A stretch of DNA of 64,000 nt, taken from NCBI GenBank assembly GCA_050633305.1, contig JBOEGF010000012.1, positions 59,487-123,486 of the forward strand, read 5' to 3'. Of this stretch, positions 1-64,000 are shown piece after piece. How positions within the stretch are numbered: position 1 is the first letter of the stretch; every line of letters begins with the position of its first letter. The notes under the pieces are model-generated. The model worked only from the letters and a program-made list of their open reading frames with translations, was not told where the DNA came from and ran no database searches. Made by a program: the position numbers and the translations under genes. This DNA comes from Nannocystales bacterium. Lineage in GTDB: Bacteria > Myxococcota_A > Polyangia > Nannocystales > Nannocystaceae.

Positions 1-250
1 TGGAAGCGGTCTTCTTGGACGCGGTCTTCTTCTTGGAAGCGGTCTTTTTCTTGGAAGCGGTCTTCTTCTTGGAAGCGGTCTTCTTCTTGGAAGCGGTCTT
101 CTTCTTGGAAGCGGCCTTCTTGGCAGCAGTCTTCGTCTTGGACGCGGGCTTCTTCGCCACAGCCTTCGTCTTGGACGCGGTCTTCTTGGCCGCAGTCTTC
201 TTCTTGGAAGCGGCCTTCTTCTTGGAAGAGGTCTTCTTCTTGGAAGCGGT
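1..250. repeat. Imperfect 18-nt coding tandem repeat (TTGGAAGCGGTCTTCTTC) encoding TASKKK on the minus strand
   Basis: Repeated units directly visible at 1-120 and 200-250. Confidence 0.85.
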
Positions 251-286
251 CGAGCGACGCGAGCGGGCCGGGGACTTGGCGGGCAC
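1..286 (-). CDS. Protein with a histone H1-like Lys/Ala/Ser/Thr-rich N-terminus; runs off the window edge (3' partial)
   Basis: Reverse-strand translation from GTG at 286 gives MPAKSPARSRRSTASKKKTSSKKKAASKKKTAAKKTASKTKAVAKKPASK...(TASKKK)n with no stop before position 1. It is absent from the ORF track because the stop lies outside the window. Confidence 0.75.
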   Translation of the reverse strand, partial: MPAKSPARSRRSTASKKKTSSKKKAASKKKTAAKKTASKTKAVAKKPASKTKTAAKKAASKKKTASKKKTASKKKTASKKKTASKKKTASKKTAS

Positions 287-364
287 GGACTCGTCTTACG
301 CGATCGCTGCCGCCGTATGCAACCGTTGCGGACGTACATGGCCCGCCGAGGTATCGTCCGCGGC

Positions 365-982
365 ATGGCGTCCCGCACCGTGGTTGACTCGGTCGAACGA
401 GTCGAGGGTCCTCCAGACAACGTCGATGACCTCGAAGCTGCGCTGGTCGCACTTCGCGAGCGTCACCCCGATGTGGTCCTGCGTCGCTACCTCGCCCACA
501 TCCCTACGGTGGATGCCTCGGCCTATCTGGCCCCGACCGCTGCCCTGATCGGGGACGTTTCGGTCGGGCCGGGAGCCAGTGTTTGGTACGGCTGTGTTCT
601 GCGGGCCGATGTGAACCGCATCGAACTGGGGCGGGACAGCAACATCCAAGACGGAACGGTGGTTCACCTTGGGGACAACGACCCGACCGTGATCGGCCCC
701 GAGGTCGTGGTGGGGCACCGGGCGGTGGTCCACGGCTGTACGATCGGTGGCGGCACGCTGGTGGGGATTCAAAGCTCGATCCTCGATGGGGCGGTGATCG
801 GCGAGGGGTCGATCATCGGCTCTGGAGCGGTGGTGACGGCTGGGACCACCATTCCACCTCGGAGTCTCGTGTTGGGCATCCCAGGGAAGGTCGTGCGAAC
901 CCTGACGGCAGCGGACGAGCAGTTCCATCGGCAGCTCGCCGGCAAGTACGTGCGCCTCGCCCACAATCATCGGGCGGGCTGA
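365..982 (+). CDS. Gamma carbonic anhydrase family (hexapeptide repeat) protein
   Basis: LIGDVSVG...VLRADVN.I.LG..SNIQDGTVVH and VGHRAVVHGC motifs; the start could be slightly upstream (317 or 338). Confidence 0.9.
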   Translation: MASRTVVDSVERVEGPPDNVDDLEAALVALRERHPDVVLRRYLAHIPTVDASAYLAPTAALIGDVSVGPGASVWYGCVLRADVNRIELGRDSNIQDGTVVHLGDNDPTVIGPEVVVGHRAVVHGCTIGGGTLVGIQSSILDGAVIGEGSIIGSGAVVTAGTTIPPRSLVLGIPGKVVRTLTAADEQFHRQLAGKYVRLAHNHRAG

Positions 983-1013
983 GGCCGACTGCATGGAGCC
1001 CGGCTCCCGAGGC

Positions 1014-1517
1014 TCAACCCTCTGTGTCGCTGCCGGTTGAGCCTGTGGCCGACGTCGAGCCGCTGCTCGATGAGCCCGAGCTGCTCGTACCCGAGCTCGT
1101 GTCGGTGTCGGTGTCACCTCCGCTGCTGCTCCCGCTGGAGGTCGACTCCGTGGCCTCAGGGGCGCAGAACCCGTCCACGGGGTTGCAGCGAAGGCCTTCG
1201 CAGCAGCCGTCGTCGTCGACACATGCGCGTGCGAGGTCGCCCACCGCGACACAGTCAGTGACGCAGGCGGCTTCCTCGATGCTTCCCGAGCCAGGGTCGT
1301 AGGGCGCCACGCAGAATGGAGCCGAGGTCTCGGAGCAATCGTTGCTGCGCAGACAGCTCAGAGGCGCCGAAAACGTGGTCTCCGAACCGCCGTCGCTCGT
1401 CGACGTGGCGCTCCCGGTCGTGCCCCCGTCGTCATCCGCCGCAGGGGGATCGGCGGCGACGCTCCGACACGCACACACCATCCACAGACCGCACCATATC
1501 GGGGCAATTCGACCCAC
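1014..1517 (-). CDS. Small Cys-rich putative lipoprotein with Ser/Thr/Gly linkers
   Basis: Hydrophobic N-terminus ending VCAC; CLRSNDC...CVDDDGCCEGLRC module; start uncertain. Confidence 0.6.
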   Translation of the reverse strand: MGRIAPIWCGLWMVCACRSVAADPPAADDDGGTTGSATSTSDGGSETTFSAPLSCLRSNDCSETSAPFCVAPYDPGSGSIEEAACVTDCVAVGDLARACVDDDGCCEGLRCNPVDGFCAPEATESTSSGSSSGGDTDTDTSSGTSSSGSSSSGSTSATGSTGSDTEG

Positions 1518-1681
1518 CGGTCCCCAGAGTGCCGCGCGGTTGCCTCGCGTGCAAGGCAGGAGGGAGCGCCGATGTCCTGCTACCTTTGGCATTCGTGAGC
1601 AGGACCCACCGACGCTCAGCCGGGAAAGGCACACGGCCCGCGATCCCGTCGAGCTTGCAGCCCGACGATCGAGACCTGCGG

Positions 1682-2557
1682 ATGGCCCGTGGGGAGTTCG
1701 ATCCGGGGGCGCAGGTTGGACACGCGAAGGTCTTCGACATCGTCGAGTCGATCGGCGAGGGGGGCATGGGTCGGGTCTACAAGGCGTTCGACCCGGTCAT
1801 GGACCGATACGTGGCGATGAAGGTCCTCAAGGCCGACGTTCCGGCCAACGAGCGTGAACGATTCCGGCGCGAGGCTGTCATCGCAGCGAACTTCTCGCAC
1901 CCCAACCTTCCGCGCGTGCTGGATCGCGGGACGGTGGAAGCACAGGGGCTGGAGTGGATGACCCTCGAGTTCCTACGGGGGCGAGACCTCGGGGCGGTGA
2001 TCGACCACAACCGCAGAGTGGCCTTGCCGCTGGTGGTCGACATCTTCTCGCAGACGCTTGATGCGCTGGACTACATGCACACCCGGGGGATCGTTCACTG
2101 CGACGTAAAACCCGACAACATCTTCATCACGCGCGACCCCTACGATCGGCGGCTCGTGATCGTGAAGCTGATCGACTTCGGCATCTGTCGTCGCGTGGAC
2201 GAGGAGGCGCCGCCCCGTCTGATGGGCGATCCGCGGTACATGAGTCCGGAGCAGACGTACTTGGGGCGAGGACTCGACGGCCGCGCAGACCTCTACGCAC
2301 TGGGACTGACGTTGTTCGAGACCCTGGTTGGTCTGCATCCGTACCCTGGAGCCGATGACGTCGAGCCGGTCGACCTGCTCCGAATGCAGCGCAGTCAGGT
2401 GGTGCCCAGCCTCCTCGACGTCCTTCCCGAACTTCCCGACGATGTTGCGGCGGCTCTGGATGGCATCATCGTGGCAGCCTGCGCGAAGGACCCCGAGGAA
2501 CGGTTCAGCTCGCCCAAAGCGATGAAGGTCGCACTGGGTCAAGTCTTGGAGCGGTGA
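1682..2557 (+). CDS. Hanks-type Ser/Thr protein kinase (kinase domain only)
   Basis: IGEGGMGRVY, VAMK, HCDVKPDN, DFG, GDPRYMSPEQ and DLYALG motifs. Confidence 0.92.
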   Translation: MARGEFDPGAQVGHAKVFDIVESIGEGGMGRVYKAFDPVMDRYVAMKVLKADVPANERERFRREAVIAANFSHPNLPRVLDRGTVEAQGLEWMTLEFLRGRDLGAVIDHNRRVALPLVVDIFSQTLDALDYMHTRGIVHCDVKPDNIFITRDPYDRRLVIVKLIDFGICRRVDEEAPPRLMGDPRYMSPEQTYLGRGLDGRADLYALGLTLFETLVGLHPYPGADDVEPVDLLRMQRSQVVPSLLDVLPELPDDVAAALDGIIVAACAKDPEERFSSPKAMKVALGQVLER

Positions 2558-2623
2558 TCCGTCCCATGGGGCTTGCAGCCCCATTCCGTGGAATCGCGGC
2601 GGCGGGTGCTCTACCCTTGAGAC

Positions 2624-3547
2624 GTGCCCAGTCTCGCCCGCGTATCGTCTCTGTGCTCCTGCCTCGCGTTTCTGGTCGCGGGTGCGTGCGGCGACGACGG
2701 CGGTGGCGCCGCTGACGGGTCGACAGGAACCGGCACGCCGAGTTCGAGCGGATCGAACCAGGGCTCGACCGGGCCTTCCTCGGCGGGCTCGAGCACCACC
2801 GCGGTGACGACTGTCGCGGATTCCTCCACCACCGACGACTCCAACGGTACCGCCCCGGCGGGGGAGTGTGTTCTGTGGGACGCCGCCGAGTGCGGGGCAG
2901 GGCGCAAGTGCATGCCCTATTCGCTGGAGGATGACAGCGTTCCCGACGAGATCCGGTGCTGCGACGCGGTCGAGAACCCGGCGCTCGACGGAGAGCCGTG
3001 CGAAGGAATCGACTACAACGGTAGCTGTCTGGATAACTGCGAGCCGGGCAGCATGTGCGTGCTCGATGATGAGGACTCGCTCACGGGGTTGTGCCGTAGC
3101 TTCTGCGAACCAGGTGGCAACGACTGCGACCCCGACCAGACCTGCAAGGCTTTCTTCGAGCTGTTGCTGACAGTGCCCAACATTCCCACGTGCATGCAGC
3201 AGTGCGACCCGCTCACCCAGAACTGTCTGCCTTCTGGTTGGCATTGCATCCCGGATACGCCGACCGAGGCTGGGCAGAGTGGTTTTCTGTGCACGCCGCC
3301 GCCCCCGAGCCCGCCGCGCGGGATGTTCGAGCCCTGTGCGCTGGCCAACCAGTGCGAGCCTGGCTTGGTCTGCGTGACCGATGACCGCGTGCCCGGATGC
3401 ACCTTCGCGTCGTGCTGCACGGCATTCTGCGATCTCAACGACGGCGACAGCGTCTGTCAGAAGCTCGATCCGGACTTGGTGTGCACCGATTGGATGTCTC
3501 CCGATCCCGAGTGGCAGGACGTTGGCGCCTGCACGTTGCCGCAGTAG
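2624..3547 (+). CDS. Cys-rich myxobacterial lipoprotein
   Basis: Lipobox AGAC, Thr/Ser/Gly linker, many Cys (CGAGRKCMPY, CDPLTQNC, CCTAFCD). Confidence 0.8.
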   Translation: MPSLARVSSLCSCLAFLVAGACGDDGGGAADGSTGTGTPSSSGSNQGSTGPSSAGSSTTAVTTVADSSTTDDSNGTAPAGECVLWDAAECGAGRKCMPYSLEDDSVPDEIRCCDAVENPALDGEPCEGIDYNGSCLDNCEPGSMCVLDDEDSLTGLCRSFCEPGGNDCDPDQTCKAFFELLLTVPNIPTCMQQCDPLTQNCLPSGWHCIPDTPTEAGQSGFLCTPPPPSPPRGMFEPCALANQCEPGLVCVTDDRVPGCTFASCCTAFCDLNDGDSVCQKLDPDLVCTDWMSPDPEWQDVGACTLPQ

Positions 3548-3565
3548 CGCATCGGCTGTCCCGTG

Positions 3566-5095
3566 TTAGGGCGCCACGATGACCATGCTTGCGTCCCACA
3601 GGACGTGACAGGTCACGACGGCCAACCACGCCCGGGTGCGAATCGCCAGGGCGCTCCATAGCATTCCGGCCAGCAACGCCGCGAGGACGAGAATGGGGGG
3701 GCCGGTGGTGGCGTGGGCGACCGCGAATGCCAGACCGCCCACGAACACGGCCCCGGCAGGGCCGAGCCGCTGGACCAGTCCCAAGGTGATCGCGAAGCGC
3801 CACACCAGGTCCTCGGCGCCTGCGATGACGAGCAACATCAAGACGGTCGCGGGCCGCGACCACGTTGTCGCCCAGCCGTACACCTCGCTGGCATCCGCCA
3901 TCAGTTCCGGTGCGACGAGCTGCAGCCCCGCGGTGACGCCGAGGGCTCCTGCGACCATGACGAGCCCCGCTGCGACGCCGACGCCCAGGTCCCTTGGGCT
4001 CAGGCGCATCCAACTTCGTATCGGAGCTTTGGCGGCGAGAAGGGCCGCGACCAGACCGCCTTCGATCGCCAACATGCGAAGCCATAGGTCTTCGATCAGC
4101 CATGGTCCCAACAGCAGGGCCGCAAGCGCGAGCACGGGGAACCACAGCGGCACCGCCCATTGCTGGGCATCGGTACGGTCCGCTGCGCTGGGAAGCAACC
4201 GCAGGCTGGGGGCGTCGAGCGTCTGTGCGACCTCCCGGATCCGGTCGGTGCTCAGGGCTCTGGGCGTCAACCCGAGATGTTCACGGCTGTGTTCGTGCTC
4301 GCCGTACAGACCATCGACCAACATGCCCAGCTGCGTCGGCGTGATCGGTGGGTTGGGTAGCGTCCGCTGCATCACACCGGCCGCCAATCGCATGAGGCTG
4401 CCGGGCATGCGGGTGACCCAGGTCGGGAGGCCCAGCGCGGCGCCGACGGTTCGGACGAGCTCGGGCAGGTCCACTCGATCGGGCCCGACGACATCGATGG
4501 TGGCCCCGTGGGTTGAAGACGTCGCCAAGGTGCGGACGACCGCGGCCGCGACATCTTCGACATCGACGGTCTGGAGCGGGCCCGTCGGTCCCGCCGGCGC
4601 GACGAAGACCGGCGCGAGGGTCACGAAGCGCACGAGGTTGGAGAGCATGGCGTCGCCGGGCCCGTAGACCAGACCGGGGCGAAGCAGGGTCCAATCGCGG
4701 TCGCTGCTGGTGACCCGAGCCTCCCCCGCGCGCTTGGTGCGATGGTAGGCACCGTCGCTTCCGTCGGGGCGAACGACGGAAATGTGGACGAAGCGTTTCA
4801 CGCCGAGGGTCTCGGAGAGCTGCAGCAAGTGCTCGACCGCCCGAATGTGTGCGGCCTCGAAGGTGTTCGCACCGCGCTCGACCGCGATACCCACCAGGTT
4901 GACGACCGCGTCGACCCCCTCGAATCCGGCTGGGCCGATCGGCGCCGCGCCGACGTCGGCTGAAACGTGGACGACCTCGAGGGGGAGCGTTCCGCGGGTG
5001 CGTGAGACGGCGACGACCTCGTGCCCCGCACGCAGAAGGGCGGCGACGACCTCCGTCCCGATGAAGCCGCTGGCGCCAGCAACGAGGACGTTCAT
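3566..5095 (-). CDS. NAD(P)-binding atypical SDR (NDUFA9/epimerase-like) fused to a CPBP (CAAX protease/Abi) membrane domain
   Basis: N-terminal VLVAGASGFIG, YHRTK, LRPGLVYGPGD; C-terminal TM helices with EDLVWR, FAVAH and HVLWD. Confidence 0.8.
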   Translation of the reverse strand: MNVLVAGASGFIGTEVVAALLRAGHEVVAVSRTRGTLPLEVVHVSADVGAAPIGPAGFEGVDAVVNLVGIAVERGANTFEAAHIRAVEHLLQLSETLGVKRFVHISVVRPDGSDGAYHRTKRAGEARVTSSDRDWTLLRPGLVYGPGDAMLSNLVRFVTLAPVFVAPAGPTGPLQTVDVEDVAAAVVRTLATSSTHGATIDVVGPDRVDLPELVRTVGAALGLPTWVTRMPGSLMRLAAGVMQRTLPNPPITPTQLGMLVDGLYGEHEHSREHLGLTPRALSTDRIREVAQTLDAPSLRLLPSAADRTDAQQWAVPLWFPVLALAALLLGPWLIEDLWLRMLAIEGGLVAALLAAKAPIRSWMRLSPRDLGVGVAAGLVMVAGALGVTAGLQLVAPELMADASEVYGWATTWSRPATVLMLLVIAGAEDLVWRFAITLGLVQRLGPAGAVFVGGLAFAVAHATTGPPILVLAALLAGMLWSALAIRTRAWLAVVTCHVLWDASMVIVAP

Positions 5096-6033
5096 GGCGA
5101 TTCGAGCAGACCCAGGACTTCGCGCGCGCAGCCCCACGACAGCGTTACACCGGCGCCGCCGTGGCCGTAGTTGTGGACGACGACGCGGTTGGATGCGGGG
5201 GCACGTTCGAGCCTGACGTCGTGGCGGCCCGGTCTCAAACCGACCACCACTGCCCGGCGCCGGGCGGCCTCGAGCCTTGGGTCGAGTTCCGCGCAGCGCT
5301 TCACGATGGCATCCGCTTCCCTGGCGCGCGGACGCAGATCGTCATCGTGCTCGACGGCGGTCCCACCGAGGACGATGTGGTCGCCGCGGGGGACCGCGTA
5401 CGCGATGCCTCCGCCGTCGTGTTCGTCGAGCAAGACATGCTCGAGCCCCGGGTTGTCGACGTGCACGAGTTGTCCCCGGATCGGATGCAACGCGGGGTCG
5501 TCGCACAACCCTTGGGCCCCCAGCCCGGTGCAGTTGATGACCGGCTCGTGGCCGGGGAGGTCGGTGAGAGAGCCGACCCGGTGGCGTTCGATGACCCCAC
5601 CTGCGTCGCGAAAGCGCTGCATCAGATACGGCATGTACCGACGGGTGTCGATCACCGGGGCATCGAAGCTCCAGCCATGGTTGAACCCCGGTGGCGCTTC
5701 GTGGGCAGCGATCTCGGTGAGGCCATCGACCGCCGCGGCCCACCAGGGACGGGGCAGGGGGGCCCGCGAAAAGTCGAACGCCCGCCGCATCGAGACACCG
5801 GCCGAGGGCGTCGAACACAGCTGCGCGAACTGCTGGTAGGAGACAACGGCACGGCGCACCGAGGCCTCCGAGGGAAGGGTCCGATACGGGTACCAGAACG
5901 CGGCCGCGATGTTTGACGTGGTGTCGGGCGGAAGCGAGGCCGCGAGCACCTGTACCGCGTGGCCGGTCTCGGCGAGAACGGTCGCGGTCGTGAGCCCGGA
6001 GACGCCTGCGCCCAGCACGATCACGGCGCGCAC
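5092..6033 (-). CDS. FAD-dependent D-amino acid oxidase family protein
   Basis: VLGAGVSGLTTA, TTSNIAAAFW, INCTGLGA, PIRGQ, VGLRPGR, HNYGHGGAGVTLSWG. Confidence 0.9.
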   Translation of the reverse strand: MRAVIVLGAGVSGLTTATVLAETGHAVQVLAASLPPDTTSNIAAAFWYPYRTLPSEASVRRAVVSYQQFAQLCSTPSAGVSMRRAFDFSRAPLPRPWWAAAVDGLTEIAAHEAPPGFNHGWSFDAPVIDTRRYMPYLMQRFRDAGGVIERHRVGSLTDLPGHEPVINCTGLGAQGLCDDPALHPIRGQLVHVDNPGLEHVLLDEHDGGGIAYAVPRGDHIVLGGTAVEHDDDLRPRAREADAIVKRCAELDPRLEAARRRAVVVGLRPGRHDVRLERAPASNRVVVHNYGHGGAGVTLSWGCAREVLGLLESP

Positions 6034-6120
6034 CGTAGCACCGATCTTCGATCATCAGAGGTCGCCGCGATGTGTCCAAAGCAGGTGGGGGGGCACCGGA
6101 CGCCCTCACCGGGCTGAGGT

Positions 6121-7833
6121 ATGCTGGCGCGGCTCGCGATGAGTCTCTTGCCCAAGCGCCCGCTCCACCTCCCGCGACTGCGCACCTACGTGCCCGAGCC
6201 GTCGGACCCGAAGATCTTCTGGTTCAACAGCGAACGGGCCGACATCCTCCAAGACGTCGTTCGGCGGATCATGGAGCGGTACGCGGCCGATGACTCCGTC
6301 GAATTCGTGATCGGCGACGCCGCCTATCACGAGATCCGGCGCCTCGAGAACCGCACGGACGAGGCGGGCCGCAAGGGCCTGGAGTACTGGCGAGGGGTCA
6401 TTCGGCGTGTGGGTCGAATGTCGTCCGAAGGCAAGTTCGAGACGCTTCGTGAAATCTCGATGCGGATGGCCAAAGACGTGGCCGGAAACTTCGACCCGCG
6501 GGTCTACAAGTTCGCCGCTCGGGCGGTTCCTGGCCTGCTCACAGGCGTGATGAACCCGTCGAGGCTGATGCGGAACGTCCTGGATTCGGGGACACGGCTG
6601 GACGAACTCGTCTCTGTGGAAGGGCCGATGGAGAAGCTCCGTTCGCTGCAGCGCAAGGGGACGATGCTCCTGCTGCCCACGCACAGCTCGAACCTGGACT
6701 CTCTCGCCATCGCGTGGGTGCTGTTCCGCGAGGCGCTCGCGCCCGTGGTCTACGGCGCGGGTAAGAACCTCTTCACCAACCCGATCATCTCGTTCTTCAT
6801 GCACAACCTGGGCGCGTACCGGGTCGACCGGCGGGTGCGCGCGCGGCTGTACAAGGACGTGCTCAAGGCCTACTCGAGCATCATGGTCGAGCGGGGGTTC
6901 CACTCCCTGTTCTTCCCCGGTGGCACCCGAACCCGCTCTGGCGCAATCGAGCAAAAGCTCAAGCTCGGCCTCGCCGGGACGGGCGTCGAGGCGTTTGCGC
7001 GCAACCGGGCCCGGGGCGTGAACCGACCGGTGTTCTTCGTGCCTGCGACGATCAACTACGCGCTGGTTCTCGAGGCCGAGACGCTCATCGAGGACCATCT
7101 CAAGGAAGCCGGGCGGGCTCGGTACATCATCGAGGACGACGAGTTCTCTCGCGTGGAACGTTGGGTGGCGTTCTTCAAGCGGCTCCAACACGCGGAAAGC
7201 TCGTGTGTGATTCGCTTTGGCGAGCCCATGGACCCCTTCTGCAACCCCGTGGACGACGAGGGCCGGTCGTTGGCCCCCGATGGTCGGGTTCTCGATCCGG
7301 GGTCGTACGTCTCCCGGCGAGGGACCGCGACCGTCGATGCCGCACGGGATGCCGCGTACACTCGCGACCTCGGTCACGCGATCGCGAAGGCGTACATCAA
7401 GGAGACCGTCGTCATGGCAACGCAACTCGTCGCGCACGTGTTGTTCCGCCGACTGTGTCGGGCCACACCTGGCCTCGACCTGTTCGCACGCCTACGTCAC
7501 CGAGGGGACATCGCGGTGCCGATGGACGAGTTGGTCGCTGATGTCGCCCAGGCGCGTGATGGCCTGCGCAAGCTCGAGCTCGAGGGGCGCGTTCACCTCA
7601 ACGCGCCGATCCGGAAAGCCCCGCCCGAGCAGATCGTCTCGCGAGCGCTCGACGCTTGGTCCGGCTATCACCAAAAACCGATTGCCCGCATTCTCGGCGG
7701 CTCGGTCATCGCCGAGGACCCGAACTTGTTGCTCTTCTACCAAAACCGCATTCGGCACTTCGCTCCCGAGATCGCCGGTCCCGCCGACATGCAGGCTGCG
7801 ATCGAGATCGCCGCGATGAAGGGGGTCCGATGA
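6121..7833 (+). CDS. Glycerol-3-phosphate acyltransferase (PlsB/PlsC superfamily)
   Basis: HX4D motif PTHSSNLD, AGKNL, LGAYRVDR, FFPGGTRTRSG. Confidence 0.85.
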   Translation: MLARLAMSLLPKRPLHLPRLRTYVPEPSDPKIFWFNSERADILQDVVRRIMERYAADDSVEFVIGDAAYHEIRRLENRTDEAGRKGLEYWRGVIRRVGRMSSEGKFETLREISMRMAKDVAGNFDPRVYKFAARAVPGLLTGVMNPSRLMRNVLDSGTRLDELVSVEGPMEKLRSLQRKGTMLLLPTHSSNLDSLAIAWVLFREALAPVVYGAGKNLFTNPIISFFMHNLGAYRVDRRVRARLYKDVLKAYSSIMVERGFHSLFFPGGTRTRSGAIEQKLKLGLAGTGVEAFARNRARGVNRPVFFVPATINYALVLEAETLIEDHLKEAGRARYIIEDDEFSRVERWVAFFKRLQHAESSCVIRFGEPMDPFCNPVDDEGRSLAPDGRVLDPGSYVSRRGTATVDAARDAAYTRDLGHAIAKAYIKETVVMATQLVAHVLFRRLCRATPGLDLFARLRHRGDIAVPMDELVADVAQARDGLRKLELEGRVHLNAPIRKAPPEQIVSRALDAWSGYHQKPIARILGGSVIAEDPNLLLFYQNRIRHFAPEIAGPADMQAAIEIAAMKGVR

Positions 7834-8768
7834 GCCCGCCGGTTGGAATCGTTGGGGGAGGCGCCTTTGGACGTTCGCTCGCCACGGCCGCCGCCCGGGT
7901 GGACCGCTCGGTGATCAACTGGAGCCGAACGCCCCGCGATTCGGAGCACCCGAAGGTCACAGTGTCCTCGGATCTTGCCTCGTTGAGGGCTGCCGAACTC
8001 GTGTTCCTCGCGGTGCCCTCGCCCCATGTTCCCGCTTTGTGCCACGAGCTTGGTCGGCATCTGGATGGCGGCCACCTCGTCGTCCACGTGAGCCGCGGGC
8101 TCGTCGGGGATGAACTCGAAACGCTGACCGAGGTCATCCGCGAAACCACACCTGTCCGGCGTGTGGGGGCGCTTGCGGGCCCGCTCGTGGCCAGGGGCCT
8201 GGCCGAGGGAGAGCCCGGCGGCGGCATCGTGGGCACGCTTTTTCCCGAGATCGCAGAGGCGGTTCGCGATGCGCTCGGCGGTCCGACGCTGCGCATCTAC
8301 GACACGAACGACGTGATCGGGGTTGAGCTTGCGTCCGCGTTCGTCGGCCTGGTCACGCTCGCGATGGGATACGCCAAGGCAGCCGGTTTCGGCCCTGGCA
8401 CGCTTTCGGTGCTGGCGACGCGAGGGATGGCGGAGGCCACCCGGGTCATCGAGGCCCGGGGCGGCTCGGCCCGCACATGCTCTGGCCTCGCTGGGTTTGG
8501 TGACTTGCTCGCGGCGATGGCCGAGGACGGCCGGCCCGAACTGGAGCTGGGCCGCGCACTCGCGGCGGGGGAGTCTCTCGACCAAGCCGCAAGCCGCTTG
8601 GGCGCCTACGTCGAGGGCGTACGCATCGCCGAGCAGATCTTGCACTTCGGATCTCGCAACCAGGTGCAGACGCCCTTGGCTGCGACGATGGCTGGTCTCA
8701 TGGATGGGACCCTCGACAAGACGCAGGCCGCCGCGGCCCTCATGCGCCGACCCAGCCGCGGGGAGTGA
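7830..8768 (+). CDS. GpsA-like NAD(P)H-dependent glycerol-3-phosphate dehydrogenase family protein (degenerate active site)
   Basis: GIVGGGAFG, LAVPS, LAGP, DVIGVE, GLAGFGDL; ATGA overlap with the upstream gene. Confidence 0.8.
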   Translation: MSPPVGIVGGGAFGRSLATAAARVDRSVINWSRTPRDSEHPKVTVSSDLASLRAAELVFLAVPSPHVPALCHELGRHLDGGHLVVHVSRGLVGDELETLTEVIRETTPVRRVGALAGPLVARGLAEGEPGGGIVGTLFPEIAEAVRDALGGPTLRIYDTNDVIGVELASAFVGLVTLAMGYAKAAGFGPGTLSVLATRGMAEATRVIEARGGSARTCSGLAGFGDLLAAMAEDGRPELELGRALAAGESLDQAASRLGAYVEGVRIAEQILHFGSRNQVQTPLAATMAGLMDGTLDKTQAAAALMRRPSRGE

Positions 8769-8944
8769 CCCCGGCGAGGTTCCACGTTCTGTGTCCGGTT
8801 GGATGAACGGTCCGGTGCGCTCGCCGAGGGCGGGTGGGATCCGCCAGCTCGAAGCTCGTCGACTCGGAGCTGAACCGTGGTGGGTACGGGGTCCGGAGAC
8901 GCGAGCCGGTCGCTCGGGCGGTGAGCGCGTGGTATCGAGAGTTG

Positions 8945-10336
8945 GTGTCTGAACCGAACGCGACGGCGACACAGACCGCGACCGACACCCAGGGCACCGG
9001 CGACGGAGACGATGCGGACTGGGCACGTCTTCTTGTGGTGTCGCCGCCCGCTCTTCGGCAGGAGATACCGATCCCCCGAGAAGGGACAGCGTGCGGGCGC
9101 AAGTCGTCCCAGGGCGTGTTTGCGGTCCCCCACCAGACGGTGTCGCGGGAGCACCTGCAGCTCCAGCGGGAGGCACCCGCGGTGTATTCGGTGGCCGACC
9201 TCGGGAGCCGCAACGGGACCTGGCAGAACGCAGAACCGGTCGGCAGGCTTCCCCGGGTCCTCACGCACGGCGACGTGCTGCGGTTCGGTGACGTGGTCGC
9301 GGTCTTTGAGTGCGGCACAGGTTCGCTTCGCGAGCCCCCTGAGGTCGACCAGGGCGTGGTCTTGGGGCGCTCGGCGGCCGCGGTTCGGCTGCGCCAGGCA
9401 ATCGCTCGGGCGGCCCAGGACGCTGCGCCTGTGCTTGTGCTCGGGCAGAGTGGGACAGGCAAGGAGGCGGTGGCGGCAGAGCTGCATCGGCTCAGCGGAC
9501 GCAAGGGTCCGTTGGTCGTCGCCAACTGCGCGGCCCTCAGCGCGTCGTTGGTCGACAGTCAGTTGTTCGGCCATGAGCGGGGCGCGTTTACGGGGGCGGT
9601 GCAGTCGCAAGAGGGGTTCTTCCGGGCGGGCCACGGCGGCACGCTCTTCCTCGACGAGTTCGGTGAGCTTCCGCTGGAGGTGCAGCCCAAGCTGCTGCGC
9701 GTCGTGGAGAACGGAGAGGTCATCCCCGTCGGGCGTACGAGCGCCACCGTGGTCGACACGCGGGTTGTCGCGGCCACGCATCGAGACCTCGAGCACGACG
9801 TCGAGACTGGCCGATTCCGGCGGGACCTGTTCGCGAGACTCTCGTTGCTGCGTGTGACCGTGCCGCCGCTGCAGGCTCGCCGGGCGGACATCCTGGCCTG
9901 GTTGGAGCTCTTCGTCTCGCGGTGGCGCAAGCGTCAGACGTTGGACGCCTTGCCACTGGAGGTGACGCCGCGGGCGGTGGAGGCGTTGTTGTTGTCCGCG
10001 TGGCCAGAGAACCTTCGCGGTCTTGACCGGGTCGCTCACCGCCATGGACGCGACGTCGGGCGGGAGAAACTACGGCCGGAGCTTGTGGAGGAGGTGATCG
10101 GTGTGCGGGAGCCGTCGATGCTTGCACCGCCCCCCTGCGAGGGAGGCGGTATCGTTCGTCCGCAAGGGCCTGTGGTGTCCCCGAAGCGTCCCAAACCGGA
10201 TGCCGACGCCCTGCGAGAGGCGCTGGCGGAGTCCGACTGGAACGTGCGCGCGGTCGCTCGCGTCTTTGATCGTGACCGCCGGCAGATCTATCGGTGGATG
10301 GAGGCCTACGGGATCGAGCGGCCTGAAGTCGGCTGA
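8945..10336 (+). CDS. FHA-domain sigma-54-dependent transcriptional activator (FHA-AAA+-HTH)
   Basis: FHA motifs GR..VSREH and DLGSRNGT; GQSGTGKE, FGHERGAFTGA, FLDE, WPENLR; C-terminal HTH; start uncertain. Confidence 0.88.
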   Translation: MSEPNATATQTATDTQGTGDGDDADWARLLVVSPPALRQEIPIPREGTACGRKSSQGVFAVPHQTVSREHLQLQREAPAVYSVADLGSRNGTWQNAEPVGRLPRVLTHGDVLRFGDVVAVFECGTGSLREPPEVDQGVVLGRSAAAVRLRQAIARAAQDAAPVLVLGQSGTGKEAVAAELHRLSGRKGPLVVANCAALSASLVDSQLFGHERGAFTGAVQSQEGFFRAGHGGTLFLDEFGELPLEVQPKLLRVVENGEVIPVGRTSATVVDTRVVAATHRDLEHDVETGRFRRDLFARLSLLRVTVPPLQARRADILAWLELFVSRWRKRQTLDALPLEVTPRAVEALLLSAWPENLRGLDRVAHRHGRDVGREKLRPELVEEVIGVREPSMLAPPPCEGGGIVRPQGPVVSPKRPKPDADALREALAESDWNVRAVARVFDRDRRQIYRWMEAYGIERPEVG

Positions 10337-10445
10337 ACAGCGTCCCCAGGGCTTCGAGCTTCGGCAGACCTCGGTGGACTCGGGGCCCCACGTGAGCGGC
10401 CGCTGCGGCCCGAGATGTCCGCAGAGGCCACCACTCGCTCTGGAT

Positions 10446-12194
10446 TCATCGAATGAAGACCGAGCCCGCCGCCCACGGGAACCATCCCTCGTCCTGGGAG
10501 CCCTCCTCGCCCCAGCCGATGCGGAAGTCCGTCGTCGCAGCGCCGACGGTGTAGCTCGAGCTGTCAGCGGGCCAGGGGACGAGTTCATCGAGGGTGTCCA
10601 CGTCGGTGCCCTCGGCGGCAAAGCTCGTCACTGGACCGGCATCGTCGCCAGAACCGAACGAGATGTCGCCGTGTGTCCCGCCGTGGCAGAGATCCCAAAC
10701 GCTCTGTTCGAACGGACCGATGTCGGCGGTGTTGCCGGGGCCGGAGCCAAATGCCTGGGCCTGGTAGCCGGCGAGGTAGAACTCGGTGAACGTGGGGGCG
10801 AAGCTGAACGTGTAGTGGTACGTGTGCGCGCCGTTGCCGGCATCTTGGGTGAACGGACGGCACTGGGCGTCGATGCCTTCGATCGCGGCCGCTTCAACCG
10901 CGACGAGCGTGCCGCTGAGGGCGCTGGAGATGCATGGTGTGATCTCGGTCCATCCGCCGCCGTCGGTCGTCATGTCACAGTTCGTTTCGAACGCCGCGAT
11001 GCCGCCCGGGCCGTCGGGATCGAGCTGGTAGGGCCCATCTTCTGCGGCGGGGTCGTCCAGCAGAATGTTCAGACAAGAGGTCGGGATCGGTGTGCACACG
11101 TTGTCGATGCAGTTGTCCGCAACGCAGTCGGAGTCGAACTCGCACGTCTCCCCGTCGTCGCAAGCACCGCAGTCGATGCCCCCACAATCGACATCGGTCT
11201 CGTCCCCGTTGAGGACCCCGTCGTCGCAGGTGGGGGCGACGCATGTATCGCCGTCGCAAACCCCCGAGGTGCAGTCGGAGCCGATCCCGCAACCATCGCC
11301 GTCATCGCACGGATCGCAGCTGACGCCCCCACAGTCGACGTCGGTCTCGGTGCCGTTGTGAATGGTGTCGTCGCAAGCGGGTGGGGTGCAGGTGTCGTCC
11401 GTGCAGACGCCGGAGCTGCAGTCGCCGGCACCCGCACAGACCTCTCCGTCGTCACATGGGCCGCAGTCGGGGCCCCCGCAGTCGACGTCGGTCTCCGACC
11501 CGTTGTGCGCCCCGTCCTTGCAGGTCGGCGCCACGCAGACGCCTCCATCGCACAGGCCCGAGACGCAGTCCGAGCCGTCGCCACAGCCTTCACCGTCGTC
11601 GCACGGATCGCAGGTCGTGCCGCCGCAGTCGACGTCGGTCTCGTCCCCATTGTGGACGGCGTCATCGCACACAGGCTCGGTGCAGGAACCGTCGGTGCAG
11701 ACTCCCGAGGTGCAATCGGTGGGCTCGCTGCAGCTGCGGCCGTCATCGCAGGGGGTATCGCAGACACCACCGCAGTCGATGTCGGCTTCCCCATCGTCGA
11801 GGACGCCGTTGGTACAGGTGTCCCCGCTGGTGTCGGTGTCGCTGCTGGTGTCGGTGTCGCTGCTGGGGTCGGTGTCGCTGCTGGAGTCCGTGTCCGGGCT
11901 GGTGTCGGTGTTGCTGCTGGAGTCGGTGTCGGCGGTGGTGTCGGTGCTCGCGTCGGTGTCGGTGCCCGAGTTGGAGTCGGTCTCGCCGGCGGTCTCGGTC
12001 GTGATGGCATCGGTCTCGATCGGGATCTCGGGCCCACCGCTCGAGCTTCCGTCCGCGCTACCGCCTCCGATCGCGGCGCAGTTGCTCGAGTCGTCCTGCA
12101 GAATGCCGTCGTCCTCGCACGTTCCCGCGCATCCCGAGACAAGACTTGCCGCCACGACGGTCGTGCCGAGCCAAAGAACCTTCGCCAATGCCAT
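10446..12194 (-). CDS. Lipoprotein with five Cys-rich ETDVDCGG repeats and a fibrinogen-like (CDMTTDGGGWT) C-terminal domain
   Basis: Lipobox VSGC; DT/DS linker; five ~49-aa repeats; DGPYQLDPDG...CDMTTDGGGWT. Confidence 0.85.
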   Translation of the reverse strand: MALAKVLWLGTTVVAASLVSGCAGTCEDDGILQDDSSNCAAIGGGSADGSSSGGPEIPIETDAITTETAGETDSNSGTDTDASTDTTADTDSSSNTDTSPDTDSSSDTDPSSDTDTSSDTDTSGDTCTNGVLDDGEADIDCGGVCDTPCDDGRSCSEPTDCTSGVCTDGSCTEPVCDDAVHNGDETDVDCGGTTCDPCDDGEGCGDGSDCVSGLCDGGVCVAPTCKDGAHNGSETDVDCGGPDCGPCDDGEVCAGAGDCSSGVCTDDTCTPPACDDTIHNGTETDVDCGGVSCDPCDDGDGCGIGSDCTSGVCDGDTCVAPTCDDGVLNGDETDVDCGGIDCGACDDGETCEFDSDCVADNCIDNVCTPIPTSCLNILLDDPAAEDGPYQLDPDGPGGIAAFETNCDMTTDGGGWTEITPCISSALSGTLVAVEAAAIEGIDAQCRPFTQDAGNGAHTYHYTFSFAPTFTEFYLAGYQAQAFGSGPGNTADIGPFEQSVWDLCHGGTHGDISFGSGDDAGPVTSFAAEGTDVDTLDELVPWPADSSSYTVGAATTDFRIGWGEEGSQDEGWFPWAAGSVFIR

Positions 12195-12206
12195 GCGGCC
12201 TAGGGA

Positions 12207-12222
12207 TTCAAAATGTCTGCCA
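12207..12222 (-). promoter_or_regulatory. Possible sigma-54-like promoter (TGGCAGACATTTTGAA) for the repeat lipoprotein
   Basis: TGGCA at -24 and TTG with correct spacing, but -12 reads GA instead of GC; predicted +1 falls at about the ATG. Confidence 0.3.
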
Positions 12223-12407
12223 AAACAGGACACCCGCACCGCCGCGTACTTGGTTCTGGGCCCGGTCGGGCGCGGGGCAGTCTGCCCCGACAAAAAACGT
12301 CCAAAGTGCCGCGTTGCGGCCGCAGAACGATGATTCTAAGGGGTTGGAGGAGCGTTCCGGCCGACGTCTGAGGTGCGTTTGCAGACTCTGGCGAGCGGCA
12401 CCGCGCG

Positions 12408-13514
12408 TCAACCCGGTCGGCTCGTCTTGCCGGGCTCGTCCACCACGACGGGCTCGGGGAACACCCGCGCGGTCCGGAACGCCTGGACCTCGCTGCCCGG
12501 TGCAGCCGCGGACGTCTCGGACTCGTAGGCCTCAAACACCACGGCGTCGAACCGCTTGGCGATCTCCGGATGCTGCATCGCAAGGTGGGCGAGCAGGGCG
12601 TCGGCCTCTACGTCGAGTGCGTCTTGGATGAGCCCGGTCGGCGTCACGTAGCGGATGACGGCGGAGAGGTCGCTTTGCGTTGCGGTGACGGAGAACCCCT
12701 GCACGTCGTAGCGGCGGCCCCCGACTTCCCAGACGCCCAGCTGTTGCTGGAACTCCTTGCTGTTGGTCACCGCGTCGAGCTTGTCGGCGATGGAGAGTGC
12801 GCGGTCGAGCTTCACCGAGCCGCCGCGGTTGGCCAGGTGGTCGGCGAGTGCGAGCACGAGGTAGGCCTCCACGACGCGGCGTTGTTTGACGTACGCGTCG
12901 GCGAGGCGCTCGTAGTCATCGGCGGTGCGGGCTCGGTATGCGGCCAGCCCGACGTGGATGCCCAACACCCGCCAAGCATCCGCGTGCCGACGCAGCTGGA
13001 CGGTTGTGGCGAAGCCGAACGGATCGCCCCCGGTCACGAGGTTCACCACGGCGACGTCTTCGTCGCCTGCGTTGGTGATGAGCGTGAGGCCGGAGGGATC
13101 TCCCTGCGCACCACACCGGACCCGGGCCAGTGCCGATGCTCCGCCTCGAATGTCGACGGCGTACGCGTTCGTCAGCGCGGCCGTCTCCGCCCCGCTCTCC
13201 AGCCGGCGTTGCATGGAGGCGAGCGCTTGGGTGAAGGCCTCGCGTTGGTCCTCCCGGCGTGCCTGCGGGTGCAGGGAACTCCATAGGGTGTCGAGGTCGC
13301 CACCGCGCAGCTGCGCGAAGGCGGTCCGGGCCGTTTCGTGAATCGCTTCGCGTTCGGCTTCGGGGAGGGCGGCCGTGCTTTGACACGTTGCCCCGACCTT
13401 CGCGGTGGTGCCAGGTTTGGCCGCGTCCTGGGCCGGGTCGGCAGGAGCCTGCTCGTCTCCGCTACAGGCGGGCAGGAGGAGCGCGATGGCGAGGGCCGTG
13501 GCTGCGCGACGCAT
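12408..13514 (-). CDS. Hypothetical lipoprotein
   Basis: Signal MRRAATALAIALLLPAC; 368-aa ORF with GC-rich codon usage. Confidence 0.7.
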   Translation of the reverse strand: MRRAATALAIALLLPACSGDEQAPADPAQDAAKPGTTAKVGATCQSTAALPEAEREAIHETARTAFAQLRGGDLDTLWSSLHPQARREDQREAFTQALASMQRRLESGAETAALTNAYAVDIRGGASALARVRCGAQGDPSGLTLITNAGDEDVAVVNLVTGGDPFGFATTVQLRRHADAWRVLGIHVGLAAYRARTADDYERLADAYVKQRRVVEAYLVLALADHLANRGGSVKLDRALSIADKLDAVTNSKEFQQQLGVWEVGGRRYDVQGFSVTATQSDLSAVIRYVTPTGLIQDALDVEADALLAHLAMQHPEIAKRFDAVVFEAYESETSAAAPGSEVQAFRTARVFPEPVVVDEPGKTSRPG

Positions 13515-13717
13515 CGGCGGGTTCTAGCAACCCCGCGTGGCGGATGCGACCGCAGCCGTCCCAGGTTGGAGGTTGCGCTTGGTCCGCCGGGTCCTGCCCG
13601 AGACCCGCGCGTGATGGGCGCTTGACAGAATGTCAGGCCAAGGCGGACGCGGTGACAAAGCGGCGTGCTGGGCTGTTTCAGACGTGCTCAACTATCTGGA
13701 ATCACCGAGCAAAGTCG

Positions 13718-13733
13718 CGGCTCGAATGTTGCT
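13718..13733 (+). promoter_or_regulatory. Sigma-54 (-24/-12) promoter candidate CGGCTCGAATGTTGCT
   Basis: GG at 13719-20 and TTGC with GC at 13731-32, exact 10-nt spacing; GGAG SD at about 13755 and ATG at 13765 follow. Confidence 0.6.
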
Positions 13734-13764
13734 CATGTCCAAGTGCGCCCGACCGGAGTCTCCC

Positions 13765-15282
13765 ATGTCCACTCGCTTGCCGCCCGATCCTACCGTCCTT
13801 GTCGTCGATGACGAAGCCAGCATCCTCGAGGCTCTCGCCAAGGTCCTCACCAAAGAGGGCTTGCATGTCGTGACGGCAAAGAACGGACGCGAGGCTCTCG
13901 ACGTCGTTCGCGCCCGGCCCATCCACGTGATGATCACGGATTTGCGGATGCCGACCATGGGCGGTGACGACCTCCTCAAGGCGGTCAAAGCGGTCACCCC
14001 GGAGGTCGAGGTCATCCTGATGACCGCCTACGGGACCGTCGAGGTGGCCGTCGAGGCGATGAAACACGGCGCGTACGACTTCATCTCAAAGCCGCTCAAG
14101 CGGGCCACGGTGGTCGCTACGGTGCGCAAGGCCTTCGACAAGGTGGGCCTGATGGCGGAAAACCGTGAGCTGCGGGCACAGCTCGAGGACAAGCGCAGCC
14201 GGGAGATCGTCGGCCACTCCCAGGTCTTGCGGGCCACCTTGGAGATGGCGGAACAGGCCGCAAACTCGTCTGCGACGGTTCTCCTGCTGGGTGAGAGCGG
14301 TACGGGGAAAGAGCTGCTGGCGCGCCACATCCACAACCACAGCCCCCGGGTGAACAACACCTTCGTGCCCGTCAACTGTGCGGCGCTCCCCGAGACGATC
14401 CTCGAATCCGAGCTGTTCGGGCACGAAAAGGGCGCCTTCACCGGGGCTGTGCGCAACCGCGACGGTCGTTTCAAAGAAGCCTCCAACGGCACGCTGTTCC
14501 TCGACGAGATCGCCGAGATTACGCCCTCGGTGCAGGTCAAGCTGCTGCGCGCTCTGCAAGAGGGGGAGATCGAGCCCGTGGGCGGTCAGCGGACGAAAGT
14601 CGACTTCCGGCTGGTGTGCGCAACCAACCGAGACCTCGGCGAGGAAGTGAAGCGTGGCAGCTTCCGCGAGGATCTCTTCTATCGTATCAACGTCATCCCG
14701 ATTCGCATCCCGCCCCTGCGCGACCGCGCCGAAGACACTCCTCTGCTCGCCGATCACTTCCTGCGGATGTACGCCGCCAAGCACCAAAAAACCGTCTACG
14801 GATTTGCCGACGACGCCCTGCATGCGATGGGCAACTACGGCTGGCCCGGGAACGTCCGCGAGCTGGAGAATGCAGTCGAGCGTGCGGTGGTGTTGTGTCG
14901 GGGTGAAGCGGTGCAGCTCACCGATCTTCCCCCCGAGCTGCGGGACCCCGGTGCGGGCCAGGGCCGACAGATCACGTTCTCGGTCGGGAGTCCGATCGCC
15001 GAGATCGAGCGTCGCATGATCAGCGAAACGCTCAAGTTCACACGTGGTGACAAGCGGCTTGCCGCTGACCTTCTGGGCATCGCGACGCGCACCATCTATC
15101 GCAAGCTGGAGTCCGGCTTCGTGGCGGATCCACACCGCGGCTCCGAGTCGACCGCGGCCGCGCCCACGGATGCGGCATCGCAGACCGACGCGGTCTCTGC
15201 TTCGGAACCTGCTCCGACCTCGGGCATCGCTTCGGGCACCACTTCGGATACCCCTTCGGACACTGATGGAGTGCTTCACTAG
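13765..15282 (+). CDS. NtrC-family sigma-54 response regulator (REC-AAA+-HTH)
   Basis: VLVVDDE, TDLRMP, MTAYG, KP; GESGTGKE, ESELFGHEKGAFTGA, WPGNVRELEN; LLGIATRTIYRK. Confidence 0.95.
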   Translation: MSTRLPPDPTVLVVDDEASILEALAKVLTKEGLHVVTAKNGREALDVVRARPIHVMITDLRMPTMGGDDLLKAVKAVTPEVEVILMTAYGTVEVAVEAMKHGAYDFISKPLKRATVVATVRKAFDKVGLMAENRELRAQLEDKRSREIVGHSQVLRATLEMAEQAANSSATVLLLGESGTGKELLARHIHNHSPRVNNTFVPVNCAALPETILESELFGHEKGAFTGAVRNRDGRFKEASNGTLFLDEIAEITPSVQVKLLRALQEGEIEPVGGQRTKVDFRLVCATNRDLGEEVKRGSFREDLFYRINVIPIRIPPLRDRAEDTPLLADHFLRMYAAKHQKTVYGFADDALHAMGNYGWPGNVRELENAVERAVVLCRGEAVQLTDLPPELRDPGAGQGRQITFSVGSPIAEIERRMISETLKFTRGDKRLAADLLGIATRTIYRKLESGFVADPHRGSESTAAAPTDAASQTDAVSASEPAPTSGIASGTTSDTPSDTDGVLH

Positions 15283-15354
15283 AGTCGGCCGCCGTGCGGA
15301 CTGAAGCCCCTGTGAACCCGTCACCAAGCGTCTCAACCAACCGTCACAACCAAC

Positions 15355-16386
15355 ATGGAAGCCTTGTTCAAGAAGTACTTCTGGGTGGTCCAAGGGATCG
15401 GCTTGGCCGTGATCGCGGGCTTGGCCGCCAGCGCCGTGGTGACCCAGTTGGGCACGATGCTCGCGCTGGACACCAACGTCTCCGGGTCCGACGAGGACGG
15501 GGACACGGACGGCGAGGACGAGGATGAGGAGGACACCCCGAAGAAGAAGCGCCGTCCGTCTTCTTCGAGCAGCTTCAACCAGGCGTCCACGCTGGCCTCA
15601 GCCAAGCGTAAGACGTCCGAAGATGTGCAGAAGCACAACATTTTCTGCCCCTCGTGTGTGCCGGTGGTGGAGACGCCGGTCGCCGAGGCTCCGGTCGAGC
15701 TGGGTGGGCGCCCCGACGGCATTCAGCCCGGTGAGGTGAAATCCAGCCTCGCGCTTCAGTTGCTGGCGACGATGGAGTCCACCGAGCCCGACCTCTCGCT
15801 GGCGACCATCTACGACGCGGACGTCCAGATCACGGGGGCGTACCGACGTGGCAACGCGATTCGCAGCGGCGTGGTGGTCGTCGGCGTGGATACCGGCCTG
15901 GTTCACCTGCGCAACGGCGCGCAGCTGGAGTACCTCACCGTCGACGACGAAGCACCGGTTGCCGCCCGGCCCAGCTCGGTCCCCAAGACCGACGACAAGG
16001 CGAAGCCGAAGAAGAAGAGCAAGTACGCCATCGAGGGTGCTGAGGACGCGATCAACTGTCCCGACGAGAACACATGCGTGGTAGAGCGCGCGTTCGTCGA
16101 GCAGCTGATGTCCAACCCCGCCATGTTGGCCAAGCAGGCCCGGATCGTCCCGTCGCAGCGCGACGGCGAGACCCAGGGCTTCAAGTTTTACGGAATTCGC
16201 CGCGGCAGTCTGCCCAAACTGCTCGGCCTGAAGAACGGCGACATGCTGACTGAAGTCAACGGCGAAGAGATTCGTTCTGTCGACAAAGCCATGTCGTTGG
16301 CGATGAAGCTACGCCGCGCGAGCAACCTCTCCGTCACGCTCGTGCGCAAGGGCAAGCCGGTTACCAAGGAGATCCAGATTCAATGA
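15355..16386 (+). CDS. gspC: Type II secretion protein GspC
   Basis: N-terminal TM, HR-like region, C-terminal PDZ (QARIVP...GFKFYGIR...LGLKNGD); first gene of the gsp cluster. Confidence 0.85.
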   Translation: MEALFKKYFWVVQGIGLAVIAGLAASAVVTQLGTMLALDTNVSGSDEDGDTDGEDEDEEDTPKKKRRPSSSSSFNQASTLASAKRKTSEDVQKHNIFCPSCVPVVETPVAEAPVELGGRPDGIQPGEVKSSLALQLLATMESTEPDLSLATIYDADVQITGAYRRGNAIRSGVVVVGVDTGLVHLRNGAQLEYLTVDDEAPVAARPSSVPKTDDKAKPKKKSKYAIEGAEDAINCPDENTCVVERAFVEQLMSNPAMLAKQARIVPSQRDGETQGFKFYGIRRGSLPKLLGLKNGDMLTEVNGEEIRSVDKAMSLAMKLRRASNLSVTLVRKGKPVTKEIQIQ

Positions 16387-18875
16387 TGACGCGACGCTCG
16401 TTTCCGGTTTCGCTTGGGGTTGCCACTGCGCTGGCGCTGGGCATGCCTGTCATGCCCACGGCTTCCGCGGCGCCCCCTGCCGTACGCCCAACGACCACGC
16501 CTGCCACCCGCGGCACGGTTTCCCCAGTTCGTCCTTCGTCGGCGGCTCCTCCACCCGGAACCGCTGCGCTGGGGAGTCCGGCGACGGCGACCGCAGGTGC
16601 TGAGCTCACTGGCGATGAGGGCGGTGCGCTTGGCCGCAACTCATGCCGCAAGCAGCCTCGCGGTGCGAAGTTCCGCATCACGCTTCCCGAGGAGGCTGAG
16701 CTCAAAGACCTCGTCAACTGGATGATGTCGATCAGCTGCCAGAAGTTCATCTGGGACCCCAAGGTCCGCGGTGGCAAGGTCACGATCCTCTCGCCGGAGC
16801 CGGTCACGGTGGACGAGGCGTACGCCGCGTTCTACGCCGCGTTGCAGACGATGGGACTGACGGTCGAGCCCTCGGGCAAGTACTTCAAGATCGTCGAGAG
16901 CACGGGGGCCGAGTCGCGAACGCTTCCGGTATACGGACCCAGCGGGCGCGCACCCGCCAACGACCGATTCGTCACGCAACTGATCCGTCCCAAGAGCGGG
17001 AACACGGCCGACATCGTCGGGGTGCTCAACAAGCTCAAGTCCAAGCAGGGCGCGGTCGAGACCTCGGGCGACCTGATCATCCTGACCGACACCGGCACGT
17101 CGGTCCGTCGGTTGATGAAGATCATCAACGAGATCGACGACCCGAAGATGCAGGACGCGGAGAAGATCTTCTTCTTCCAGCTGCAGGCTGCCGATCCCGA
17201 GGAGACCGCCGAGACGATCCGCGAAATCTTCGGCGAAAAGGACGCCAAAAAGGGCGCGAAAGCGGGGGGCGGCGACAGCACCTCCGCCGGGTTCTCGCGC
17301 GTCGTCGTGGACGAGCGCACAGGCACGCTGGTCGTCGTCGCGCCCGAGGACGACTACCAGGTCATTCGCCGGCTCATCGAGCGTCTCGACGTCCCGTTGG
17401 CGGGTGGTGGGGGCCGAATTCATGTCTACAAGCTCAAGAATGCCGACCCGGAAGAGGTCGCGAACGTGCTCACGCAGTTGGGCACCGGGGCCAAGGCGAA
17501 CAGCGGCAATGGCAACAATCGCCGCGGCAACAATCGTAACAACGGAGGCAACGCGCCCGGAGCGGGCGGCGCAGCAGCAGCGGAGTTGTTCTCGGGAGAG
17601 ATCAAGGTCACGGCCGACCCCGCGACGCGCTCGCTGGTCATCCTCGCGTCCACCTCGGACTTCAAGGCGCTGCTCAGCGTCATCGAGGAGTTGGACCGTC
17701 CCCGCAAACAGGTCTACATCGAGGTGTACCTGCTGGAGCTGACGACCGGAAACCTCCTCTCCGGCGGTGCGGGGGCCCACTTCGGCAGCGGCTTCGATAC
17801 CTCTGGCGGTCAGGGCTTGGGCTTCGTGTCCAGTGCGCCCACCCCCGATCAGAGCACGGTTGTCCTCAGCCCAAGCGTGCTCTCCGGGCTCGCCGCGGGC
17901 GTGATCGGGCCCCAGGTTCCGAACAGCTCCGCGCTGCTGGGTACGTCCGCCGACATCCCGGCGTTTGGCGTCGTGATTCAGGCGCTGCATGAGCTTACCG
18001 ATGTCAACTTCGTCGCCGAGCCGCACCTGTATACGGCCGACAACCACGAGGCGTCGATCGAGGTCGGTCGTAACGTCCCAACACCGGGGGCGCTCTCCTT
18101 TGGCGGCGGTGCGCAGGGTGGAGGTGGTCTAGTTCCGCTTCAGTCGGTGCAGCGGCAGGACGTGACACTCAACGTCAAGGTCACGCCCCACATCAACGAT
18201 GGCGACCAGCTGACGCTGGACATCGAGATGGAGAACAACGACATCGAGAGCATCAGCGAGACGCTCGGTGTCACCACCACCAAGCGTCGGCTCAAGCTCG
18301 AGCAGGTCGTTGCGTTGGACGACCAACCCGTGGTTCTCGGTGGGCTCATGCAGGAGATCGAGAGGGTGAGCACCTCGCAGGTGCCCGGACTCGGTCAGAT
18401 CCCGCTGCTGGGCTGGTTGTTCAAGTCCAAGCGGCGGGAGAAGACCAAGGTCAACCTGATGATGATCCTGGTGCCGCACATTCTGGAGACGCCGGACGAT
18501 GTCCGACGTATCCACGAACGACGGATGAAGGAGCGGCTCGAGTTCCTGGAGCGCAACACCGCTTTCAAACGGCGCGATCTCGACATCAACATCAACTATC
18601 GCAAGAAGTCGGGCTTGCTCTCGGCGGTCAACGCCGAGGCGATTCGGATGTCCGAAGAGGACCTGTTCCGCCAGCGGGCTGAGCTCGAACTCCAGCAGAC
18701 CGAGATCACCGGGGAGTTGGGTCTCTCGCCGAGCTTTGCTGAGGACGCGCCGGAGCCCAGTTCCTCGTCCGTGTCTCCGTCCACGATCAACCCGAGCTCC
18801 AGCACGAGCACCGGCGGCAAGAAGACGAAGAAGGGCAAAAAGGGCAAGCGGCGGAAGAACCGTAACCCGCAGTAG
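16383..18875 (+). CDS. gspD: Type II secretion secretin GspD
   Basis: N0/N domains (GKVTILSP, YKLKNADPEEVA), QVYIEV, VTPHIN, VPGLGQIPLLGWLFKS. Confidence 0.95.
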   Translation: MMTRRSFPVSLGVATALALGMPVMPTASAAPPAVRPTTTPATRGTVSPVRPSSAAPPPGTAALGSPATATAGAELTGDEGGALGRNSCRKQPRGAKFRITLPEEAELKDLVNWMMSISCQKFIWDPKVRGGKVTILSPEPVTVDEAYAAFYAALQTMGLTVEPSGKYFKIVESTGAESRTLPVYGPSGRAPANDRFVTQLIRPKSGNTADIVGVLNKLKSKQGAVETSGDLIILTDTGTSVRRLMKIINEIDDPKMQDAEKIFFFQLQAADPEETAETIREIFGEKDAKKGAKAGGGDSTSAGFSRVVVDERTGTLVVVAPEDDYQVIRRLIERLDVPLAGGGGRIHVYKLKNADPEEVANVLTQLGTGAKANSGNGNNRRGNNRNNGGNAPGAGGAAAAELFSGEIKVTADPATRSLVILASTSDFKALLSVIEELDRPRKQVYIEVYLLELTTGNLLSGGAGAHFGSGFDTSGGQGLGFVSSAPTPDQSTVVLSPSVLSGLAAGVIGPQVPNSSALLGTSADIPAFGVVIQALHELTDVNFVAEPHLYTADNHEASIEVGRNVPTPGALSFGGGAQGGGGLVPLQSVQRQDVTLNVKVTPHINDGDQLTLDIEMENNDIESISETLGVTTTKRRLKLEQVVALDDQPVVLGGLMQEIERVSTSQVPGLGQIPLLGWLFKSKRREKTKVNLMMILVPHILETPDDVRRIHERRMKERLEFLERNTAFKRRDLDININYRKKSGLLSAVNAEAIRMSEEDLFRQRAELELQQTEITGELGLSPSFAEDAPEPSSSSVSPSTINPSSSTSTGGKKTKKGKKGKRRKNRNPQ

Positions 18876-18907
18876 CTCGCCGCAGCCGTACTCGCACGAG
18901 GATTTCG

Positions 18908-20773
<1,866 letters not shown>

Positions 20774-20776
20774 TCC

Positions 20777-22021
20777 ATGCCGGCGTACGAGTACACGGGG
20801 CTGAACGCCAAAGGGAAGAACACCAAGGGAGTGGTGTCGGCCGATACGGTCGCCGCTCTCAAGGCTGCCCTGAAGCGCGATGGCGTGTTTCTGACGTCGG
20901 TCAAAGAAACGTCCTCAGCCGGGGCTCCGTCGACGGCGAAGGGCAGCTCGCGCGAGGTGGACCTCAACCGTTTCGTCGATCGCGTCAAGCCCAAGATGGT
21001 GGCGCAGGTGACTCGTCTGCTCGGTACGCTGCTGGGCTCGGGCGTGACGCTACCGGAGTCGCTCGCGGCGCTCACCGATCAGGTCGAGAGCCCTCGGTTC
21101 AAGGGAATCCTGTCCTCGATTTCCGAGAAAGTGAACCAGGGCAGCTCGCTCGGCGACACGATGGCCGAGTACCCGAAGGTTTTTCCAAAGCTCTACACGA
21201 ACATGATTCGTGCCGGCGAAGCTTCAGGTTCGCTGGAAACGGTGCTGTTTCGCCTCGCCGAGTTCATGGAGAAGGAACTCGAGATTCGCTCCAAGGTGAA
21301 CTCGGCGTTGTTCTACCCGGTGCTCCTGGGCTTCCTGGGCGTGGTGCTGGTCATCGTGCTGATGGTGGCCATCGTCCCCAAGCTGACGAACATGTTCGAC
21401 AGCATGGCGGCCGAGCTGCCGTGGAACACCAAGCTGCTGATCTGGATGTCCGATACGCTCAGCGCGTACTGGTACCTGTTCGGATTGGGTCTGGCCTTCT
21501 CGATCTGGGCGTTCCGAAAGTGGCGCTCGACCGAGGGGGGACGCTGGCGTGGCGACAGCCTGGTGCTGCAGGTCCCTGTCATGGGCGACCTGTTGCGCAA
21601 GGTCGCGATCTCCCGATTCTCTCGCACGCTCGAGACACTCCTCGCCTCCGGGGTGCAGCTGCTCGAGGCGCTCGAGATCGTCAGCACGCTGCTGGGCAAC
21701 GTGGTCCTCGAGGACGTCGTTGCGAAGGCGCGCGACAACATCCGCGAGGGGCAGGGCATCGCGCCCGCGCTCAAGCAGAGCGGTCACTTCCCGCCACTGG
21801 TCACCCACATGATCGCCGTGGGCGAGCGGTCCGGGCAGCTCGAACAGATGCTCGGCGACGTGGCCGACGCCTACGACCGCGAGACCAACACGACCATCGC
21901 CCGCTTCACGGCCATGCTCGAGCCACTGATGATCGTCGTCATGGGCATCGGCGTGGGCTTCGTCGTGTTCTCGATCATGCGCCCCATCATGATGCTCACC
22001 GAGATGGCCGGGCAGACCTGA
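20777..22021 (+). CDS. gspF: Type II secretion inner membrane protein GspF
   Basis: MPAYEYTG, MIRAGEASGSL, MIAVGERSGQL, three TM segments. Confidence 0.95.
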   Translation: MPAYEYTGLNAKGKNTKGVVSADTVAALKAALKRDGVFLTSVKETSSAGAPSTAKGSSREVDLNRFVDRVKPKMVAQVTRLLGTLLGSGVTLPESLAALTDQVESPRFKGILSSISEKVNQGSSLGDTMAEYPKVFPKLYTNMIRAGEASGSLETVLFRLAEFMEKELEIRSKVNSALFYPVLLGFLGVVLVIVLMVAIVPKLTNMFDSMAAELPWNTKLLIWMSDTLSAYWYLFGLGLAFSIWAFRKWRSTEGGRWRGDSLVLQVPVMGDLLRKVAISRFSRTLETLLASGVQLLEALEIVSTLLGNVVLEDVVAKARDNIREGQGIAPALKQSGHFPPLVTHMIAVGERSGQLEQMLGDVADAYDRETNTTIARFTAMLEPLMIVVMGIGVGFVVFSIMRPIMMLTEMAGQT

Positions 22022-22083
22022 GCTTCTCGCCCGCCCTCCGAAAGAAACAGTTTCTCCGTCCGCACCGAAAAGGTTCCCTTCCA

Positions 22084-22584
22084 ATGAAGACGCTACTCAG
22101 CCTCCAACAACGCCTGCTCACCCGCCAGCTCTCTGCGCTCCTCTCCTCCGGCCAGTCGCCGGACCGGAGCAGCGGAGCGGCGCGCAGCCTGTCTCGACAG
22201 CGCGGCATGACCCTCATCGAGATTATGGTCGTGGTCGCAATCATCAGCCTTGTCCTCGGTGGCGTGGGCCTGATGGCGTTCAACAGCTACAAGGACGCGC
22301 AGACGGACACGGCACGGAACGACGTCGTTCAGATTCAGCACGTCGTCGAGCTCTACATGACGCAGAAGCGTGGCAAGTGCCCCAAGACGCTGCAGGACCT
22401 CAAGGCCGCAGGCGTGGCCTCGAAGGTCTCCAAGGACCCGTGGGGCAACGACTACGAGATCAAGTGCCCCGGTGAGAAGGCCTCCGTCGACGTCATCTCG
22501 GCCGGTCCCGATGGCGAAATCGGCACTGAAGACGACGTGAACAACTACACCGACGAGCAAGTCGAGGAAGACGAAAGCCCGTAG
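22084..22584 (+). CDS. gspG: Major pseudopilin GspG
   Basis: RG|MTLIEIMVV prepilin site, KDPWGNDY, ISAGPDG..GTEDD. Confidence 0.92.
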   Translation: MKTLLSLQQRLLTRQLSALLSSGQSPDRSSGAARSLSRQRGMTLIEIMVVVAIISLVLGGVGLMAFNSYKDAQTDTARNDVVQIQHVVELYMTQKRGKCPKTLQDLKAAGVASKVSKDPWGNDYEIKCPGEKASVDVISAGPDGEIGTEDDVNNYTDEQVEEDESP

Positions 22585-22622
22585 GCCAGCCGCGCCGCTT
22601 CGCACGCTGAAAGCCGTACACC

Positions 22623-23450
22623 ATGACCCACCGCCGCCCACTCGCCCGCAGTCGCGGGATGACCATGATCGAGATCATGGTCGTGATTGCCGTCTTCGCC
22701 TTGATGGTGGGGATGGTGGTGGTCGGCTTTGGAACCACACGCTCAGCCGAAGTCACCAGCACGGTGAACAACCTGGGCAACGTCATCCGCTACGGCTACG
22801 ACCGGGCCCGGGTCAACGGCACCTACCACCGGCTCCTCATCGACCTCGACAAGGGAACGTTCACGCTCCAGGAGGGCTCGGACCGAATGTACCTGCCGGC
22901 CACAGACCGCGACGGGAAGCTGGTCGAGTTCGACCCCGGCAAAGCCGAGGAGCAGGCGGAGCGGGACAAGCGGGCGGCCGATGCCTACAACCGGTCGATT
23001 CAGTCCGAGGTCCTCGGAGATGGCGATGCCAACGGCGGCGGCAGCGGGGGGGCCTCTGCCGCCTACGATCCGTACCGCCCACGCGAGAAGCTCGTGCCCC
23101 GACGCAAGCCGCCGCTGTTTGAGAGCTTCGACGACGAGAACGCCGTCAGCGGCATGGCCAAACCCATCAAGCTACCCGAAGGTGTCAAGGTCACCTACGT
23201 CCGAACCGCCGACGACATCAAGGCCATCACCGAGGGCGAGGCCAGCCTGTTCTTCTTTCCCCGCGGAACCACTCAGGAGTGCCACATCCTTCTCGAGGAT
23301 GACGAGGGCGAGAACCGATGGACCATCAAGGTGGCACCGCTCACCGGGCGGGTCACGATCGAAGAGGGACACGAGGACCTCGAGGTCAACGAAGTCGCAG
23401 ACGAAGACGAAGACGAACTCGGCCGCAGCCGGTCCCGCCGGAGTTTCTAG
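22623..23450 (+). CDS. gspH: Minor pseudopilin GspH-like
   Basis: RG|MTMIEIMVV; FFFPRG; PLTGRV; position after gspG. Confidence 0.75.
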   Translation: MTHRRPLARSRGMTMIEIMVVIAVFALMVGMVVVGFGTTRSAEVTSTVNNLGNVIRYGYDRARVNGTYHRLLIDLDKGTFTLQEGSDRMYLPATDRDGKLVEFDPGKAEEQAERDKRAADAYNRSIQSEVLGDGDANGGGSGGASAAYDPYRPREKLVPRRKPPLFESFDDENAVSGMAKPIKLPEGVKVTYVRTADDIKAITEGEASLFFFPRGTTQECHILLEDDEGENRWTIKVAPLTGRVTIEEGHEDLEVNEVADEDEDELGRSRSRRSF

Positions 23451-23455
23451 CCATC

Positions 23456-24274
23456 ATGTCCACGCCCAAGCCCAAGCCAGAGCCCAAGCCAGACGCTCCG
23501 CCCGCTGTTTCACCGGCGGTGCATCGGCGTGCCGCTGCTCTTCGCGGCTATGGGAAGCCCGGCTTCACGTTGCTCGAGGTGTTGGTGGCGGTGGCGATTC
23601 TTTCGATCTCGCTCACCTCGCTGCTCACCTCGCAGATGAACGCGCTTCGGGCCACCCGGTACGCGCAGAGCATTACCGCGATGGCGTTCCTGGCCGAGTC
23701 GAAGCTCGTCGATATCGAGTGGCAGATCAAAGAGTTCGACGACGGCTGGGGCGACAACGACAAGGAGTTTGAAGGCGACTTCTCCGAGGAAGGCTGGCCT
23801 GAGGTCACCTACAAGTGCGTCGCCGACATGATCGAGATGCCGGACTACTCGGTCCTGCAGCGCTCCGCCGACGCGGCCGACAACGCGCAGACGCAAGCAT
23901 CGGGCGTCGACACCCAGGACGTTGGCGAGCAGGCGTTCGACAGCCTGGGCATGGTGTGGCCTATCGTCAAAGAGGCGATCGAGCGAGCCATCCGAAAGGC
24001 GCACTGCACGGTCTACTGGAAGGACGGCAAGGTCGAACAGGAGTTCCGCGTCGATACGTTCTGGACCGATCCCGCGGCGCTCACTCAGCTTCCCGCTCTG
24101 GGCGGTGAAGAAGGCGAAGAGGGCGACACCGCACCCGAAGACGGCGACGGGGGTGCTCCCGGGGGCGGGACGCCGGGTGGTGGGACGCCCGGCGGCCGGA
24201 CGTCAGGTGGCGGTGGCGGTGGCGGTGGAATCGGCGGTCCGATCAACATTCCCGGCCGAGGTGGAGGTCGGTGA
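23456..24274 (+). CDS. gspI: Minor pseudopilin GspI-like
   Basis: PG|FTLLEVLVAVAIL; gene order; Gly-rich tail. Confidence 0.75.
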   Translation: MSTPKPKPEPKPDAPPAVSPAVHRRAAALRGYGKPGFTLLEVLVAVAILSISLTSLLTSQMNALRATRYAQSITAMAFLAESKLVDIEWQIKEFDDGWGDNDKEFEGDFSEEGWPEVTYKCVADMIEMPDYSVLQRSADAADNAQTQASGVDTQDVGEQAFDSLGMVWPIVKEAIERAIRKAHCTVYWKDGKVEQEFRVDTFWTDPAALTQLPALGGEEGEEGDTAPEDGDGGAPGGGTPGGGTPGGRTSGGGGGGGGIGGPINIPGRGGGR

Positions 24275-24978
24275 TGAAGCGTCTTTCTCATCACCGCGGG
24301 ATGACCCTGATCGAGGTCATGATCTCGTTCGCCGTTCTGGGCATGATCATGGTGTCGGTCTGGAGCAGCTTCTCCGGGACGCTCAAGGGCATCGAAGTGA
24401 CCGAGGCGATGCAGCAGCGGTACTCGATCGTCCGCAACGGGCTCGCGCGGATGACCTCCGAGCTGTCGATGGCGTACCTCTCGAAGAACCGCCCGTTGGA
24501 CGACACGCGTCACTACACACAGTTTGAGGGCCGGGATAACTTCGACACCGACAGCCTCACGTTCTCCGCATTCTCCCACCTCCGGGTGCGAAAAGACGCG
24601 AACGAGAGCGACCAGACGGTCCTTCAGTACTTCATCGAGAAGGATCCCGAGGACAGCAGCCGTACGCATCTGTACCGCCGAGAGGCGCGGCGCCTGACCG
24701 GCGACCTGCCCGAGGACATGGAGCAGTTCTGGCCGGCCTACATCGCCATCGAGGATGTGGTCACGTTCGACGTCAAGTACTGGGACACCACACAGATGGA
24801 GTGGAAAGACGAGTGGCGTACGACCAAGGTCGACATGCAGCCCGATCGTCTTCCCACCCGAGTGAGAATCACGCTCGGAGTCGTCGACTTCGACGGGGAG
24901 GTCGTGACGTTCACATCGCAGGCCGTCGTGATGATGCAAGAGGCGATCGACCTGGGTCAGCTGGTGGGAGGCTCGTGA
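24271..24978 (+). CDS. gspJ: Minor pseudopilin GspJ
   Basis: RG|MTLIEVMIS; LYRRE; WKDEW...LPTRVRITL. Confidence 0.85.
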   Translation: MMKRLSHHRGMTLIEVMISFAVLGMIMVSVWSSFSGTLKGIEVTEAMQQRYSIVRNGLARMTSELSMAYLSKNRPLDDTRHYTQFEGRDNFDTDSLTFSAFSHLRVRKDANESDQTVLQYFIEKDPEDSSRTHLYRREARRLTGDLPEDMEQFWPAYIAIEDVVTFDVKYWDTTQMEWKDEWRTTKVDMQPDRLPTRVRITLGVVDFDGEVVTFTSQAVVMMQEAIDLGQLVGGS

Positions 24979-26372
24979 TGGAAGACCACGAACACGACCC
25001 CGCGGTCGCGGCTGACGACCAGCCGTCGGAAGGCCCTTCGCGAGAGGACGCCGACTCTCAGGCCGATTCTCAGGCCGACGCTGCCGCTCCGGTCCGTGGA
25101 CAGATGGGGATCGCGGTGCTCATGGTGCTGATCTGCTTGGCCATGCTGGCGCCGTTCACCGCGAGCTTCAACTATCAGTCCCGTGTCGACTGGCAGTCGG
25201 CGATCAACGTTCGTGACGAGGTCGCGGCCCGTCAGGTGCAGCGCGGGGCCATGCAGCTCTCGTTGTTGCTGTTCGAGATTCAGCGGATGGTGTTCAACCA
25301 GAAGCAGTTTCGCGACTTCATGGGCAACTGGGACATCACCCAGGTCGCGCCCTACCTGATGTCGGTCTTCGGGACCGAGGACGGCGCGGAAGGCCTGGGA
25401 GCGCTCGCGGGCGTCGACACCTCGGCATTCGGCGACCTTGCCATCCAGGGGGGGAGCTTCGAGTACCGGGTCTACGCGGAGAGCGGCAAGATCAACGTCA
25501 ACTGCCTGGCCAAACAGGTCAAAGCGGGCGCGCGGAACAACCCTGCGGGGCGCACGGTCGAGTCGCTCGAGGCGTTGATGCTCCCCACGATCTACAACCC
25601 GCTCTTCGAGGAAGAGAAGGCAGACGGCCAGTTCTACACACGAACCCAGATCCTGCAGGGGATGGCCGACTACATCGACGACGACACCCAGGGCTTTGAC
25701 CTGGTCAAGCTGCGCTCGACGTCCGGCTCGGAACGCTACCGCTACAGCGAGTTGCACGACCCCTACCAGCCTCGCAACGGCTACCTCGACAGTGTCGAGG
25801 AACTCCACCTGGTCGAAGGCATCGATGACGACTGGATGGCGGCGTTCGCCCACGAGCTGACCACGTACGGTGAGTGCAAGGTCAACATCAACTTCGCCAG
25901 CGCCGAGCAGATCGCGCTGGTGATCCGGCACTCCGTCGAGAACCAGTTCCGCGACAAGGTCGAGGGCGAGAACTTCTTGCTCAAGGTCATGCCCTTGGCC
26001 AACTACGTCGTCGAGTCGCGGGAGTTCTCGCTCTTCCAAGACCTCGATGGATTCAAGGAGATGGTCAGCAAGCCGGACCAGTTCATCAGCCCGCTCGCGG
26101 CGCTGGGCGGTGACGTGGAGGACAACCAAAACCTCCCGCGCATCCCCGAGGGAATTCCGGTCAAGATCCGGCCGCCCCAAGGCGAGGACAGCGAAGAGGG
26201 CTCGGGTGGTCTCACCGAGGTCGCGACGGTCAAGCCCGAGCGCACCTACACCATCGAAGTCATCACCGAGGTGGGGGCCGTGACCAAACGCCTCACCGCC
26301 ACTTACGACATGCAGTACGCGCGCTCGCAGACCCAGGGCAAGGGCGCGTGGCTGTACATTCGAGAGGACTAA
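24978..26372 (+). CDS. gspK: Minor pseudopilin GspK
   Basis: G|IAVLMVL, ESGKINVN, DYIDDD, SVEELHLVEGI, KVNINFA. Confidence 0.88.
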   Translation: MEDHEHDPAVAADDQPSEGPSREDADSQADSQADAAAPVRGQMGIAVLMVLICLAMLAPFTASFNYQSRVDWQSAINVRDEVAARQVQRGAMQLSLLLFEIQRMVFNQKQFRDFMGNWDITQVAPYLMSVFGTEDGAEGLGALAGVDTSAFGDLAIQGGSFEYRVYAESGKINVNCLAKQVKAGARNNPAGRTVESLEALMLPTIYNPLFEEEKADGQFYTRTQILQGMADYIDDDTQGFDLVKLRSTSGSERYRYSELHDPYQPRNGYLDSVEELHLVEGIDDDWMAAFAHELTTYGECKVNINFASAEQIALVIRHSVENQFRDKVEGENFLLKVMPLANYVVESREFSLFQDLDGFKEMVSKPDQFISPLAALGGDVEDNQNLPRIPEGIPVKIRPPQGEDSEEGSGGLTEVATVKPERTYTIEVITEVGAVTKRLTATYDMQYARSQTQGKGAWLYIRED

Positions 26373-26379
26373 ACCCAGC

Positions 26380-28293
26380 ATGGCGCAGAAATTCGTCGGC
26401 ATCGATCTAGGCACCCACCACATCAAGGTGGCCGTGGTGTCCGCAGGGATACGAGGGGTCCAGCTCGTCGACACCTTTGCCGAGCCGGTCGGGCCCTTGC
26501 CCCCCACCGTCGAGGGCGAAGAGCCCCCCGACCCCTTCGACCACCAGCTACGCGGTCTGTTCGCGTCTTTGCGCGCCCGTGGCCTCCTCGGTGAGACCGC
26601 CTCGGTGTGTCTCCCGTCGGGGGATGTCAGCTATCGCCTGCTCTCGTTCCCGTTTGACGACGAGCGACGCATCGCGCAAACGGTCGGTTTCGAAGCCGAG
26701 GGGCAGTTTCCCCGGCCGATCGAGGACCTGGTCTACGGCCACGTCGTCGTTCCTTCGACTGAAGGCGGCGGCCGGGCGCTCGTCGCCGCTGCGCCGAAGG
26801 ACCGCGTCAACAAGATGCACGCGGTGTTTCAACGCACCGCGTCCGAGATCAAGGCGGTCACGACCTCGGGCATCGCGCTGGCGGCCGTCGGCAAGGTTTC
26901 CTTGCCGGTGGCGACTCCTCAGATGGCCGAGGACGGTCGTGCGCCCTGCGTGCTGTACGTCGATCTCGGGCACAAGCACACGCAGTTCGTCGCGATGGGC
27001 GCCAAGGGCCCGCTCGCGATCCGCTCGACCCGACGTGGGGGCCGTCAGCTGACCGCTGCCATCGCACGCGCGTTCTCGATGGATACGTCGAGCGCGGAGG
27101 CGGCAAAACACACCGACGCATTCCTGCCCCACCGCGGCATGGCGGGCTTGTCCGAGGCCCAGATGCAATCGGGCACGATCGTCGCGAAGGCTTTCGAGCC
27201 GATCTTGCGCGAACTCGAGCACACGCGGATTTGGCTGCGTTCGACCTACCACCTCGAGGTCTCACAGGTGGTGCTGCTTGGAGGCGGGGCGAATCTCTCC
27301 GGCGTGCGCGAGTATGTGACCGAGCAGACGGGTCTGGCCGTCACGGACTTCAAGCCCAACGCGTCTGGTCTGAAGACCGGCACGGTGAGCGGGGCGGACC
27401 TCGGCGAGTTTGCGGCCGCGCTTGGTGCGGCCTACGGCGCCGCGCGGCGCCCACTCCTGCAGCTTCGAGACGCCGAGGGCGGCGTCGTCGAGGGAGGCTG
27501 GGTGCAGGAGAAAATGACCGGTCTCGTCGCGATTGGCGTGGCGGTGATGGCATTCGGCGCGCTGGATACGATCGCCCGGGTCAAGGCAGCCGACGCTCAA
27601 CTCTTGGCCTACGAGGACGAACTCGCGACGGCGACCGAGGCCGCGTTTGGGGAGGCGGTCGGCGTCAGTGACGTCAAAGCGGTTCTCGATGGCGCGGAGG
27701 GGGCTGACCTGACCAGCCTCGTCCCCGAACGGGGGGCGCTGGAGACCCTCGCGCTCATCGTCGACGCGGCGACGCCCAGCGACATCGCCGACAAGCCTCC
27801 TCCGGCTCCAGTGCCGCCTCCAGGGACAGACCCCGGACTGCTGCCCGCGGGGTTCGGTGCGCCTGGCACACCGGCCGTGGGTCCCGACGGGCTCCCCTTG
27901 CTGGGACCCGACGGTCTCCCTCTCGACCCGGCCCTCGCTGAACCAAAGCCTATCGGTCCCATTCCGGCCGACGCAGGGATTGTTCTCGTGGACGAGTTGA
28001 CTCTGTCCTTGGTGGATATTCGGCAGCTCAAAGTCGAGATCAAAGCGGGCGCGAACACCTCCTCTGCGCAGGACAGGCTTGCCGCCAAACTCGCGGGACT
28101 GGGGTGCATCTCCAACGTCTCCAAAGGCAAGGTCCGAGGCGAGGAGCGCAAGACGTTCCAGATGGAGATGGACAACAAGTGCTTCTTCAAGAAAGCGGCG
28201 GAGGACGACGAAGCCGAACTCGAAGAAGAGACGGCCGAACCCGAAGGCGCGGACGGGTCCGTGGACGAACCTGCGGAAGAGAAGGACGAGTAG
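26380..28293 (+). CDS. gspL: GspL / PilM-like actin-fold platform protein with TM and periplasmic domain
   Basis: VGIDLGTHHIK, VDLGHKHT, LLGGGANL, ALGAA, then a TM segment; gene order. Confidence 0.75.
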   Translation: MAQKFVGIDLGTHHIKVAVVSAGIRGVQLVDTFAEPVGPLPPTVEGEEPPDPFDHQLRGLFASLRARGLLGETASVCLPSGDVSYRLLSFPFDDERRIAQTVGFEAEGQFPRPIEDLVYGHVVVPSTEGGGRALVAAAPKDRVNKMHAVFQRTASEIKAVTTSGIALAAVGKVSLPVATPQMAEDGRAPCVLYVDLGHKHTQFVAMGAKGPLAIRSTRRGGRQLTAAIARAFSMDTSSAEAAKHTDAFLPHRGMAGLSEAQMQSGTIVAKAFEPILRELEHTRIWLRSTYHLEVSQVVLLGGGANLSGVREYVTEQTGLAVTDFKPNASGLKTGTVSGADLGEFAAALGAAYGAARRPLLQLRDAEGGVVEGGWVQEKMTGLVAIGVAVMAFGALDTIARVKAADAQLLAYEDELATATEAAFGEAVGVSDVKAVLDGAEGADLTSLVPERGALETLALIVDAATPSDIADKPPPAPVPPPGTDPGLLPAGFGAPGTPAVGPDGLPLLGPDGLPLDPALAEPKPIGPIPADAGIVLVDELTLSLVDIRQLKVEIKAGANTSSAQDRLAAKLAGLGCISNVSKGKVRGEERKTFQMEMDNKCFFKKAAEDDEAELEEETAEPEGADGSVDEPAEEKDE

Positions 28294-28296
28294 ACG

Positions 28297-28884
28297 ATGG
28301 CAGCCGCAGTCGCACCCAAGGCCGGGTTCCTCTCCAGCCTCTCTCCGCGTGAGCGCACTTTGGTGATGGCGCTGGTGCTCACGTTCTTCGTGATGGGCAC
28401 CCTCGTGCTGTTCTATTTGCGGTCGCAGACCCTGCGCGAAACCGACTCCGCTGTGCAGGCGCACAAGCTGGCGCTCGAGTCGGTCTACACCCGCGGCGCG
28501 GTCTACAAAGACCGTCTCGAGTCCAAGAAGAAGCGGGAGAAAAACATCCCGAGCACTCCGGTGCAGTTCTTGACGTTGGTCGAGGCCGCGCAGGCCGGGG
28601 TCGAAGGCGTGACCGTCTCCGACCAGGAGGAGGTCACTCCTCAGACCCTCGATGGCAACCTCATCAAGCGGTCGTTCAAGTTCAAGCTTCGCAGCGTCAC
28701 GCTGGAGCAGGCGATGAAGTTCTTGACCGCACTGGAGAGCGAGCCGGGGAGGATCATTCTCACCGAGCAACTCGCTGTCCGCTCGCCGTCCTCGGCGGAG
28801 GACCGGCTCAACCTCGACGTCGTCATCTCCACCTGGGAGCGTGAGGTCGAAGAAGAACTCGAAGACGAGGAAGAGGAGGAGTAG
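28297..28884 (+). CDS. gspM: Type II secretion protein GspM
   Basis: LSPRER followed by TM; VTLEQAMKFL; gene order. Confidence 0.75.
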   Translation: MAAAVAPKAGFLSSLSPRERTLVMALVLTFFVMGTLVLFYLRSQTLRETDSAVQAHKLALESVYTRGAVYKDRLESKKKREKNIPSTPVQFLTLVEAAQAGVEGVTVSDQEEVTPQTLDGNLIKRSFKFKLRSVTLEQAMKFLTALESEPGRIILTEQLAVRSPSSAEDRLNLDVVISTWEREVEEELEDEEEEE

Positions 28885-28887
28885 TCG

Positions 28888-30423
28888 ATGGACCAGTCGA
28901 TCACACGAGGTGAGATTCCCGCCGACGCTCCCGCAGTCACCCGGAGCCGAAACTGGGGCCGGACGCTGAGGCGCGGCTTCGGTTGGGGCATGCTCGGCCT
29001 GTTCTTCTTCCTGCTCTTTGCCTGGATCACGCTCCCAACCGAAGCGATCGCGTGGCGCATCAGCCACGAGGCCAAGAAGGCCGGCTACGTCGTGGAGATC
29101 GAGGACATCTCGGTCATGCCGTGGGGTTCGGCGACCCTCGAGAATGTCACGTGGACGTTCGAGCCGAGTCGTCCCGATTCACCGCCACAGCAGTACTTCA
29201 TGGAGGAGGTCGACATCTCGATCGGCCTGCTGTCGTTGCTGGCCGGAACGGTGGATGTCGAGGTCGAGACCGAGCGGGAGGACGGGACGATCATGGCCCG
29301 CTACGTTCAGGGCTCGAGCGAGACCACCGTCGCGGTCGACATCGACGGGCTTCCGCTCTACGACGTTCCCAAGGCCGCGCAGGCGCTCAACGTCCCTCTG
29401 TACGGGCTTCTCAACGTCAAAGCCGACATCACGGCGCCCGACGGCAAGTTCTCCAAGGCGGAGGGCAAGATCACGCTGGCATGTTCGGCGTGCCGGGCCG
29501 GGGACGGGGACTCCAAGCTCTACGTGCCCGGCGGCAGCAAGGCGTTGCGCGATGGCATCACGCTCCCCGAGATCGACTTCGGCACGCTCACGGGCGAGCT
29601 CATCGTCAAGAAGGGGGCAGCGACCATCGAGGAGCCGATTGCGACCGAGAGCGACGACATGATCATGTCGCTCACCGGCAAGCTCAAGCTCAAGGATCCG
29701 TTCCAGAAGTCTCGCTTCAACATGCTGATGAAGCTCGAGCTGACCGAGTCCTTCCTCAAGGAAGCCGAGCGGGTCGCGTTTATCTATCGCGGCGCGAGTG
29801 CCAACGCGAAGCTCGACCCGCCTGAGCGAGGTCTGGGGTTCAAGCTGGGGGGCCCCGTCTCCAAGCCGCAGTTCCGCGGCGTGAAGAGCAAGTCGACCGC
29901 GGAGAACCTGGCCGAGCGTCGCAAGAAACGGCGGGATCGAGATCGCAGACGAGCAGAGCGTCGCGCCAAGCGAGGCAAGAAGTCCAAGAAAAGCCCGAAG
30001 AAGGACGACGCGAAGAAAGACGCGGCGGACGACAAGAAGGACGAAGACAAGAAGGACGACGAGCGTCCAAATCTCAACATCGCGCCGCTGGACGATGAGC
30101 CGAGCGCCGATGAGCCTCGTCCGTCCTTGCCTCCCACGGAGGATGACGATGTCGAGGTCTTCGATCCGAACGAAGGTGGCCGCGATGAGCCTGCCAATGA
30201 CCAGCCCTCCGACGACGAACGCTACGGGCGGGAGGACGGACAGGGCCAGGACGACGGCCAAGGGCAGGACGACGGCCAAGGGCAGGACAACGGCCAACAA
30301 GACGACGGTCAGGATGGCCAACAGGACGATGGCCAACAAGACGACGGTCAGGACGGGCAAGCGGACGGCGGCCAAGACGACGGTCAGGGCCAGGGCGGCG
30401 GCAGCGGTGGCCAGCGGCAGTAG
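28888..30423 (+). CDS. gspN: Type II secretion protein GspN with long charged, disordered tail
   Basis: TM followed by TLPTEAI, beta-rich body, last gene of the cluster. Confidence 0.7.
   Translation: MDQSITRGEIPADAPAVTRSRNWGRTLRRGFGWGMLGLFFFLLFAWITLPTEAIAWRISHEAKKAGYVVEIEDISVMPWGSATLENVTWTFEPSRPDSPPQQYFMEEVDISIGLLSLLAGTVDVEVETEREDGTIMARYVQGSSETTVAVDIDGLPLYDVPKAAQALNVPLYGLLNVKADITAPDGKFSKAEGKITLACSACRAGDGDSKLYVPGGSKALRDGITLPEIDFGTLTGELIVKKGAATIEEPIATESDDMIMSLTGKLKLKDPFQKSRFNMLMKLELTESFLKEAERVAFIYRGASANAKLDPPERGLGFKLGGPVSKPQFRGVKSKSTAENLAERRKKRRDRDRRRAERRAKRGKKSKKSPKKDDAKKDAADDKKDEDKKDDERPNLNIAPLDDEPSADEPRPSLPPTEDDDVEVFDPNEGGRDEPANDQPSDDERYGREDGQGQDDGQGQDDGQGQDNGQQDDGQDGQQDDGQQDDGQDGQADGGQDDGQGQGGGSGGQRQ
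30235..30395 (+). repeat. Coding low-complexity repeat (GQDDGQ / QDDGQ) in the GspN tail
   Basis: GGGCAGGACGACGGCCAA-type units visible. Confidence 0.8.
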
Positions 30424-30465
30424 TCTTCAGAGCGAGACTCCAAACTCGACGGTTTCGGGCGCCGC

Positions 30466-32169
30466 TCAGCCTGCCCAGTGGTGAGGCCGGCCCCCAACGA
30501 TTGTCCCAAGAACCGGCGCGTCTCGAATCCGCGCCGGTTCTTGTTCGTCGAGGAGTCTCCCAAAACAGGTCAGGTCAGCTTGCATGCCCACCTTGATCTG
30601 CCCAAGTTCTTCTTCCCGGTGTACGGCGTAGGCAGCCTCCTGCGTGAAGCCCCGAACTGCGCGGTCCAGACTGACGCGTTGGTCGGCGAGCCACCCTCCC
30701 TCGGGGGCTCCGGTTGCGTCCCGCCGGGTGATGGCGGCGTACAGGCCGTGGGTCACATCGGGTAGCTCCACCGGGAAGTCACTTCCGAAGCAGAGGTGCG
30801 CGTCCGCGTCCAACAGACTGCGCCATGCATACGCGCCTGCGAGGCGTGAGACGCCAACTCGCTCGGCGACCCAGCCCATGTCCGACGTCGCGTGTGTCGG
30901 TTGCATCGATGCGATGACACCAAGCTCGGCGAAGCGGGGGATGTCGGAGGTGTCGAGGAGCTGGCAATGCTCAATGCGGGGTCGTGGGTCTCGCCGCGGC
31001 GCCTCCCCTAATGCGTGCTCGTACACGTCGAGGACGGTGCGGTTGCCTGCGTCGCCGATTGCGTGGGTGGCGACCTGCCATCCTCCTCGCATGGCGGCCA
31101 CGACGATTCGGCGGAGTGCAGCCTCGTCGTGCTGCATCAGCCCGCGATGGCCTGCTCGGTCGGCGTAGGGGTGGAGTAGGGCGGCACCGCGGCTCCCCAA
31201 CGCCCCGTCGGCGTAGACCTTCACGCCAGCGAGGGCGTAGCGGGATCCGCGCAACAGAGGGTCTGGCGCCTGGCCCTGGAGGTCTTGCATGAACCAGGAC
31301 TCCGCGGCGTAGGCGTGCACGCGGATCCGCAGAGCTTCGGAGTCGCTGGCCATACGTCGGTACGCAGCATCCGTGCCCGAGCCAATGCCCATGTCGTGCA
31401 CGCCCGTGAGTCCGCGTTCCAGGATGTGTTCTTGAGCCGCCTCGATCCGGGAGCGGAGGTCCGCGGGGGATGGCTGGGGGACGCTGACGAGCTCCATCGC
31501 GGTGTCGATCAGGACACCGGTTGCCGCTGCGGAGCTGTCGCGCAGAATCTCTCCACCGCTGGGGGTTGGGGTATTCGGACCGATCCCCGACTCTCGCAGC
31601 AAGGCGGCGTTGCCCCAAGCCGCGTGTCCATCCACGCGTCGAAGCCAGACCGGACGGTCCGGGAACGCTTGGGTGAGCGGATGGTGGGTCGGCATCGAGG
31701 CTTCCGGCCATAGGTTCTGGTCCCACCCGCGTCCGACGACCCACCCCTTGGCAGGGGCGCCCGCCTGCAGCCTGCGGACCACCTCTTGCGTTGATTCGGC
31801 GCCGCGAAGGTCCACTGTCGCCAGCGATTCTCCGAGCCCCACGAGGTGGGCGTGCGCATCGACGAGTCCGGGCGTCACTGTGCCCCCGCCCGCATCGAGG
31901 ACCACGGTACTCGGGCTTCGCAGGCCTTCCACCTCCGACTCATCTCCGACCGCGACGATGACCCCGTCGCGGATGGCCAGGGCGCGGGCGCGGGGCCGTG
32001 CTGGGTCGAGCGTCCAGACGTCGCCTCCGCGGACGATCATGGATGCGTTGGGCCGACCCGATGGGCTCGGTTGTGCCGGCTTGGGGGCCGAGGTGCCCTG
32101 AGCGGGTCGACATCCCGCGAGCGGGCTCGACAACAGCATCGTGAGCATCGAACGACGAGTGGGACGCAC
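30466..32169 (-). CDS. Exported amidohydrolase (amidohydrolase_3, YtcJ-like); Tat/lipoprotein signal
   Basis: TPGLVDAHAH, RVDGH, KVYADGALGSRGA, HAIGD, RIEH, SMQPTH, GSDFPVE; N-terminal TRRSML...LAGC. Confidence 0.92.
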   Translation of the reverse strand: MRPTRRSMLTMLLSSPLAGCRPAQGTSAPKPAQPSPSGRPNASMIVRGGDVWTLDPARPRARALAIRDGVIVAVGDESEVEGLRSPSTVVLDAGGGTVTPGLVDAHAHLVGLGESLATVDLRGAESTQEVVRRLQAGAPAKGWVVGRGWDQNLWPEASMPTHHPLTQAFPDRPVWLRRVDGHAAWGNAALLRESGIGPNTPTPSGGEILRDSSAAATGVLIDTAMELVSVPQPSPADLRSRIEAAQEHILERGLTGVHDMGIGSGTDAAYRRMASDSEALRIRVHAYAAESWFMQDLQGQAPDPLLRGSRYALAGVKVYADGALGSRGAALLHPYADRAGHRGLMQHDEAALRRIVVAAMRGGWQVATHAIGDAGNRTVLDVYEHALGEAPRRDPRPRIEHCQLLDTSDIPRFAELGVIASMQPTHATSDMGWVAERVGVSRLAGAYAWRSLLDADAHLCFGSDFPVELPDVTHGLYAAITRRDATGAPEGGWLADQRVSLDRAVRGFTQEAAYAVHREEELGQIKVGMQADLTCFGRLLDEQEPARIRDAPVLGTIVGGRPHHWAG

Positions 32170-32301
32170 GGCGAGATGCTAGAGCAGAATGCTGACGACA
32201 ACCATGTGGCGATAGCTTCGCACGCACAGGGCCCGTGCCGAGAGACTTGACCCGCGGACGAGCGCCCGTCACCCTTAGTCAGGTTCGCTGCTTGGGTTTG
32301 T

Positions 32302-32853
32302 ATGGATTTGAAACGACTGCCACCGTCGCTGTTGGTCGCGCTGGGCCTTGCGGGCTGTGGTCCTGCAGTGGACAGCGGGACTTCGGGGGGCGACTCGGGC
32401 GGGTCTGCAACCAGCACGGGAGGCTCGAGCGGCACCGTTGGGCCTTGTTTGACCCCTTGGGAGACGACCAGTGGCGCGACGACGTCGAACTCGGTGGGCC
32501 CGTGCTTGGGGATGGTCACGACGGGACCGTGTCTCGATGTGGGCTCGACGGTGGGCCCTTGCCTTGCGCCGCCGCTTGGCACCAGCAGCGGAACTGACAC
32601 CGATACCGATACGGACACCTCCGGTGGCGGAACCGACTCCGGCACCACGGGTGGGGCCGACACGGGCGCGGGGTCATGCCTCGTCCCGCCCGACGCGTTC
32701 CCGGAGCCGGTCGGGGACTGGGCCGGAGCGCCCGACACACCGGCGCCGCAGACCCGATCGCTGATCCTGCGTCGGCTCCGTCAGGCGGGTGTCCTCCCCG
32801 ATGATGTCGCGGCTCGCCTGCCGCTTCACCCCGACGACAACCCCTCGGACTGA
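32302..32853 (+). CDS. Putative multi-core RiPP-like precursor / lipoprotein 1 (4x GPCL plus GSCL)
   Basis: Leader MDLKRLPPSLLVALGLAGC (lipobox); GPCL at aa 47, 66, 75 and 85, GSCL at 124; C-terminal RRLRQAGVLPDDVAARL; no folded domain recognisable. Confidence 0.7.
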   Translation: MDLKRLPPSLLVALGLAGCGPAVDSGTSGGDSGGSATSTGGSSGTVGPCLTPWETTSGATTSNSVGPCLGMVTTGPCLDVGSTVGPCLAPPLGTSSGTDTDTDTDTSGGGTDSGTTGGADTGAGSCLVPPDAFPEPVGDWAGAPDTPAPQTRSLILRRLRQAGVLPDDVAARLPLHPDDNPSD

Positions 32854-32874
32854 CGGGCCCACGCGGACGTACAA

Positions 32875-32905
32875 CCGAAGCACTGCCGAAGCACTGCCGA
32901 AGCAC
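32875..32905 (+). repeat. 11-bp direct tandem repeat CCGAAGCACTG, about 2.8 copies
   Basis: CCGAAGCACTG CCGAAGCACTG CCGAAGCAC, ending 1 nt before the ATG at 32907. Confidence 0.9.
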
Positions 32906-32906
32906 A

Positions 32907-33377
32907 ATGGATCTCAAGCGCCTTCCTCCCTCACTCCTCGTCGCCCTGGGCCTCGCCGCTGCGGGTGGGGACAACATGGGCTGTACGACCAGCGCCTGTC
33001 TTGACGTGGCCGGCCCGGAGACGACGACGGGTCCGTGCTTGGATGTCGTCGCGCCGACCACCAGCGGAGAGACCACCGGCGCTGGATCCGACGGGTCTAC
33101 TGTCGGCCCGTGCTTGGACGTTGCGCCAGGAACCACCACGTCATCCACGAACCCGACCTCTGGCACCGCGACCGGGTCGAGTTCCGGCACGGACACGGAC
33201 ACGGACACGGACACGGACGGTGGGACGGATTCTGACGGCGGGACCGACTCCGGCACCAGCACAGGAGGCCTCCCTAATGGTGGCGAAGCTGCGGAGCGAG
33301 GGTCGGTTCTTGGGCGCTTGCTCGATGCAGACATCTTGCCACCCGATGTCGCGGCGCGTCTCCGCTCGAAGGACTGA
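32907..33377 (+). CDS. Putative multi-core RiPP-like precursor / lipoprotein 2 (SACLDV, 2x GPCLDV)
   Basis: Same 17-aa leader as the previous gene; CLDV three times; C-terminal RLLDADILPPDVAARL. Confidence 0.7.
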   Translation: MDLKRLPPSLLVALGLAAAGGDNMGCTTSACLDVAGPETTTGPCLDVVAPTTSGETTGAGSDGSTVGPCLDVAPGTTTSSTNPTSGTATGSSSGTDTDTDTDTDGGTDSDGGTDSGTSTGGLPNGGEAAERGSVLGRLLDADILPPDVAARLRSKD

Positions 33378-33379
33378 GC

Positions 33380-34555
33380 ATGTCGGTCCTCGAAATCTCC
33401 GAACTCGAGTCTGATCCACAGTCTCAGATCCCAAGACTCGACTTCGAGCTCACGCCCGGCTGCGACCACAAGTGCGCCCATTGTTACAACGTGTGGACCG
33501 CGGACGAGGGCGACGCGCAAGCGGGCTACGACACGGGCGGCCAACTGCGAACGCCCGAGTTCAAGGCGATGATGACCAACATCGTCGGGCAGACCCAAGC
33601 CAAGCACATCACGATCACGGGTGGGGAACCGCTGCTGCGCAAGGATGCCGTCGACATCATCGAACACGCATGCCGCAGCGTGGATGTCGTCACGCTGATC
33701 ACCAACGGGAGTCACGTCGGCCCTGACACCGCGGCTCGTTTCGGTCGCGCGGGTCTGCGGCAGGTTCAGCTGACGCTGCTCGCAGGCGACAGGGTCGAGC
33801 ATGATCGGCTCAAAGGCGCGGAATGCTTCGACGACACGATTCGGGCTGCGGTGAACCTGACCGAGGCCGGCGTGCCCGTGCAGGTCTGCTTTGTCGCGAT
33901 GCACGAGAACTGGCATCAGTTCGAACGTGTGATGGAGCTGTGTTTCGCCTTGGGCATCCGGGGAGTCTCGTACAATCGAATGTCTCCCACCGGCGGAGCC
34001 ATTCACCACATCGCCCGCCTCATGCCCACGGTCGAGCAGATCGAGTCCAACCTCGACACGGCAGAGCGACTGGGTCGAGCGTGGGGTATCGCTGTATCCA
34101 CCGCGATGCCGATCCCGCCGTGTCTGATCCGCATCGAGAACTACAGCTGGGTGCGTTTCGGGTTCTGTAGCACCGGGTCGTCTTCGCCGAATATCGTCAT
34201 CGATGGGAAGGGCAACGTGCGCAGCTGCAACCTCGCCGGCGGGGTGATGGGGAACGTGCTCGAGCAGCCATGGTCGGAGATCTATGCGGTCCCCTACCAG
34301 CGCGAGTTCAAGCGCAACGTTCCTCAGATGTGCCGCGGCTGCGCCTACGAATCGTCGTGTCAGGGCGGCTGCAAAGAGAGCGGGTTTGCGACGTTTGGCG
34401 ATCATGCGCATCCCGAGCCCCTGTTGTGGCTGGCCCAGAACCCCGACTGGCGCGAGAAGGTCGGCGAGGAGGTCGATCAGTCGATCATTCCGCTGCGTAG
34501 GCTGACGCGCCCGCCGAGTCGCAAGACCGAGGGAGCCCCGGTTGGCGACGCGTGA
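33380..34555 (+). CDS. Radical SAM protein with SPASM domain (peptide-maturase type)
   Basis: CDHKCAHC (CX3CX2C), TGGEPL, TNG; SPASM C..GNVRSC..GNV..CRGC-X5-CQGGC. Confidence 0.92.
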   Translation: MSVLEISELESDPQSQIPRLDFELTPGCDHKCAHCYNVWTADEGDAQAGYDTGGQLRTPEFKAMMTNIVGQTQAKHITITGGEPLLRKDAVDIIEHACRSVDVVTLITNGSHVGPDTAARFGRAGLRQVQLTLLAGDRVEHDRLKGAECFDDTIRAAVNLTEAGVPVQVCFVAMHENWHQFERVMELCFALGIRGVSYNRMSPTGGAIHHIARLMPTVEQIESNLDTAERLGRAWGIAVSTAMPIPPCLIRIENYSWVRFGFCSTGSSSPNIVIDGKGNVRSCNLAGGVMGNVLEQPWSEIYAVPYQREFKRNVPQMCRGCAYESSCQGGCKESGFATFGDHAHPEPLLWLAQNPDWREKVGEEVDQSIIPLRRLTRPPSRKTEGAPVGDA

Positions 34556-36776
34556 CCCGTGCGTACTCCTGATCTCGCCGGGGATCATCAAGTGGACCGA
34601 CATGGACTTCGGTCTGCCTCACTTGGTGAGCATGGGCGGGTACGTGCAGCATCACACCGGGGTTCGCGTCGAGTTGCTCGACCTGAACTACGAAGGCGGC
34701 GACCACAAGCAGCTCCTCGAGACCATCGAGTCGCTGGGGCCGCATCTGGTCATCGGGCTCTCCACATATTCCAGCTTCGACTACATGCGGGTGATGGCGC
34801 TCGCCCGCTTCCTCCGGCGCCGTTTTCCGAACACGCCGCTGGTCACGGGGGGTTATCACGCCAGTGCGTTGCCCACCGATGTCGTCTTCGAGGGCTCGCC
34901 CTTTGATGCCGTCATCGTAGGGGAGGGGGAGAAACCCCTGCTGTCGATGGTCCAGGTGCTGCTCGGGGGCGGACGTCTGGACAAGCAGATCTGGGGACCC
35001 GATCAGATTCAGGACCTCGACGCGCTGCCGCCGTACCAGTGGCAACTGCTCGACCGCTACTGGCCCCGCGCGACGGACATCGGTCGCAAGTTCCAGATCT
35101 ACCTCGCACGTGGTTGCCCGTACCACTGCACGTTCTGCATGGAGCGGGCGAAGAGTGGCTACAAGTGGCGGGCGTACTCCTCCGAGCGCGCCGTGTCTGA
35201 GCTTGTCCGCCTCTCGCAATGGACCGACCTGAAGAACTGGGTCATCAACATTGCGGACCCCTTGTTCGGGTTCAAGCGCAGCTGGAGGCGTGAGGTGCTC
35301 CAGGGCATCATCGAGCACGACTTGCTGCCTCGGCAGTACTGGACGCTGACGCGCTCGGACGACCTCGATGACGAGGACGTGAGCCTCTTGGCACGGGCAC
35401 GGTTCTCGATCGGCATCGGCCTCGAGAGCGGGAGCCCGAAGATGCTCACGCTGATGCAGAAGGGCAACAAGCCCGACGCCTACCTCTCCGCGATGCAGCG
35501 CCTGGCTCGCCTCAGCCGCAAGCACAAGCTGACCTGGGCCTCGAACGTGATCGTCGGGCACCCCGGCGAGTCGATCGAATCGATGCGGGAGACCCAGCGT
35601 TACCTCACCGAGCTGTTCACCTCCGCGAAGGAAACCTGCGGGTGGCTGTCGATCGACGCGTTTCGGCTGTACCCCGGAGCGCAGGTCCACGAGGCCATGG
35701 AGACCTACGGCCAGCTTCACGGCACTCGATTCCACCATCCTCAGTGGTGGAAGAGTTGGTACGACGGCGCGTTTGCAGCCGAGCACATCGACCCCAGCGC
35801 AGAGGTGTCCTTCGAGGATCGGGTCGAGTTTATGCATGAGGCCTACGCCCCGTTGACCGCGGAGATCGCGGAGCGCTTCACCGGTCAGGGCCGCAGCGTT
35901 GACCGTGTGTTTCGCCGCAGCCTCAACGACCAAGCCCGACAGATGAGCAAGGCGAGCAAAGAAACAACCCTGCGTCGGGCGGCCCGCGTCCGCGCGCTGG
36001 CCGAACGTCGAGAGGACGAGCAAGGGACCGTTACCGCGGTGAACTTTCCCATCGGTCTGCATCTCAAGGATCCGTGGGTCCGGGAGCGCGAGTCGGCGGT
36101 ACGGCGGCTCCTCGACGAAGGCGTGCTGAGGACCGCGGACCTGGTCGAAGCGCTTCTGCAGGTCTCTCCACAGGCGCACATGTCTCGGGAGGCGGCGGCG
36201 ATGCTGCTCGGGGGAGAGCACGCGTGCAGTGAGGTCGAGGGGGAACTCGCCATCTCGCTCAGCCTCCGAACCACGGCGATGGGTCTCGAGGCGCTCGAAC
36301 CGGCGCTCGGCGACCGTGTGGTCGATGTGACCGCGCGCAGCGGGTACTTGGCTGCCCTGTTGTCTCTGCTCGTCGGGGAGCAGGGGGAGGTGCTCGCGAT
36401 TCATCCGGTCGGAGGGTCCTTGGACGAGGCGCGGGCCTTTGCGAAGGGCTTGGAGCCGTGCAGGAACGTTCTGGTCACGGAGGCGGAGTCCGCCGGGGTG
36501 ATGCTGGAAGGTACCTGGGACGGGGCGTGGATCGGCGCCGCGTTGCCGCGGGTTCCCCAGGGCGTCGCCACCCACCTGACCGAGCCCGGCGGACGGCTGA
36601 TCACCTTTGTCGGACCGCGGTTTCGACCCCAGGATCTGGTTGCACTGACGCGCCACGGAGAAGGGCTCGAAGAGCGCCGGGTGGCCAAGGTGGCGGTCCC
36701 GGTGCTCGCGGGACCGGGCGGGTGGATCCAACACCAACCTTCCGCCACGGTGGCCCGATCCTCGGTACGTCCGTGA
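34542..36776 (+). CDS. Cobalamin-binding radical SAM enzyme fused to a C-terminal PIMT (Pcm)-like methyltransferase domain
   Basis: B12-binding region (GGYHAS, VGEGE), ARGCPYHCTFC, GLESGS; C-terminal LEPALGDRVVDVTARSGYLAALL and LTEPGGRLI; TTG start with GAGGGAG SD. Confidence 0.85.
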   Translation: MATRDPCVLLISPGIIKWTDMDFGLPHLVSMGGYVQHHTGVRVELLDLNYEGGDHKQLLETIESLGPHLVIGLSTYSSFDYMRVMALARFLRRRFPNTPLVTGGYHASALPTDVVFEGSPFDAVIVGEGEKPLLSMVQVLLGGGRLDKQIWGPDQIQDLDALPPYQWQLLDRYWPRATDIGRKFQIYLARGCPYHCTFCMERAKSGYKWRAYSSERAVSELVRLSQWTDLKNWVINIADPLFGFKRSWRREVLQGIIEHDLLPRQYWTLTRSDDLDDEDVSLLARARFSIGIGLESGSPKMLTLMQKGNKPDAYLSAMQRLARLSRKHKLTWASNVIVGHPGESIESMRETQRYLTELFTSAKETCGWLSIDAFRLYPGAQVHEAMETYGQLHGTRFHHPQWWKSWYDGAFAAEHIDPSAEVSFEDRVEFMHEAYAPLTAEIAERFTGQGRSVDRVFRRSLNDQARQMSKASKETTLRRAARVRALAERREDEQGTVTAVNFPIGLHLKDPWVRERESAVRRLLDEGVLRTADLVEALLQVSPQAHMSREAAAMLLGGEHACSEVEGELAISLSLRTTAMGLEALEPALGDRVVDVTARSGYLAALLSLLVGEQGEVLAIHPVGGSLDEARAFAKGLEPCRNVLVTEAESAGVMLEGTWDGAWIGAALPRVPQGVATHLTEPGGRLITFVGPRFRPQDLVALTRHGEGLEERRVAKVAVPVLAGPGGWIQHQPSATVARSSVRP

Positions 36777-37504
36777 ACATCGACTTCGTTCGCTGGGATC
36801 AGGCGGCTCGGCTCTACGCCGTACTCGCGCGGCTGGACCTCGGCGCGGATGCGGCCTCGCTCTACGATGCCCGGCTCGCGACCGGGCCCTGGGTGGAATC
36901 GCTGTTGGACGCGTATCAAGCGGCGCCGAAACGCCTGCTGCTGCACGGAGCCCCGCTCGTGCTGTCCGAGGAGGGTCGCCCGCTCGAAGTTGACATACCA
37001 CCTGCTGGGCTGTCCGACGCGTCGGGTCGCCGTCTGTGGGCGGCGACCCTCGAGGGCTTGGAGGCGATCGCGAGCGAACCGCTGCAGTACGCGGAGGTCC
37101 CGGCCGAGATCATCGAACCGCTCGGGGTGCTTCGCGCTGCGCTCTGGGAGCGGGTGGGCCCGCCGCCACCGCTGACCGTCGTGGACTGTCCTGCGTTGCG
37201 CCGTGCCGGTCGAGCTGTGCAGTCGACCCATGGCAGGCTTGTGGGGGTCTCGCTCGCCGAACCGGCGGAGCATCTGCTCTGCCAGGTTCTGCACGAAGAA
37301 ACCCATGCCCTCACAGACCCCGTCGTTCGGCAGGCATGGAGCGCGGCAGGTGCGGGTCGCGACACGTCGGTCGGCAGCCCAGGGTATGCTCGGCATCAGG
37401 CGCTCGAGGCCGCCGCGGTTGAGGTCGGCGACGCGCTCATCGCTGCCCGCGCGCCGCAGTGGAGCGACGCGTATCGACGGTGGCGGGCGCGGTTCGGCAA
37501 GTGA
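36773..37504 (+). CDS. HExxH-motif protein (metallopeptidase or HExxH oxygenase candidate)
   Basis: GTGA overlap with the upstream stop; QVLHEETHALTD plus downstream HQALE. Confidence 0.65.
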   Translation: MNIDFVRWDQAARLYAVLARLDLGADAASLYDARLATGPWVESLLDAYQAAPKRLLLHGAPLVLSEEGRPLEVDIPPAGLSDASGRRLWAATLEGLEAIASEPLQYAEVPAEIIEPLGVLRAALWERVGPPPPLTVVDCPALRRAGRAVQSTHGRLVGVSLAEPAEHLLCQVLHEETHALTDPVVRQAWSAAGAGRDTSVGSPGYARHQALEAAAVEVGDALIAARAPQWSDAYRRWRARFGK

Positions 37505-37514
37505 GGAATGGCGC

Positions 37515-37847
37515 CTACGCGGGCAGCCCGATGTTTCGCAGCACGTTTCGCAGCTGCGGCTCCATCATCGAGCCGCTCTGGGTCCCGGCGAGCTCGCCGT
37601 CGGCGAAGCACAGCAAAGTCGGCACGCTGCGTACGCGATAGTGCGTGGCAAGGTCTGCGGACGTGTCCGCATTGACCAGCAGGAGTTCGAGCTTTCCCTC
37701 CGAGCTGGCGACGACGCGCTCGACGATGGGTTTGTAGGTTTTGCATGGCGCGCACCACGGTGTGGAGAACAGGACCAGTAGCCCCTTGGGCGGCGCTTCC
37801 AGCGTTCGCGCGAACGCGGCTGGGTCGAGGGAGAGAAGATTGCTCAT
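37515..37847 (-). CDS. Thioredoxin family protein
   Basis: FSTPWCAPCK, YRVRSVPTL. Confidence 0.92.
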   Translation of the reverse strand: MSNLLSLDPAAFARTLEAPPKGLLVLFSTPWCAPCKTYKPIVERVVASSEGKLELLLVNADTSADLATHYRVRSVPTLLCFADGELAGTQSGSMMEPQLRNVLRNIGLPA

Positions 37848-37853
37848 CAAGGG

Positions 37854-37913
37854 CTCAGGTGCCGAGCAGAGCTGGCCTTACAGGCGTAAGATCTTGATTC
37901 CTGAACACCTGAG
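37854..37913. promoter_or_regulatory. Back-to-back ECF-type promoters GTAAG-N15-CACCTGAG, one on each strand
   Basis: Plus strand: GTAAG(37886)-15nt-CACCTGAG(37906-13)-6nt-ATG. Minus strand: GTAAG(37881)-15nt-CACCTGAG(37861-54)-6nt-ATG(37847). Confidence 0.7.
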
Positions 37914-37919
37914 AACGAG

Positions 37920-38465
37920 ATGGACGCAACCAACGACGGGCTCGACATGCTCGGGGCTCTGATCCTCGCGGAACGCGCCCGATGGGTTTCGGTCGCGCGC
38001 GCCGAGGGGCTCGGTCCGCAGGACGCGATCGAGGCCGTGCAGGAGAGCCTCTGCAAGGTTCTGCGCGGGTTGGTGCTCGGCGACACCGAGGTTCCGCGAG
38101 ATCGTCTGGCCGCCTACGTCGCCGTTGTGGTTCGCAACGCGGCCCGCAACGGTCGACGCAGGCATCATCGGGCCCGTCCCCACGTCCCCCTCGACGAGCT
38201 CGACGAGATGGTTCTCGCCGATGAGCAGCCGGACTCCGAGGCGCTCGTCGCTCGCGCCGAGGAGCACGTTCGATTGCATGCTTGCGTTGCACGACTCTGC
38301 GATACGCAGCGCGCAGTCGTCACGTTGCGCCTGTTGGAGGAACGGGCGGGGGAGGACGTCGCGGGGACTCTGGGCATCACGCGGAACCACGTGGACGTGT
38401 TGTTGCACCGCGCCAAGCGTCAGTTGCGAAGCTGCTTGATCGAAGAACGTGTGACGCACGCCTGA
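37920..38465 (+). CDS. ECF sigma-70 factor
   Basis: Region 2 DAIEAVQE...VVRNAARN; region 4 QRAVVTLR..EDVAGTLGIT..VLLHRAKRQL. Confidence 0.9.
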   Translation: MDATNDGLDMLGALILAERARWVSVARAEGLGPQDAIEAVQESLCKVLRGLVLGDTEVPRDRLAAYVAVVVRNAARNGRRRHHRARPHVPLDELDEMVLADEQPDSEALVARAEEHVRLHACVARLCDTQRAVVTLRLLEERAGEDVAGTLGITRNHVDVLLHRAKRQLRSCLIEERVTHA

Positions 38466-38501
38466 GACCACATGCGTGCCCCGTGAAGGCTATCCTGAGG
38501 C

Positions 38502-39416
38502 ATGCCCGAGCTCCCGGACGTCACGGTCTACGTCGAGCTGCTCCAGCAGAAGCTGATCGGGCATCGGTTGCAGGGCATCAAGCTGCGATCGGTGTCGTTG
38601 CTGAGCACGTTCGACCCGCCGCACTCAGCGGCCTACGGCAAGCGGGTGCTCGGTGTGCAGAGGCTGGGGAAACGCATCGTGTTCGAGTTCGAGGACGACC
38701 TCTTTTTCGTGCTGCACTTGATGCGGTTGGGTCGCTTGCGCTGGGCCGACCCCGACAAGAAAGCGAAGAACGCCGCGGGCAAGGTACTGCATGCGGTGTT
38801 CTCGTTCGACTCGGGCACGCTGCACTTGGTCGAGATGGGCGCCAAGAAGCGGGCGAGCCTGCACGTCGTCCGCGGGCGTGAAGCGGTGGCCGAGCACGAC
38901 CGTGGTGGTCTCGAGGTGTTCGAGATCGATCTGGAGTCTTTCGCTGAGCGACTGCGACGCAAGAACCACACCCTCAAACGGGCGCTGACCGACCCCCGGA
39001 TCTTCAGCGGCGTCGGTAATGCCTACAGCGACGAGATCCTCCACGCCGCCAAGCTGTCTCCGATCAAGCTCACGAAGAAGCTCGACGATGACGAGGTCGA
39101 GAGGCTTTTTCAGGCCACACTCAGCACGCTCGCGCTCTGGACCGATCGCTTACGGGCGGAGGCGGGCGCGAAGGGCTGGCTCGAGAAGGTCACCGCGTTT
39201 CGCCCAGACATGGCCGCGCACGGAAAACGTGGGGAACCCTGCCCGGTCTGTGGTGCCAAGATTCAGCGGATCAAGTACGCCGATCGTGAGACCAACTACT
39301 GCGCGGTGTGCCAGACCGGGGGACGGCCCCTGGCGGATCGAGCGCTGTCGCGGTTCTTGGGGAAGGATTGGCCCAAGACGCTGGAGGAACTCGAAGAGCG
39401 CCGTGGCGGCACGTGA
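38502..39416 (+). CDS. Fpg/Nei family DNA glycosylase/AP lyase
   Basis: N-terminal MPELPDV, RLGK, HLM, H2TH GVGNAYSDEIL, zinc finger CPVC...CAVCQ. Confidence 0.92.
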   Translation: MPELPDVTVYVELLQQKLIGHRLQGIKLRSVSLLSTFDPPHSAAYGKRVLGVQRLGKRIVFEFEDDLFFVLHLMRLGRLRWADPDKKAKNAAGKVLHAVFSFDSGTLHLVEMGAKKRASLHVVRGREAVAEHDRGGLEVFEIDLESFAERLRRKNHTLKRALTDPRIFSGVGNAYSDEILHAAKLSPIKLTKKLDDDEVERLFQATLSTLALWTDRLRAEAGAKGWLEKVTAFRPDMAAHGKRGEPCPVCGAKIQRIKYADRETNYCAVCQTGGRPLADRALSRFLGKDWPKTLEELEERRGGT

Positions 39417-39456
39417 GCGGGTGGCAGGCGTCCGGGTTTGCGCTACACAGTCGGGG

Positions 39457-39810
39457 ATGCGCGCGCCTCTCGTGCTGTTGTTGCTCGCCGCTGGGTGTGG
39501 AGGCCGCGGCCCCGTCTCGCCCGCGGCGCAGGCCCAAGCGGATGCGATCTGGAGTGAGCGCTGCGCGAACTGTCACGGCCCCCGCGGCATGGGCGACGGG
39601 CCAGGCGCGGCGGCGCTCCCGACCAAACCCCGCGTCCTTGCCGACTCCACATGGCAGTCGCAGGTCACCGATGAGCACATCGCCACCGTCATCACCGATG
39701 GGGGCAAAGTCTTGGGGCTCGACGCCAACATGGCTGCCAACCCGGATCTCAAGGCGAAGCCCGAGGTGCTGCGCGGCCTGGTGCTCAAGGTCCGCTCGTT
39801 GACGCCGTAG
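39457..39810 (+). CDS. Monoheme cytochrome c lipoprotein
   Basis: Lipobox AAGC; CANCHG..G.GDG; distal Met (NMAA). Confidence 0.85.
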   Translation: MRAPLVLLLLAAGCGGRGPVSPAAQAQADAIWSERCANCHGPRGMGDGPGAAALPTKPRVLADSTWQSQVTDEHIATVITDGGKVLGLDANMAANPDLKAKPEVLRGLVLKVRSLTP

Positions 39811-39887
39811 CGCCCAGTCCAGGTCGCGCCGGTGTGGGTCGGTTCGGGTCGGTCCACCCAGGGCGTGCGTAGGGCTATAGTGCCGCG

Positions 39888-41495
39888 GTGTCCGCTTGGC
39901 TTCAGGCCCGCCGCACGACCGCGCTGGCCGGGCTCGCGTTTCTCGGGTCGCTCTGTTTTGGCCTGGCCTCGCCTCCGAGTTCTGTACCTGTGCTCGCGTG
40001 GTTGGGATTCATCCCCCTGCTGCTGGCTGCGACCGGGATGGAGGGACGTCGTGTTCGCGCCCAGTTCTTCGTCGGCTGGGTGGGCGGGCTGTGTACCGGG
40101 TTGGTGGGCTTCCCGTGGATCGGACACACACTGGAACGTTTCGCCGAGTTTCCCGCATGGCTCGCCGCTGTGGGCACGTTCCTGTTCGCGGCATACACAG
40201 CGGTCCCGTATGGCCTGTGGCTGATCGCACTGGCCAGAGGACCCAAGGCGGGTCCGTGGCGGTTGTTGTGGGCTGCCGCCTCGTGGGTGGGTCTGACGTC
40301 CTTGTGGCCCGCCTTCTTCCCGTACACCCCGCTCATCGGCCTCTCACAGCTCCCCCCGTGGATTCAGGCGGCGGAGTTGGGTGGGGTGCCGGCGGTCGAG
40401 TGCATCGTCCTCGGGTTCGGCTATGCCGTCGTGTCGGCGGCGCTCTCGGGGACGATGCGGGCGCGCAGCGTCGCGCTCGGTATCGCAGTCGCCATCCCCT
40501 CGCTGACCTGGCTTGCAGGGACATGGCGTCTCGAGAGCCTCGACGCCCAAGCCGAGGGCGCACCCGTCGTGCGATTCGGCATCATTCAACCAAACACGGC
40601 GCTGTTCGCCAACCAGCGCATCGACAAGATGAAGCGGCTGTGGTCGATGTCCGCCGCCGCCGAACGAGAGGGGGCCCAGGTCATCGTGTGGCCCGAGGCG
40701 GGGATCTATCCGTGGGTACAGGAGCGACCGTTCCTCAAGGACGGTCACGGACTTCGGCGCGTGCTCCAGGCGCACAAGCTTCCGACGATCCTGGGGGTCG
40801 CGACGCGCAAGCAGGGCGACCCCTACGAGTGGAACACCGCCGTGGTGATGAACGCCGAGGGCGAGGTCGAAGGCACGTTCGACAAGACGGTCCTCGTGCC
40901 CCTCGGAGAGGAGATCCCGATTGTGGATCCCGACTGGGCGCGCTCGATCGTACCCGCGATGTCGCACAACCACGCCGGGGAGGAGCCCGCGCTGTTCCCG
41001 GTGACGCTGGCCGACGGTTCCGCCTCCTACGGGGCGGGCCCGCTCATTTGCTACGAGGATATTTTTGGGGACTTCGCGCGCGAGGTCGCGGGTCAGCCAG
41101 CGGGCATCGAGTTCTTCGTCAACGTGACCATCGACACCTGGTTCGGCGACACCGCGGAGCCTTGGGAACACCTCGCCCTGGCGCAGTTCCGCAGCGTGGA
41201 GCACCGGATCCCCATGGTCCGAAGCGTCGCGGCGGGGGCGAGCTCGGTGATCGATCACGGCGGCCGTCTGGTCGCTTCGGTTCCTGTCACCGATCCCTTG
41301 CCCGGGCATCCGATCCCACCGCAACGCCTGGTCCACGACGTGGCGCTGCCGAGAAACACCGCGCGCTCACCGACGATCTACGCGCGTGGGGGCTGGCTGC
41401 TGGGTCTGCTGTGTTCCATCGCGACCGTGTTGGTGCCGCTTGCTGCCGTCGTTCGGAGCAAGTATCGTCCGCGCGCGAGCGACGCGACCTCCTGA
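39888..41495 (+). CDS. lnt: Apolipoprotein N-acyltransferase
   Basis: N-terminal TMs; IQPN, VWPE, DKTVLVPLGE, ICYED, WFG, FRSVE. Confidence 0.92.
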   Translation: MSAWLQARRTTALAGLAFLGSLCFGLASPPSSVPVLAWLGFIPLLLAATGMEGRRVRAQFFVGWVGGLCTGLVGFPWIGHTLERFAEFPAWLAAVGTFLFAAYTAVPYGLWLIALARGPKAGPWRLLWAAASWVGLTSLWPAFFPYTPLIGLSQLPPWIQAAELGGVPAVECIVLGFGYAVVSAALSGTMRARSVALGIAVAIPSLTWLAGTWRLESLDAQAEGAPVVRFGIIQPNTALFANQRIDKMKRLWSMSAAAEREGAQVIVWPEAGIYPWVQERPFLKDGHGLRRVLQAHKLPTILGVATRKQGDPYEWNTAVVMNAEGEVEGTFDKTVLVPLGEEIPIVDPDWARSIVPAMSHNHAGEEPALFPVTLADGSASYGAGPLICYEDIFGDFAREVAGQPAGIEFFVNVTIDTWFGDTAEPWEHLALAQFRSVEHRIPMVRSVAAGASSVIDHGGRLVASVPVTDPLPGHPIPPQRLVHDVALPRNTARSPTIYARGGWLLGLLCSIATVLVPLAAVVRSKYRPRASDATS

Positions 41496-41522
41496 CGGTC
41501 GGCGGCGCAGCCCCGTATTCCC

Positions 41523-42890
41523 ATGCATGCGCCCCCGTCCAAGACCCAAAGTCGCGGCGCCTTCGGCTCCCGACTCGGCTTCATTCTCGCGGCTGCTGGC
41601 TCGGCGATCGGCCTCGGCAACATCTGGCGGTTCCCCTACACCGCCGGCGAGAACGGTGGCGGCGCCTTCGTGCTGCTGTATCTGCTCTTCGTCGTCGGCC
41701 TCGGGCTGCCCGTGCTGCTCGCCGAACTGTCGCTGGGGCGTGCGAGCAAGAGCAACCCCGTCGGTGCGTTCAAGCGGTTCTTCCCCAAGACGCTGTGGCC
41801 CTACGTCGGCGGCCTGGGCGTGTTGACCGGGTTCGGCATTCTGGCGTTCTACGTCGTCGTCGCCGGATGGAGCCTGTCGTACCTGGGCCGGGCGCTCACC
41901 GGGACGTTCGATGGCGCAATCACTGCGGAAGAGTCGGGGGTGTTGTTCAAGTCGATCATCTCCAACCCGACCGAGACCGTGGCGATGGCCGGTGTTTTCT
42001 TGGTGCTGACCGCCGCGGTCGTGCGCGCGGGGGTGGGGGGAGGCATCGAACTCGCCTCCAAGATCCTGATGCCGATCTTCTTCGTGCTGTTGCTGGTGCT
42101 CGCTGGGCGTTCGTTGACGCTCCCTGGCGCGGACGAGGGCGTTGCGTTCTTGTTCGGAACCGACTTCAGCAAGCTGACCGGGCAGGGCGTCATGAGTGCG
42201 CTTGGCCAGGCGCTGTTCAGCCTCAGCCTGGGCATGGGCGCGATGATCACCTACGGCTCGTACTTGCCCGACAAGGAGAACCTGCCGGTTGCAGGGGCGG
42301 CGGTCGCATTCTTCGACACCGCGATCGCGTTGCTCGGCGGTCTCATCATTTTCCCCGCGCTGTTCAGCCAAGGCGTCGCGCCCGACGAAGGGCCTGGCCT
42401 CGTGTTCGTGGTCCTGCCGACGATCTTCCACTCGCTTCCGATGGGACATCTGTTCGCGGTCGCGTTCTACGGGTTGTTGTCCATCGCCGCGCTCACCTCG
42501 ACCATCAGTCTGATGGAGGTCGTCGTGGCCTACTTCGTCGACGAGCGAGGATGGAACCGCAACAAGTCGGTTTTGGTGCTGGTGCCTGCGACGCTGGTGC
42601 TCGCGATCCCCTCATCCCTGTCGCAAGGCGGCGTGGACTTCTTCACGGACTTCATCGCCGGCAAGGGGTTCCTCGACACCCAGGACATCCTGTTCGGCAA
42701 CATTTCCTTGTCGGTGGGGGCGCTGCTGATCTCGCTCTTCGTCGGATGGAAGTGGGGCGCGAAGGAGGCACTCGAGGAGATGGACAACTTCTCCTTGGGC
42801 GCGGTCTGGTCGATTCTGATTCGGTTTGCGGCCCCGATCGCGGTGGGGGCGGTGCTGGTCACCTTCGTCGTCGGACTGTTCGGCGAGTGA
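41523..42890 (+). CDS. Sodium-dependent transporter, NSS (SNF) family
   Basis: GSAIGLGNIWRFPY, NGGGAF, QALFSLSLG, YGSY, GPGLVF, AALTSTISL. Confidence 0.95.
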   Translation: MHAPPSKTQSRGAFGSRLGFILAAAGSAIGLGNIWRFPYTAGENGGGAFVLLYLLFVVGLGLPVLLAELSLGRASKSNPVGAFKRFFPKTLWPYVGGLGVLTGFGILAFYVVVAGWSLSYLGRALTGTFDGAITAEESGVLFKSIISNPTETVAMAGVFLVLTAAVVRAGVGGGIELASKILMPIFFVLLLVLAGRSLTLPGADEGVAFLFGTDFSKLTGQGVMSALGQALFSLSLGMGAMITYGSYLPDKENLPVAGAAVAFFDTAIALLGGLIIFPALFSQGVAPDEGPGLVFVVLPTIFHSLPMGHLFAVAFYGLLSIAALTSTISLMEVVVAYFVDERGWNRNKSVLVLVPATLVLAIPSSLSQGGVDFFTDFIAGKGFLDTQDILFGNISLSVGALLISLFVGWKWGAKEALEEMDNFSLGAVWSILIRFAAPIAVGAVLVTFVVGLFGE

Positions 42891-43606
42891 ACGTCGTCCT
42901 CCTCGAGCCCGGCGAGGTGCGCTCCGACGGTGGTGCGTCGTTGGATGGTCGCCGGGCCGAGCATGTCGCCAAGGTTTTGGGCAAAGCTCCCGGCGATGCG
43001 CTGACCGTCGGGGTCCGTGGCGGAAAGCTCGGGTCGGCGCGCGTTGTTTCGAGTACGAAACAAGCGCTCGAGTTGGAGGCTTGTGTTTTCGAGCGCGAGC
43101 CCGCTCCGAAACGCCCGATCACGCTGGTGCTCGCCTTGCCGCGCCCGCCCGTGTTTCGCCGGTTGCTGCAACACGTCACCGCACTCGGCATTGAGCGGCT
43201 CGTCTTGCTGCACACGCGTCGGGTCGAGAAGAGTTACTGGATGAGTCCATCGCTGGAGCCCACCGCCATCGATGCCCAGATTCAGCTTGGTCTCGAACAG
43301 GCGTTGGACACTGTGGCGCCACAGGTCGAGCGGGCGCGGGGGTTCAAAGCGTTCGTCGACGAGCGACTGCCCGAGCTCGCGCACGACGCCCGGGTCTTGG
43401 TGGCGCATCCGGGTCCGTTTCCACCGTGCCCGGTCGATACCGCGGGCCCTGTGGTGTTGCTCGTGGGCCCTGAGGGCGGGTTCATCCCCTATGAGGTGGA
43501 GCGGTTGACCGAGGCGGGCGCGCAGGGGGTTTCGCTGGGCCCCCGCATTCTTCGGGTCGAAACCGCGACGTTGGCGTTGTTGGGCCGACTCGGCGCTTCC
43601 GCGTAG
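42887..43606 (+). CDS. rsmE: 16S rRNA m3U1498 methyltransferase RsmE
   Basis: GTG start overlapping the upstream stop; LALPRP, VEKSYW, LEQ, VGPEGGF, LGPRILRVETA. Confidence 0.92.
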   Translation: MNVVLLEPGEVRSDGGASLDGRRAEHVAKVLGKAPGDALTVGVRGGKLGSARVVSSTKQALELEACVFEREPAPKRPITLVLALPRPPVFRRLLQHVTALGIERLVLLHTRRVEKSYWMSPSLEPTAIDAQIQLGLEQALDTVAPQVERARGFKAFVDERLPELAHDARVLVAHPGPFPPCPVDTAGPVVLLVGPEGGFIPYEVERLTEAGAQGVSLGPRILRVETATLALLGRLGASA

Positions 43607-43690
43607 CGGCACGAGCGCTGTCCGAGAAGGCGGGGAACCCAGAGGGCTCCACGGTCGACGCCTCGGCGGGTGCCGTGTATGAGGGGTCCG

Positions 43691-44551
43691 ATGGTTCAGC
43701 TGATCGTCACGCATCCGGGCGGCGCCCACAAAGACGACCTTCTTGCCGCCTGTGTACTCGCAGCCCAGCACGGAGCGCCGATCGAGCGGCGTGACCCGAC
43801 CGCCGAAGACCTCGCAGATGCGGGGGTCGCGGTAGTCGACATCGGCGGCGCGCACGAGCCCGAGCGGATGAACTTCGACCACCACCACTTCGAACGGGAG
43901 CACCCGCCCACCTGCGCGCTGAGTCTGGTGCTGCAAGCCCAGGGCTTGTATGACGACGCGAAGCGCTTCTGCGATTGGCTGGAGCCCGCCGAGTGGTTCG
44001 ACAGCCGCGGACCGAACAAGACGGCGACCTGGCTCGAGGTTCCCCGCAAGGCGATCTCGCAGCTCAACTCGCCCATCGACATGACCCTGCTGCGGCGGTT
44101 CGCGGGGCAGTCGAGGCACGAGCCGGGGCAGCCGCTGTACGCGTACATGCAGATGGTGGGACAGGATTTGCTCGCCTACCTCTCCACCGTCCGCGCCCGC
44201 ATCGCCTTCGTGCGGGAGAACGGCGTCCGTTGGCAGGTCCCTGCTGGCGACGACACCATTGAGGTGGTCTTCCTCCCTCGGACCGAACCGCCCTCGGACG
44301 AGCCGAGTGCCGCGGCCAAGGCCTACGTCCGCGCCGAAGGGCTGGAGGATACGGTCGCCGCGATCGTCTACCCGGATCGGCGTGGCGACGGCTACGGTAT
44401 CGCGCGCTACGAAGATCACCCGCGGCTCGACTTCAGTCGCGTCCAGTCCGAGGACGACGTGCACTTCGCCCACAAGAGCGGCTTCATGTGCAAAGTGACC
44501 GCAACGACGCCACAGCGGCTGCAAGCCCTCATCGTCGCCGCTTGGAGCTGA
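43691..44551 (+). CDS. MYG1-like (DHH-type) hydrolase/exonuclease family protein
   Basis: IVTHPGGAHKDD, VVDIGG, FDHHH, FAHKSGF. Confidence 0.75.
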   Translation: MVQLIVTHPGGAHKDDLLAACVLAAQHGAPIERRDPTAEDLADAGVAVVDIGGAHEPERMNFDHHHFEREHPPTCALSLVLQAQGLYDDAKRFCDWLEPAEWFDSRGPNKTATWLEVPRKAISQLNSPIDMTLLRRFAGQSRHEPGQPLYAYMQMVGQDLLAYLSTVRARIAFVRENGVRWQVPAGDDTIEVVFLPRTEPPSDEPSAAAKAYVRAEGLEDTVAAIVYPDRRGDGYGIARYEDHPRLDFSRVQSEDDVHFAHKSGFMCKVTATTPQRLQALIVAAWS

Positions 44552-44585
44552 ACGGCGCGTGCGGCCAGGTGCTACAACCGCCCTC

Positions 44586-45728
44586 ATGACGCGCTCGTTA
44601 CGGTGGTTGCGTTGCTCGGCTCTCCTGCTTACCCCCGCCGCATGTTTCGGCGGCGAAGGCACGCTTGGAGCGGCCTGCGAGCGAGACGGGGACTGCGGGG
44701 CGGAGCAGAGCTGCCAGCGCGAGATCTGTGGCCTTTGCGGCGACGGCGTGGCACAGGCCGGGGAGGTGTGCCTCGACGGTCCCCAGAGCAGTGAGGCACA
44801 ACCCGCGGGTGCCTTGTTTGTCGCGCTCGCGGATGTGGACGGCGACGGCGCGGCGGACCTCGTTTGGCCCGCGCCCAGCGGACTCGCGGTCGCGCAGCGA
44901 GTGGACGACGGGTTCGCGGGGGCGCAGGAGCGGCCGTTCGATGTCACGGCGCTGTGGTCTGGAGATGTGGATGGCGACGGCGTTGCTGAGTTGCTCACAC
45001 GAGACACCAGCGGGGGCGCAGCGTTGTGGCGTCCCAACGCTGCGGGCGAGTTGCAGGAGGCCGCCGAGCTCGACCTCGAGCCGCTGCGGAACCTTACGCA
45101 TGCGCTCTTGCACCCGGACTTCGGCGTCGTTGGGCAGGTTGGCAACACGCTCGTCCGTGTCGACTTCGAACTCGACCCGTCGACGGTCGAGCTCGGGGAG
45201 GACGTCACACACCTTCGAGCGGCGCCGTCGTTGAGCGACGGCGTGTCGTTTGACCTCGTAGCCGTCACCGATGTTCAGGCTCTAGTCCCGGTGCTCGTCA
45301 CCGAAGGAGGACTGGAGCTTCAGCCCGAAATCTCGCTCCCGGAGACGGCCCTCGACATCGCGACGACGCGGTGGAACGGGGATGCGTTCGGGGATGTGGC
45401 TGTGTTGTACGACACTGGGCAGGTTCAGCTTTGGCTGGGGACAGGGAGCGGCGCTCTCGTTGAGGGGCCCAGTGGTGCGGCTGCACTGTCCAGCGAGCGC
45501 CTCGCGGTGTTCGATGTCAACTCCGACCGTTCGCCGGACGTCCTCGTCTTCGGTCCCGAGTCGAGCATGCGACTGCTTGTTCATCGTGGCGCCGAACTCG
45601 ACGGTGCACTCGAGTTCGCAGACACCTCCGCGTGGTGGGTTACACCCCTCACCGTAGGCTTAGACCCGTTCGTGGACCTCGTGGTCTACGACGGCACCAG
45701 CATCTCCATCCTCAGGAGCGCACCATGA
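44586..45728 (+). CDS. FG-GAP/VCBS repeat lipoprotein
   Basis: PAAC lipobox, small Cys module, DVDGDG..DL repeats. Confidence 0.75.
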   Translation: MTRSLRWLRCSALLLTPAACFGGEGTLGAACERDGDCGAEQSCQREICGLCGDGVAQAGEVCLDGPQSSEAQPAGALFVALADVDGDGAADLVWPAPSGLAVAQRVDDGFAGAQERPFDVTALWSGDVDGDGVAELLTRDTSGGAALWRPNAAGELQEAAELDLEPLRNLTHALLHPDFGVVGQVGNTLVRVDFELDPSTVELGEDVTHLRAAPSLSDGVSFDLVAVTDVQALVPVLVTEGGLELQPEISLPETALDIATTRWNGDAFGDVAVLYDTGQVQLWLGTGSGALVEGPSGAAALSSERLAVFDVNSDRSPDVLVFGPESSMRLLVHRGAELDGALEFADTSAWWVTPLTVGLDPFVDLVVYDGTSISILRSAP

Positions 45729-46174
45729 TCTTCCGCCAGCTCTGCGCCGCATCCTTGGTTCTCTCGTTGAGCACGCCGGCGCTTGCCGCAGAACCTCCTA
45801 CGCCGCAGGTCGAAGCTTCCCCCGCACAGACGTCACCCGGCCGTCCGATGGCGGTCGCCGGGAGCGTTCTGATCATGGCCAGCGCCGCGGGTTACATCGC
45901 GATGGCCGTGGGCCTGGGGATCGGGTCCAACGCCGACGCCGAGCTGGGTTCGCTGGGCTCGTCCGACGACATCGAGCGGCGGCGCGAGGTCATGGACCGA
46001 GGCCAACTGGGCAATCGGCTCGCCCTGGGTGCGGGCTTGGCCTCCGCCGCGTTGATGGCCACGGGAATCGCGTTGGTCGTTGTCGGGCGTCGCAGGGCGC
46101 AGGAGCATCGAGCGACCCTTGGCTGGCTGCCGCTCGAGCGTGGCGCCGGGCTTCAGCTCGGCGCGCGGTTCTGA
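45725..46174 (+). CDS. Hypothetical membrane protein with signal peptide
   Basis: ATGA overlap; two hydrophobic segments; C-terminal GLQLGARF. Confidence 0.65.
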   Translation: MIFRQLCAASLVLSLSTPALAAEPPTPQVEASPAQTSPGRPMAVAGSVLIMASAAGYIAMAVGLGIGSNADAELGSLGSSDDIERRREVMDRGQLGNRLALGAGLASAALMATGIALVVVGRRRAQEHRATLGWLPLERGAGLQLGARF

Positions 46175-46200
46175 GAGACCCGGATGCCCCTCGGGCCTCG

Positions 46201-46908
46201 CTAGGGGATCTCGGCGTAGAACGTGGAGCTGAAATCCGCGGTCGTGCTGCCGTCGTTCGAGGTCAGTGTTGCGCTCAGGACCCCTGCCACGACGCCCGAG
46301 CTGTGTACGTCTGCCTCGGTCAGGTCCAACGTCCCGAACGCCATCGAGGGATCGAAGTAGCTCTGCCAGGCAGCGCCGACCTCGTTGATGTTCATGTAGA
46401 CGCCACTGAAGTCCTGGCTGAGCGCGACCTCCCCGGCCGCCGCAGAGGTGGGGATGGTGACGGACCAGACCGTGTAGCCACCGGCTTGTTGGTAGCGCAC
46501 GAGCACGCCGTCGGGGGTCAGGGTCGCATCGCAGAACGTACGGTCCTGCATGCTCAGCGTCTCGGAGTCCCCGCCCTCGGTGTATGTGATCTCGGTCATC
46601 GCCCACTGGCCGCGGGGGAGGGCAGGGCCGGTTTCGCCGCTGCCACCGGTTTCACCACCGGTCGAGTCATCACCCCCGCCGGAGGTGTCGGAGGGCGGGC
46701 CGCCGCCGGTCTCCTCGCCCGTCGTCCCGGAGGTGTCGGAGGTCGAGCTCGTGGCACCGGATGTCGAACCCGGGGCTACGGGCCCCGTGCTGCCCATGGC
46801 TGCCGCAGTGTCGGTCCCCGACGCGTCGGCCGCGGAGTCGTCGGAGTCCGTCCCGTCCCCGCATGCGAGGGGGAGGCAGCTCAGACCGACGAAGAAAAGG
46901 CGGCGCAT
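46201..46908 (-). CDS. Hypothetical lipoprotein
   Basis: MRRLFFVGLSCLPLAC, T/S/G linker, beta-rich C-terminal domain. Confidence 0.7.
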   Translation of the reverse strand: MRRLFFVGLSCLPLACGDGTDSDDSAADASGTDTAAAMGSTGPVAPGSTSGATSSTSDTSGTTGEETGGGPPSDTSGGGDDSTGGETGGSGETGPALPRGQWAMTEITYTEGGDSETLSMQDRTFCDATLTPDGVLVRYQQAGGYTVWSVTIPTSAAAGEVALSQDFSGVYMNINEVGAAWQSYFDPSMAFGTLDLTEADVHSSGVVAGVLSATLTSNDGSTTADFSSTFYAEIP

Positions 46909-46957
46909 GTCATTCCTGACGCGCGCCGCCTCACCCGGTTGCAGTGCTTTTCTGGGC

Positions 46958-48706
<1,749 letters not shown>

Positions 48707-48752
48707 TTTGTTTGCGTACTATCGTTGGTAGACTGCGGCGACGCAACCCGCC

Positions 48753-49448
48753 GTGCCGGTCTATCAACTCCCCAAAGATCTGGTGTTCCCAGATCCTGCG
48801 CTGGCCGACGACGAAGGCCTGTTGGCGGTCGGTGGAGACCTCTCCCCCGAGCGCCTGGTGCTCGCGTACCAACACGGGATTTTCCCTTGGTACAGCGAGG
48901 GGCGACCCATCTTGTGGTGGTGCCCGCGCCCCCGCCTCGTCCTGTTGCCCGAGGAACTGAAGATCAATCGCAGCCTTCGCAAGGCGATTCGACGCGCGCC
49001 CTACCGCATCACGCTCGACACGGCGTTCGATGCGGTCCTGGGCGCGTGTGCCGAGACACCGCGACCCGACCAGGGCGGCACGTGGATCACCTCCGACATG
49101 CGCGCCGCCTACAACGAACTGCACCGGTTGGGGATTGCCCATTCCGTGGAGGCTTGGCAGGGAGACAGGCTCGTCGGCGGCCTGTACGGGCTGGCGTTGG
49201 GGACCGCGTTCTTCGGCGAGAGCATGTTCGCACTGGCGCCCGATGCTTCGAAAATCGCGTTCGCCACCTTGGTTCAGCAACTCCATGCGTGGTCGTTCCG
49301 GCTGGTCGACTGCCAAGTCGTCACCGAGCATTTGGTGCGCTTCGGTGCGCGGGAGTTCGAGCTGGGCGACTTCCTGGGCCAGCTCGAGGTCGCGACGCAA
49401 GACCGGCACCGCAAGGGCCCGTGGCGCTTCGACGCCGCGCTGCTCTAG
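48753..49448 (+). CDS. aat: Leucyl/phenylalanyl-tRNA--protein transferase
   Basis: GLLAVGGDL, AY..GIFPW, TWIT, AHSVEAW, LVGGLYG, FFGESMF, DASK, DCQ. Confidence 0.96.
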   Translation: MPVYQLPKDLVFPDPALADDEGLLAVGGDLSPERLVLAYQHGIFPWYSEGRPILWWCPRPRLVLLPEELKINRSLRKAIRRAPYRITLDTAFDAVLGACAETPRPDQGGTWITSDMRAAYNELHRLGIAHSVEAWQGDRLVGGLYGLALGTAFFGESMFALAPDASKIAFATLVQQLHAWSFRLVDCQVVTEHLVRFGAREFELGDFLGQLEVATQDRHRKGPWRFDAALL

Positions 49449-49628
49449 AGCGCCGACCGGCTTGAAACGGCCTGCAACGCACGCCTCTGGTCACTTCTGG
49501 CTGCGTTGCTCGGCGCTCGACGGACCGGGAACACGGTGAGCGCTGAACGACACCACCACAGCTCGCCCCAGGCGTGCACTGGCGGGCGTGTTTTGGCGGT
49601 TCGTCTCTTTTGCAGCCCGCGGCTCGCC

Positions 49629-50759
49629 TCAGGGGGCGGCGGTGGGATCGACGATGCAGGTTCGTTGAGCCAGGGCGCAGGCGAGGCCAACGCAAGAGCA
49701 GGACACCTCTCGGACCGTGCCGGCGTCGTTCCAGAATGCCGTGCGCGTCCAGAACCCATCGTGTTGGTCGAGCTCGTAGCCATACATCGGCACCGCGCCG
49801 TGGGGGTCGGCGTGCGTCTCGACGCTGCGCAGCGTGCCTCCGCTCCTCAGCGAATCGACCTCCGCCTTGCGCCGGTTCTCCGCCAGCGTCTTTGCGTCGC
49901 ATGCGGGGGGCTGCGCGCACCATGTCGCCTCGGTCAGGACGACACCGCTGCCTTCCGGCGCATTGAGCCCCTGGACCCGCACATCCGAGCGCCGCGGAGC
50001 ATCCTGCGAGCCGGAGGTTTCGAGCTGCGTCCGCAGTGTCGCAGGGAGCGGGGAGAGGTGGGCAGGCGCCTGCATCCGGCCCGCGCCCGAGGTGGTCTTC
50101 AAGGTGGTTGCCGCGGTCTGCGTTCCGAGCACCACGCCGGCGGCGAGAGTGTCCGGTGGGGGCTGCGGAAGCGTGCACGCTGCGGGTTCGGTGCAGCCAC
50201 GCCCCGCGCACTGGCAACTCGCCTCGATGAGGTGGCCCTCGGAGGACAGCCAATGCCGAGCCCGTACCCGCAGTGAGCCGCCGTTGGGCAGGGGGAGCTC
50301 GTAGCGGCTGAGGACAGCCGTCTCGGCGCTGGGGTCCTCCTCGAGGTTGGGGGGCTTGGCGTCGGGGTCGAGGGCGGTCAGGCTGGCTTCGACGGCACGC
50401 AGGTTGTGCCGAACCCAGGTTCGAAGCGTGTGTCCCTGCACCGGTTCGGTTACCGCATGGCGGACTGTGGTCGCGACCAGGAGTCCGCTCGACGCACCTT
50501 CGGGGGCGACCCACGCATCGAACTCCGCCCCGGTCGCGGTGCCCCGGACGGTCGCTGCCCGGAGCCGCTCGATGCCGGAGGCTTCCATCGCGACGAAGCC
50601 CGGCGGAGGGGTGACTCCGGTCGTGGTGGCCGGGGGAGGCGTGGGTGCGGGGACGGCGGATGCCGAGGCCGAGGGTGTGTCCTGAGTCGGCGGGGAGTCT
50701 CCGCCGCAGGCGAGCAGCCCGCAGACCCAGAGCACCAAGAGACGTTGCGAGGGCGGCAC
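49629..50759 (-). CDS. Hypothetical lipoprotein with an internal domain duplication
   Basis: LLAC lipobox; EASCQCAGRGC and EVSCSCVGLAC. Confidence 0.65.
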   Translation of the reverse strand: MPPSQRLLVLWVCGLLACGGDSPPTQDTPSASASAVPAPTPPPATTTGVTPPPGFVAMEASGIERLRAATVRGTATGAEFDAWVAPEGASSGLLVATTVRHAVTEPVQGHTLRTWVRHNLRAVEASLTALDPDAKPPNLEEDPSAETAVLSRYELPLPNGGSLRVRARHWLSSEGHLIEASCQCAGRGCTEPAACTLPQPPPDTLAAGVVLGTQTAATTLKTTSGAGRMQAPAHLSPLPATLRTQLETSGSQDAPRRSDVRVQGLNAPEGSGVVLTEATWCAQPPACDAKTLAENRRKAEVDSLRSGGTLRSVETHADPHGAVPMYGYELDQHDGFWTRTAFWNDAGTVREVSCSCVGLACALAQRTCIVDPTAAP

Positions 50760-50781
50760 CGCCTCGCATCATACGACGCCC

Positions 50782-51792
50782 TCACCCCGTCTTCTCCCGT
50801 AGCCAGTTGCCCAACGTGCTGCGGGGAAGCTTGAGAACCTCGGCGGCCCGGCGTTGGCTGCCTTCGCGTCGAACCACGGATTCCAGGAGGGCACGGCGCA
50901 TGCTGGTGTAGTCCCCGCTGGGAATGGTGAGCGTGGCCCCTTGCACCCCGGTCGGCGTGGGGAAGAGGTCATCGGCGGTGATCGGCTGCCCGCGAGCTAC
51001 GAAGGCGGCTCGGTGCACGGCGTTTCTCAGTTCGCGAACGTTGCCCGTCCACGCAGCACAACGCGCGGCTTGGCGGGCGTCGGGCGAGAAGCGGATCGGG
51101 TGTCCAACGTCGGAGGCGTGGGTTTGGGCGAAGTGGTCGAGCAACACGTCGATGTCGGAGGGTCGGTCTCGCAGTGCCGGCATCTCGACCGTGAGGACAC
51201 TGAGCCTGTGGAACAGGTCGGCGCGGAAGGTGCCGCGAGCCACCATCACGCGCAGGTTGCGATGCGTGGCACACACGACCCGGGCATCGACGGTGGTCTC
51301 GGTTTCGGCCCCGACCGGGCAGACTCGTCCGGTCTCGAGGACCCGCAGTAGGAGGGCCTGGCTGGGGAGCGGAAGCTCGCCGATCTCGTCGAGGAACACC
51401 GTGCCGCGGTGGGCTCGTGTGAAGGCGCCTCGGTGCTGGCCCACTGCGCCCGTGAACGCGCCTCGAGCGTGTCCGAACAGCTGGCTCGCGGCGAGTGCCT
51501 CGGACAACGCACCGCAGTTGAACGCGATCAGCGGGCCAGCGCGGCCGCTACGGTTGTGTAACTCGGCCGCCGCAAGTTCCTTGCCTGTCCCCGATTCGCC
51601 CTGAATGAGGACGGGTGCCCGGCTGCGGGCGAAGTGACGCAGTTGTGCGGTGGCCTCGGAGAGCAGGGCCGAGCGTCCGATCCAGCGCGGGCTGGGACCG
51701 CAGCCAGGGGCAGGGCCGGGCGCGGGGACGCTCGCATCATGGGCACGTACGGGGCGAGCGGACGGGGGCAGCGGGGCGACGGACGTGGGCAC
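50782..51792 (-). CDS. Sigma-54 activator (AAA+-HTH) lacking an N-terminal sensory domain
   Basis: GESGTGKE, FGHARGAFTGA, FLDEIGE, FRADLFHRL, WTGNVREL, HTH. Confidence 0.88.
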   Translation of the reverse strand: MPTSVAPLPPSARPVRAHDASVPAPGPAPGCGPSPRWIGRSALLSEATAQLRHFARSRAPVLIQGESGTGKELAAAELHNRSGRAGPLIAFNCGALSEALAASQLFGHARGAFTGAVGQHRGAFTRAHRGTVFLDEIGELPLPSQALLLRVLETGRVCPVGAETETTVDARVVCATHRNLRVMVARGTFRADLFHRLSVLTVEMPALRDRPSDIDVLLDHFAQTHASDVGHPIRFSPDARQAARCAAWTGNVRELRNAVHRAAFVARGQPITADDLFPTPTGVQGATLTIPSGDYTSMRRALLESVVRREGSQRRAAEVLKLPRSTLGNWLREKTG

Positions 51793-51873
51793 GCAAGACC
51801 GGTCGGCCGCGCCGTGTCCGGTGTTGCAGGAAAAGATCCGACATGCACCGTGCGGGCAGGGGTCCCCTGTCCC

Positions 51874-52545
51874 TCAGGGTCCTTGGCCGATCCACGAGGC
51901 CCCAGACTCCGCGACTTCCTTCTTCCAGATCGGCACGTCGTCCTTGAGCTGCTCGATGGCCGCTCGACATGCTTCAAAGGCCTCGGCGCGGTGTGGGGCG
52001 CTGGCCGCGATGACAACGGCGGTTTCGGAGATGCCCAGCACTCCGATTCGGTGGTGAATGGCCACCTTGGCGCCTTCGATCTCGGCCTCGATGCCGTCCG
52101 CGATTTTCGTCATGACCGCGGTGGCCATCGGGGCGTAGGCCTCATACTCGAGTCGTTCGATCGTCTCGCCGCGGGAGTGACGTCGCACGTTCCCCGTGAA
52201 CGTGGCAATGCCGCCCGCCCCTGGGTGCTCGACCGATGCGATGACGTGCTGGAGGTTGAGGGGGGACTCGGTCAGAAGGATCCGTGGCGGTCCGTCGTGT
52301 CCCCCGCTGACCGGTGGGATCAGCGCGACCTCACTGTTGGCGTCGAGCGGCTCGTCGGGATTTGCGAACGCCTGGTCGATCGCGACCCGGCACCCCGTCA
52401 CGCGGCCGCGCAGTTTTGGGATCTGCTGCTCCACTGCCAGCAACAGCCCCCGCGCGGTGCAGGGCTCGGAGATCTCGACCTGGATGATTTCCGAGCGCGC
52501 TGCCTCTCGGAGTCCGGCGAAGAGGAGAACCTTCAGGGTCGGCAT
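51874..52545 (-). CDS. Fused MoaD-MoaE molybdopterin synthase (MoaX-like)
   Basis: VLLFAGLRE...VALIPPVSGG, then GGIATFTGNVR, LEYEAY, HRIG, SAPHR, PIWKKE. Confidence 0.93.
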   Translation of the reverse strand: MPTLKVLLFAGLREAARSEIIQVEISEPCTARGLLLAVEQQIPKLRGRVTGCRVAIDQAFANPDEPLDANSEVALIPPVSGGHDGPPRILLTESPLNLQHVIASVEHPGAGGIATFTGNVRRHSRGETIERLEYEAYAPMATAVMTKIADGIEAEIEGAKVAIHHRIGVLGISETAVVIAASAPHRAEAFEACRAAIEQLKDDVPIWKKEVAESGASWIGQGP

Positions 52546-52861
52546 ACGAGGGGCCTGCGTCGGGTGCGTGGGAGATCAGGGGACACAAACACAGCACTGA
52601 AGAGACTCGCACAGCGCCACAATCGAAAGAACCTCGCCACTTTTCGCGGATCGTGAGGCGCCGCGCGAATGCAGTCCACAATTTCGAGCCGTCCGGGGGG
52701 CGGATCTAAGCTTGGCGCACGCAACGGCGATGGCCGCCCGCAACGTCCTCTGCCGACGGGACCACGGGCGCCGCATTCACCTCGCCTTCGCGATCTCGTA
52801 CGCCATGATTCAAACTGCGCAAGGCCCCGCTACGGCCGCCCGCCGTGATTGCCGCTCGCCG

Positions 52862-53737
52862 ATGAGCTCCTCCAAGCCCCGATCCCCGCGCTCCCGCGCT
52901 CGCGCCGCAAAACAGGTGCGGGGAGACGCGACACGGCCGGAGCCGGCCGACGAGGACCTCGTCCCCGACCCTGAGCTCGGTGCCGAGGACTTCCTCGACT
53001 TCGATCCGCCCGCCGAGGCGCCGGAGAGTGGTTGGTCGATGCTGTCCTCCGCCGACCAAGAGGAGCGCCGAGCCGCGCTTCAGTCTCGTCTGGGCGCGTA
53101 CCTGCGAGCGGGGTCGGCACGGGTTGTCCTGACCGACAACCTCTATTCGATGGTCACGATCAAACGCGGTGACGGCGTGTCCACGTTTCGCGTCCATCAC
53201 ATGTTCTCCGATGCGCCCGCCAAGGTGATTCGAGCGCTCGCAAAGTACGCCGACACCCAGTCCCGCGAGGCTGCGACGTTGCTGCGGGACTTCATCGATG
53301 CTCACGACGACCAGGTCCGTGAGCGAGACGCCCCGCGCCCGATCACCGTTGACGTCGAAGGGCGGCACCACAACCTCCAGGAGCTCTTCGATCGAATCAA
53401 CGCCGCCTACTTCGAAGGCGCGATCGAGGCCCGGATCACCTGGGGTCCTCGGACGAAACGGAAGAAGTCACGGGACTCGATCAAGCTGGGCAGCTACACG
53501 GTTGAGGACGCGCTGATCCGCATCCATCCAGTGCTCGATGCGGCAGATGTGCCGGCCTTCTTCCTCGAGTGGATCGTCTATCACGAGATGTTGCACGAGG
53601 TGCACGACATGCCGGTCGTCGACGGCCGACGCGTCTACCACACGGCGGAGTTTCGCCGAGCCGAGGCGCAGTTCGAGCGCTACGCTGAGGCGGTGATGTG
53701 GGAACGCACGCACTTGTTCAAGCTCCTCGAACGGTGA
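52862..53737 (+). CDS. SprT-like zinc metalloprotease domain protein
   Basis: LQELFDRINAAYF, LGSY, IRIHP.LD, YHEMLH, HT.EF; start uncertain. Confidence 0.75.
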   Translation: MSSSKPRSPRSRARAAKQVRGDATRPEPADEDLVPDPELGAEDFLDFDPPAEAPESGWSMLSSADQEERRAALQSRLGAYLRAGSARVVLTDNLYSMVTIKRGDGVSTFRVHHMFSDAPAKVIRALAKYADTQSREAATLLRDFIDAHDDQVRERDAPRPITVDVEGRHHNLQELFDRINAAYFEGAIEARITWGPRTKRKKSRDSIKLGSYTVEDALIRIHPVLDAADVPAFFLEWIVYHEMLHEVHDMPVVDGRRVYHTAEFRRAEAQFERYAEAVMWERTHLFKLLER

Positions 53738-53924
53738 TGTGAACGAGCCCGCGCAGGGGCTCGCGCTCGTGGACGGGAGCCCCCCCGCTCCCGTTGCGCC
53801 GCGCAACCGTCTTCACACCGGAGGTCAGCGGGCGGCGAAAAGTTGCGCCTCTGTGACATCTCGTCTTTGACCACGAGCGTGGTCGTTGCTAGGCCGGAGT
53901 CTCGAGTCACTCGGGAATTTGGCA

Positions 53925-54902
53925 GTGCAGCGCTTCAAAATCATCGGTACTGGCAGCTTTCTTCCCGACAACGTCGTGACGAACGACGAACTCGCGAAGA
54001 CGGTCGATACTTCGGACGAGTGGATCCGCGAGCGGACCGGCATCGGTGCCCGCCGCTACGCGCTCGAGGGGGCTACCTCTGATCTCGCGGCGGAAGCGGT
54101 TCGCCGCGCGTGCGACGACGCGGGGATCGCAGCGGGCGAACTCGACGCTTTGATCGTCGGCACGTGCACGCCGGACACGCTCTTCCCGTCGACGGCGTGT
54201 TGGGCTCAAGGCAAGCTCGGCATCCAGGGCATGCCTGCGTTTGACGTCATGGCCGCGTGCACCAGCTGGATGTACGGGATCAAGGTTGCCGCCGACATGA
54301 TCGCGGGCAACCCGTCGCTCAAGATTGCGGTCTGTGGCGCGGAGACGTTCAGCCGGATCCTCGACTTCGAGGATCGCCGGACCTGCGTGTTGTTTGGGGA
54401 TGGCGCGGGAGCGACCATTCTGACGGGAACGCAGGAGGACAAGGGCCTCCTGGCGTCCAACTGGGGATCGGACGGCAATCTCGCCTCGATCCTTGGGGTC
54501 CCCGGGGGAGGCTCGGCCAAGCCGTCAACACACGCGACGGTCGATGCACGAGAGCACTTCGTCTACATGGAAGGCGGCAAGGTCTTCAAGCACGCCGTCA
54601 CCGCGATGAGCTCGGGGGTGCTCGAGGCGCTGGCCGAGGCGAACCTCACCGCGCAGGATGTGGACCTACTGCTTCCGCATCAAGCGAACAAGCGCATCAT
54701 GAATGCGTGCCTGGACCGGACGCAGATCGATGAGGCTCGTGTGTTCTCGGTCATCGAGAAGTACGGCAACATCTCCGCGGCCTCCATTCCCGTCGCGCTC
54801 GACGAAGCGCGAAAGGCCGGTGCGCTGCTCGAGGGCCACAAGCTGGCCGTGACCGCGTTCGGTGGCGGTCTGACCTGGGGCTCGGGCGTCATCCAGCTGT
54901 AG
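53925..54902 (+). CDS. fabH: Beta-ketoacyl-ACP synthase III
   Basis: DTSDEWIRERTGI, AACT, LFGDGAGA, PHQAN, YGNISAASIP, FGGGLTWG. Confidence 0.93.
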   Translation: MQRFKIIGTGSFLPDNVVTNDELAKTVDTSDEWIRERTGIGARRYALEGATSDLAAEAVRRACDDAGIAAGELDALIVGTCTPDTLFPSTACWAQGKLGIQGMPAFDVMAACTSWMYGIKVAADMIAGNPSLKIAVCGAETFSRILDFEDRRTCVLFGDGAGATILTGTQEDKGLLASNWGSDGNLASILGVPGGGSAKPSTHATVDAREHFVYMEGGKVFKHAVTAMSSGVLEALAEANLTAQDVDLLLPHQANKRIMNACLDRTQIDEARVFSVIEKYGNISAASIPVALDEARKAGALLEGHKLAVTAFGGGLTWGSGVIQL

Positions 54903-54980
54903 GCGAGCCAGGGTGGCTGGCGAGGCCGAACTCCACCTCGACCCCGCGATCGCGACCGATGGCTTGGTAGGCTCCGGGTC

Positions 54981-55511
54981 GTGACGCGACCTGCTTGCTG
55001 CCTAGGCCTCCTCGTTTTCCTTGCTGCCTCTGGCTGCGCGACCGAGGAGCCCGAGGATGCGACGTCTACGGTTGCGTCCTCCATCGGGATGAGCGGCGAG
55101 TCCAACGGGACCTCGGGCGATCCCGGTTCCACGGGCGAGGCGTCGTCGGGCTCGGACACGGAGCCCGTCGGATCGTCGGGCCAGCTCGTCGTCGACTATG
55201 AAACCGACGTGCAGCCGCTGTGGAACGGGAGCTGTACCTGTCACCTCATGGGCGGGAGTGGAACGATGACGGCGACGGTGTTGACCCTCAACCCGGGGAT
55301 GTCGATCGGACAACTGGTGGGCGTGCCGTCTGAACAGTCGGAGCTGAACCGGATCGAGGCTGGCTCCACCGAGGACAGCTACCTGTGGCTGAAGCTGACG
55401 GGAGCTCATGCAGGCGTGGGCGAAGGAGACCCGATGCCCCCGACCGGCACGCTCAGTGACGACCAGCTGGCGGTCGTCGAGGCGTGGATCCTCGCGGGCG
55501 CGGAGCCGTAG
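54981..55511 (+). CDS. Cytochrome c-like lipoprotein with a contracted CxCH motif
   Basis: ASGC lipobox; VDYETDVQPLW..SCTCH; SYLWLKL; MPP; AWILAGA. Confidence 0.7.
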   Translation: MTRPACCLGLLVFLAASGCATEEPEDATSTVASSIGMSGESNGTSGDPGSTGEASSGSDTEPVGSSGQLVVDYETDVQPLWNGSCTCHLMGGSGTMTATVLTLNPGMSIGQLVGVPSEQSELNRIEAGSTEDSYLWLKLTGAHAGVGEGDPMPPTGTLSDDQLAVVEAWILAGAEP

Positions 55512-55525
55512 CGACCGCGAGCACC

Positions 55526-56749
55526 TCAGTGGGGGTGGCTGGCGGCGTACGCCAACGTGGTCCATTGACTGCCCTCGGAGGACAGGCGTAGCGCGTGGCC
55601 GATCGGGAGCCAACCGAGGACACAGGGGGACTGTGCGTGTAGCGTGCCCAGCGTTAGCGATTGTTGTTCGTCCTCTCGGAGTGTCACGATTGCGACCTGT
55701 TCGACCCCGAGCGCTTGAGCCTTGACGAGCGCTGGCTGGTAGACGTGCGGAGGCGCCCGCCGGTCGACAGCCGCCACGAGGACAGGCGTGCGGTCGTCTT
55801 CGCTGTGGGCCTCCCAGGTGGAGACTGGTGCGGCCGCGGACTGCGTCGGACCCAACTCCAGCGGCAGGACGCGCTGCCGCGAGGGGTTGAAGGGGACCTC
55901 CGAGCAGTGGGAAGCGATGGGAAGCTGCAGTGACAGATCGCGAACCGCGGGGAGGGCCCGCTCGGGAGTCGGGCGTCTCCACGCACTCTCACCGCGTTCG
56001 AGCGATGCCATCGGGCCACGGGCCAGGTCTTCGCTTGCGAAGCGACTGGTCGACCACGCCGCCAGCCCGACCAACAGTAGGGCCTGCGAGAGCTGGTGGG
56101 TTCGAGAGCTGACGACGTTGCCCTTGGACGCGGCGTGCATCACGACGGGCGTTGCCGCCATGAGTCCCACGGCGGCAACGCCCGCCACAGCCCACTTCGA
56201 CGCTTCGAGAATGTGCCATGCCTCCCACATCGCTTCGGAGGGGTCGTGGCCGATCATCGTGTCGGCCATCCACAGGATGCCGCCGCACGCTGCAAGGACG
56301 GGGAGGCTCAAGGCCACCGTGCCAACAACCGAGGCGACAACTGCGGTCGTCTCTCGGGAGGGGTCAAACCGCCAGGCCGCGATCCAGGAGACCGGGACGA
56401 GCGTCGCGACACACAGCGATGCCCAGCGCTGCAGGGAGGCGGTGGCGTCCATCGCTGCCGAAGGATCGAAGCCGACCAGGCTGACGCGACGCCAACCGTC
56501 CTCGGTCGGCGCAAAGGCAGCGCCCAGGACGGTGTGGGTGACGCCCCACTGGCCAACCGCTGCGAGGGCGACGACGGCCGCCGCCGTGACGAGTGCGACC
56601 AGAGGATGGCCCAGCGCCCGGGCCCAGCCGCTTCGGCCTGAGGCGGTGTAGAACAGACCCGCGCCGCAGGAGATGACGGCCGCGGCTGTGAGCGCCGCAC
56701 ACGTCACTCTGAGTGTGGCCAGCAAGAGCGTGAAGTCGGTCGGGTCCAT
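55526..56749 (-). CDS. Hypothetical multi-pass membrane protein
   Basis: About six hydrophobic segments, then a soluble C-terminal domain. Confidence 0.65.
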   Translation of the reverse strand: MDPTDFTLLLATLRVTCAALTAAAVISCGAGLFYTASGRSGWARALGHPLVALVTAAAVVALAAVGQWGVTHTVLGAAFAPTEDGWRRVSLVGFDPSAAMDATASLQRWASLCVATLVPVSWIAAWRFDPSRETTAVVASVVGTVALSLPVLAACGGILWMADTMIGHDPSEAMWEAWHILEASKWAVAGVAAVGLMAATPVVMHAASKGNVVSSRTHQLSQALLLVGLAAWSTSRFASEDLARGPMASLERGESAWRRPTPERALPAVRDLSLQLPIASHCSEVPFNPSRQRVLPLELGPTQSAAAPVSTWEAHSEDDRTPVLVAAVDRRAPPHVYQPALVKAQALGVEQVAIVTLREDEQQSLTLGTLHAQSPCVLGWLPIGHALRLSSEGSQWTTLAYAASHPH

Positions 56750-56981
56750 CGATCAGCGCTCCACCAGGTAGGGCAGGAAAAGATCGAAACCGGTCCACTC
56801 CAACGCCGCGGTTGCCGCCAGCGCGAGTCCACATCCGGCGAACCACAGGGCCTTGAGGTTTCGCATCGCACCAGTACGGACACGGGCGCGAGCAGCTTTG
56901 TTCGCCGCTCGGATTCGTGCTCCGGCTCACGGTTGCTCGCCGCGGTGGACAATCGGAACGCCGCTGGTAATGTTCGCCGTC

Positions 56982-57431
56982 ATGCCCGCCCAGTACATTG
57001 TTCGCGCGACCACCGAGTTCTCGGCGGCCCACGTGCTGTACGGCTACGCTGGCGCCTGCAACCGAGTGCATGGGCACAACTTCAAGGTGGAGCTCGAGGT
57101 CGAGGCGCGCGCGGTTGACGACATCGGGATGGCGATCGACTTCACAATGCTCGAATCGATCGCTGCGTCCATCGCGCAGGAGCTGGATCACCGGCTTCTC
57201 AATGAGATCCCTCCGTTCAACGAGGTCAACCCAACCGCGGAGAACCTCGGCGCCTACTTCTGGACGCGCGCGTCCCGAGCCCTCGCGGACAAGATCGGGA
57301 CGGGGGCTACTCCGGACGTGGAGGCCGCGCAGACGGTCGAGGCGGCCCGTGGCGTCCGGCTCCGGGCCGTGACGGTTCGCGAGAACGACCGCACGTCCGT
57401 CACCTATTCAGAGCTGCCCGACGGTGCTTGA
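56982..57431 (+). CDS. queD: 6-carboxy-5,6,7,8-tetrahydropterin synthase (QueD/PTPS)
   Basis: [29 protein letters not shown]. Confidence 0.9.
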
Positions 57432-57456
57432 CATGCGGGTGGCGTTGGTCCAACTT
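57428..57456 (+). promoter_or_regulatory. Housekeeping sigma-70-type promoter for rpmB (TTGACA-N17-CAACTT)
   Basis: Perfect -35 at 57428, 17-nt spacer, partial -10; GGAG SD follows. Confidence 0.5.
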
Positions 57457-57478
57457 CGCCGCCCCTGGAGCGACAGCT

Positions 57479-57715
57479 ATGGCGAAAATTTGCATGGTGA
57501 CCGGTAAGAAGCCCCTCACGGGGATGAATGTTTCGCACTCGCACATCCGCACCAAGCGGCGGTTGCTGCCGAACCTGCATTCGAAGCGTTACTGGGTCCC
57601 CGACGAAAACCGCTTCGTGCGTCTCCGCCTCTCGGCTGCCGGCATGCGTCTCATCGACAAGCTCGGCATCGACGTCGTCCTCAAGGACGTCCGAAACCGC
57701 GGATACAAAGTCTGA
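57479..57715 (+). CDS. rpmB: 50S ribosomal protein L28
   Basis: [18 protein letters not shown]...TKRR..PNL. Confidence 0.96.
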
Positions 57716-57857
57716 TCCGGCCCGGATTCGGATGAATCGGGTCTTTGACCTGCTCTCCGAACTCGCCATCTCGTCCTGAGGGCACTTCGCACCGCGAGGT
57801 GCCCTCTTTGCGTTGGTTCAAAGCGCGTCGACTCGACTTCGACGGGGTTCGGGGGAG

Positions 57858-59006
57858 CTACTTCGGTGCTTCGTAGACCAGCGCACCGAAAAAGTCGTCG
57901 AACCAGGCCGAACAGTTGTCGTTTCCCGGGAGCGCGTCGTTGCGGTCGCAGCTGAGCCGCAAGCGAATCCGGCGCGTGGTCGCGGGAATGGCGACGTCGA
58001 AGGCAGTGGACTCCCAGCCGTCGTGGGTCATCCCGCCGCGGCTTGCCCCATCGAGCGCGGTGCCAGTGTCGTCGAGGAAGGTGAACGAGATCCCGTGGGG
58101 GTCGTCGTTCCAGAAATCGTCGTCCGCCCGAGTCCATCCGCTGAAGACGAACCGCAGGCCGAGCTTGTCGATCGACGAAGACCATGGATTCAGCACGAGG
58201 TCCTGGGTGATCTCAGGGTTCTCGGAGCCGCCACCGAAGAACGAGTGTGAACCGACGCCGTGGTTGTGCTGAGTCGTGGTGTGGAACGAAGAGTCCTCAG
58301 CGTCCCAGCCCGTGAGGATTGCTCCCACTGGATCGGACTCCGCGTCGGGGTTTTCGATCAGGTTCAGGCCCTGCCCGGTGGCGATGAGCTCGACCGGAGC
58401 TGAAGCGTTCCCGCTGCCAACAGCGTCCGTGAAGTGCACGCCGAGGGATCCTGCGGCGAAACCGGGTTGTCCCGGACCGACCACCAAGGTGACGGTGCAG
58501 GTCCCTGCCGGGGGAATGACGCCTTCGCATGTCGCGTCCGTGCCGGGATATGCGTAGCCGGCCCAGTTCAGGGGCGAGGGGGGATCATCCGCGCCCACGA
58601 TGGTGGCGGGGGCTTCCCCCTGGTTGGTGAGCTGGAGCGTGAGGACCGTCGGGCCCGTGAGCGGAAGGGTCCCGAGATCGATGGGGCCTTCCTGGACGAA
58701 CAGCAGGTCGGCGCGCGGTGGGTTGCCCTCCGAGGAGTCCGTCGTGGTTGGTGTCTCGTCCCCGGCCTCGGAGGACGTGCCCCCGGTGCTGCCATGACCG
58801 GTCCCGCCTTGGCTCCCCGCGCTGGTGCCCGTGGAGCTCGTGTTGTCCTTCCCGGCGGTTGCAGGTGCGTCGGCGCTTGAGCTGGAGCCATCGGTCTCCT
58901 CCAGCATCCCGGAGTTGCTCGCGCTACCGGACTCGAAGACGCACGCAGACAGCACGCACAAGCCTACGACTCCGCTCCAACGGCTGCCCCCCACGTGGCC
59001 CAACAT
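57858..59006 (-). CDS. Secreted lipoprotein with an Ig-like (LTNQG) domain and a jelly-roll/CBM-like C-terminal domain
   Basis: LSAC lipobox, S/T/G linker, LQLTNQG..IPPAGTCTV, NLIENPDAE...WFDD. Confidence 0.65.
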   Translation of the reverse strand: MLGHVGGSRWSGVVGLCVLSACVFESGSASNSGMLEETDGSSSSADAPATAGKDNTSSTGTSAGSQGGTGHGSTGGTSSEAGDETPTTTDSSEGNPPRADLLFVQEGPIDLGTLPLTGPTVLTLQLTNQGEAPATIVGADDPPSPLNWAGYAYPGTDATCEGVIPPAGTCTVTLVVGPGQPGFAAGSLGVHFTDAVGSGNASAPVELIATGQGLNLIENPDAESDPVGAILTGWDAEDSSFHTTTQHNHGVGSHSFFGGGSENPEITQDLVLNPWSSSIDKLGLRFVFSGWTRADDDFWNDDPHGISFTFLDDTGTALDGASRGGMTHDGWESTAFDVAIPATTRRIRLRLSCDRNDALPGNDNCSAWFDDFFGALVYEAPK

Positions 59007-59050
59007 ACCAGATGAACGCAGCGCGGCGCGCGGGGTTGCTGCCGGCGAAG

Positions 59051-60483
59051 TCAGCCGTGGGGCGGGACCGTGACGGAGTCCGCAACCCGCGAAAGCGAGC
59101 GTTCCATCTTCTCGTTCGCCCCGCATAACGCCCATGCCCAACCATTCTTCCCCAGACGCGGGTCGAGCTGCTCACCCATCCAAGTGGTGAGCAGCTCGGG
59201 CTGCACGGAGAGCATCGCGGTCGCGTCGGAGGCGAGCGCGCGAGGGATGTCCGACTCTGTGCTGGCGAGGTCCATGGCTTCGCTCCAAAGCGCGGTCCAG
59301 TCCTCTCCCTCGAGGCTGGCCTGAACCACTCGCGCTCCAAGCCACAGCTGCGCCGCGGTGAAAAGTCGCTGCGAGGGGGCGCGTGTTTTTCCGCCACCGG
59401 CAAGAGCCTCCACCAGACCTTGCGCCCGAGACTCGATGCTCTTCTCGCTGACCGCGGTGCTGATCGTGAACACCGACACGGGGCCGGAGATGGCGAGTCG
59501 TGCGTCCTGGGTCTCTGCGAGCAGGCGCTGGGCCAACCGCGCGTTGGCCCGGGCTTGCACGGTCGGAGTGCCGAGCCGGCAGGCCATGACCAGTTTCCCG
59601 CTGCCGCTGCCACCCTCGCTGGGAAGCAGCAGCGGTGCCCCGTCATCGGTCATGAGGTGTTGCGGGTTCTTGATCGGGCGAGCTGTCCACCGAAGTCGCG
59701 CCAAGCTCGACTCCAGAGCTTCGCGTCGTCCCTCACCGGTCCAGCCGGAGAACGCGGCCAGCAACGAGGGGAGCTCTTCGGGTGCTTGGGGCGCATGGAT
59801 GACCATCACGCATCGACGCGGGTCGAGAAGCTGGGTCCATGCGGCCGTGAGCTGGTCACCGGTTTGGAGCTCGGCTCGACTCGAGTCGACGCGTTGGGAA
59901 TCGAGTGAGACGTCGAAGAGGGAGGCGACCGCGGCGGCGGTCGCAATCTCGAGCGTTGTGCGGGTCTTGGCATCCCGGGTCGCGCGGGCGCGGGCCTGCA
60001 GAAGCGACGCCGGCAATCCGCGGTTGTTCTTGGCGGTGCGTGCGAGCGGACGGGCGAGGGCAACCGCGATGCGTGGGAGGTCCGCGGCGGGGCCGGAGAC
60101 GGAGAGCTCGAGCCGTCCGGGGCGCCGGGTCTGTCGCAGCCGAGCGGGGACGCGGCCGAGGCCACGCCGGACAGCGTGACGGAGGGCACCCCCGACCGAG
60201 CGGACGGCGAGCGCCGCAAGTGGCTGACCGTCGGCATGGTCGGGCATCATCAGGCGCACGTGGGCTGTCGTCGCACCAGGGTCGCGTAGCCAGTACGTGA
60301 GCAGTCCAGAGTCGAGCGTGGCGCGAGCGGGCGCGGGCCAGGGAGGCGCGAGCTTGCCGAGGGCGTCCGCCCGTTCGGGGACCGGCGCTTCGTCCCAGAT
60401 CTCCGGAACGATGGGGTCCTTGTTGCGCTTGCACGCGGCGACGAGCGCGGCGATGCCGGCGAGAAGGGCGCGTCGTTGGGGAT

Positions 60484-60487
<4 letters not shown>
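59051..60487 (-). CDS. Divergent M16 (insulinase)-like subunit with Tat/lipoprotein signal
   Basis: QRRALL...VAAC; TLDSGL start of an M16-like fold; coupled to the upstream M16 gene. Confidence 0.5.
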
Positions 60488-63299
<2,812 letters not shown>

Positions 63300-63360
63300 T
63301 CAATGTGCAGCACTGCGGCTGTTGACGCCGCGTCGCAGGGGCCCGTACGGTGCGTGAACC

Positions 63361-64000
63361 ATGCGCGAGGTCGTCATCGGCTTGCTCGGGGCCGGCAACG
63401 TGGGGGGCGGCGTAGCGCGCATCCTCCAGGAAAACCAGGCTGACATCGAACGGCGCCTGGGCGCCTCGGTCCGGGTCAAGAAGATCCTCGTCCGGGACCT
63501 CGAGCGAGCTCGCGACGCCACGATGCCGCGGGCGCTGCTGACGACCGACCCCCGAGAGGTCCTCGAGGACCCGGAGATCCGGATCGTTGTCGAGCTGATG
63601 GGAGGCATCGAGCCGGCCCTGACGATGGTTCTCGAAGCGCTCTCGCGCAGCAAACACGTGGTGACCGCCAACAAGGCGTTGATGGCCACCCACGGCAAGG
63701 TGTTGTTCGCCGAGGCCCAGCGGCGCGGGGTCGCGATCAACTTCGAAGCAGCCGTCGCTGGAGGCATTCCGATCCTCCGAGCGCTTCGTGAAGGCTTGGC
63801 CAGTGACCGCATCGAGCGCATCACCGGGATCGTCAACGGCACGTGCAACTACATCCTCGACGCGATGAGTCGCACGGGCGCGGCCTATGCCGACGCCCTG
63901 AAAGAGGCCCAGGCCGCTGGGTTTGCGGAGGCAGACCCAACGCTCGATGTCGGGGGAGGCGACGCGGCTCAGAAACTGAGTCTCCTGACATTGCTCGCCT
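63361..64000 (+). CDS. hom: Homoserine dehydrogenase (3' partial)
   Basis: Translated from ATG 63361: IGLLGAGNVGGGV, VELMGG, HVVTANKA, FEAAVAGGIP, GIVNGTCNYIL, GFAEADPT.DV.G.DAAQK. Confidence 0.95.
   Translation, partial: MREVVIGLLGAGNVGGGVARILQENQADIERRLGASVRVKKILVRDLERARDATMPRALLTTDPREVLEDPEIRIVVELMGGIEPALTMVLEALSRSKHVVTANKALMATHGKVLFAEAQRRGVAINFEAAVAGGIPILRALREGLASDRIERITGIVNGTCNYILDAMSRTGAAYADALKEAQAAGFAEADPTLDVGGGDAAQKLSLLTLLA

Follow-up and report, generated by a model that had tools for sequence, protein, structure and literature searches.

Within the window, a 64,000-nucleotide stretch of a Nannocystales bacterium genome, five genes (here A to E) lie on the plus strand between positions 32302 and 37504 (Table 1). 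The ORF coordinates reproduced the tight coupling that a sequence-only reading of this DNA had described: A and B are separated by 53 nt and B and C by 2 nt, C and D overlap by 14 nt, and the GTG start of E overlaps the TGA stop of D in the tetranucleotide GTGA. D begins at a TTG codon. E is contained in a longer open reading frame (36458 to 37504), and its orthologues align from residue 1 of the start at 36773.

Table 1. Genes and sequence features at the locus, with positions counted from the first letter of the window
Feature	Position (nt)	Strand	Basis or remark
Precursor A, 183 aa	32302-32853	+	Orthologues known; without Pfam or NCBIfam family
A, N-terminal LPPSLLVALGLAGC, lipobox LAGC	32317-32358	+	
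A, xGPCL sites (four)	32437-32451, 32494-32508, 32521-32535, 32551-32565	+	
A, AGSCL site	32668-32682	+	
A, C-terminal LPDDVAARL	32794-32820	+	
Precursor B, 156 aa, paralogue of A	32907-33377	+	Without Pfam or NCBIfam family
B, TSACL site	32988-33002	+	
B, xGPCL sites (two)	33027-33041, 33102-33116	+	
B, C-terminal LPPDVAARL	33336-33362	+	
C, radical SAM/SPASM enzyme, 391 aa	33380-34555	+	Pfam domains, orthologue alignment
D, B12-binding, radical SAM and PIMT-fold protein, 744 aa	34542-36776	+	Pfam, predicted fold
D, B12-binding (PF02310), residues 35-133	34644-34940	+	3.7e-11; 43.3 bits, cut-off 32.1
D, Radical_SAM (PF04055), residues 187-354	35100-35603	+	4.4e-15; motif CPYHCTFC
D, PCMT (PF01135), residues 517-716	36090-36689	+	1.4e-14; 54.8 bits, cut-off 20.3
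GTGA, start of E and stop of D	36773-36776	+	
E, HExxH protein of a small unnamed family, 243 aa	36773-37504	+	Alignment, predicted fold
E, motif HEETH, residues 174-178	37292-37306	+	

A and B had been read as paralogous low-complexity proteins that share a leader, Cys-containing repeats and a C-terminal motif, and all three elements are seen in both. The two proteins begin alike (MDLKRLPPSLLVALGL), the N-terminal segment LPPSLLVALGL of B being the same as that of A, and both carry a C-terminal LPxDVAARL. The linker of A is TD-rich, and the ESM Atlas model of B is disordered (pLDDT 0.44). Neither protein had a Pfam match at E ≤ 0.1. A six-frame scan of the whole 11.0-Mb genome returned six open frames with at least two GPCL or at least three PCL motifs. 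Three of these appear genuine, namely A, B and an orphan from a different contig; the other three are Arg/Pro-rich and were judged by eye to be off-frame. The GPCL repeats of A and B far exceed chance expectation.

Recurrence of the cassette and its precursor family

A profile for E matched 32 of the 401 genomes sampled, and the gene order C-D-E was present in 19 of 20 loci taken around these matches. Of 33 loci drawn from genome contigs, C was found in 28. The five loci without C are on contigs of 1.6 to 10.7 kb, where E is preceded by no more than about 1.9 kb; D is cut by the end of the sequence in four of them, and the remaining stretch contains neither C nor D. ORFs with CL repeats precede C in all 6 loci of a first set and all 19 of a second, and in a third set were flagged at 23 of 28 C loci. 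Among the five unflagged loci, C lies no more than 270 nt from the sequence end in three, and two have candidates recognized by eye. Every C homologue (43 to 94% identity) with enough upstream DNA adjoins CL-repeat genes, the co-occurrence on which the earlier proposal had been made to depend. Consistent with the single gene unit claimed in that proposal, A to E are conserved together across genomes, and the cassette order is kept across many families of the phylum. D forms one open frame with E in 9 of 24 and in 14 of 31 loci (overlapping sets) and is absent in 2 loci; its PIMT-like domain is absent in 1 and its B12 part in 1. In the 11-Mb genome, C, D and E are each single-copy. Neither a conserved flanking gene nor a transporter was found, the largest cross-locus cluster comprising 4 loci. 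The assignment of A and B as substrates is likely to be right, since repeat genes travel with C, and the cassette most likely modifies its own small membrane-targeted proteins at GPCL sites.

The precursors are disordered proteins of 84 to 280 aa, encoded by one to three genes directly ahead of C, and have in common an N-terminal hydrophobic or lipobox segment, 2 to 10 (V/I)GPCL motifs and a C-terminal LPxDVxxRL. Among 51 unique precursors, 204 of 302 Cys stand in a CL context, 91 of the remaining 98 are N-terminal, and 139 of 179 GP dipeptides are followed by CL. We quantified residue usage at the 154 CL sites of the first 34 candidates: P occupies position -1 in 125, G position -2 in 115 and V or I position -3 in 95, and the +2 residue is S in 74, D in 35 and G in 12. 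Cys and Pro are the strictest positions of the unit and -3 is the least strict. The CLDV motif noted earlier is one variant of what comes after the core. Between units, the spacers differ greatly in composition and length. In 33 tails, the L and P of the C-terminal motif are invariant, and D, V and L are each kept in at least 90%.

The N-termini are signal-like. A hydrophobic run is present in 48 of the 51 unique precursors, and the string PxSxLxALGL recurs in 27 of the 51, from distant genomes. By pattern match, 21 of 51 contain a strict lipobox (L[ASTVI][GAS]C) and 37 of 51 a looser one. The designation of the precursors as lipoproteins is thus supported in part: it may apply to A, with its LAGC, and to others with a strict lipobox, whereas B has no canonical lipobox. 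We distinguished two types of precursor, type i starting like A and B and type ii carrying the N-terminal motif LTACTVS. In type ii precursors the lipobox is followed by another long hydrophobic segment, giving two of about 20 residues before the repeats; if the second segment spans the membrane, the repeats would return to the cytoplasm.

Properties of the three enzymes

C contains Radical_SAM (9.2e-24, residues 23-188) and SPASM (7e-5, residues 271-321) domains with the cluster motif CDHKCAHC, and its CxxxCxxC and seven SPASM-region cysteines are invariant in 23 orthologues. Its closest solved relatives are PqqE (2.3e-21) and SkfB (9.7e-17), both peptide-modifying SPASM enzymes. No RRE was found in C, and no PqqD-type Pfam match in C, D or E. 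With the radical SAM core beginning at residue 23 of C and the orthologue alignment at about residue 18, there is no room for such a domain. Against curated NCBIfam models, none of the best 25 rows reached its cut-off for either C or D, in agreement with the earlier remark that the combination was not recognized as a described class; no matching family model or paper was found in the libraries and literature searched. For C, StsB scored 82.6 bits against a cut-off of 625 and AlbA 44.8 against 850, and the top rows were the cofactor enzymes NirJ2, PqqE and AhbD, all far under their cut-offs.

By fold, the N-terminal half of D resembles TsrM, CysS, MgmA, TokK and AprD4 (Foldseek E values of 3.7e-17 to 3e-14), and its CxxxCxxC is kept in 25 of the 25 orthologues printed. 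The B12-binding and radical SAM architecture is shared with class B methyltransferases; the best structural match is AprD4, a non-methylating enzyme (a dehydratase), so methylation by D is a guess. A helical region separates the radical SAM core from the PIMT-fold domain (residues 400-510 are helical in the model). The C-terminal domain keeps the PIMT fold (TM 0.85 to 2yxe, normalized to the target; rmsd 3.0; Foldseek) but not the residues expected of a PIMT. In the window's D, the loop TARSG aligns to GTGCG of 2yxe and a His replaces the 2yxe Glu. The first two Gly of the SAM-binding GxGxG loop are both kept in 0 of 23 orthologues, as is the post-I acidic residue (0 of 23), and a TISxPHM-type substrate motif is absent from the domain. 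Judged by these residues, the domain is degenerate. Because the SAM-binding residues are lost in 23 of 23 orthologues, the aspartimide or isoAsp chemistry that had been proposed for D is unlikely, and some cassettes do without the domain or without D. No description of a B12-radical SAM/PIMT-fold fusion was found in the literature searched.

E had no Pfam match at E ≤ 0.1 and falls in no NCBIfam family. In its alignment, Q171, H174, E175, H178, D182, H208 and E212 are invariant, the last six in 26 of 26 sequences. The E model (pLDDT 94) places the motif on a helix at 165-187 followed by another at 203-226, and the N-terminal part is helical. Foldseek returned no match at E ≤ 0.001 (E values of at least 0.18). 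Among the best 50 rows of VIA-align, nearly all were HExxH-type zincin metallohydrolases, with middling Z scores for YbeY (6.5; rmsd 3.4, 116 aligned), ERAP1 (5.8), Wss1 (5.3) and BepA (5.0); as regards the ChlB-type alpha-ketoglutarate HExxH peptide hydroxylases, the alpha-ketoglutarate HExxH oxygenase 8s5f scored below the hydrolases (Z 4.1, rmsd 5.1, 152 aligned). The fold of E is thus predicted to be zincin-like, resembling zincin metallohydrolases, and E shares with gluzincin-type zincins the HExxH and a downstream Glu on the next helix. The family is small (265 representative clusters among 1.84 billion proteins), with proteins of 987, 970, 750, 726 and 409 aa in the representative library.

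A candidate maturation route and its alternatives

We somewhat favor a self-contained maturation cassette, in which C, D and E modify their own exported GPCL-repeat substrates and the product is kept as an envelope protein. No N-terminal hydrophobic segment was seen by eye in C, D or E, and for this reason the precursor chain would be modified in the cytoplasm, ahead of export. C would work once per GPCL unit to convert or cross-link Cys, a thioether to a neighboring residue being the leading guess; Cys is its most likely target because PqqE and SkfB are peptide-modifying and nearly all non-N-terminal Cys lie in the unit. D would make a further change, for which C-methylation is the first guess, and its PIMT-like domain, probably not a methyltransferase, may serve as a docking module. 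E, often fused to D, would be a metallopeptidase that recognizes or removes LPxDVxxRL as a "follower." Since the N-terminus is occupied by the export signal, this tail would stand in for a leader peptide; how the substrates are recognized we infer, as no RRE was found in the cassette. Export would proceed via the general Sec pathway, or the lipoprotein pathway where a lipobox is present, which would account for the missing transporter, and the modified protein would be retained in the envelope. Instead of Cys, the modified residue could be the -3 Val/Ile or the +1 Leu.

We weighed four alternatives. In a classic multi-core RiPP, the N-terminus would be a leader and E would cut between the repeats, releasing many small GPCL peptides. 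The 2 to 10 near-identical units in each precursor fit this arrangement, as does PxSxLxALGL (27 of 51), a string conserved more strictly than is usual in a plain signal peptide, and repeat-unit radical SAM precedents exist in TvgA (TVGG) and TigB (TIGSVS), as given in the available part of PMC10878394. However, the cassette has no transporter or conserved neighbor, the N-termini resemble signals or lipoboxes (48 of 51 have a hydrophobic run and 21 a strict lipobox) and the spacers are variable, unlike released-peptide arrays, and we consider peptide release unlikely. It is also improbable that the target is not Cys, with C or D, for example, cyclopropanating or C-methylating the -3 Val/Ile or the +1 Leu and the thiols serving, for instance, in metal binding or envelope disulfides. 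V or I does occupy -3 in 95 of 154 sites, and L is at +1 in all by site selection. TvgB and TigE act on Val or Ile in short repeats (available part of PMC10878394), and D is similar to the C-methylating cobalamin enzymes TsrM, CysS, MgmA and TokK. Nevertheless, -3 is the least strict position, and the GYW motif (Tyr ligand of auxiliary cluster I), diagnostic for the cyclopropyl synthases TvgB/TigE according to the same part of PMC10878394, was found in 0 of 23 C orthologues.

A third possibility is that at least the type ii precursors are inner-membrane hairpins whose repeat domain stays in the cytoplasm, where it might act, for instance, as a scaffold for redox chemistry or metal handling. 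Their two hydrophobic segments and the apparently cytoplasmic location of C, D and E would agree with this, but in type i precursors, A and B among them, there is just one short signal-like segment, and A has a canonical lipobox; we regard intracellular repeats as quite improbable. Finally, the top NCBIfam rows for C raise the idea that the enzymes target a small molecule or cofactor, with A and B as unrelated co-transcribed envelope proteins, but this is very improbable given that repeat genes accompany C wherever DNA suffices, across many families, that the strict Cys and tail motifs would be otherwise unexplained and that the genome has only three such proteins, two of them beside C.

Relation to known systems and implications

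Modification in the cytoplasm followed by Sec export has been described for bufferins (available part of PMC11626156), and DAG-RiPPs and oxazolins (repeated EGKCG, e.g., NedA) undergo cytoplasmic Cys-motif modification and then Sec/lipoprotein export (available part of PMC13056109). As these sources present them, all three systems have a Sec/lipoprotein signal in place of a leader, for which the signal-like N-termini here would be the counterpart, and share with the cassette Cys motifs and the lack of a dedicated transporter. In contrast, they use MNIO/DUF692 enzymes and partners, whereas the cassette encodes two radical SAM enzymes together with a zincin-like protein, and the GPCL motif, the LPxDVxxRL tail and the taxa also differ. 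Pfam rows for C and D at E ≤ 0.1 comprised radical SAM, Fer4_12, SPASM, B12-binding, PCMT and a weak DUF6610, with no MNIO family among them, and E had no row. None of the terms "radical SAM," "rSAM" and "SPASM" appears in the available text of PMC13056109.

Like sactipeptides (SkfB, AlbA), ranthipeptides (PapB, CteB) and CrpA/CrpC, the cassette places a SPASM enzyme next to a Cys-motif substrate, and CrpC indicates that thioether-type SPASM enzymes can act on a protein substrate, CrpA (available part of PMC13692751). However, sactipeptide and ranthipeptide maturases have an RRE and an N-terminal leader, whereas C starts at its radical SAM core, and the GPCL precursors present no acceptor residue at a fixed distance from Cys. 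A SPASM enzyme beside a repeated short motif with a conserved Val/Ile then Gly is shared with TvgA/TvgB and TigB/TigE, but in the available part of PMC10878394 TigE has an RRE, the Tvg/Tig precursors are peptides of about 60 aa and that cluster has its own transporter.

The best reading of these comparisons is a radical-SAM variant of the signal-peptide/lipoprotein type of RiPP. In its fullest form, which we hold only tentatively and think somewhat doubtful, this would be the first radical-SAM signal-peptide/lipoprotein RiPP, with up to 10 new Cys modifications per envelope protein of marine or sediment myxobacteria; an RRE-less SPASM enzyme would install them, a cobalamin enzyme would add a second change, LPxDVxxRL would guide both, and a dead-PIMT/zincin module would read and remove the follower.

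Such a cassette would escape genome mining that is keyed to short peptides, RREs or named families. All records examined were metagenome bins apart from a single E-family protein, which is assigned by name to a cultured species, Paraliomyxa miuraensis; bench tests of the system may therefore be feasible. For study, it would offer chemistry at a strict Gly-Pro-Cys-Leu unit by an RRE-less SPASM enzyme, a cobalamin radical SAM enzyme joined to a PIMT fold that no longer has its cofactor site and would exemplify the recruitment of an enzyme fold for binding, and, in E, a new small zincin-like family. If the preferred reading is true, the cassette would extend a recently recognized class, the RiPPs and small proteins that travel by the Sec/lipoprotein route of the cell in place of a leader and a private exporter, by a radical-SAM branch.

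Organization and distribution of the cassette

The cassette comprises genes for two putative substrate proteins (A and B), followed on the same strand by those for a radical SAM/SPASM enzyme (C), a cobalamin-type radical SAM enzyme fused to a PIMT-fold domain (D), and a zincin-like HExxH protein (E). The ORF coordinates bore out the spacing described in the sequence-only reading (A-B gap of 53 nt, B-C gap of 2 nt, C/D overlap of 14 nt), and the GTGA overlap that it reported is present at 36773 to 36776, where the start of E lies over the stop of D. A, B, and E had no Pfam match at an E value of ≤0.1 and no match in NCBIfam release 20, while none of the 25 matches listed from that release for C, or the 25 for D, came near its curated cutoff (best for C, NirJ2, 106.7 bits versus 500; best for D, TIGR04013, 78.9 bits versus 251). 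Scanning 31800 to 38000 for promoters and terminators, which is uninformative in a genome this GC rich, gave no promoter-like site and one terminator-like site inside D, a count below the shuffle mean. Among the sequencing runs listed as matching, none was of RNA; a microbial mat metagenome DNA run contained 0.65 of the query words.

Coordinates of the cassette genes, their domains, and other genes mentioned in the text
Feature	Position	Strand	Basis
A, putative precursor	32302-32853	+	ORF listing
B, putative precursor	32907-33377	+	ORF listing
C, radical SAM/SPASM enzyme	33380-34555	+	ORF listing
C, Radical_SAM	residues 23-188		Pfam, E value 9.2e-24
C, SPASM	residues 271-321		Pfam, E value 7e-5
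D, cobalamin-type radical SAM enzyme	34542-36776	+	ORF listing
D, B12-binding	residues 35-133		Pfam, E value 3.7e-11
D, Radical_SAM	residues 187-354		Pfam, E value 4.4e-15
D, PCMT	residues 517-716		Pfam, E value 1.4e-14
E, HExxH protein	36773 (GTG)-37504	+	ORF listing
511-aa protein	28888-30423	+	
Thioredoxin	37515-37850	-	
Apolipoprotein N-acyltransferase	39888-41495	+	LNT_N and CN_hydrolase
Orphan precursor-like gene, outside the window	C42:17084-17575	+	

A convergent thioredoxin gene lies next to the cassette, with its stop codon 10 nt past that of E; it was not conserved at that place in other genomes. An apolipoprotein N-acyltransferase gene lies 2.4 kb downstream, near a cassette with lipoprotein-like substrates; it is probably the housekeeping lnt, since this neighborhood is common to the closest relative only. 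Upstream, the 511-aa protein belongs to no Pfam family; its sequence combines a hydrophobic segment at the N terminus with a stretch rich in Lys and Arg and a long, low-complexity DDGQGQ tail.

The 11.0-Mb source assembly has one copy each of C, D, and E. Orthologues of C were found in six related genomes (94, 87, 73, 63, 46, and 43% identity), and at all six loci one or two genes with CL repeats lie immediately upstream. The most specific marker of the cassette is E. A single-sequence search with E returned 65 clusters, and every cluster with a source name was labeled "hypothetical protein." A profile of 26 E-family sequences matched 32 genomes in a phylum-wide sample of 401 (27 of 255 genera) and 265 representative clusters at an E value of ≤0.001 among 1.84 billion proteins. 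An E-family profile search yielded 116 proteins, none with an E value above 3.2e-46; the few with a source name were myxobacterial. One E-family protein (P0211) is named "hypothetical protein [Paraliomyxa miuraensis]," after a cultured marine myxobacterium; the other named records are metagenome bins.

Among 20 loci fetched around E matches, the order C-D-E was the same in 19, all 19 of which had CL-repeat ORFs upstream; at the remaining locus (L066), E stood alone. A separate scan of genome contigs gave 33 loci, all from metagenome bins; this set partly overlaps the set of 20, so that the two counts are not additive. C was present in 28 of these 33. All five loci without C were on contigs of 1.6 to 10.7 kb on which no more than about 1.9 kb precedes E; D runs past the end of the available sequence in four of them, and L074 shows neither C nor D over that stretch. 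Our filter picked out precursors at 23 of the 28 C-bearing loci, and in three of the five unflagged loci C lay ≤270 nt from the end of the available DNA. Of the other two, L095 had one candidate precursor upstream and another between C and D, and the candidate in L085 carried a frameshift. No flanking gene was conserved beyond close relatives, the largest cross-locus cluster spanning 4 loci. At L050, L053, L055, and L063, an ORF of 435 to 573 aa recurs upstream of the precursors, on either strand, its end 0.6 to 1.8 kb from the start of C.

Bin names in the 33-locus set were Nannocystaceae, Myxococcales, Bradymonadales, and Persicimonas, with a few Enterobacterales, Alphaproteobacteria, and "proteobacterium." The cassette-bearing bins L076, L082, L096, and L089 carry Enterobacterales or Alphaproteobacteria labels; these labels probably reflect mistakes in binning or naming, not transfer, since in a quick tree the C sequences of these bins fall among those of myxobacteria. 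That tree, with SH-aLRT support only, contained 44 distinct C sequences, 38 of them from loci with the full architecture. D and E were encoded in a single open frame in 9 of 24 and 14 of 31 loci of two overlapping sets, and E-family proteins in the representative library included ones of 987, 970, 750, 726, and 409 aa. In L051/L093 the cobalamin radical SAM part is fused straight to E without the PIMT-like domain, in L073 the PIMT-like domain is present and the cobalamin part absent, and in L017 and L083 C is followed by E without D. L073 and L083 lie within starred clades of otherwise full-architecture members, suggesting later loss; L017 and L093 are both on long branches.

In other genomes of the same family (loci L102 to L105 from genomes G019, G020, G015, and G018 and loci L008 to L012), C homologues of about 30% identity are encoded by a radical SAM/SPASM gene followed by a D-like cobalamin radical SAM gene (37 to 42% identical to D). 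These loci have no E, and the filter found no CL-repeat gene beside the C homologue. We conclude that this sister pair is a different system and marks the boundary of the GPCL cassette.

Repeat-bearing candidate precursors

A and B share an identical N-terminal start, MDLKRLPPSLLVALGL. A has four xGPCL sites and one AGSCL, and B has two xGPCL sites and one TSACL; both contain a Thr/Asp/Gly-rich linker and end at the C terminus in LPxDVAARL. When the whole 11.0-Mb assembly was scanned in all six frames for open frames with at least two GPCL or at least three PCL, six were returned: A, B, an orphan on another contig of the assembly (C42), and three Arg/Pro-rich frames that were judged by eye to be off-frame. 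The orphan encodes 163 aa, with xPCL at five sites and LPPDVLAKL as its tail; none of C, D, or E was found near it. The ESM Atlas's own model of B was disordered (pLDDT 0.44), and its ESM Atlas neighbors (best score 0.84) were set aside as evidence.

The precursor set comprised 51 unique sequences of 84 to 280 aa with 2 to 10 CL sites (median of 3). Leu directly followed Cys at 204 of 302 Cys residues, and 91 of the other 98 were in the N-terminal region; Cys-Leu came next after 139 of 179 Gly-Pro dipeptides. At 154 CL sites in the first 34 candidate precursors, position -1 was Pro in 125, -2 was Gly in 115, and -3 was Val in 78 or Ile in 17, while +2 was Ser in 74, Asp in 35, and Gly in 12. 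These counts define the unit as (V/I)-G-P-C-L, and no acceptor residue recurs at a constant distance from the Cys. An alignment of 33 tails showed Leu and Pro without exception and Asp, Val, and the last Leu each in at least 90%, giving LPxDVxxRL preceded by an amphipathic stretch.

At the other end, 48 of 51 precursors had an N-terminal hydrophobic run, and two of the three exceptions were cut by contig ends. Of the 51, a strict lipobox was found in 21 and a looser pattern in 37. The motif PxSxLxALGL was common to 27 of 51, including A and B (type i). At least 7 of 51 carried LTACTVS and, after it, another hydrophobic segment, about 20 residues long (type ii), which could return the repeats to the cytoplasm.

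Enzymes C, D, and E

The CxxxCxxC motif and seven cysteines of the SPASM region of C were kept in all 23 aligned orthologues. The closest solved relatives of C, PqqE (2.3e-21) and SkfB (9.7e-17), both modify peptides. C leaves no space for an RRE at its N terminus.

D was modeled with a pLDDT of 82.8. Its N-terminal half matched the folds of cobalamin radical SAM enzymes (AprD4, 3.7e-17, and then TsrM, CysS, MgmA, OxsB, and TokK), and its last domain matched PIMT 2yxe (TM 0.85; rmsd 3.0). The SAM loop, vleiGtGcGy in Methanocaldococcus jannaschii PIMT, is vvdvtarsGy in the window's D, and the acidic segment after the loop is vvsiE in the former whereas the latter has vlaiH. Neither the first two loop glycines together nor the acidic residue of the PIMT SAM site was found in any of 23 D orthologues (0/23 for each), and the TISxPHM-type segment is not kept. 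Given these losses, we read the domain, from its residues, as a putatively noncatalytic PIMT fold; aspartimide/isoAsp chemistry by this domain was rejected as unlikely on the same residue evidence.

E was modeled confidently (pLDDT 94.2). Foldseek found no match at an E value of ≤0.001, and a structure search independent of Foldseek returned, at middling Z values, almost wholly HExxH-type zincin metallohydrolases (YbeY, Z 6.5; ERAP1, 5.8; Wss1, 5.3; BepA, 5.0; then BlaR1, selecase, and thermolysin), with the HExxH oxygenase ChlB also among the matches (Z 4.1). Q171, H174, E175, H178, D182, H208, and E212 were invariant in all 26 sequences, a pattern consistent with a metal site of the HExxH...E kind; E may act as a peptidase or as an oxygenase. 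A PDB sequence search gave one match (E value of 0.64), which was rejected, and ESM Atlas neighbors from Minisyncoccota and Saccharimonadota (0.92) were inside the noise range and set aside.

A putative maturation route

The precursor genes are associated with C-D-E, and beyond that association we infer the following steps. Modification would take place in the cytoplasm on the unfolded chain, as expected from the lack, judged by eye, of an N-terminal hydrophobic segment in C, D, and E. C would act at every GPCL unit; the leading guess is Cys conversion or cross-linking, since nearly all Cys residues outside the N-terminal region are in the unit and relatives of C modify peptides. D would add a second change. 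Because the N terminus is taken by targeting and no RRE was found, the leading candidate for recognition is the invariant tail at the C terminus. E, which many genomes encode as a fusion with D, is in turn the leading candidate for binding or removing this tail. Export would proceed via Sec, plus Lsp where a lipobox is present, which would account for a cassette without a transporter.

Such export-signal logic has published precedents, with a different enzyme class from that of the cassette: bufferins carry Sec signal peptides and receive their modifications ahead of export (PMC11626156), and the lipoprotein pathway serves DAG-RiPPs and the EGKCG-repeat oxazolin NedA (PMC13056109). On the enzyme side, CrpC is a SPASM enzyme that installs thioethers on a protein (PMC13692751), and TvgB and TigE are single SPASM enzymes that modify every copy of a short repeated motif (PMC10878394). 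The TvgB/TigE signature GYW, in contrast, was absent from C orthologues (0/23), and membership of C in the cyclopropyl synthases was rejected. Searches of the open-access literature found no description of the cassette and nothing on GPCL together with radical SAM enzymes, although an entry in a large mining survey (subscription papers, supplementary tables) is possible. We rate the cassette as a putative radical SAM peptide or protein maturation system with an export signal in place of a leader. Given single-copy C, D, and E and the orphan on C42, the one enzyme set may act on a substrate whose gene lies elsewhere in the genome.

Follow-up and report, generated by a model that had tools for sequence, protein, structure and literature searches.

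Near the middle of the window (the 64,000-nucleotide stretch of Nannocystales DNA analysed here) lies a compact gene cassette. It begins with two short genes for paralogous proteins in which a cysteine motif is repeated, five times in protein 1 and three times in protein 2. These are followed by genes for a radical SAM/SPASM enzyme (rSAM), for a fusion of a B12-binding radical SAM enzyme with a PCMT-like domain (B12-rSAM/PCMT), and for an HExxH zincin-like protein (orfX). The coordinates are collected in Table 1.

Table 1. Features of the cassette, in positions of the window
Feature	Position (nt)	Strand	Remarks and basis
Precursor 1	32302..32853	+	183 aa; open reading frame, orthologues
Precursor 1, unit-bearing core	32437..32685	+	unit mapping, family logo
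Precursor 1, units	32437-32454, 32494-32511, 32521-32538, 32551-32568, 32668-32685	+	
Precursor 1, C-terminal follower (RSLILRRLRQAGVLPDDVAARL...)	32755..32850	+	
Precursor 2	32907..33377	+	156 aa; N terminus like that of precursor 1
Precursor 2, unit-bearing core	32988..33119	+	unit mapping
Precursor 2, units	32988-33005, 33027-33044, 33102-33119	+	
Precursor 2, C-terminal follower hairpin (AAERGSVLGRLLDADILPPDVAARLRSKD)	33288..33374	+	predicted rSAM docking element
Radical SAM/SPASM enzyme	33380..34555	+	391 aa; ATG 3 nt past the precursor 2 stop
B12-binding radical SAM enzyme fused to PCMT-like domain	34542..36776	+	744 aa
orfX	36773..37504	+	243 aa; GTG start overlaps the stop of the preceding gene; HExxH zincin-like

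Protein 1 has six cysteines. One, C19 (GLAGC), is the lipobox cysteine of the N-terminal segment, MDLKRLPPSLLVALGLAGC; the others, at Cys 49, 68, 77, 87 and 126, form the xxCL units TVGPCLTP, SVGPCLGM, TTGPCLDV, TVGPCLAP and GAGSCLVP, and a C-terminal hairpin begins at about residue 152. Protein 2 has four cysteines: C26 (NMGC), and those at positions 31, 44 and 69 in the units TSACLDV, TTGPCLDV and TVGPCLDV. It also has a spacer of TD repeats and a C-terminal hairpin. Common to both proteins are the N terminus MDLKRLPPSLLVALGL, a stretch of TDTDTD, and a C-terminal LPxDVAARL. The initial annotation described two paralogous precursors in which every cysteine except a putative lipidation residue belongs to an xxCL unit, and residue-by-residue mapping of the cysteines upholds this for both proteins. 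The lipidation cysteine itself holds for protein 1, where Cys19 fits the lipobox rule, but not for protein 2, where NMGC does not.

The repetition of GPCL in these proteins exceeds chance. When the 11.0-Mb genome was scanned in six frames (123,281 ORFs between stops, each 50 aa or longer, with 18.1 million residues and 223 GPCL in total), two or more GPCL occurred in the precursor ORFs only (four and two), and by Poisson arithmetic the expectation for four in one 200-aa ORF is ~1e-12 per ORF. That the precursor ORFs are truly coding is supported by their GC3 values (0.77 and 0.74) and by conservation among orthologues at the protein level, with insertions and deletions in the spacers alone. 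A long antisense ORF (32516-34603; GC3 0.66) was rejected as a high-GC shadow ORF. Scanning of positions 32000-37900 revealed no sigma-70-like promoter site, and one terminator-like site, within the B12 gene, that did not stand above shuffled sequences. Neither precursor matched a Pfam or NCBIfam model at E <= 0.01.

Proteins of this kind form a family, mostly from Myxococcota. A word-indexed search gathered 104 clusters and an index-free profile search 381 representatives, so that the family comprises 381 or more clusters at 50% identity. Every member is labelled hypothetical, and none has a Pfam or NCBIfam model. The members begin with a hydrophobic or lipobox segment, then carry 1-13 units (consensus [DE]xx[VTI]GPCL[SED][PV][PA]P) with variable spacers between them, and end in a conserved helical hairpin. 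The units lie 4 to 64 residues apart, and Leu directly follows 452 of the 495 cysteines located beyond residue 45 in the 114 proteins new to the index-free search. In the logo of 528 units (figures in per cent), position -3 is V48/T19/I8, -2 is G68, -1 is P75 and +2 is S38/E15/D13; positions +3 to +5 are rich in Pro, and -6 is D/E in 47%. The seven commonest residues at +4 are P35, A18, D8, V8, E6, T3 and L3. No candidate acceptor is strictly conserved: V/T/I occupies -3 in 75% of units, and D/E occupies +2 in only 28%. In four orthologue pairs, the best-conserved part of the precursor is the N-terminal membrane-targeting segment (75/80 identical), and the units (63/80) are better conserved than the spacers (209/398). 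A 94%-related cassette has lost one unit by a Cys-to-Ile change (GPIL), and retains the adjoining ones. The lipobox rule, a PROSITE PS51257-like pattern, matches 80 of the 104 family proteins. Twenty-nine of the 104 carry a second hydrophobic segment in addition to the lipobox segment; from this arrangement, their cores would stay cytoplasmic, contrary to what the short form suggests.

Structure prediction agreed with the initial annotation, which had expected disorder. From residue 21 to 125, protein 2 is modelled at pLDDT 45-52 with no secondary structure, and no folded or disulfide-bonded domain was predicted; the single confident region is the C-terminal hairpin (residues 126-140 and 146-155; pLDDT 81-88). 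Co-folding of this hairpin, the follower, with the rSAM gave an ipSAE of 0.71 (0.71, 0.70 and 0.73 in the individual runs), against 0.01 for the best of three controls. The pLDDT of the partners was 71-73, and contacts agreed by at least 91% between runs. These values gauge the confidence of the model. Of 157 solved complexes, 116 reach the mark applied to such co-folds, as do 2 of 215 mismatched pairs; the counts are approximate here, since our own alignments were used. The follower contacts (V134, L135, L138, I143, L144, P145, D147, V148, R151 and L152) are exactly the conserved positions of its motif, and conservation of the facing residues of the rSAM (F150, D151, I154, R155, V158, E186, L187, A190 and G192) extends through the family, though not to PqqE. 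The hairpin is thus predicted to dock on a surface peculiar to this rSAM family. By eye, the follower resembles part of the B12/PCMT protein. BLASTP did not recover this resemblance; profile-profile comparison weakly matches the follower to the first helices of PCMT.

The rSAM carries the CX3CX2C motif (C28/C32/C35), invariant in 21 orthologues, within a radical SAM domain (PF04055, E 9e-24), and a SPASM domain (PF13186, 23.5 versus a cut-off of 21.5) with seven invariant cysteines (C248, C263, C283, C318, C321, C327 and C331) spaced CX14GX4C and CX2CX5CX3C. It has no PqqD-like RRE: the radical SAM domain already begins at residue 23 (of 391), and families of the PqqD type give no match. The closest NCBIfam models are those of peptide maturases such as PqqE, StsB and MftC, all far under their cut-offs; the best score is 106.7 bits, to NirJ2 (cut-off 500). 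Scores against other curated models, with cut-offs, are 62.2/400 (ACGX, TIGR04340), 75.9/400 (GeoRSP, TIGR04303), 73.3/400 (ScmF), 42.9/350 (SbtM, TIGR04082), 82.6/625 (StsB) and 44.8/850 (AlbA).

The second radical SAM enzyme has a B12-binding domain (PF02310, 43.3 versus 32.1) and a radical SAM domain (PF04055, 56.7 versus 29.5), with a CPYHCTFC motif conserved in the orthologues whose alignment spans it. At residues 517-716 it continues into a PCMT-like domain (PF01135, 54.8 bits versus a cut-off of 20.3). The SAM-binding loop of this domain is degenerate—DVTARSGY aligns with EIGTGCGY of PDB 2yxe—as it is in all 12 full-coverage orthologues of the 17 aligned; a GxGxG[YW] loop occurs in 0/120 B12/PCMT relatives. 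The PCMT-like domain has thus lost the glycines that bind SAM, and probably serves for binding and not as a methyltransferase.

orfX matches no Pfam family at E <= 10. Its residues H173, E174, H177, D181, H207 and E211 (model numbering) are invariant in 11 orthologues, and its domain forms the C terminus of 26 of the 120 B12/PCMT relatives. All 26 fused forms contain HExxHxx[TS]D, and one of them (P0257) aligns with orfX at an hhalign probability of 100% (E 5.8e-47). The structure model is confident (pLDDT 93.9). Foldseek found nothing in the PDB at E <= 0.001, and the best ESM Atlas score, 0.89, is under the useful range. The top rows of a VIA-align search are nearly all zincins, led by YbeY (Z 7.1, rmsd 3.1, 116 residues) and including M1 aminopeptidases (Z 5.3-6.3) and Wss1 (Z 5.0), although Z values below 8 can reflect a common arrangement. 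We call the protein zincin-like from the invariant HExxH residues together with these modest fold scores.

These genes travel together. With the precursor profile, 23 places were located among 401 Myxococcota genomes, and in 19 of these an orthologous rSAM/SPASM gene (59-66% identical) lies directly downstream, with the B12/PCMT gene next wherever the flank extends. Two of the other four are at contig ends, one has no units, and one is an orphan third copy in the source genome. Searching from the rSAM instead, a precursor was found upstream of 50 of the 56 orthologues with sufficient upstream DNA. Whichever gene the search starts from, linkage is near-obligate across distant Myxococcota, and the repeat proteins are not widespread away from radical SAM genes, in keeping with the neighbourhood that the initial annotation had proposed for them. 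The complete order is retained in 14 widened loci, and across 17 loci no neighbour beyond the cassette, exporters included, is conserved. One 97% complete genome (G013) has the precursor, rSAM and orfX, and no B12/PCMT gene at E <= 1e-10, so the B12 step is dispensable. With L145, an rSAM relative just 33% identical, a single candidate match to the unit pattern was obtained, in a 338-aa ORF. In the source genome, a thioredoxin gene follows the cassette directly. Thioredoxin, amidohydrolase and ECF sigma neighbours were considered as parts of the system and rejected, as they are syntenic in the closest relatives only, or absent there.

In our view, the two genes probably encode paralogous substrates that are matured by a dedicated cassette of four parts. 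Each unit would most likely be an independent site at which the rSAM modifies the cysteine, as the initial annotation had proposed. This independence is supported by the variable number (1-13) and spacing (4-64) of the units, by their better conservation relative to the spacers that hold the indels, and by the loss of a single unit to GPIL. By analogy, the modification is probably a thioether, a reading that rests on precedent because no acceptor is strictly conserved. What the analysis shows is the anatomy of the precursors, their family and the obligate gene linkage, with disorder and docking as predictions; that modification occurs, by what chemistry, in which order, and where the product ends up are inferred from these observations, as follows. 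The N-terminal hydrophobic segment of the precursor would serve for targeting, as a lipoprotein signal peptide in the case of protein 1. Radical SAM enzymes are cytoplasmic and oxygen-sensitive, and with a signal peptide on its substrate, modification would have to come before export. The helix-turn-helix of the follower would first bind the outer helices of the RRE-less rSAM/SPASM enzyme. Docking would tether the disordered core, and the Cys units would enter the active site successively, to be modified one by one. The product would most likely be a thioether within the unit, for example from the Cys sulfur to the beta-branched residue at -3, across the Gly-Pro turn; another Cys oxidation is the alternative. 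The B12-rSAM would then make a second change, most likely a C-methylation, and the zincin-like protein would trim the product, most likely by removing the follower. The modified protein would finally be exported, and remain anchored to the membrane.

The putative trimming enzyme is open to another interpretation. The proteins could be multi-copy precursors of a small product, mere carriers whose units are modified, excised by the HExxH protein, and freed as a cross-linked peptide or a cofactor-like molecule, in the manner of cyanobactin cores, or of PQQ and mycofactocin, which are carved from peptides. A zincin-like hydrolase that is obligate in the cassette and sometimes fused to the B12 enzyme would suit this, as would the presence of PqqE and the mycofactocin maturase among the rSAM's nearest curated models, and the recurring acidic -6 and P/D +6 that flank the units in many relatives. 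Freedom in unit number is also expected if copy number sets yield alone. Yet the spacers have no conserved cleavage motif, no conserved exporter lies nearby, and a discarded carrier would hardly need the targeting segment that is the best-conserved part of the precursor; we judge this reading unlikely. Neither need the units be cross-linked. The invariant residue is the cysteine itself, with no acceptor strictly conserved, and the rSAM/SPASM enzyme might act like anSME, turning each unit Cys into formylglycine, or another non-cross-linked product, and yielding an aldehyde-studded surface protein. Its SPASM domain is complete, with all seven cysteines, and its substrate has a signal peptide, as sulfatases have, on which anSME acts prior to export. 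The sulfatase motif is C/S-x-P/A-x-R, however, and the unit, C-L-[SED]-[PV]-[PA], is without the Arg, which is missing from the seven commonest residues at +4. No anSME model is among the best 25 of the 59 below-cut-off NCBIfam matches to the rSAM, and conversion of this kind seems to us very unlikely.

A further interpretation is that these are ordinary secreted Cys lipoproteins, for instance metal-binding or disulfide-bonded, with unmodified thiols, and that the neighbouring enzymes act elsewhere. The lipobox signal peptide of protein 1, the further Cys-rich lipoproteins within the window, and the thioredoxin gene beside the cassette would all be compatible with this. But thioredoxin lies outside the conserved cassette, and the core is predicted to be disordered, with cysteines 4-64 residues apart and no pairing pattern. 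The predicted docking of the follower on the rSAM, with clean controls, and the near-obligate, two-way linkage of the genes across distant Myxococcota make this reading highly improbable. The preferred reading, of paralogous protein substrates modified unit by unit, can be taken further. The cassettes could represent a new class of ribosomally produced, radical SAM-tailored membrane proteins in Myxococcota, disordered lipoproteins in which up to 13 equivalent GPCL units bear an undescribed cross-link or Cys derivative (for instance a Cys-to-Val/Thr/Ile thioether over the Gly-Pro turn, followed by B12-dependent methylation), and in which recognition is RRE-free, through a C-terminal hairpin resembling the first PCMT helices and set directly on the radical SAM barrel, with the SAM-blind PCMT domain as a second clamp. 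This extended proposal, taken as a whole, is possible, though we hold it only tentatively.

In the searchable part of PMC, no description of the GPCL precursor family or of its cassette was found. The nearest parallel is CrpA/CrpC of Methanococcus voltae, where a SPASM rSAM installs ranthionine thioethers on a protein-sized substrate encoded adjacently (PMC13692751, 2026). CrpA has ten copies of a 17-residue Cys motif (C-x-x-Q/D) in a repeat region modelled as a beta-helix, and there are paralogous substrates with a common N terminus; CrpC belongs to TIGR04463 and has a predicted RRE, and recognition is through N-terminal domains (PMC13692751). The systems are alike in the repeated Cys motif, the paralogous, protein-sized substrates and the adjoining SPASM rSAM. 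They differ in that the myxobacterial rSAM has no RRE and is predicted to recognize a C-terminal hairpin, in that the GPCL unit has no fixed acceptor and lies in a disordered core, and in the two extra conserved partners (B12-rSAM/PCMT-like and zincin-like) and the myxobacterial, rather than archaeal, host.

Among ranthi- and sactipeptides, Cys repeats occur in SCIFF/CteB, in freyrasin/PapB, with its six CX3D units, and in the N-x-x-C unit of NxxcB, which joins Cys to the residue three positions upstream. These precursors are short cytoplasmic peptides with an RRE-bound N-terminal leader, in which Asp, Glu, Asn or Thr serves as the acceptor at a fixed distance. The SPASM-type maturase and the several equivalent Cys units per precursor are points of likeness, and the known systems form thioethers, but the curated maturase models (StsB and AlbA) are far under cut-off for the present rSAM. 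The ACGX-repeat, GeoRSP, SynChlorMet and SbtA/SbtM systems of NCBIfam/TIGRFAMs are likewise defined bioinformatically, each pairing a peptide of Cys repeats with an rSAM/SPASM enzyme, and SbtA-type peptides are lipoprotein-like, as here; again, the rSAM is far under the cut-offs for ACGX, GeoRSP, ScmF and SbtM, and the precursors are without NCBIfam or Pfam matches (E <= 0.01).

SPASM maturation ahead of export is familiar from anSME and the sulfatases, and from QhpD and QhpC, a subunit of quinohemoprotein amine dehydrogenase, in which QhpD forms Cys-to-Asp/Glu thioethers. The proteins matured there are folded subunits of enzymes, with a single site or few, whereas the present ones are disordered, with many equivalent units and a follower of their own. 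RiPP PIMT/PCMT homologues, and ApyD/ApyS, reportedly place a PCMT-type domain beside a class B radical SAM enzyme in a peptide-modifying cluster. Here, the PCMT and B12-rSAM domains form one polypeptide, the SAM loop is retained in none of the 120 relatives, and the score with the ApyD model is 57.7 (cut-off 750). Of the comparison with cyanobactins and graspetides drawn in the initial annotation, the multi-unit layout survives. The class-defining enzymes (PatA/PatG-type proteases, heterocyclase and ATP-grasp ligase) do not appear in Pfam and NCBIfam searches of all cassette proteins, which returned rSAM, SPASM, B12-binding and PCMT domains alone.

The system is unnamed, and common in myxobacteria. 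If our reading is correct, a sizeable, unannotated family joins the few cases in which radical SAM 'peptide' chemistry operates on whole proteins, substrates can be recognized independently of an RRE, by a C-terminal follower on the radical SAM core, and a pseudo-methyltransferase domain has been recruited to a RiPP-like pathway. It also raises the question of how lipoprotein export is coordinated with an enzyme that is cytoplasmic and sensitive to oxygen. One carrier, Paraliomyxa miuraensis SMH-27-4, is in culture, which makes the system experimentally accessible.

Re-reading the sequence recovered both ORFs in which the initial annotation had described repeated cysteine motifs, with the motifs as it gave them. 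Protein 1 contains six cysteines: C19 (in GLAGC), and one each in TVGPCLTP, SVGPCLGM, TTGPCLDV, TVGPCLAP and GAGSCLVP. Protein 2 contains four: C26 (in NMGC), and those of TSACLDV, TTGPCLDV and TVGPCLDV. Common to the two are the N terminus MDLKRLPPSLLVALGL, a Thr-Asp repeat and a C-terminal LPxDVAARL; the pair does not score significantly in compositionally corrected BLAST, because the sequence is mostly of low complexity. Genome-wide, GPCL occurs two or more times only in these two ORFs (six-frame scan of 11.0 Mb, 66% G+C; 123,281 ORFs of at least 50 aa, 223 GPCL in total). Sequence features speak for both precursor genes being real: in each, the third codon position is the most GC-rich (GC3 0.77 in precursor 1, 0.74 in precursor 2), and the ATG of the radical SAM (rSAM) gene lies 3 nt past the protein 2 stop, preceded by GAAGGA. 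An antisense ORF across the precursors and the rSAM gene was rejected: its GC3 (0.66) is below that of the sense genes, and it is therefore taken as a shadow ORF of the sort common in high-GC DNA. Short repeats also occur here. A perfect 11-nt tandem repeat (CCGAAGCACTG, 2.8 copies) in the 53-nt gap between the precursors ends right before the precursor 2 ATG, and a CACGGA hexanucleotide (5.2 copies in precursor 2) encodes the TDTDTD spacer, which looks slippage-prone since the length of the repeat varies among orthologues.

Features of the precursor cassette and other features discussed in the text
Feature	Position	Strand	Length	Family matches or remarks
Cys-rich predicted lipoprotein	2624-3547	+		
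Cys-rich predicted lipoprotein	10446-12293	-		
Precursor 1	32302-32853	+	183 aa	ORF
Antisense ORF	32516-34603	-	695 aa	Rejected
CACGGA repeat	32584-32610			In precursor 1
11-nt tandem repeat	32875-32905			
Precursor 2	32907-33377	+	156 aa	ORF
CACGGA repeat	33185-33248			In precursor 2
Follower of protein 2	33288-33374			Compared with PCMT first helix
Radical SAM/SPASM enzyme	33380-34555		391 aa	PF04055, PF13186
B12-binding + radical SAM + PCMT fusion	34542-36776		744 aa	PF02310, PF04055, PF01135
PCMT first helix	36072-36131			Compared with follower
orfX	36773-37504		243 aa	None
Thioredoxin gene	37515-37850	-		
ECF sigma factor gene	37920-38465	+		

The order precursor(s)-rSAM-B12/PCMT-orfX is kept in 14 widened loci of distant Myxococcota, and also in Paraliomyxa miuraensis, where there are three precursors. 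In one genome (G032) the precursor follows orfX, and in another (G013, 97% complete) the B12/PCMT gene was not found at E <= 1e-10. The rSAM/SPASM enzyme carries CX3CX2C at C28/C32/C35 and seven invariant SPASM cysteines; its radical SAM domain begins at residue 23, leaving no room for an RRE (a PqqD-like leader-binding domain). Every NCBIfam match was far under its cut-off (best, 106.7 bits versus 500), and no curated Pfam or NCBIfam family covers this precursor/cassette system. Among 17 loci there are no other conserved neighbouring genes. Directly past the cassette in the window lie genes for a thioredoxin and an ECF sigma factor; these were considered as cassette parts and rejected, because a 94%-related contig runs orfX straight into an fpg-like gene, which places them outside the conserved cassette.

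Linkage between precursor and enzyme was assessed from both sides. A profile of the precursors, run against 401 sampled Myxococcota genomes, matched 22 of them at 23 distinct places. An rSAM orthologue lies directly downstream at 19 of these, and at two the contig stops on that side; of the other two, one is without units and is probably a false match, and one is an orphan third paralogue in the window's own genome. Conversely, 63 loci have an rSAM orthologue of at least 50% identity, 56 of them with at least 600 nt of upstream DNA, and a precursor is present upstream at 50 (49 by pattern and one, L094, by eye). In the genomes sampled, repeat proteins of this kind are not, then, widespread without an rSAM neighbour, the finding that the initial annotation had said would tell against it. 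Nine rSAM relatives from other phyla (21-37% identity) have no precursor except for one bare pattern match. The carriers are nearly all metagenome-assembled genomes labelled Nannocystaceae, Polyangia, Bradymonadia or Myxococcales, and a few are labelled as other phyla. The orphan lies outside the window, at G000:C42:17132-17572 (locus L062/L077); it carries five xPCL units, with LPPDVLAKL as its C-terminal motif. The surrounding DNA, about 7 kb on the upstream side and about 9 kb on the downstream side, holds no cassette enzyme, and its neighbours are unrelated (adenylate kinase-like, TetR and SDR genes among them); presumably, it is served in trans by the window's single rSAM enzyme.

The same kind of ORF occurs upstream of rSAM orthologues in related genomes, down to 42-44% identity. 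A profile built from 16 precursor-type proteins (A1) found 104 clusters in a word-indexed collection of 5.8 billion proteins, all named hypothetical and none with a Pfam domain. Index-free hmmsearch of 1.84 billion representatives returned 381 proteins at E <= 0.001 and 148 at E <= 1e-10. In the 114 proteins new in this search, Leu follows 452 of the 495 Cys past residue 45, GPCL is present in 108, and the C-terminal motif pattern in 107; units number 0 to 13 per protein counting only Cys past residue 45, a cut-off that misses early units and so accounts for the low counts. In the word-indexed set, 528 units give the logo -6 D27/E20; -3 V48/T19/I8; -2 G68; -1 P75/A10; then C and L; +2 S38/E15/D13/G10; +3 to +5 P/V/A; and +6 P27/D23. 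Most Cys without a following Leu in that set (136/164) fall within the first 60 residues. Units are 4 to 64 residues apart (median 16). Across four orthologue pairs, units are identical at 63/80 positions, spacers at 209/398 and the last 30 residues at 79/120, and every indel is in a spacer. One unit of the 94%-related cassette has GPIL in place of GPCL, with the adjoining units intact.

Structure prediction gave the disorder that the initial annotation had anticipated. In the model of protein 2 (folded with A1; mean pLDDT 56.4, pTM 0.20), residues 21-125 are without secondary structure (pLDDT 45-52), and two C-terminal helices, 126-140 and 146-155, form the follower (pLDDT 81-88). Co-folding the rSAM enzyme (alignment of 21 orthologues) with residues 112-156 gave ipSAE of 0.71, 0.70 and 0.73 in three runs versus 0.00, 0.00 and 0.01 for controls, with partner pLDDT of 71-73 and at least 91% of contacts the same between runs. 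The mark applied is reached by 116/157 solved complexes and 2/215 mismatched pairs, counts that are only rough with user-built alignments. The model thus supports, and does not show, binding of the follower to the enzyme. The predicted interface involves V134, L135, L138, I143, L144, P145, D147, V148, R151 and L152, which are the conserved motif positions, and, on the enzyme, the stretches CFDDT(I/V)RAA and (M/L)ELCxALG, (near-)invariant in the family and different in PqqE. G013 keeps the follower without a B12/PCMT gene, which fits rSAM (or orfX) as the follower's partner.

H173, E174, H177, D181, H207 and E211 are invariant across eleven orfX orthologues. The structure model is confident (pLDDT 93.9, pTM 0.91); Foldseek found nothing at E <= 0.001, and in an independent structure search nearly every entry was a zincin-type hydrolase with a modest score: Z 7.1 for YbeY (rmsd 3.1 across 116 residues) and 5.3-6.3 for M1 aminopeptidases, the others including Wss1, BepA and thermolysin. 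Among 120 listed relatives of the B12/PCMT protein, 26 have at least 930 aa, and all 26 end with HExxHxx[TS]D; in one, P0257, residues 734-985 match the orfX profile (hhalign probability 100%, E 5.8e-47). This orfX-like end suggests that orfX works with the B12 enzyme. The PCMT-like domain aligns full-length to solved PIMTs, with DVTARSGY opposite EIGTGCGY of PDB 2yxe. Its SAM loop is degenerate in every aligned orthologue covering the region, and GxGxG[YW] occurs in none of the 120 listed relatives; the domain has probably lost conventional SAM binding and probably acts as a module for binding or scaffolding. In the follower, the first helix (ERGSVLGRLLDADIL) aligns with the start of the PCMT-like domain, RERESAVRRLLDEGVL (profile-profile hhalign, P 8.1e-5, probability 61%, 20 columns). 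We regard this likeness as a lead, not a finding; shared ancestry could explain it, as could competition for one docking surface.

We propose that the precursors are multi-site substrates, that they are tethered through the follower to the rSAM/SPASM enzyme, which lacks an RRE, and that every Cys unit would then be processed independently. A Cys thioether is the most likely product, judging from the invariance of the Cys, the complete SPASM domain and known precedents; its main chemical rival would be formylglycine, formed by oxidation of the Cys. For a thioether, the Gly-Pro turn and beta-branched -3 residue suggest an i-3 to i ring. The B12 enzyme would probably carry out methylation. The zincin-like orfX probably removes the follower, although it might instead cut out the units. 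Export would come after modification.

The nearest described case is CrpC, a SPASM enzyme of Methanococcus voltae that puts ranthionines onto CrpA, a protein of repeated Cys motifs (PMC13692751). CrpA/CrpC differs in having an RRE, N-terminal recognition and a C-x-x-Q/D motif, and neither a B12/PCMT nor an orfX partner (PMC13692751). In the literature searched, no description of the present system was found.

By the rule applied, 80/104 family proteins have a lipobox. In 29/104, a second hydrophobic segment and a conserved G-C come after the lipobox segment, a form that would return the repeat region to the cytoplasm; the window's short form looks like a plain lipoprotein signal. In the two-segment relatives L007, L009 and L037-L056, the second segment ends T-Q-x-G-C, and the predicted topology is opposite to that of the window's single short segment. 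The first 20 residues, identical at 75/80 positions in the four orthologue pairs, show conservation well above what is usual for signal peptides, and may be a second recognition element. The two Cys-rich predicted lipoproteins elsewhere in the window are distinct from the precursors, as the initial annotation held: both have a dense, disulfide-like Cys pattern, and neither has the xxCL unit layout. The minus-strand one consists in part of about six repeats of the type CDD..NG.ETDVDCGG..C..CDDG.

Follow-up and report, generated by a model that had tools for sequence, protein, structure and literature searches.

Enzymes of the anSME/AtsB type are RRE-less SPASM enzymes that modify a Cys or Ser residue within a short core motif of a signal-bearing sulfatase before it is exported, and AtsB-type maturation reportedly depends on the signal peptide of the sulfatase. 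A related concept is the NCBIfam family TIGR04133 ('rSAM_w_lipo'), a radical SAM/SPASM protein that has a lipoprotein as its partner; a literature search for this enzyme/lipoprotein pairing returned no description of it and one unrelated mention. How enzymes that are confined to the cytoplasm deal with substrates that bear export signals is a question that has been raised explicitly for the bufferins (PMC12452194). Bufferins and oxazolins are RiPPs with Sec signal peptides that are modified by MNIO enzymes, and ~16% of the precursors in the Buf2 group are predicted to be lipoproteins. The problem of premature export is raised by the authors of that paper, whose preliminary evidence places the signal peptide within the recognised sequence (PMC12452194). 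Two further systems involve SPASM enzymes and repetitive substrates. CrpC of Methanococcus voltae is a SPASM radical SAM enzyme that installs ranthionine crosslinks on the cysteine-rich CrpA, whose N-terminal parts aid engagement by CrpC (PMC13692751). TvgB and TigE are SPASM cyclopropyl synthases that act on RiPPs containing TVGG and TIGSVS repeats, respectively, and that carry an N-terminal RRE and a GYW motif that ligates auxiliary cluster I (PMC10878394).

Here we describe a locus in a 64,000-nucleotide stretch of DNA from a Nannocystales bacterium (assembly GCA_050633305.1, contig JBOEGF010000012.1), hereafter called the window. Two adjacent genes in the window encode cysteine-repeat proteins with an identical N-terminal segment, and an original prediction, made from the DNA letters, proposed that this segment may be both a signal peptide and a leader bound by a maturase.

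Gene content and precursor anatomy

The two genes encode precursors and are followed by genes for a SPASM radical SAM enzyme, a B12-radical-SAM/PCMT fusion and a protein with a HExxH motif, which together make up the cassette (Table 1). A promoter/terminator scan of positions 32000-37900 returned zero promoter-like sites and one terminator-like site, fewer than expected by chance.

Table 1. Coordinates of the precursor and enzyme features in the window.
Feature	Position	Strand	Description
Precursor 1, 183 aa	32302..32853	+	N-terminal motif and lipobox, four GPCL, one SCL, TD/G-rich linker, C-terminal helix motif
Precursor 1, codons 1-17, MDLKRLPPSLLVALGLA	32302..32352	+	Lipobox Cys19 codon at 32356-32358
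Precursor 1, core	32431..32571	+	Cys49, 68, 77 and 87, each within (T/S)(V/T)GPCL
Precursor 1, additional S-C126-L	32677-32679		
Precursor 1, C-terminal conserved motif, RSLILRRLRQAGVLPDDVAARL	32755..32820	+	
Precursor 2, 156 aa	32907..33377	+	Same 17-mer, AAGGDNMG-C26, one ACL, two GPCL, TD-repeat linker, C-terminal motif
Precursor 2, codons 1-17	32907..32957	+	Peptide identical to that of precursor 1; Cys26 codon at 32982-32984
Precursor 2, C-terminal conserved motif, RGSVLGRLLDADILPPDVAARL	33297..33362	+	
Radical SAM/SPASM enzyme, 391 aa	33380..34555	+	CxxxCxxC at C28/C32/C35, full SPASM cysteine set
Fusion protein, 744 aa	34542..36776	+	B12-binding, radical SAM, stretch ~395-515, protein-isoaspartate-methyltransferase-like (PCMT) domain
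HExxH protein, 243 aa	36773..37504	+	GTG start overlapping the upstream stop codon (GTGA)

The substrate is built of four parts: a lipoprotein-type signal that contains a conserved N-terminal motif, two to six copies of T-[VT]-G-P-C-L, a disordered linker that is either acidic or Thr/Gly-rich, and a C-terminal amphipathic motif (R..L.RL..G.LPPDVAARLR). An alignment of 56 family sequences contains three conserved modules, namely the N-terminus, the GPCL repeats and the C-terminus, and 252 individual core motifs yield the consensus [TS]-T-[VT]-G-P-C-L. Exactly one Cys lies outside a C-L dipeptide in 63 of the 68 members, and it is the residue that follows the signal. Precursor 1 is the strongest match in its own genome when the family profile is searched (2.2e-41), and the precursors match no Pfam or NCBIfam model. 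The C-terminal motif is not exclusive to the cassette, as a motif of the same kind occurs after a MYXO-CTERM-like membrane segment on a different type of protein in the same genome (C10:271476-272324), an orthologue of which is present in a genome without a SPASM orthologue (G045).

The SPASM enzyme matches the Pfam Radical_SAM (9.2e-24) and SPASM (7e-5) models, and both of its cysteine motifs place it among the radical SAM/SPASM maturases; C28, C32, C35, C263, C283, C318, C321, C327 and C331 do not vary among 11 orthologues. The protein stays below the cut-off of every NCBIfam model. Its radical SAM domain begins at residue ~22, too close to the N-terminus for an RRE to precede it, and Pfam and NCBIfam searches found no RRE (PqqD-like) domain in the three cassette proteins, with residues ~395-515 of the fusion being without a domain assignment. 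The fusion is kept in most cassettes; one genome has the PCMT part alone (G068), and it is absent from another (G016), whose minimal cassette consists of the SPASM enzyme and the HExxH protein only and retains the N-terminal motif. Of 18 cassette loci that were scanned for the HExxH protein, 17 encode it. Residues H174, E175, H178, H208 and E212 do not vary among 36 sequences, and D182 is likewise invariant in the family. It matches no Pfam or NCBIfam model, and its structure model (pLDDT 94.6) has no Foldseek match in the PDB at E <= 0.001. A wide VIA-align search with the model returned YbeY as the best match (Z 6.7, a value in the range that this tool rates as common), with Wss1 and M1 aminopeptidases at Z 5-6, and the ESM Atlas yielded only unnamed clusters plus a DUF4932 lead at 17%. 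With an invariant HExxH...H...E pattern and weak matches to zincin-like folds, the protein is a putative zincin-like metallohydrolase.

Distribution of the cassette

Among 72 genomes that represent the order, 11 encode an orthologue of the SPASM enzyme, and each of the 11 has one to three adjacent precursors that bear the N-terminal motif. Strong matches to the precursor profile (E <= 3.5e-14) are found in exactly these 11 genomes and in none of the other 61. Precursors adjoin a SPASM orthologue at every locus examined, and none are present at 19 loci around a different radical SAM enzyme (~31% identical). No additional conserved partner gene was found across 15 cassette loci. The N-terminal motif is also carried by cassette-linked precursors of a second Myxococcota family, where the SPASM enzymes are 58-66% identical, and a search with the precursor profile collected 414 clusters at 50% identity. 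Judged by these sequence comparisons, the cassette is an unannotated family that extends across the phylum Myxococcota. We found no description of the precursor family or of the cassette in the literature, and the gene set is real and undescribed.

Conservation of the N-terminal segment

The original prediction noted that the two precursors share their first 17 residues even though 12 of the 17 codons differ. This is confirmed, as the peptide in Table 1 opens both genes and all 14 nucleotide differences between the two coding segments are interpretable as synonymous changes. The Nei-Gojobori method counts differences at 12-14 of ~15.2 synonymous sites, a level that corresponds to saturated synonymous divergence; it scores two differences as non-synonymous, solely because it averages paths between the TTG and CTC Leu codons. 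Gene conversion is ruled out as the source of the identical peptides because the DNA of the two segments differs. Protein 1 continues with LAG-C19 and protein 2 with AAGGDNMG-C26, and their mature portions are just 38-51% identical. We compared the pair with 286 paralogous pairs of predicted lipoproteins from the same 11-Mb genome. The signal-peptide identity of the two precursors is 1.0, whereas the control pairs have a median of 0.19 and a 95th percentile of 0.375, and a single pair reaches at least 0.8. The identity of the two signals is not due to chance and is unlike that of ordinary paralogous lipoproteins in this genome. Since synonymous sites are saturated, and since protein-1-like and protein-2-like copies are both present in all three cassette-carrying genomes of the genus, the duplication is old, as had been proposed.

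Selection on the segment is evident in the family as a whole. An alignment for which the motif played no part in selection shows no variation at M1, L14, G15 and L16, and the 57 full-length members have a near-fixed N-terminal consensus, which we describe by the motif [KR]-L-P-P-S-x-L-x-A-L-G-L. Mean pairwise identity is 0.67 for residues 2-17, as compared to 0.46 for all alignable columns; in this the family resembles RiPP precursors, whose conserved N-terminal part precedes a variable core. This family-wide conservation bears out the proposal of sequence-specific selection on the leader, and the alignment indicates that the N-terminus is under sequence-specific purifying selection.

Conservation of this kind might in principle be unrelated to the cassette, and instead reflect a general export or sorting need (avoidance of co-translational targeting, or a sorting code) or the slow divergence of a young family. 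Two observations favour this view: the neighbouring amidohydrolase, which is an unrelated lipoprotein, keeps 17 of 20 signal residues between closely related orthologues (G000 and G001), and one other paralogous pair in the window's genome is identical at 18 of 22 signal residues. However, the motif was found on no other protein of that genome, it is restricted to genomes that carry the cassette, and 285 of the 286 control pairs behave otherwise. Nor is the family young, as the synonymous sites between its two copies are saturated. We consider a cause unrelated to the cassette to be highly improbable.

Lipoprotein-like character of the signals

Judged by its length and hydrophobicity, the 17-mer looks like a physically ordinary lipoprotein signal. 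SPase II substrates are expected to contain Lys or Arg among their first seven residues followed by an uncharged hydrophobic stretch, and in both proteins K4 and R5 lie ahead of a run of 13 residues without charge. Signal length and hydropathy lie inside the 5th-95th percentile of 256 control signals from the same genome; across the family, the median position of the Cys is 19 and the h-region comprises 13 residues. A Pro-Pro sequence within the signal is rare, occurring in 2 of the 256 controls. The lipobox rule that we applied, which is modelled on PROSITE PS51257 and places the Cys at position 15-35, is passed by 56 of 68 members including protein 1 (L-A-G-C19), with the Cys at 18-22 in 53, and is failed by protein 2 (N-M-G-C26) and 11 other members. 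The spacing between L-G-L and the Cys also varies within the family from one to ~10 residues, at times with Asp or Glu in between. These 12 exceptions, together with the variable spacing and the occasional acidic residues, suggest that the Cys is perhaps not always the site of lipidation. Of the lipid-anchored products that were originally envisaged, that of protein 1 is plausible and that of protein 2 is not, because the latter fails the lipobox rule.

Sister cassettes with variable signals

Orthologous cassettes in other Myxococcota families (SPASM enzymes 50-68% identical) serve a second kind of precursor, termed C-type, that lacks the N-terminal motif and resembles the proteins of the window in nothing but its PCL repeats and its C-terminal motif. 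C-type precursors adjoin orthologous SPASM, B12/PCMT and HExxH genes in 9 of the 10 loci fetched. Their first signal segment is ordinarily variable (identity 0.29), and their lipobox Cys is followed by a second, Gly-rich hydrophobic segment of ~24 residues. The SPASM enzyme of the window is up to 68% identical to C-type-associated enzymes and 58-66% identical to enzymes associated with motif-bearing (A-type) precursors outside its own family. In a quick tree of 24 SPASM enzymes, one branch (support 28) parts the A and C labels, with deep forks that are unresolved and labels that also track taxonomy, so that the tree speaks neither for nor against co-evolution of enzyme and N-terminus.

Because of their second hydrophobic segment, the C-type precursors might retain the repeat domain on the cytoplasmic side, and this would speak against export as a common fate. 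An analogous arrangement in the window would make the N-terminal segment a membrane anchor or insertion element that is not cleaved, with the repeat domain tethered on the cytoplasmic face and the motif contacting a membrane partner. Were the C-type segment a transmembrane helix, the chain would indeed return to the cytoplasm, and the C10-type protein described above carries the same C-terminal motif on the cytoplasmic side of its membrane segment; the variable spacing between L-G-L and the Cys is also compatible with an anchor. However, the hydrophobic stretch of A-type precursors (~13 residues) is typical of signals in this genome and too short to span the membrane, it is preceded by positive charges and followed by acidic residues in the orientation of an export signal, and most members (56 of 68) pass the lipobox rule. 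For the precursors of the window an uncleaved anchor is therefore rather improbable.

The sister cassettes also bear on the central claim of the original prediction, that a cytoplasmic enzyme binds the leader. The 17-mer itself would then be the recognition element, and the SPASM enzyme or the HExxH protein would bind it and mask the signal from Sec until the Cys residues are modified, after which export and lipidation would follow. Such a role would account for selection far above that on ordinary signals, for the strict co-occurrence of motif and cassette in the order, and for the retention of the motif in the second Myxococcota family and in the minimal cassette; moreover, if the signal is cleaved off, selection can act on it solely before cleavage. 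There is also a precedent in the bufferins, for which the authors report preliminary data that the enzyme-partner complex recognises a sequence that includes the signal peptide (PMC12452194). Several findings oppose it. Neither an RRE nor any other peptide-binding domain was detected in the cassette proteins, orthologous cassettes process C-type precursors that are free of the motif, and, outside its own family, the SPASM enzyme of the window is equally close to the enzymes of both kinds. A complex prediction that combined the first 30 residues of protein 1 with the SPASM enzyme (ipSAE 0.01) and with the HExxH protein (ipSAE 0.00), relative to a mark of 0.32, is uninformative on binding either way. 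Conservation of the leader across homologues, which the claim implied, thus holds for the motif-bearing family and breaks down for the first segment of the C-type precursors. An enzyme-bound leader is not supported by these data and we regard it as unlikely. Better candidates for recognition are two elements that occur in all precursor types, namely the T-[VT]-G-P-C-L repeats and the helix at the C-terminus (…LPPDVAARL). Taken as a whole, the original interpretation is partly supported.

Discussion

The reading that we favour, albeit tentatively and somewhat short of an even chance, is that the two genes are old tandem paralogues encoding substrates of an undescribed Myxococcota cassette. Cytoplasmic iron-sulfur enzymes would modify the Cys-Leu motifs ahead of export. 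They would recognise their substrate mainly by two features common to all precursor types, the core motif with its repeats and the helix at the C-terminus, and the HExxH protein would perhaps remove this helix. The N-terminal motif would then direct export by the Sec/Lsp route, leading in the case of protein 1 to a lipid-anchored product. The extreme conservation of the signal would in turn reflect a job that is linked to the cassette and performed before signal cleavage, rather than generic Sec targeting: the signal may hold the precursor unexported, or hand it over, until modification is finished. What the sequences show is the anatomy of the precursors, the selection on the motif, its co-occurrence with the cassette and the composition of the cassette; export, the succession of steps, the chemistry at the Cys-Leu motifs and the identity of the protein that contacts the signal are inferred.

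The cassette offers a clean natural test case for signal-bearing substrates of cytoplasmic enzymes, as the signal is preserved nearly letter for letter across deep divergence and is ordinary in the sister cassettes. The GPCL repeats and the C-terminal helix provide two further conserved handles that simple swaps can uncouple from the signal. Because the combination of enzymes is unusual, the chemistry at the Cys-Leu motifs may be new.

Comparison with known systems

The arrangement predicted here resembles that of anSME, an RRE-less SPASM enzyme with a signal-bearing substrate, yet the profile of the enzyme described here matches anSME in the SPASM region only (E 2.9e-6) and PqqE is nearer (3.3e-18). 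The anSME core motif is C/S-x-P-x-R within a sulfatase fold, whereas the motifs here are GPCL repeats in a disordered chain; membership of the anSME family was rejected on account of the different motif and the limited match. The TIGR04133 concept, a SPASM enzyme that is genetically paired with a lipoprotein substrate, resembles the arrangement predicted here, but the enzyme reaches 49.9 bits where the family requires 425, and is not a member of it.

The systems of TvgB and TigE share with this locus a short multi-copy motif that starts with T-V/I-G, and theirs is processed iteratively, sometimes with a second radical SAM enzyme (PMC10878394). The window's enzyme was rejected as a cyclopropyl synthase, as neither its sequence nor the consensus of 11 members contains GYW and it has no RRE or N-terminal extension; the invariant G-P-C-L instead indicates chemistry on Cys. 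As in the CrpC/CrpA pair (PMC13692751), a SPASM enzyme is encoded next to a protein-sized substrate with Cys repeats, here a predicted one. CrpC has an RRE and CrpA has a leader and an N-terminal domain (PMC13692751), whereas the cassette has no detected RRE and its precursors bear a lipoprotein-type signal.

The bufferins (PMC12452194) resemble the window's precursors in that both contain Cys and an N-terminal export signal takes the place of a classical leader. They differ in their enzymes, which are an MNIO (DUF692) and a DUF2063/RRE partner rather than radical SAM enzymes; no MNIO/DUF692 or DUF2063 partner was found among eight neighbouring proteins scanned in the window. Their core motifs are also different, and the cassette additionally has a conserved C-terminal motif and a HExxH protein. 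A bolder possibility, which we consider doubtful, is that the 17-mer is both a Sec/Lsp lipoprotein signal and the place where a cytoplasmic protein of the cassette docks or takes hold and so times modification relative to export, with a lipid-anchored, multiply modified Cys-repeat 'lipo-RiPP' as the product. If this were true, an RRE-less SPASM enzyme would make the product together with a B12-radical-SAM/PCMT fusion and a HExxH protein, and the system would be the first radical SAM counterpart of the signal-as-leader idea that was raised for the bufferins.

The two precursors share a signal whose codons have diverged

The two tandem precursor genes encode proteins that begin with the same 17 residues, MDLKRLPPSLLVALGLA, and, as the original prediction held, both gene sequences confirm that this identity persists despite synonymous differences in 12 of the 17 codons. 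Each of the 14 nucleotide changes is consistent with a synonymous step; Nei-Gojobori counting over the 17-codon N-terminus finds 12-14 of ~15.2 synonymous sites different, i.e. saturated, and the two changes that it scores as non-synonymous are so scored solely through path averaging at two TTG/CTC leucine codons. Gene conversion as the source of the identity was ruled out because the DNA of the two copies differs. After the 17-mer the proteins continue with L-A-G-C19 (protein 1) and AAGGDNMG-C26 (protein 2), and their mature parts are 38-51% identical. In the interval between the genes an 11-bp unit (CCGAAGCACTG) is perfectly repeated in tandem (2.8 copies), ending one base short of the precursor 2 ATG, and a CACGGA hexamer repeat (5.2 copies, 100% match) codes for the Thr-Asp run of precursor 2, where it is likely a hotspot for changes in linker length.

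Features of the cassette, its surroundings and related proteins
Feature	Location	Strand	Remarks
Run of ORFs with prepilin-type N-termini, then larger genes	window 23318-30423		e.g. ...GFTLLEVLVAVAILSI, ...GMTLIEVMISFAVLG
Lipoprotein amidohydrolase	window 30466-32169	opposite	directly upstream of the cassette
Precursor 1	window 32302-32853	+	183 aa
11-bp tandem repeat	window 32875-32905		
Precursor 2	window 32907-33377	+	156 aa
CACGGA repeat	window 33188-33218 (also 33185-33248)		
Radical SAM/SPASM enzyme	window 33380-34555		downstream of the precursors
Fusion of B12-binding, radical SAM and PCMT-like domains	window 34542-36776		downstream of the SPASM gene
HExxH protein	window 36773-37504		243 aa, invariant HExxH; GTG start overlaps upstream stop codon
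Putative Lnt-like ORF	window 39888-41495		535 aa; 2.4 kb downstream of the cassette
Orphan third paralogue (L009, L077, L095)	own genome C42:17085-17572		orthologue at G001:C66
Larger C10-type protein (L010)	own genome C10:271476-272324		orthologue at G045:C34 (L060)
C-type precursor, example	L098 9418-10143		

No Pfam or NCBIfam model matched either protein. A sequence search returned 54 relatives, one of which is assigned by NCBI to a Nannocystaceae MAG, and the 56-sequence alignment has a fixed layout: a conserved N-terminus, a repeated (T)(V)GPCL motif, a Thr/Asp/Gly-rich linker and a C-terminal R..L.R.L..G.LPPDVAARLR motif. In an alignment built without motif-based selection, M1, L14, G15 and L16 never vary, and conservation of P7 is 90% or more; the N-terminal consensus of 57 full-length members, M-[DN]-[LI]-[KR]-[RK]-L-P-P-S-[LMI]-L-[VL]-A-L-G-L-A, comes from sequences picked by an anchor pattern, which inflates its L-G-L columns. 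Averaged over sequence pairs, identity is 0.67 for residues 2-17, 0.56 in the C-terminal block and 0.46 over all alignable columns. The 252 C-L motifs have the consensus [TS]-T-[VT]-G-P-C-L-[DSG], and exactly one Cys lacks a following Leu in 63 of 68 unique members.

The conserved signal is an outlier among lipoprotein signals

The lipobox rule, here modelled on the PROSITE pattern, is passed by 56 of the 68 members (Cys at 18-22 in 53); protein 1 is one of these, and protein 2 fails the rule together with 11 other members. When compared with 256 control signals from its own genome, the family signal is physically ordinary (family and control medians of 19 and 20 for Cys position, 13 and 13 for h-region length, and 1.69 and 1.80 for hydropathy), and what is unusual is its fixed sequence, including a Pro-Pro found in 2 of the 256 controls. 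L-G-L is not simply part of a lipobox, as anywhere between 1 and ~10 residues, at times including D or E, separate it from the Cys.

The same 11-Mb genome, in which 1,708 open frames pass the lipobox rule, yielded 286 control pairs whose paralogy spans 60% or more of the mature length. Median signal-peptide identity in these pairs is 0.19, the 95th percentile is 0.375, and only 1 of the 286 reaches 0.8, whereas the protein 1/protein 2 pair stands at 1.0. The premise that ordinary signal peptides diverge fast is therefore borne out in this genome, and the pair is an outlier among its paralogous lipoproteins. The sole other such pair with a strongly kept signal (C20_-_0_43351 and C42_-_2_21128) shares 18 of 22 signal residues at 45.8% mature identity. 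Close orthologues also keep their signals, as the adjoining amidohydrolase does in a same-genus genome (17 of 20 residues), so conservation within a genus means little.

Cassette enzymes and their distribution

The precursors adjoin a radical SAM/SPASM enzyme, a B12/radical-SAM/PCMT fusion and an HExxH protein, which together form the cassette. The SPASM enzyme, whose radical-SAM domain starts at about residue 22, reached no curated NCBIfam cut-off; judged by sequence, the closest relative with a solved structure is PqqE (3.3e-18). None of the cassette proteins showed an RRE-type domain. The confident fold model of the HExxH protein (pLDDT 94.6) bears a weak likeness to zincin-type hydrolases (YbeY at Z 6.7, followed by Wss1 and by M1 aminopeptidases). 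One homologue, P0108 (397 aa), also carries a PCMT domain (PF01135), so fusions of the HExxH module with the methyltransferase module do occur, a hint that the two work together. The SPASM enzyme would most plausibly act on Cys; the B12 enzyme most plausibly methylates, and the abundant Asp residues may be the target of the PCMT domain.

Of the 72 genomes of the order, 11 encode a SPASM orthologue (identity 44% or higher), other matches being a different enzyme of ~31% identity. At each of the 11 orthologous loci the enzymes are accompanied by 1-3 adjacent precursor genes, which may lie upstream or downstream; none of 19 loci of the ~31% identical enzyme has any. Strong precursor-profile matches (E <= 3.5e-14) fall in exactly these 11 genomes, with weak partial matches only in three more. 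One genome (G068, L047) has a fusion reduced to its PCMT part, lacking the B12/radical-SAM part, and another (G016, L043; precursor start MDLNKLPHYMLVALGM) has only precursor, SPASM and HExxH genes, so these three form the constant core. No further conserved gene was found among 15 cassette loci; synteny of the amidohydrolase and the putative Lnt-like ORF is limited to the genus. Judged by its translations, the prepilin-type run upstream resembles an operon for type II secretion or pseudopilins.

Two related proteins lie elsewhere in the genome. The orphan paralogue on C42, near which no radical-SAM gene lies, combines a diverged head (MQTVRIPMAILLALELVGTTAC) with five PCL motifs, linkers rich in Pro and Glu, and the C-terminal motif. 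The C10-type protein has PCL motifs (two in this genome, one in G045), then a MYXO-CTERM-like G-C-G-x, membrane segment and RRRR, and then the C-terminal L..L...LPxDVxxRLR motif; G045 lacks a SPASM orthologue.

Two head types share the same enzymes

A full-library profile search returned 414 clusters (50% identity) at E <= 0.001 and 188 at E <= 1e-10. The best 150 matches included 128 new sequences, of which ~80 have the N-terminal motif of proteins 1 and 2 (A-type), ~28 are longer, with a different head (C-type), and ~20 are mostly truncated. C-type proteins open with a variable ordinary lipoprotein signal ending [LV]-[AT]-A-C; next come a hydrophobic, Gly-rich segment that is conserved and ends in T-Q-x-G-C, then 5-10 PCL motifs, then the C-terminal motif common with A-type. 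In the C-type alignment, which includes the tabulated example, the invariant lipobox Cys precedes T-V-S-x-x-G-G-x-x-G, a ~24-residue hydrophobic stretch and T-Q-x-G-C. Among 10 C-type loci fetched from other Myxococcota families, 9 have the precursor directly adjoining SPASM (50-68% identity) and fusion (54-63%) orthologues, and 8 of these 9 have the HExxH protein (34-45% identity in seven, split matches only in one). Another family, f37, has cassette-linked precursors with the A-type motif (SPASM 58-66% identity). One set of enzymes thus serves both head types, and the PCL repeats and the putative C-terminal helix are the only parts present throughout. In a quick tree of 24 SPASM enzymes one switch of head type would suffice, the branching being unresolved and head type confounded with taxonomy.

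The 17-mer is under genuine, specific selection that is linked to the cassette. If signal peptidase II removes the 17-mer, this selection could take effect only ahead of cleavage, either in the cytoplasm or at the membrane, and this part of the original argument stands. Its further step, that a maturase would bind the leader, is a hypothesis: the leader is kept in A-type precursors, whereas the first signal segment of C-type precursors is variable (mean identity 0.29, against 0.46 in their C-terminal block), and the C-type cassettes make direct binding less likely as the main mode of recognition. The original interpretation is thus supported in part. We propose instead that the core repeats together with the C-terminal helix would engage the enzymes, that the HExxH protein possibly cuts off this helix, and that the head would supply export and a cassette-specific delay or hand-over function. 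Alternatively, the head may tether the protein to the membrane and leave the repeat domain inside the cell, a reading suggested by the second hydrophobic segment of C-type proteins and by the C10-type protein, where a membrane segment precedes the same C-terminal motif.

Relation to known systems

A literature search on the cassette and related systems found no published description of it; the substrates of this undescribed radical-SAM cassette, which spans the phylum, bear a lipoprotein-type signal of exceptional conservation. Cyclopropyl synthases act on TVGG or TIGSVS repeats and have an RRE and a GYW motif (PMC10878394), the latter two absent from the cassette SPASM enzyme. Thioether formation on a protein substrate has precedent (PMC13692751). 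Bufferins are RiPPs with Sec signals, ~16% of Buf2 being predicted lipoproteins, and their authors discuss signal masking and cite preliminary data that the signal is part of the recognized sequence; the concept of a signal that serves as a leader therefore has precedent, with a different enzyme class (PMC12452194).
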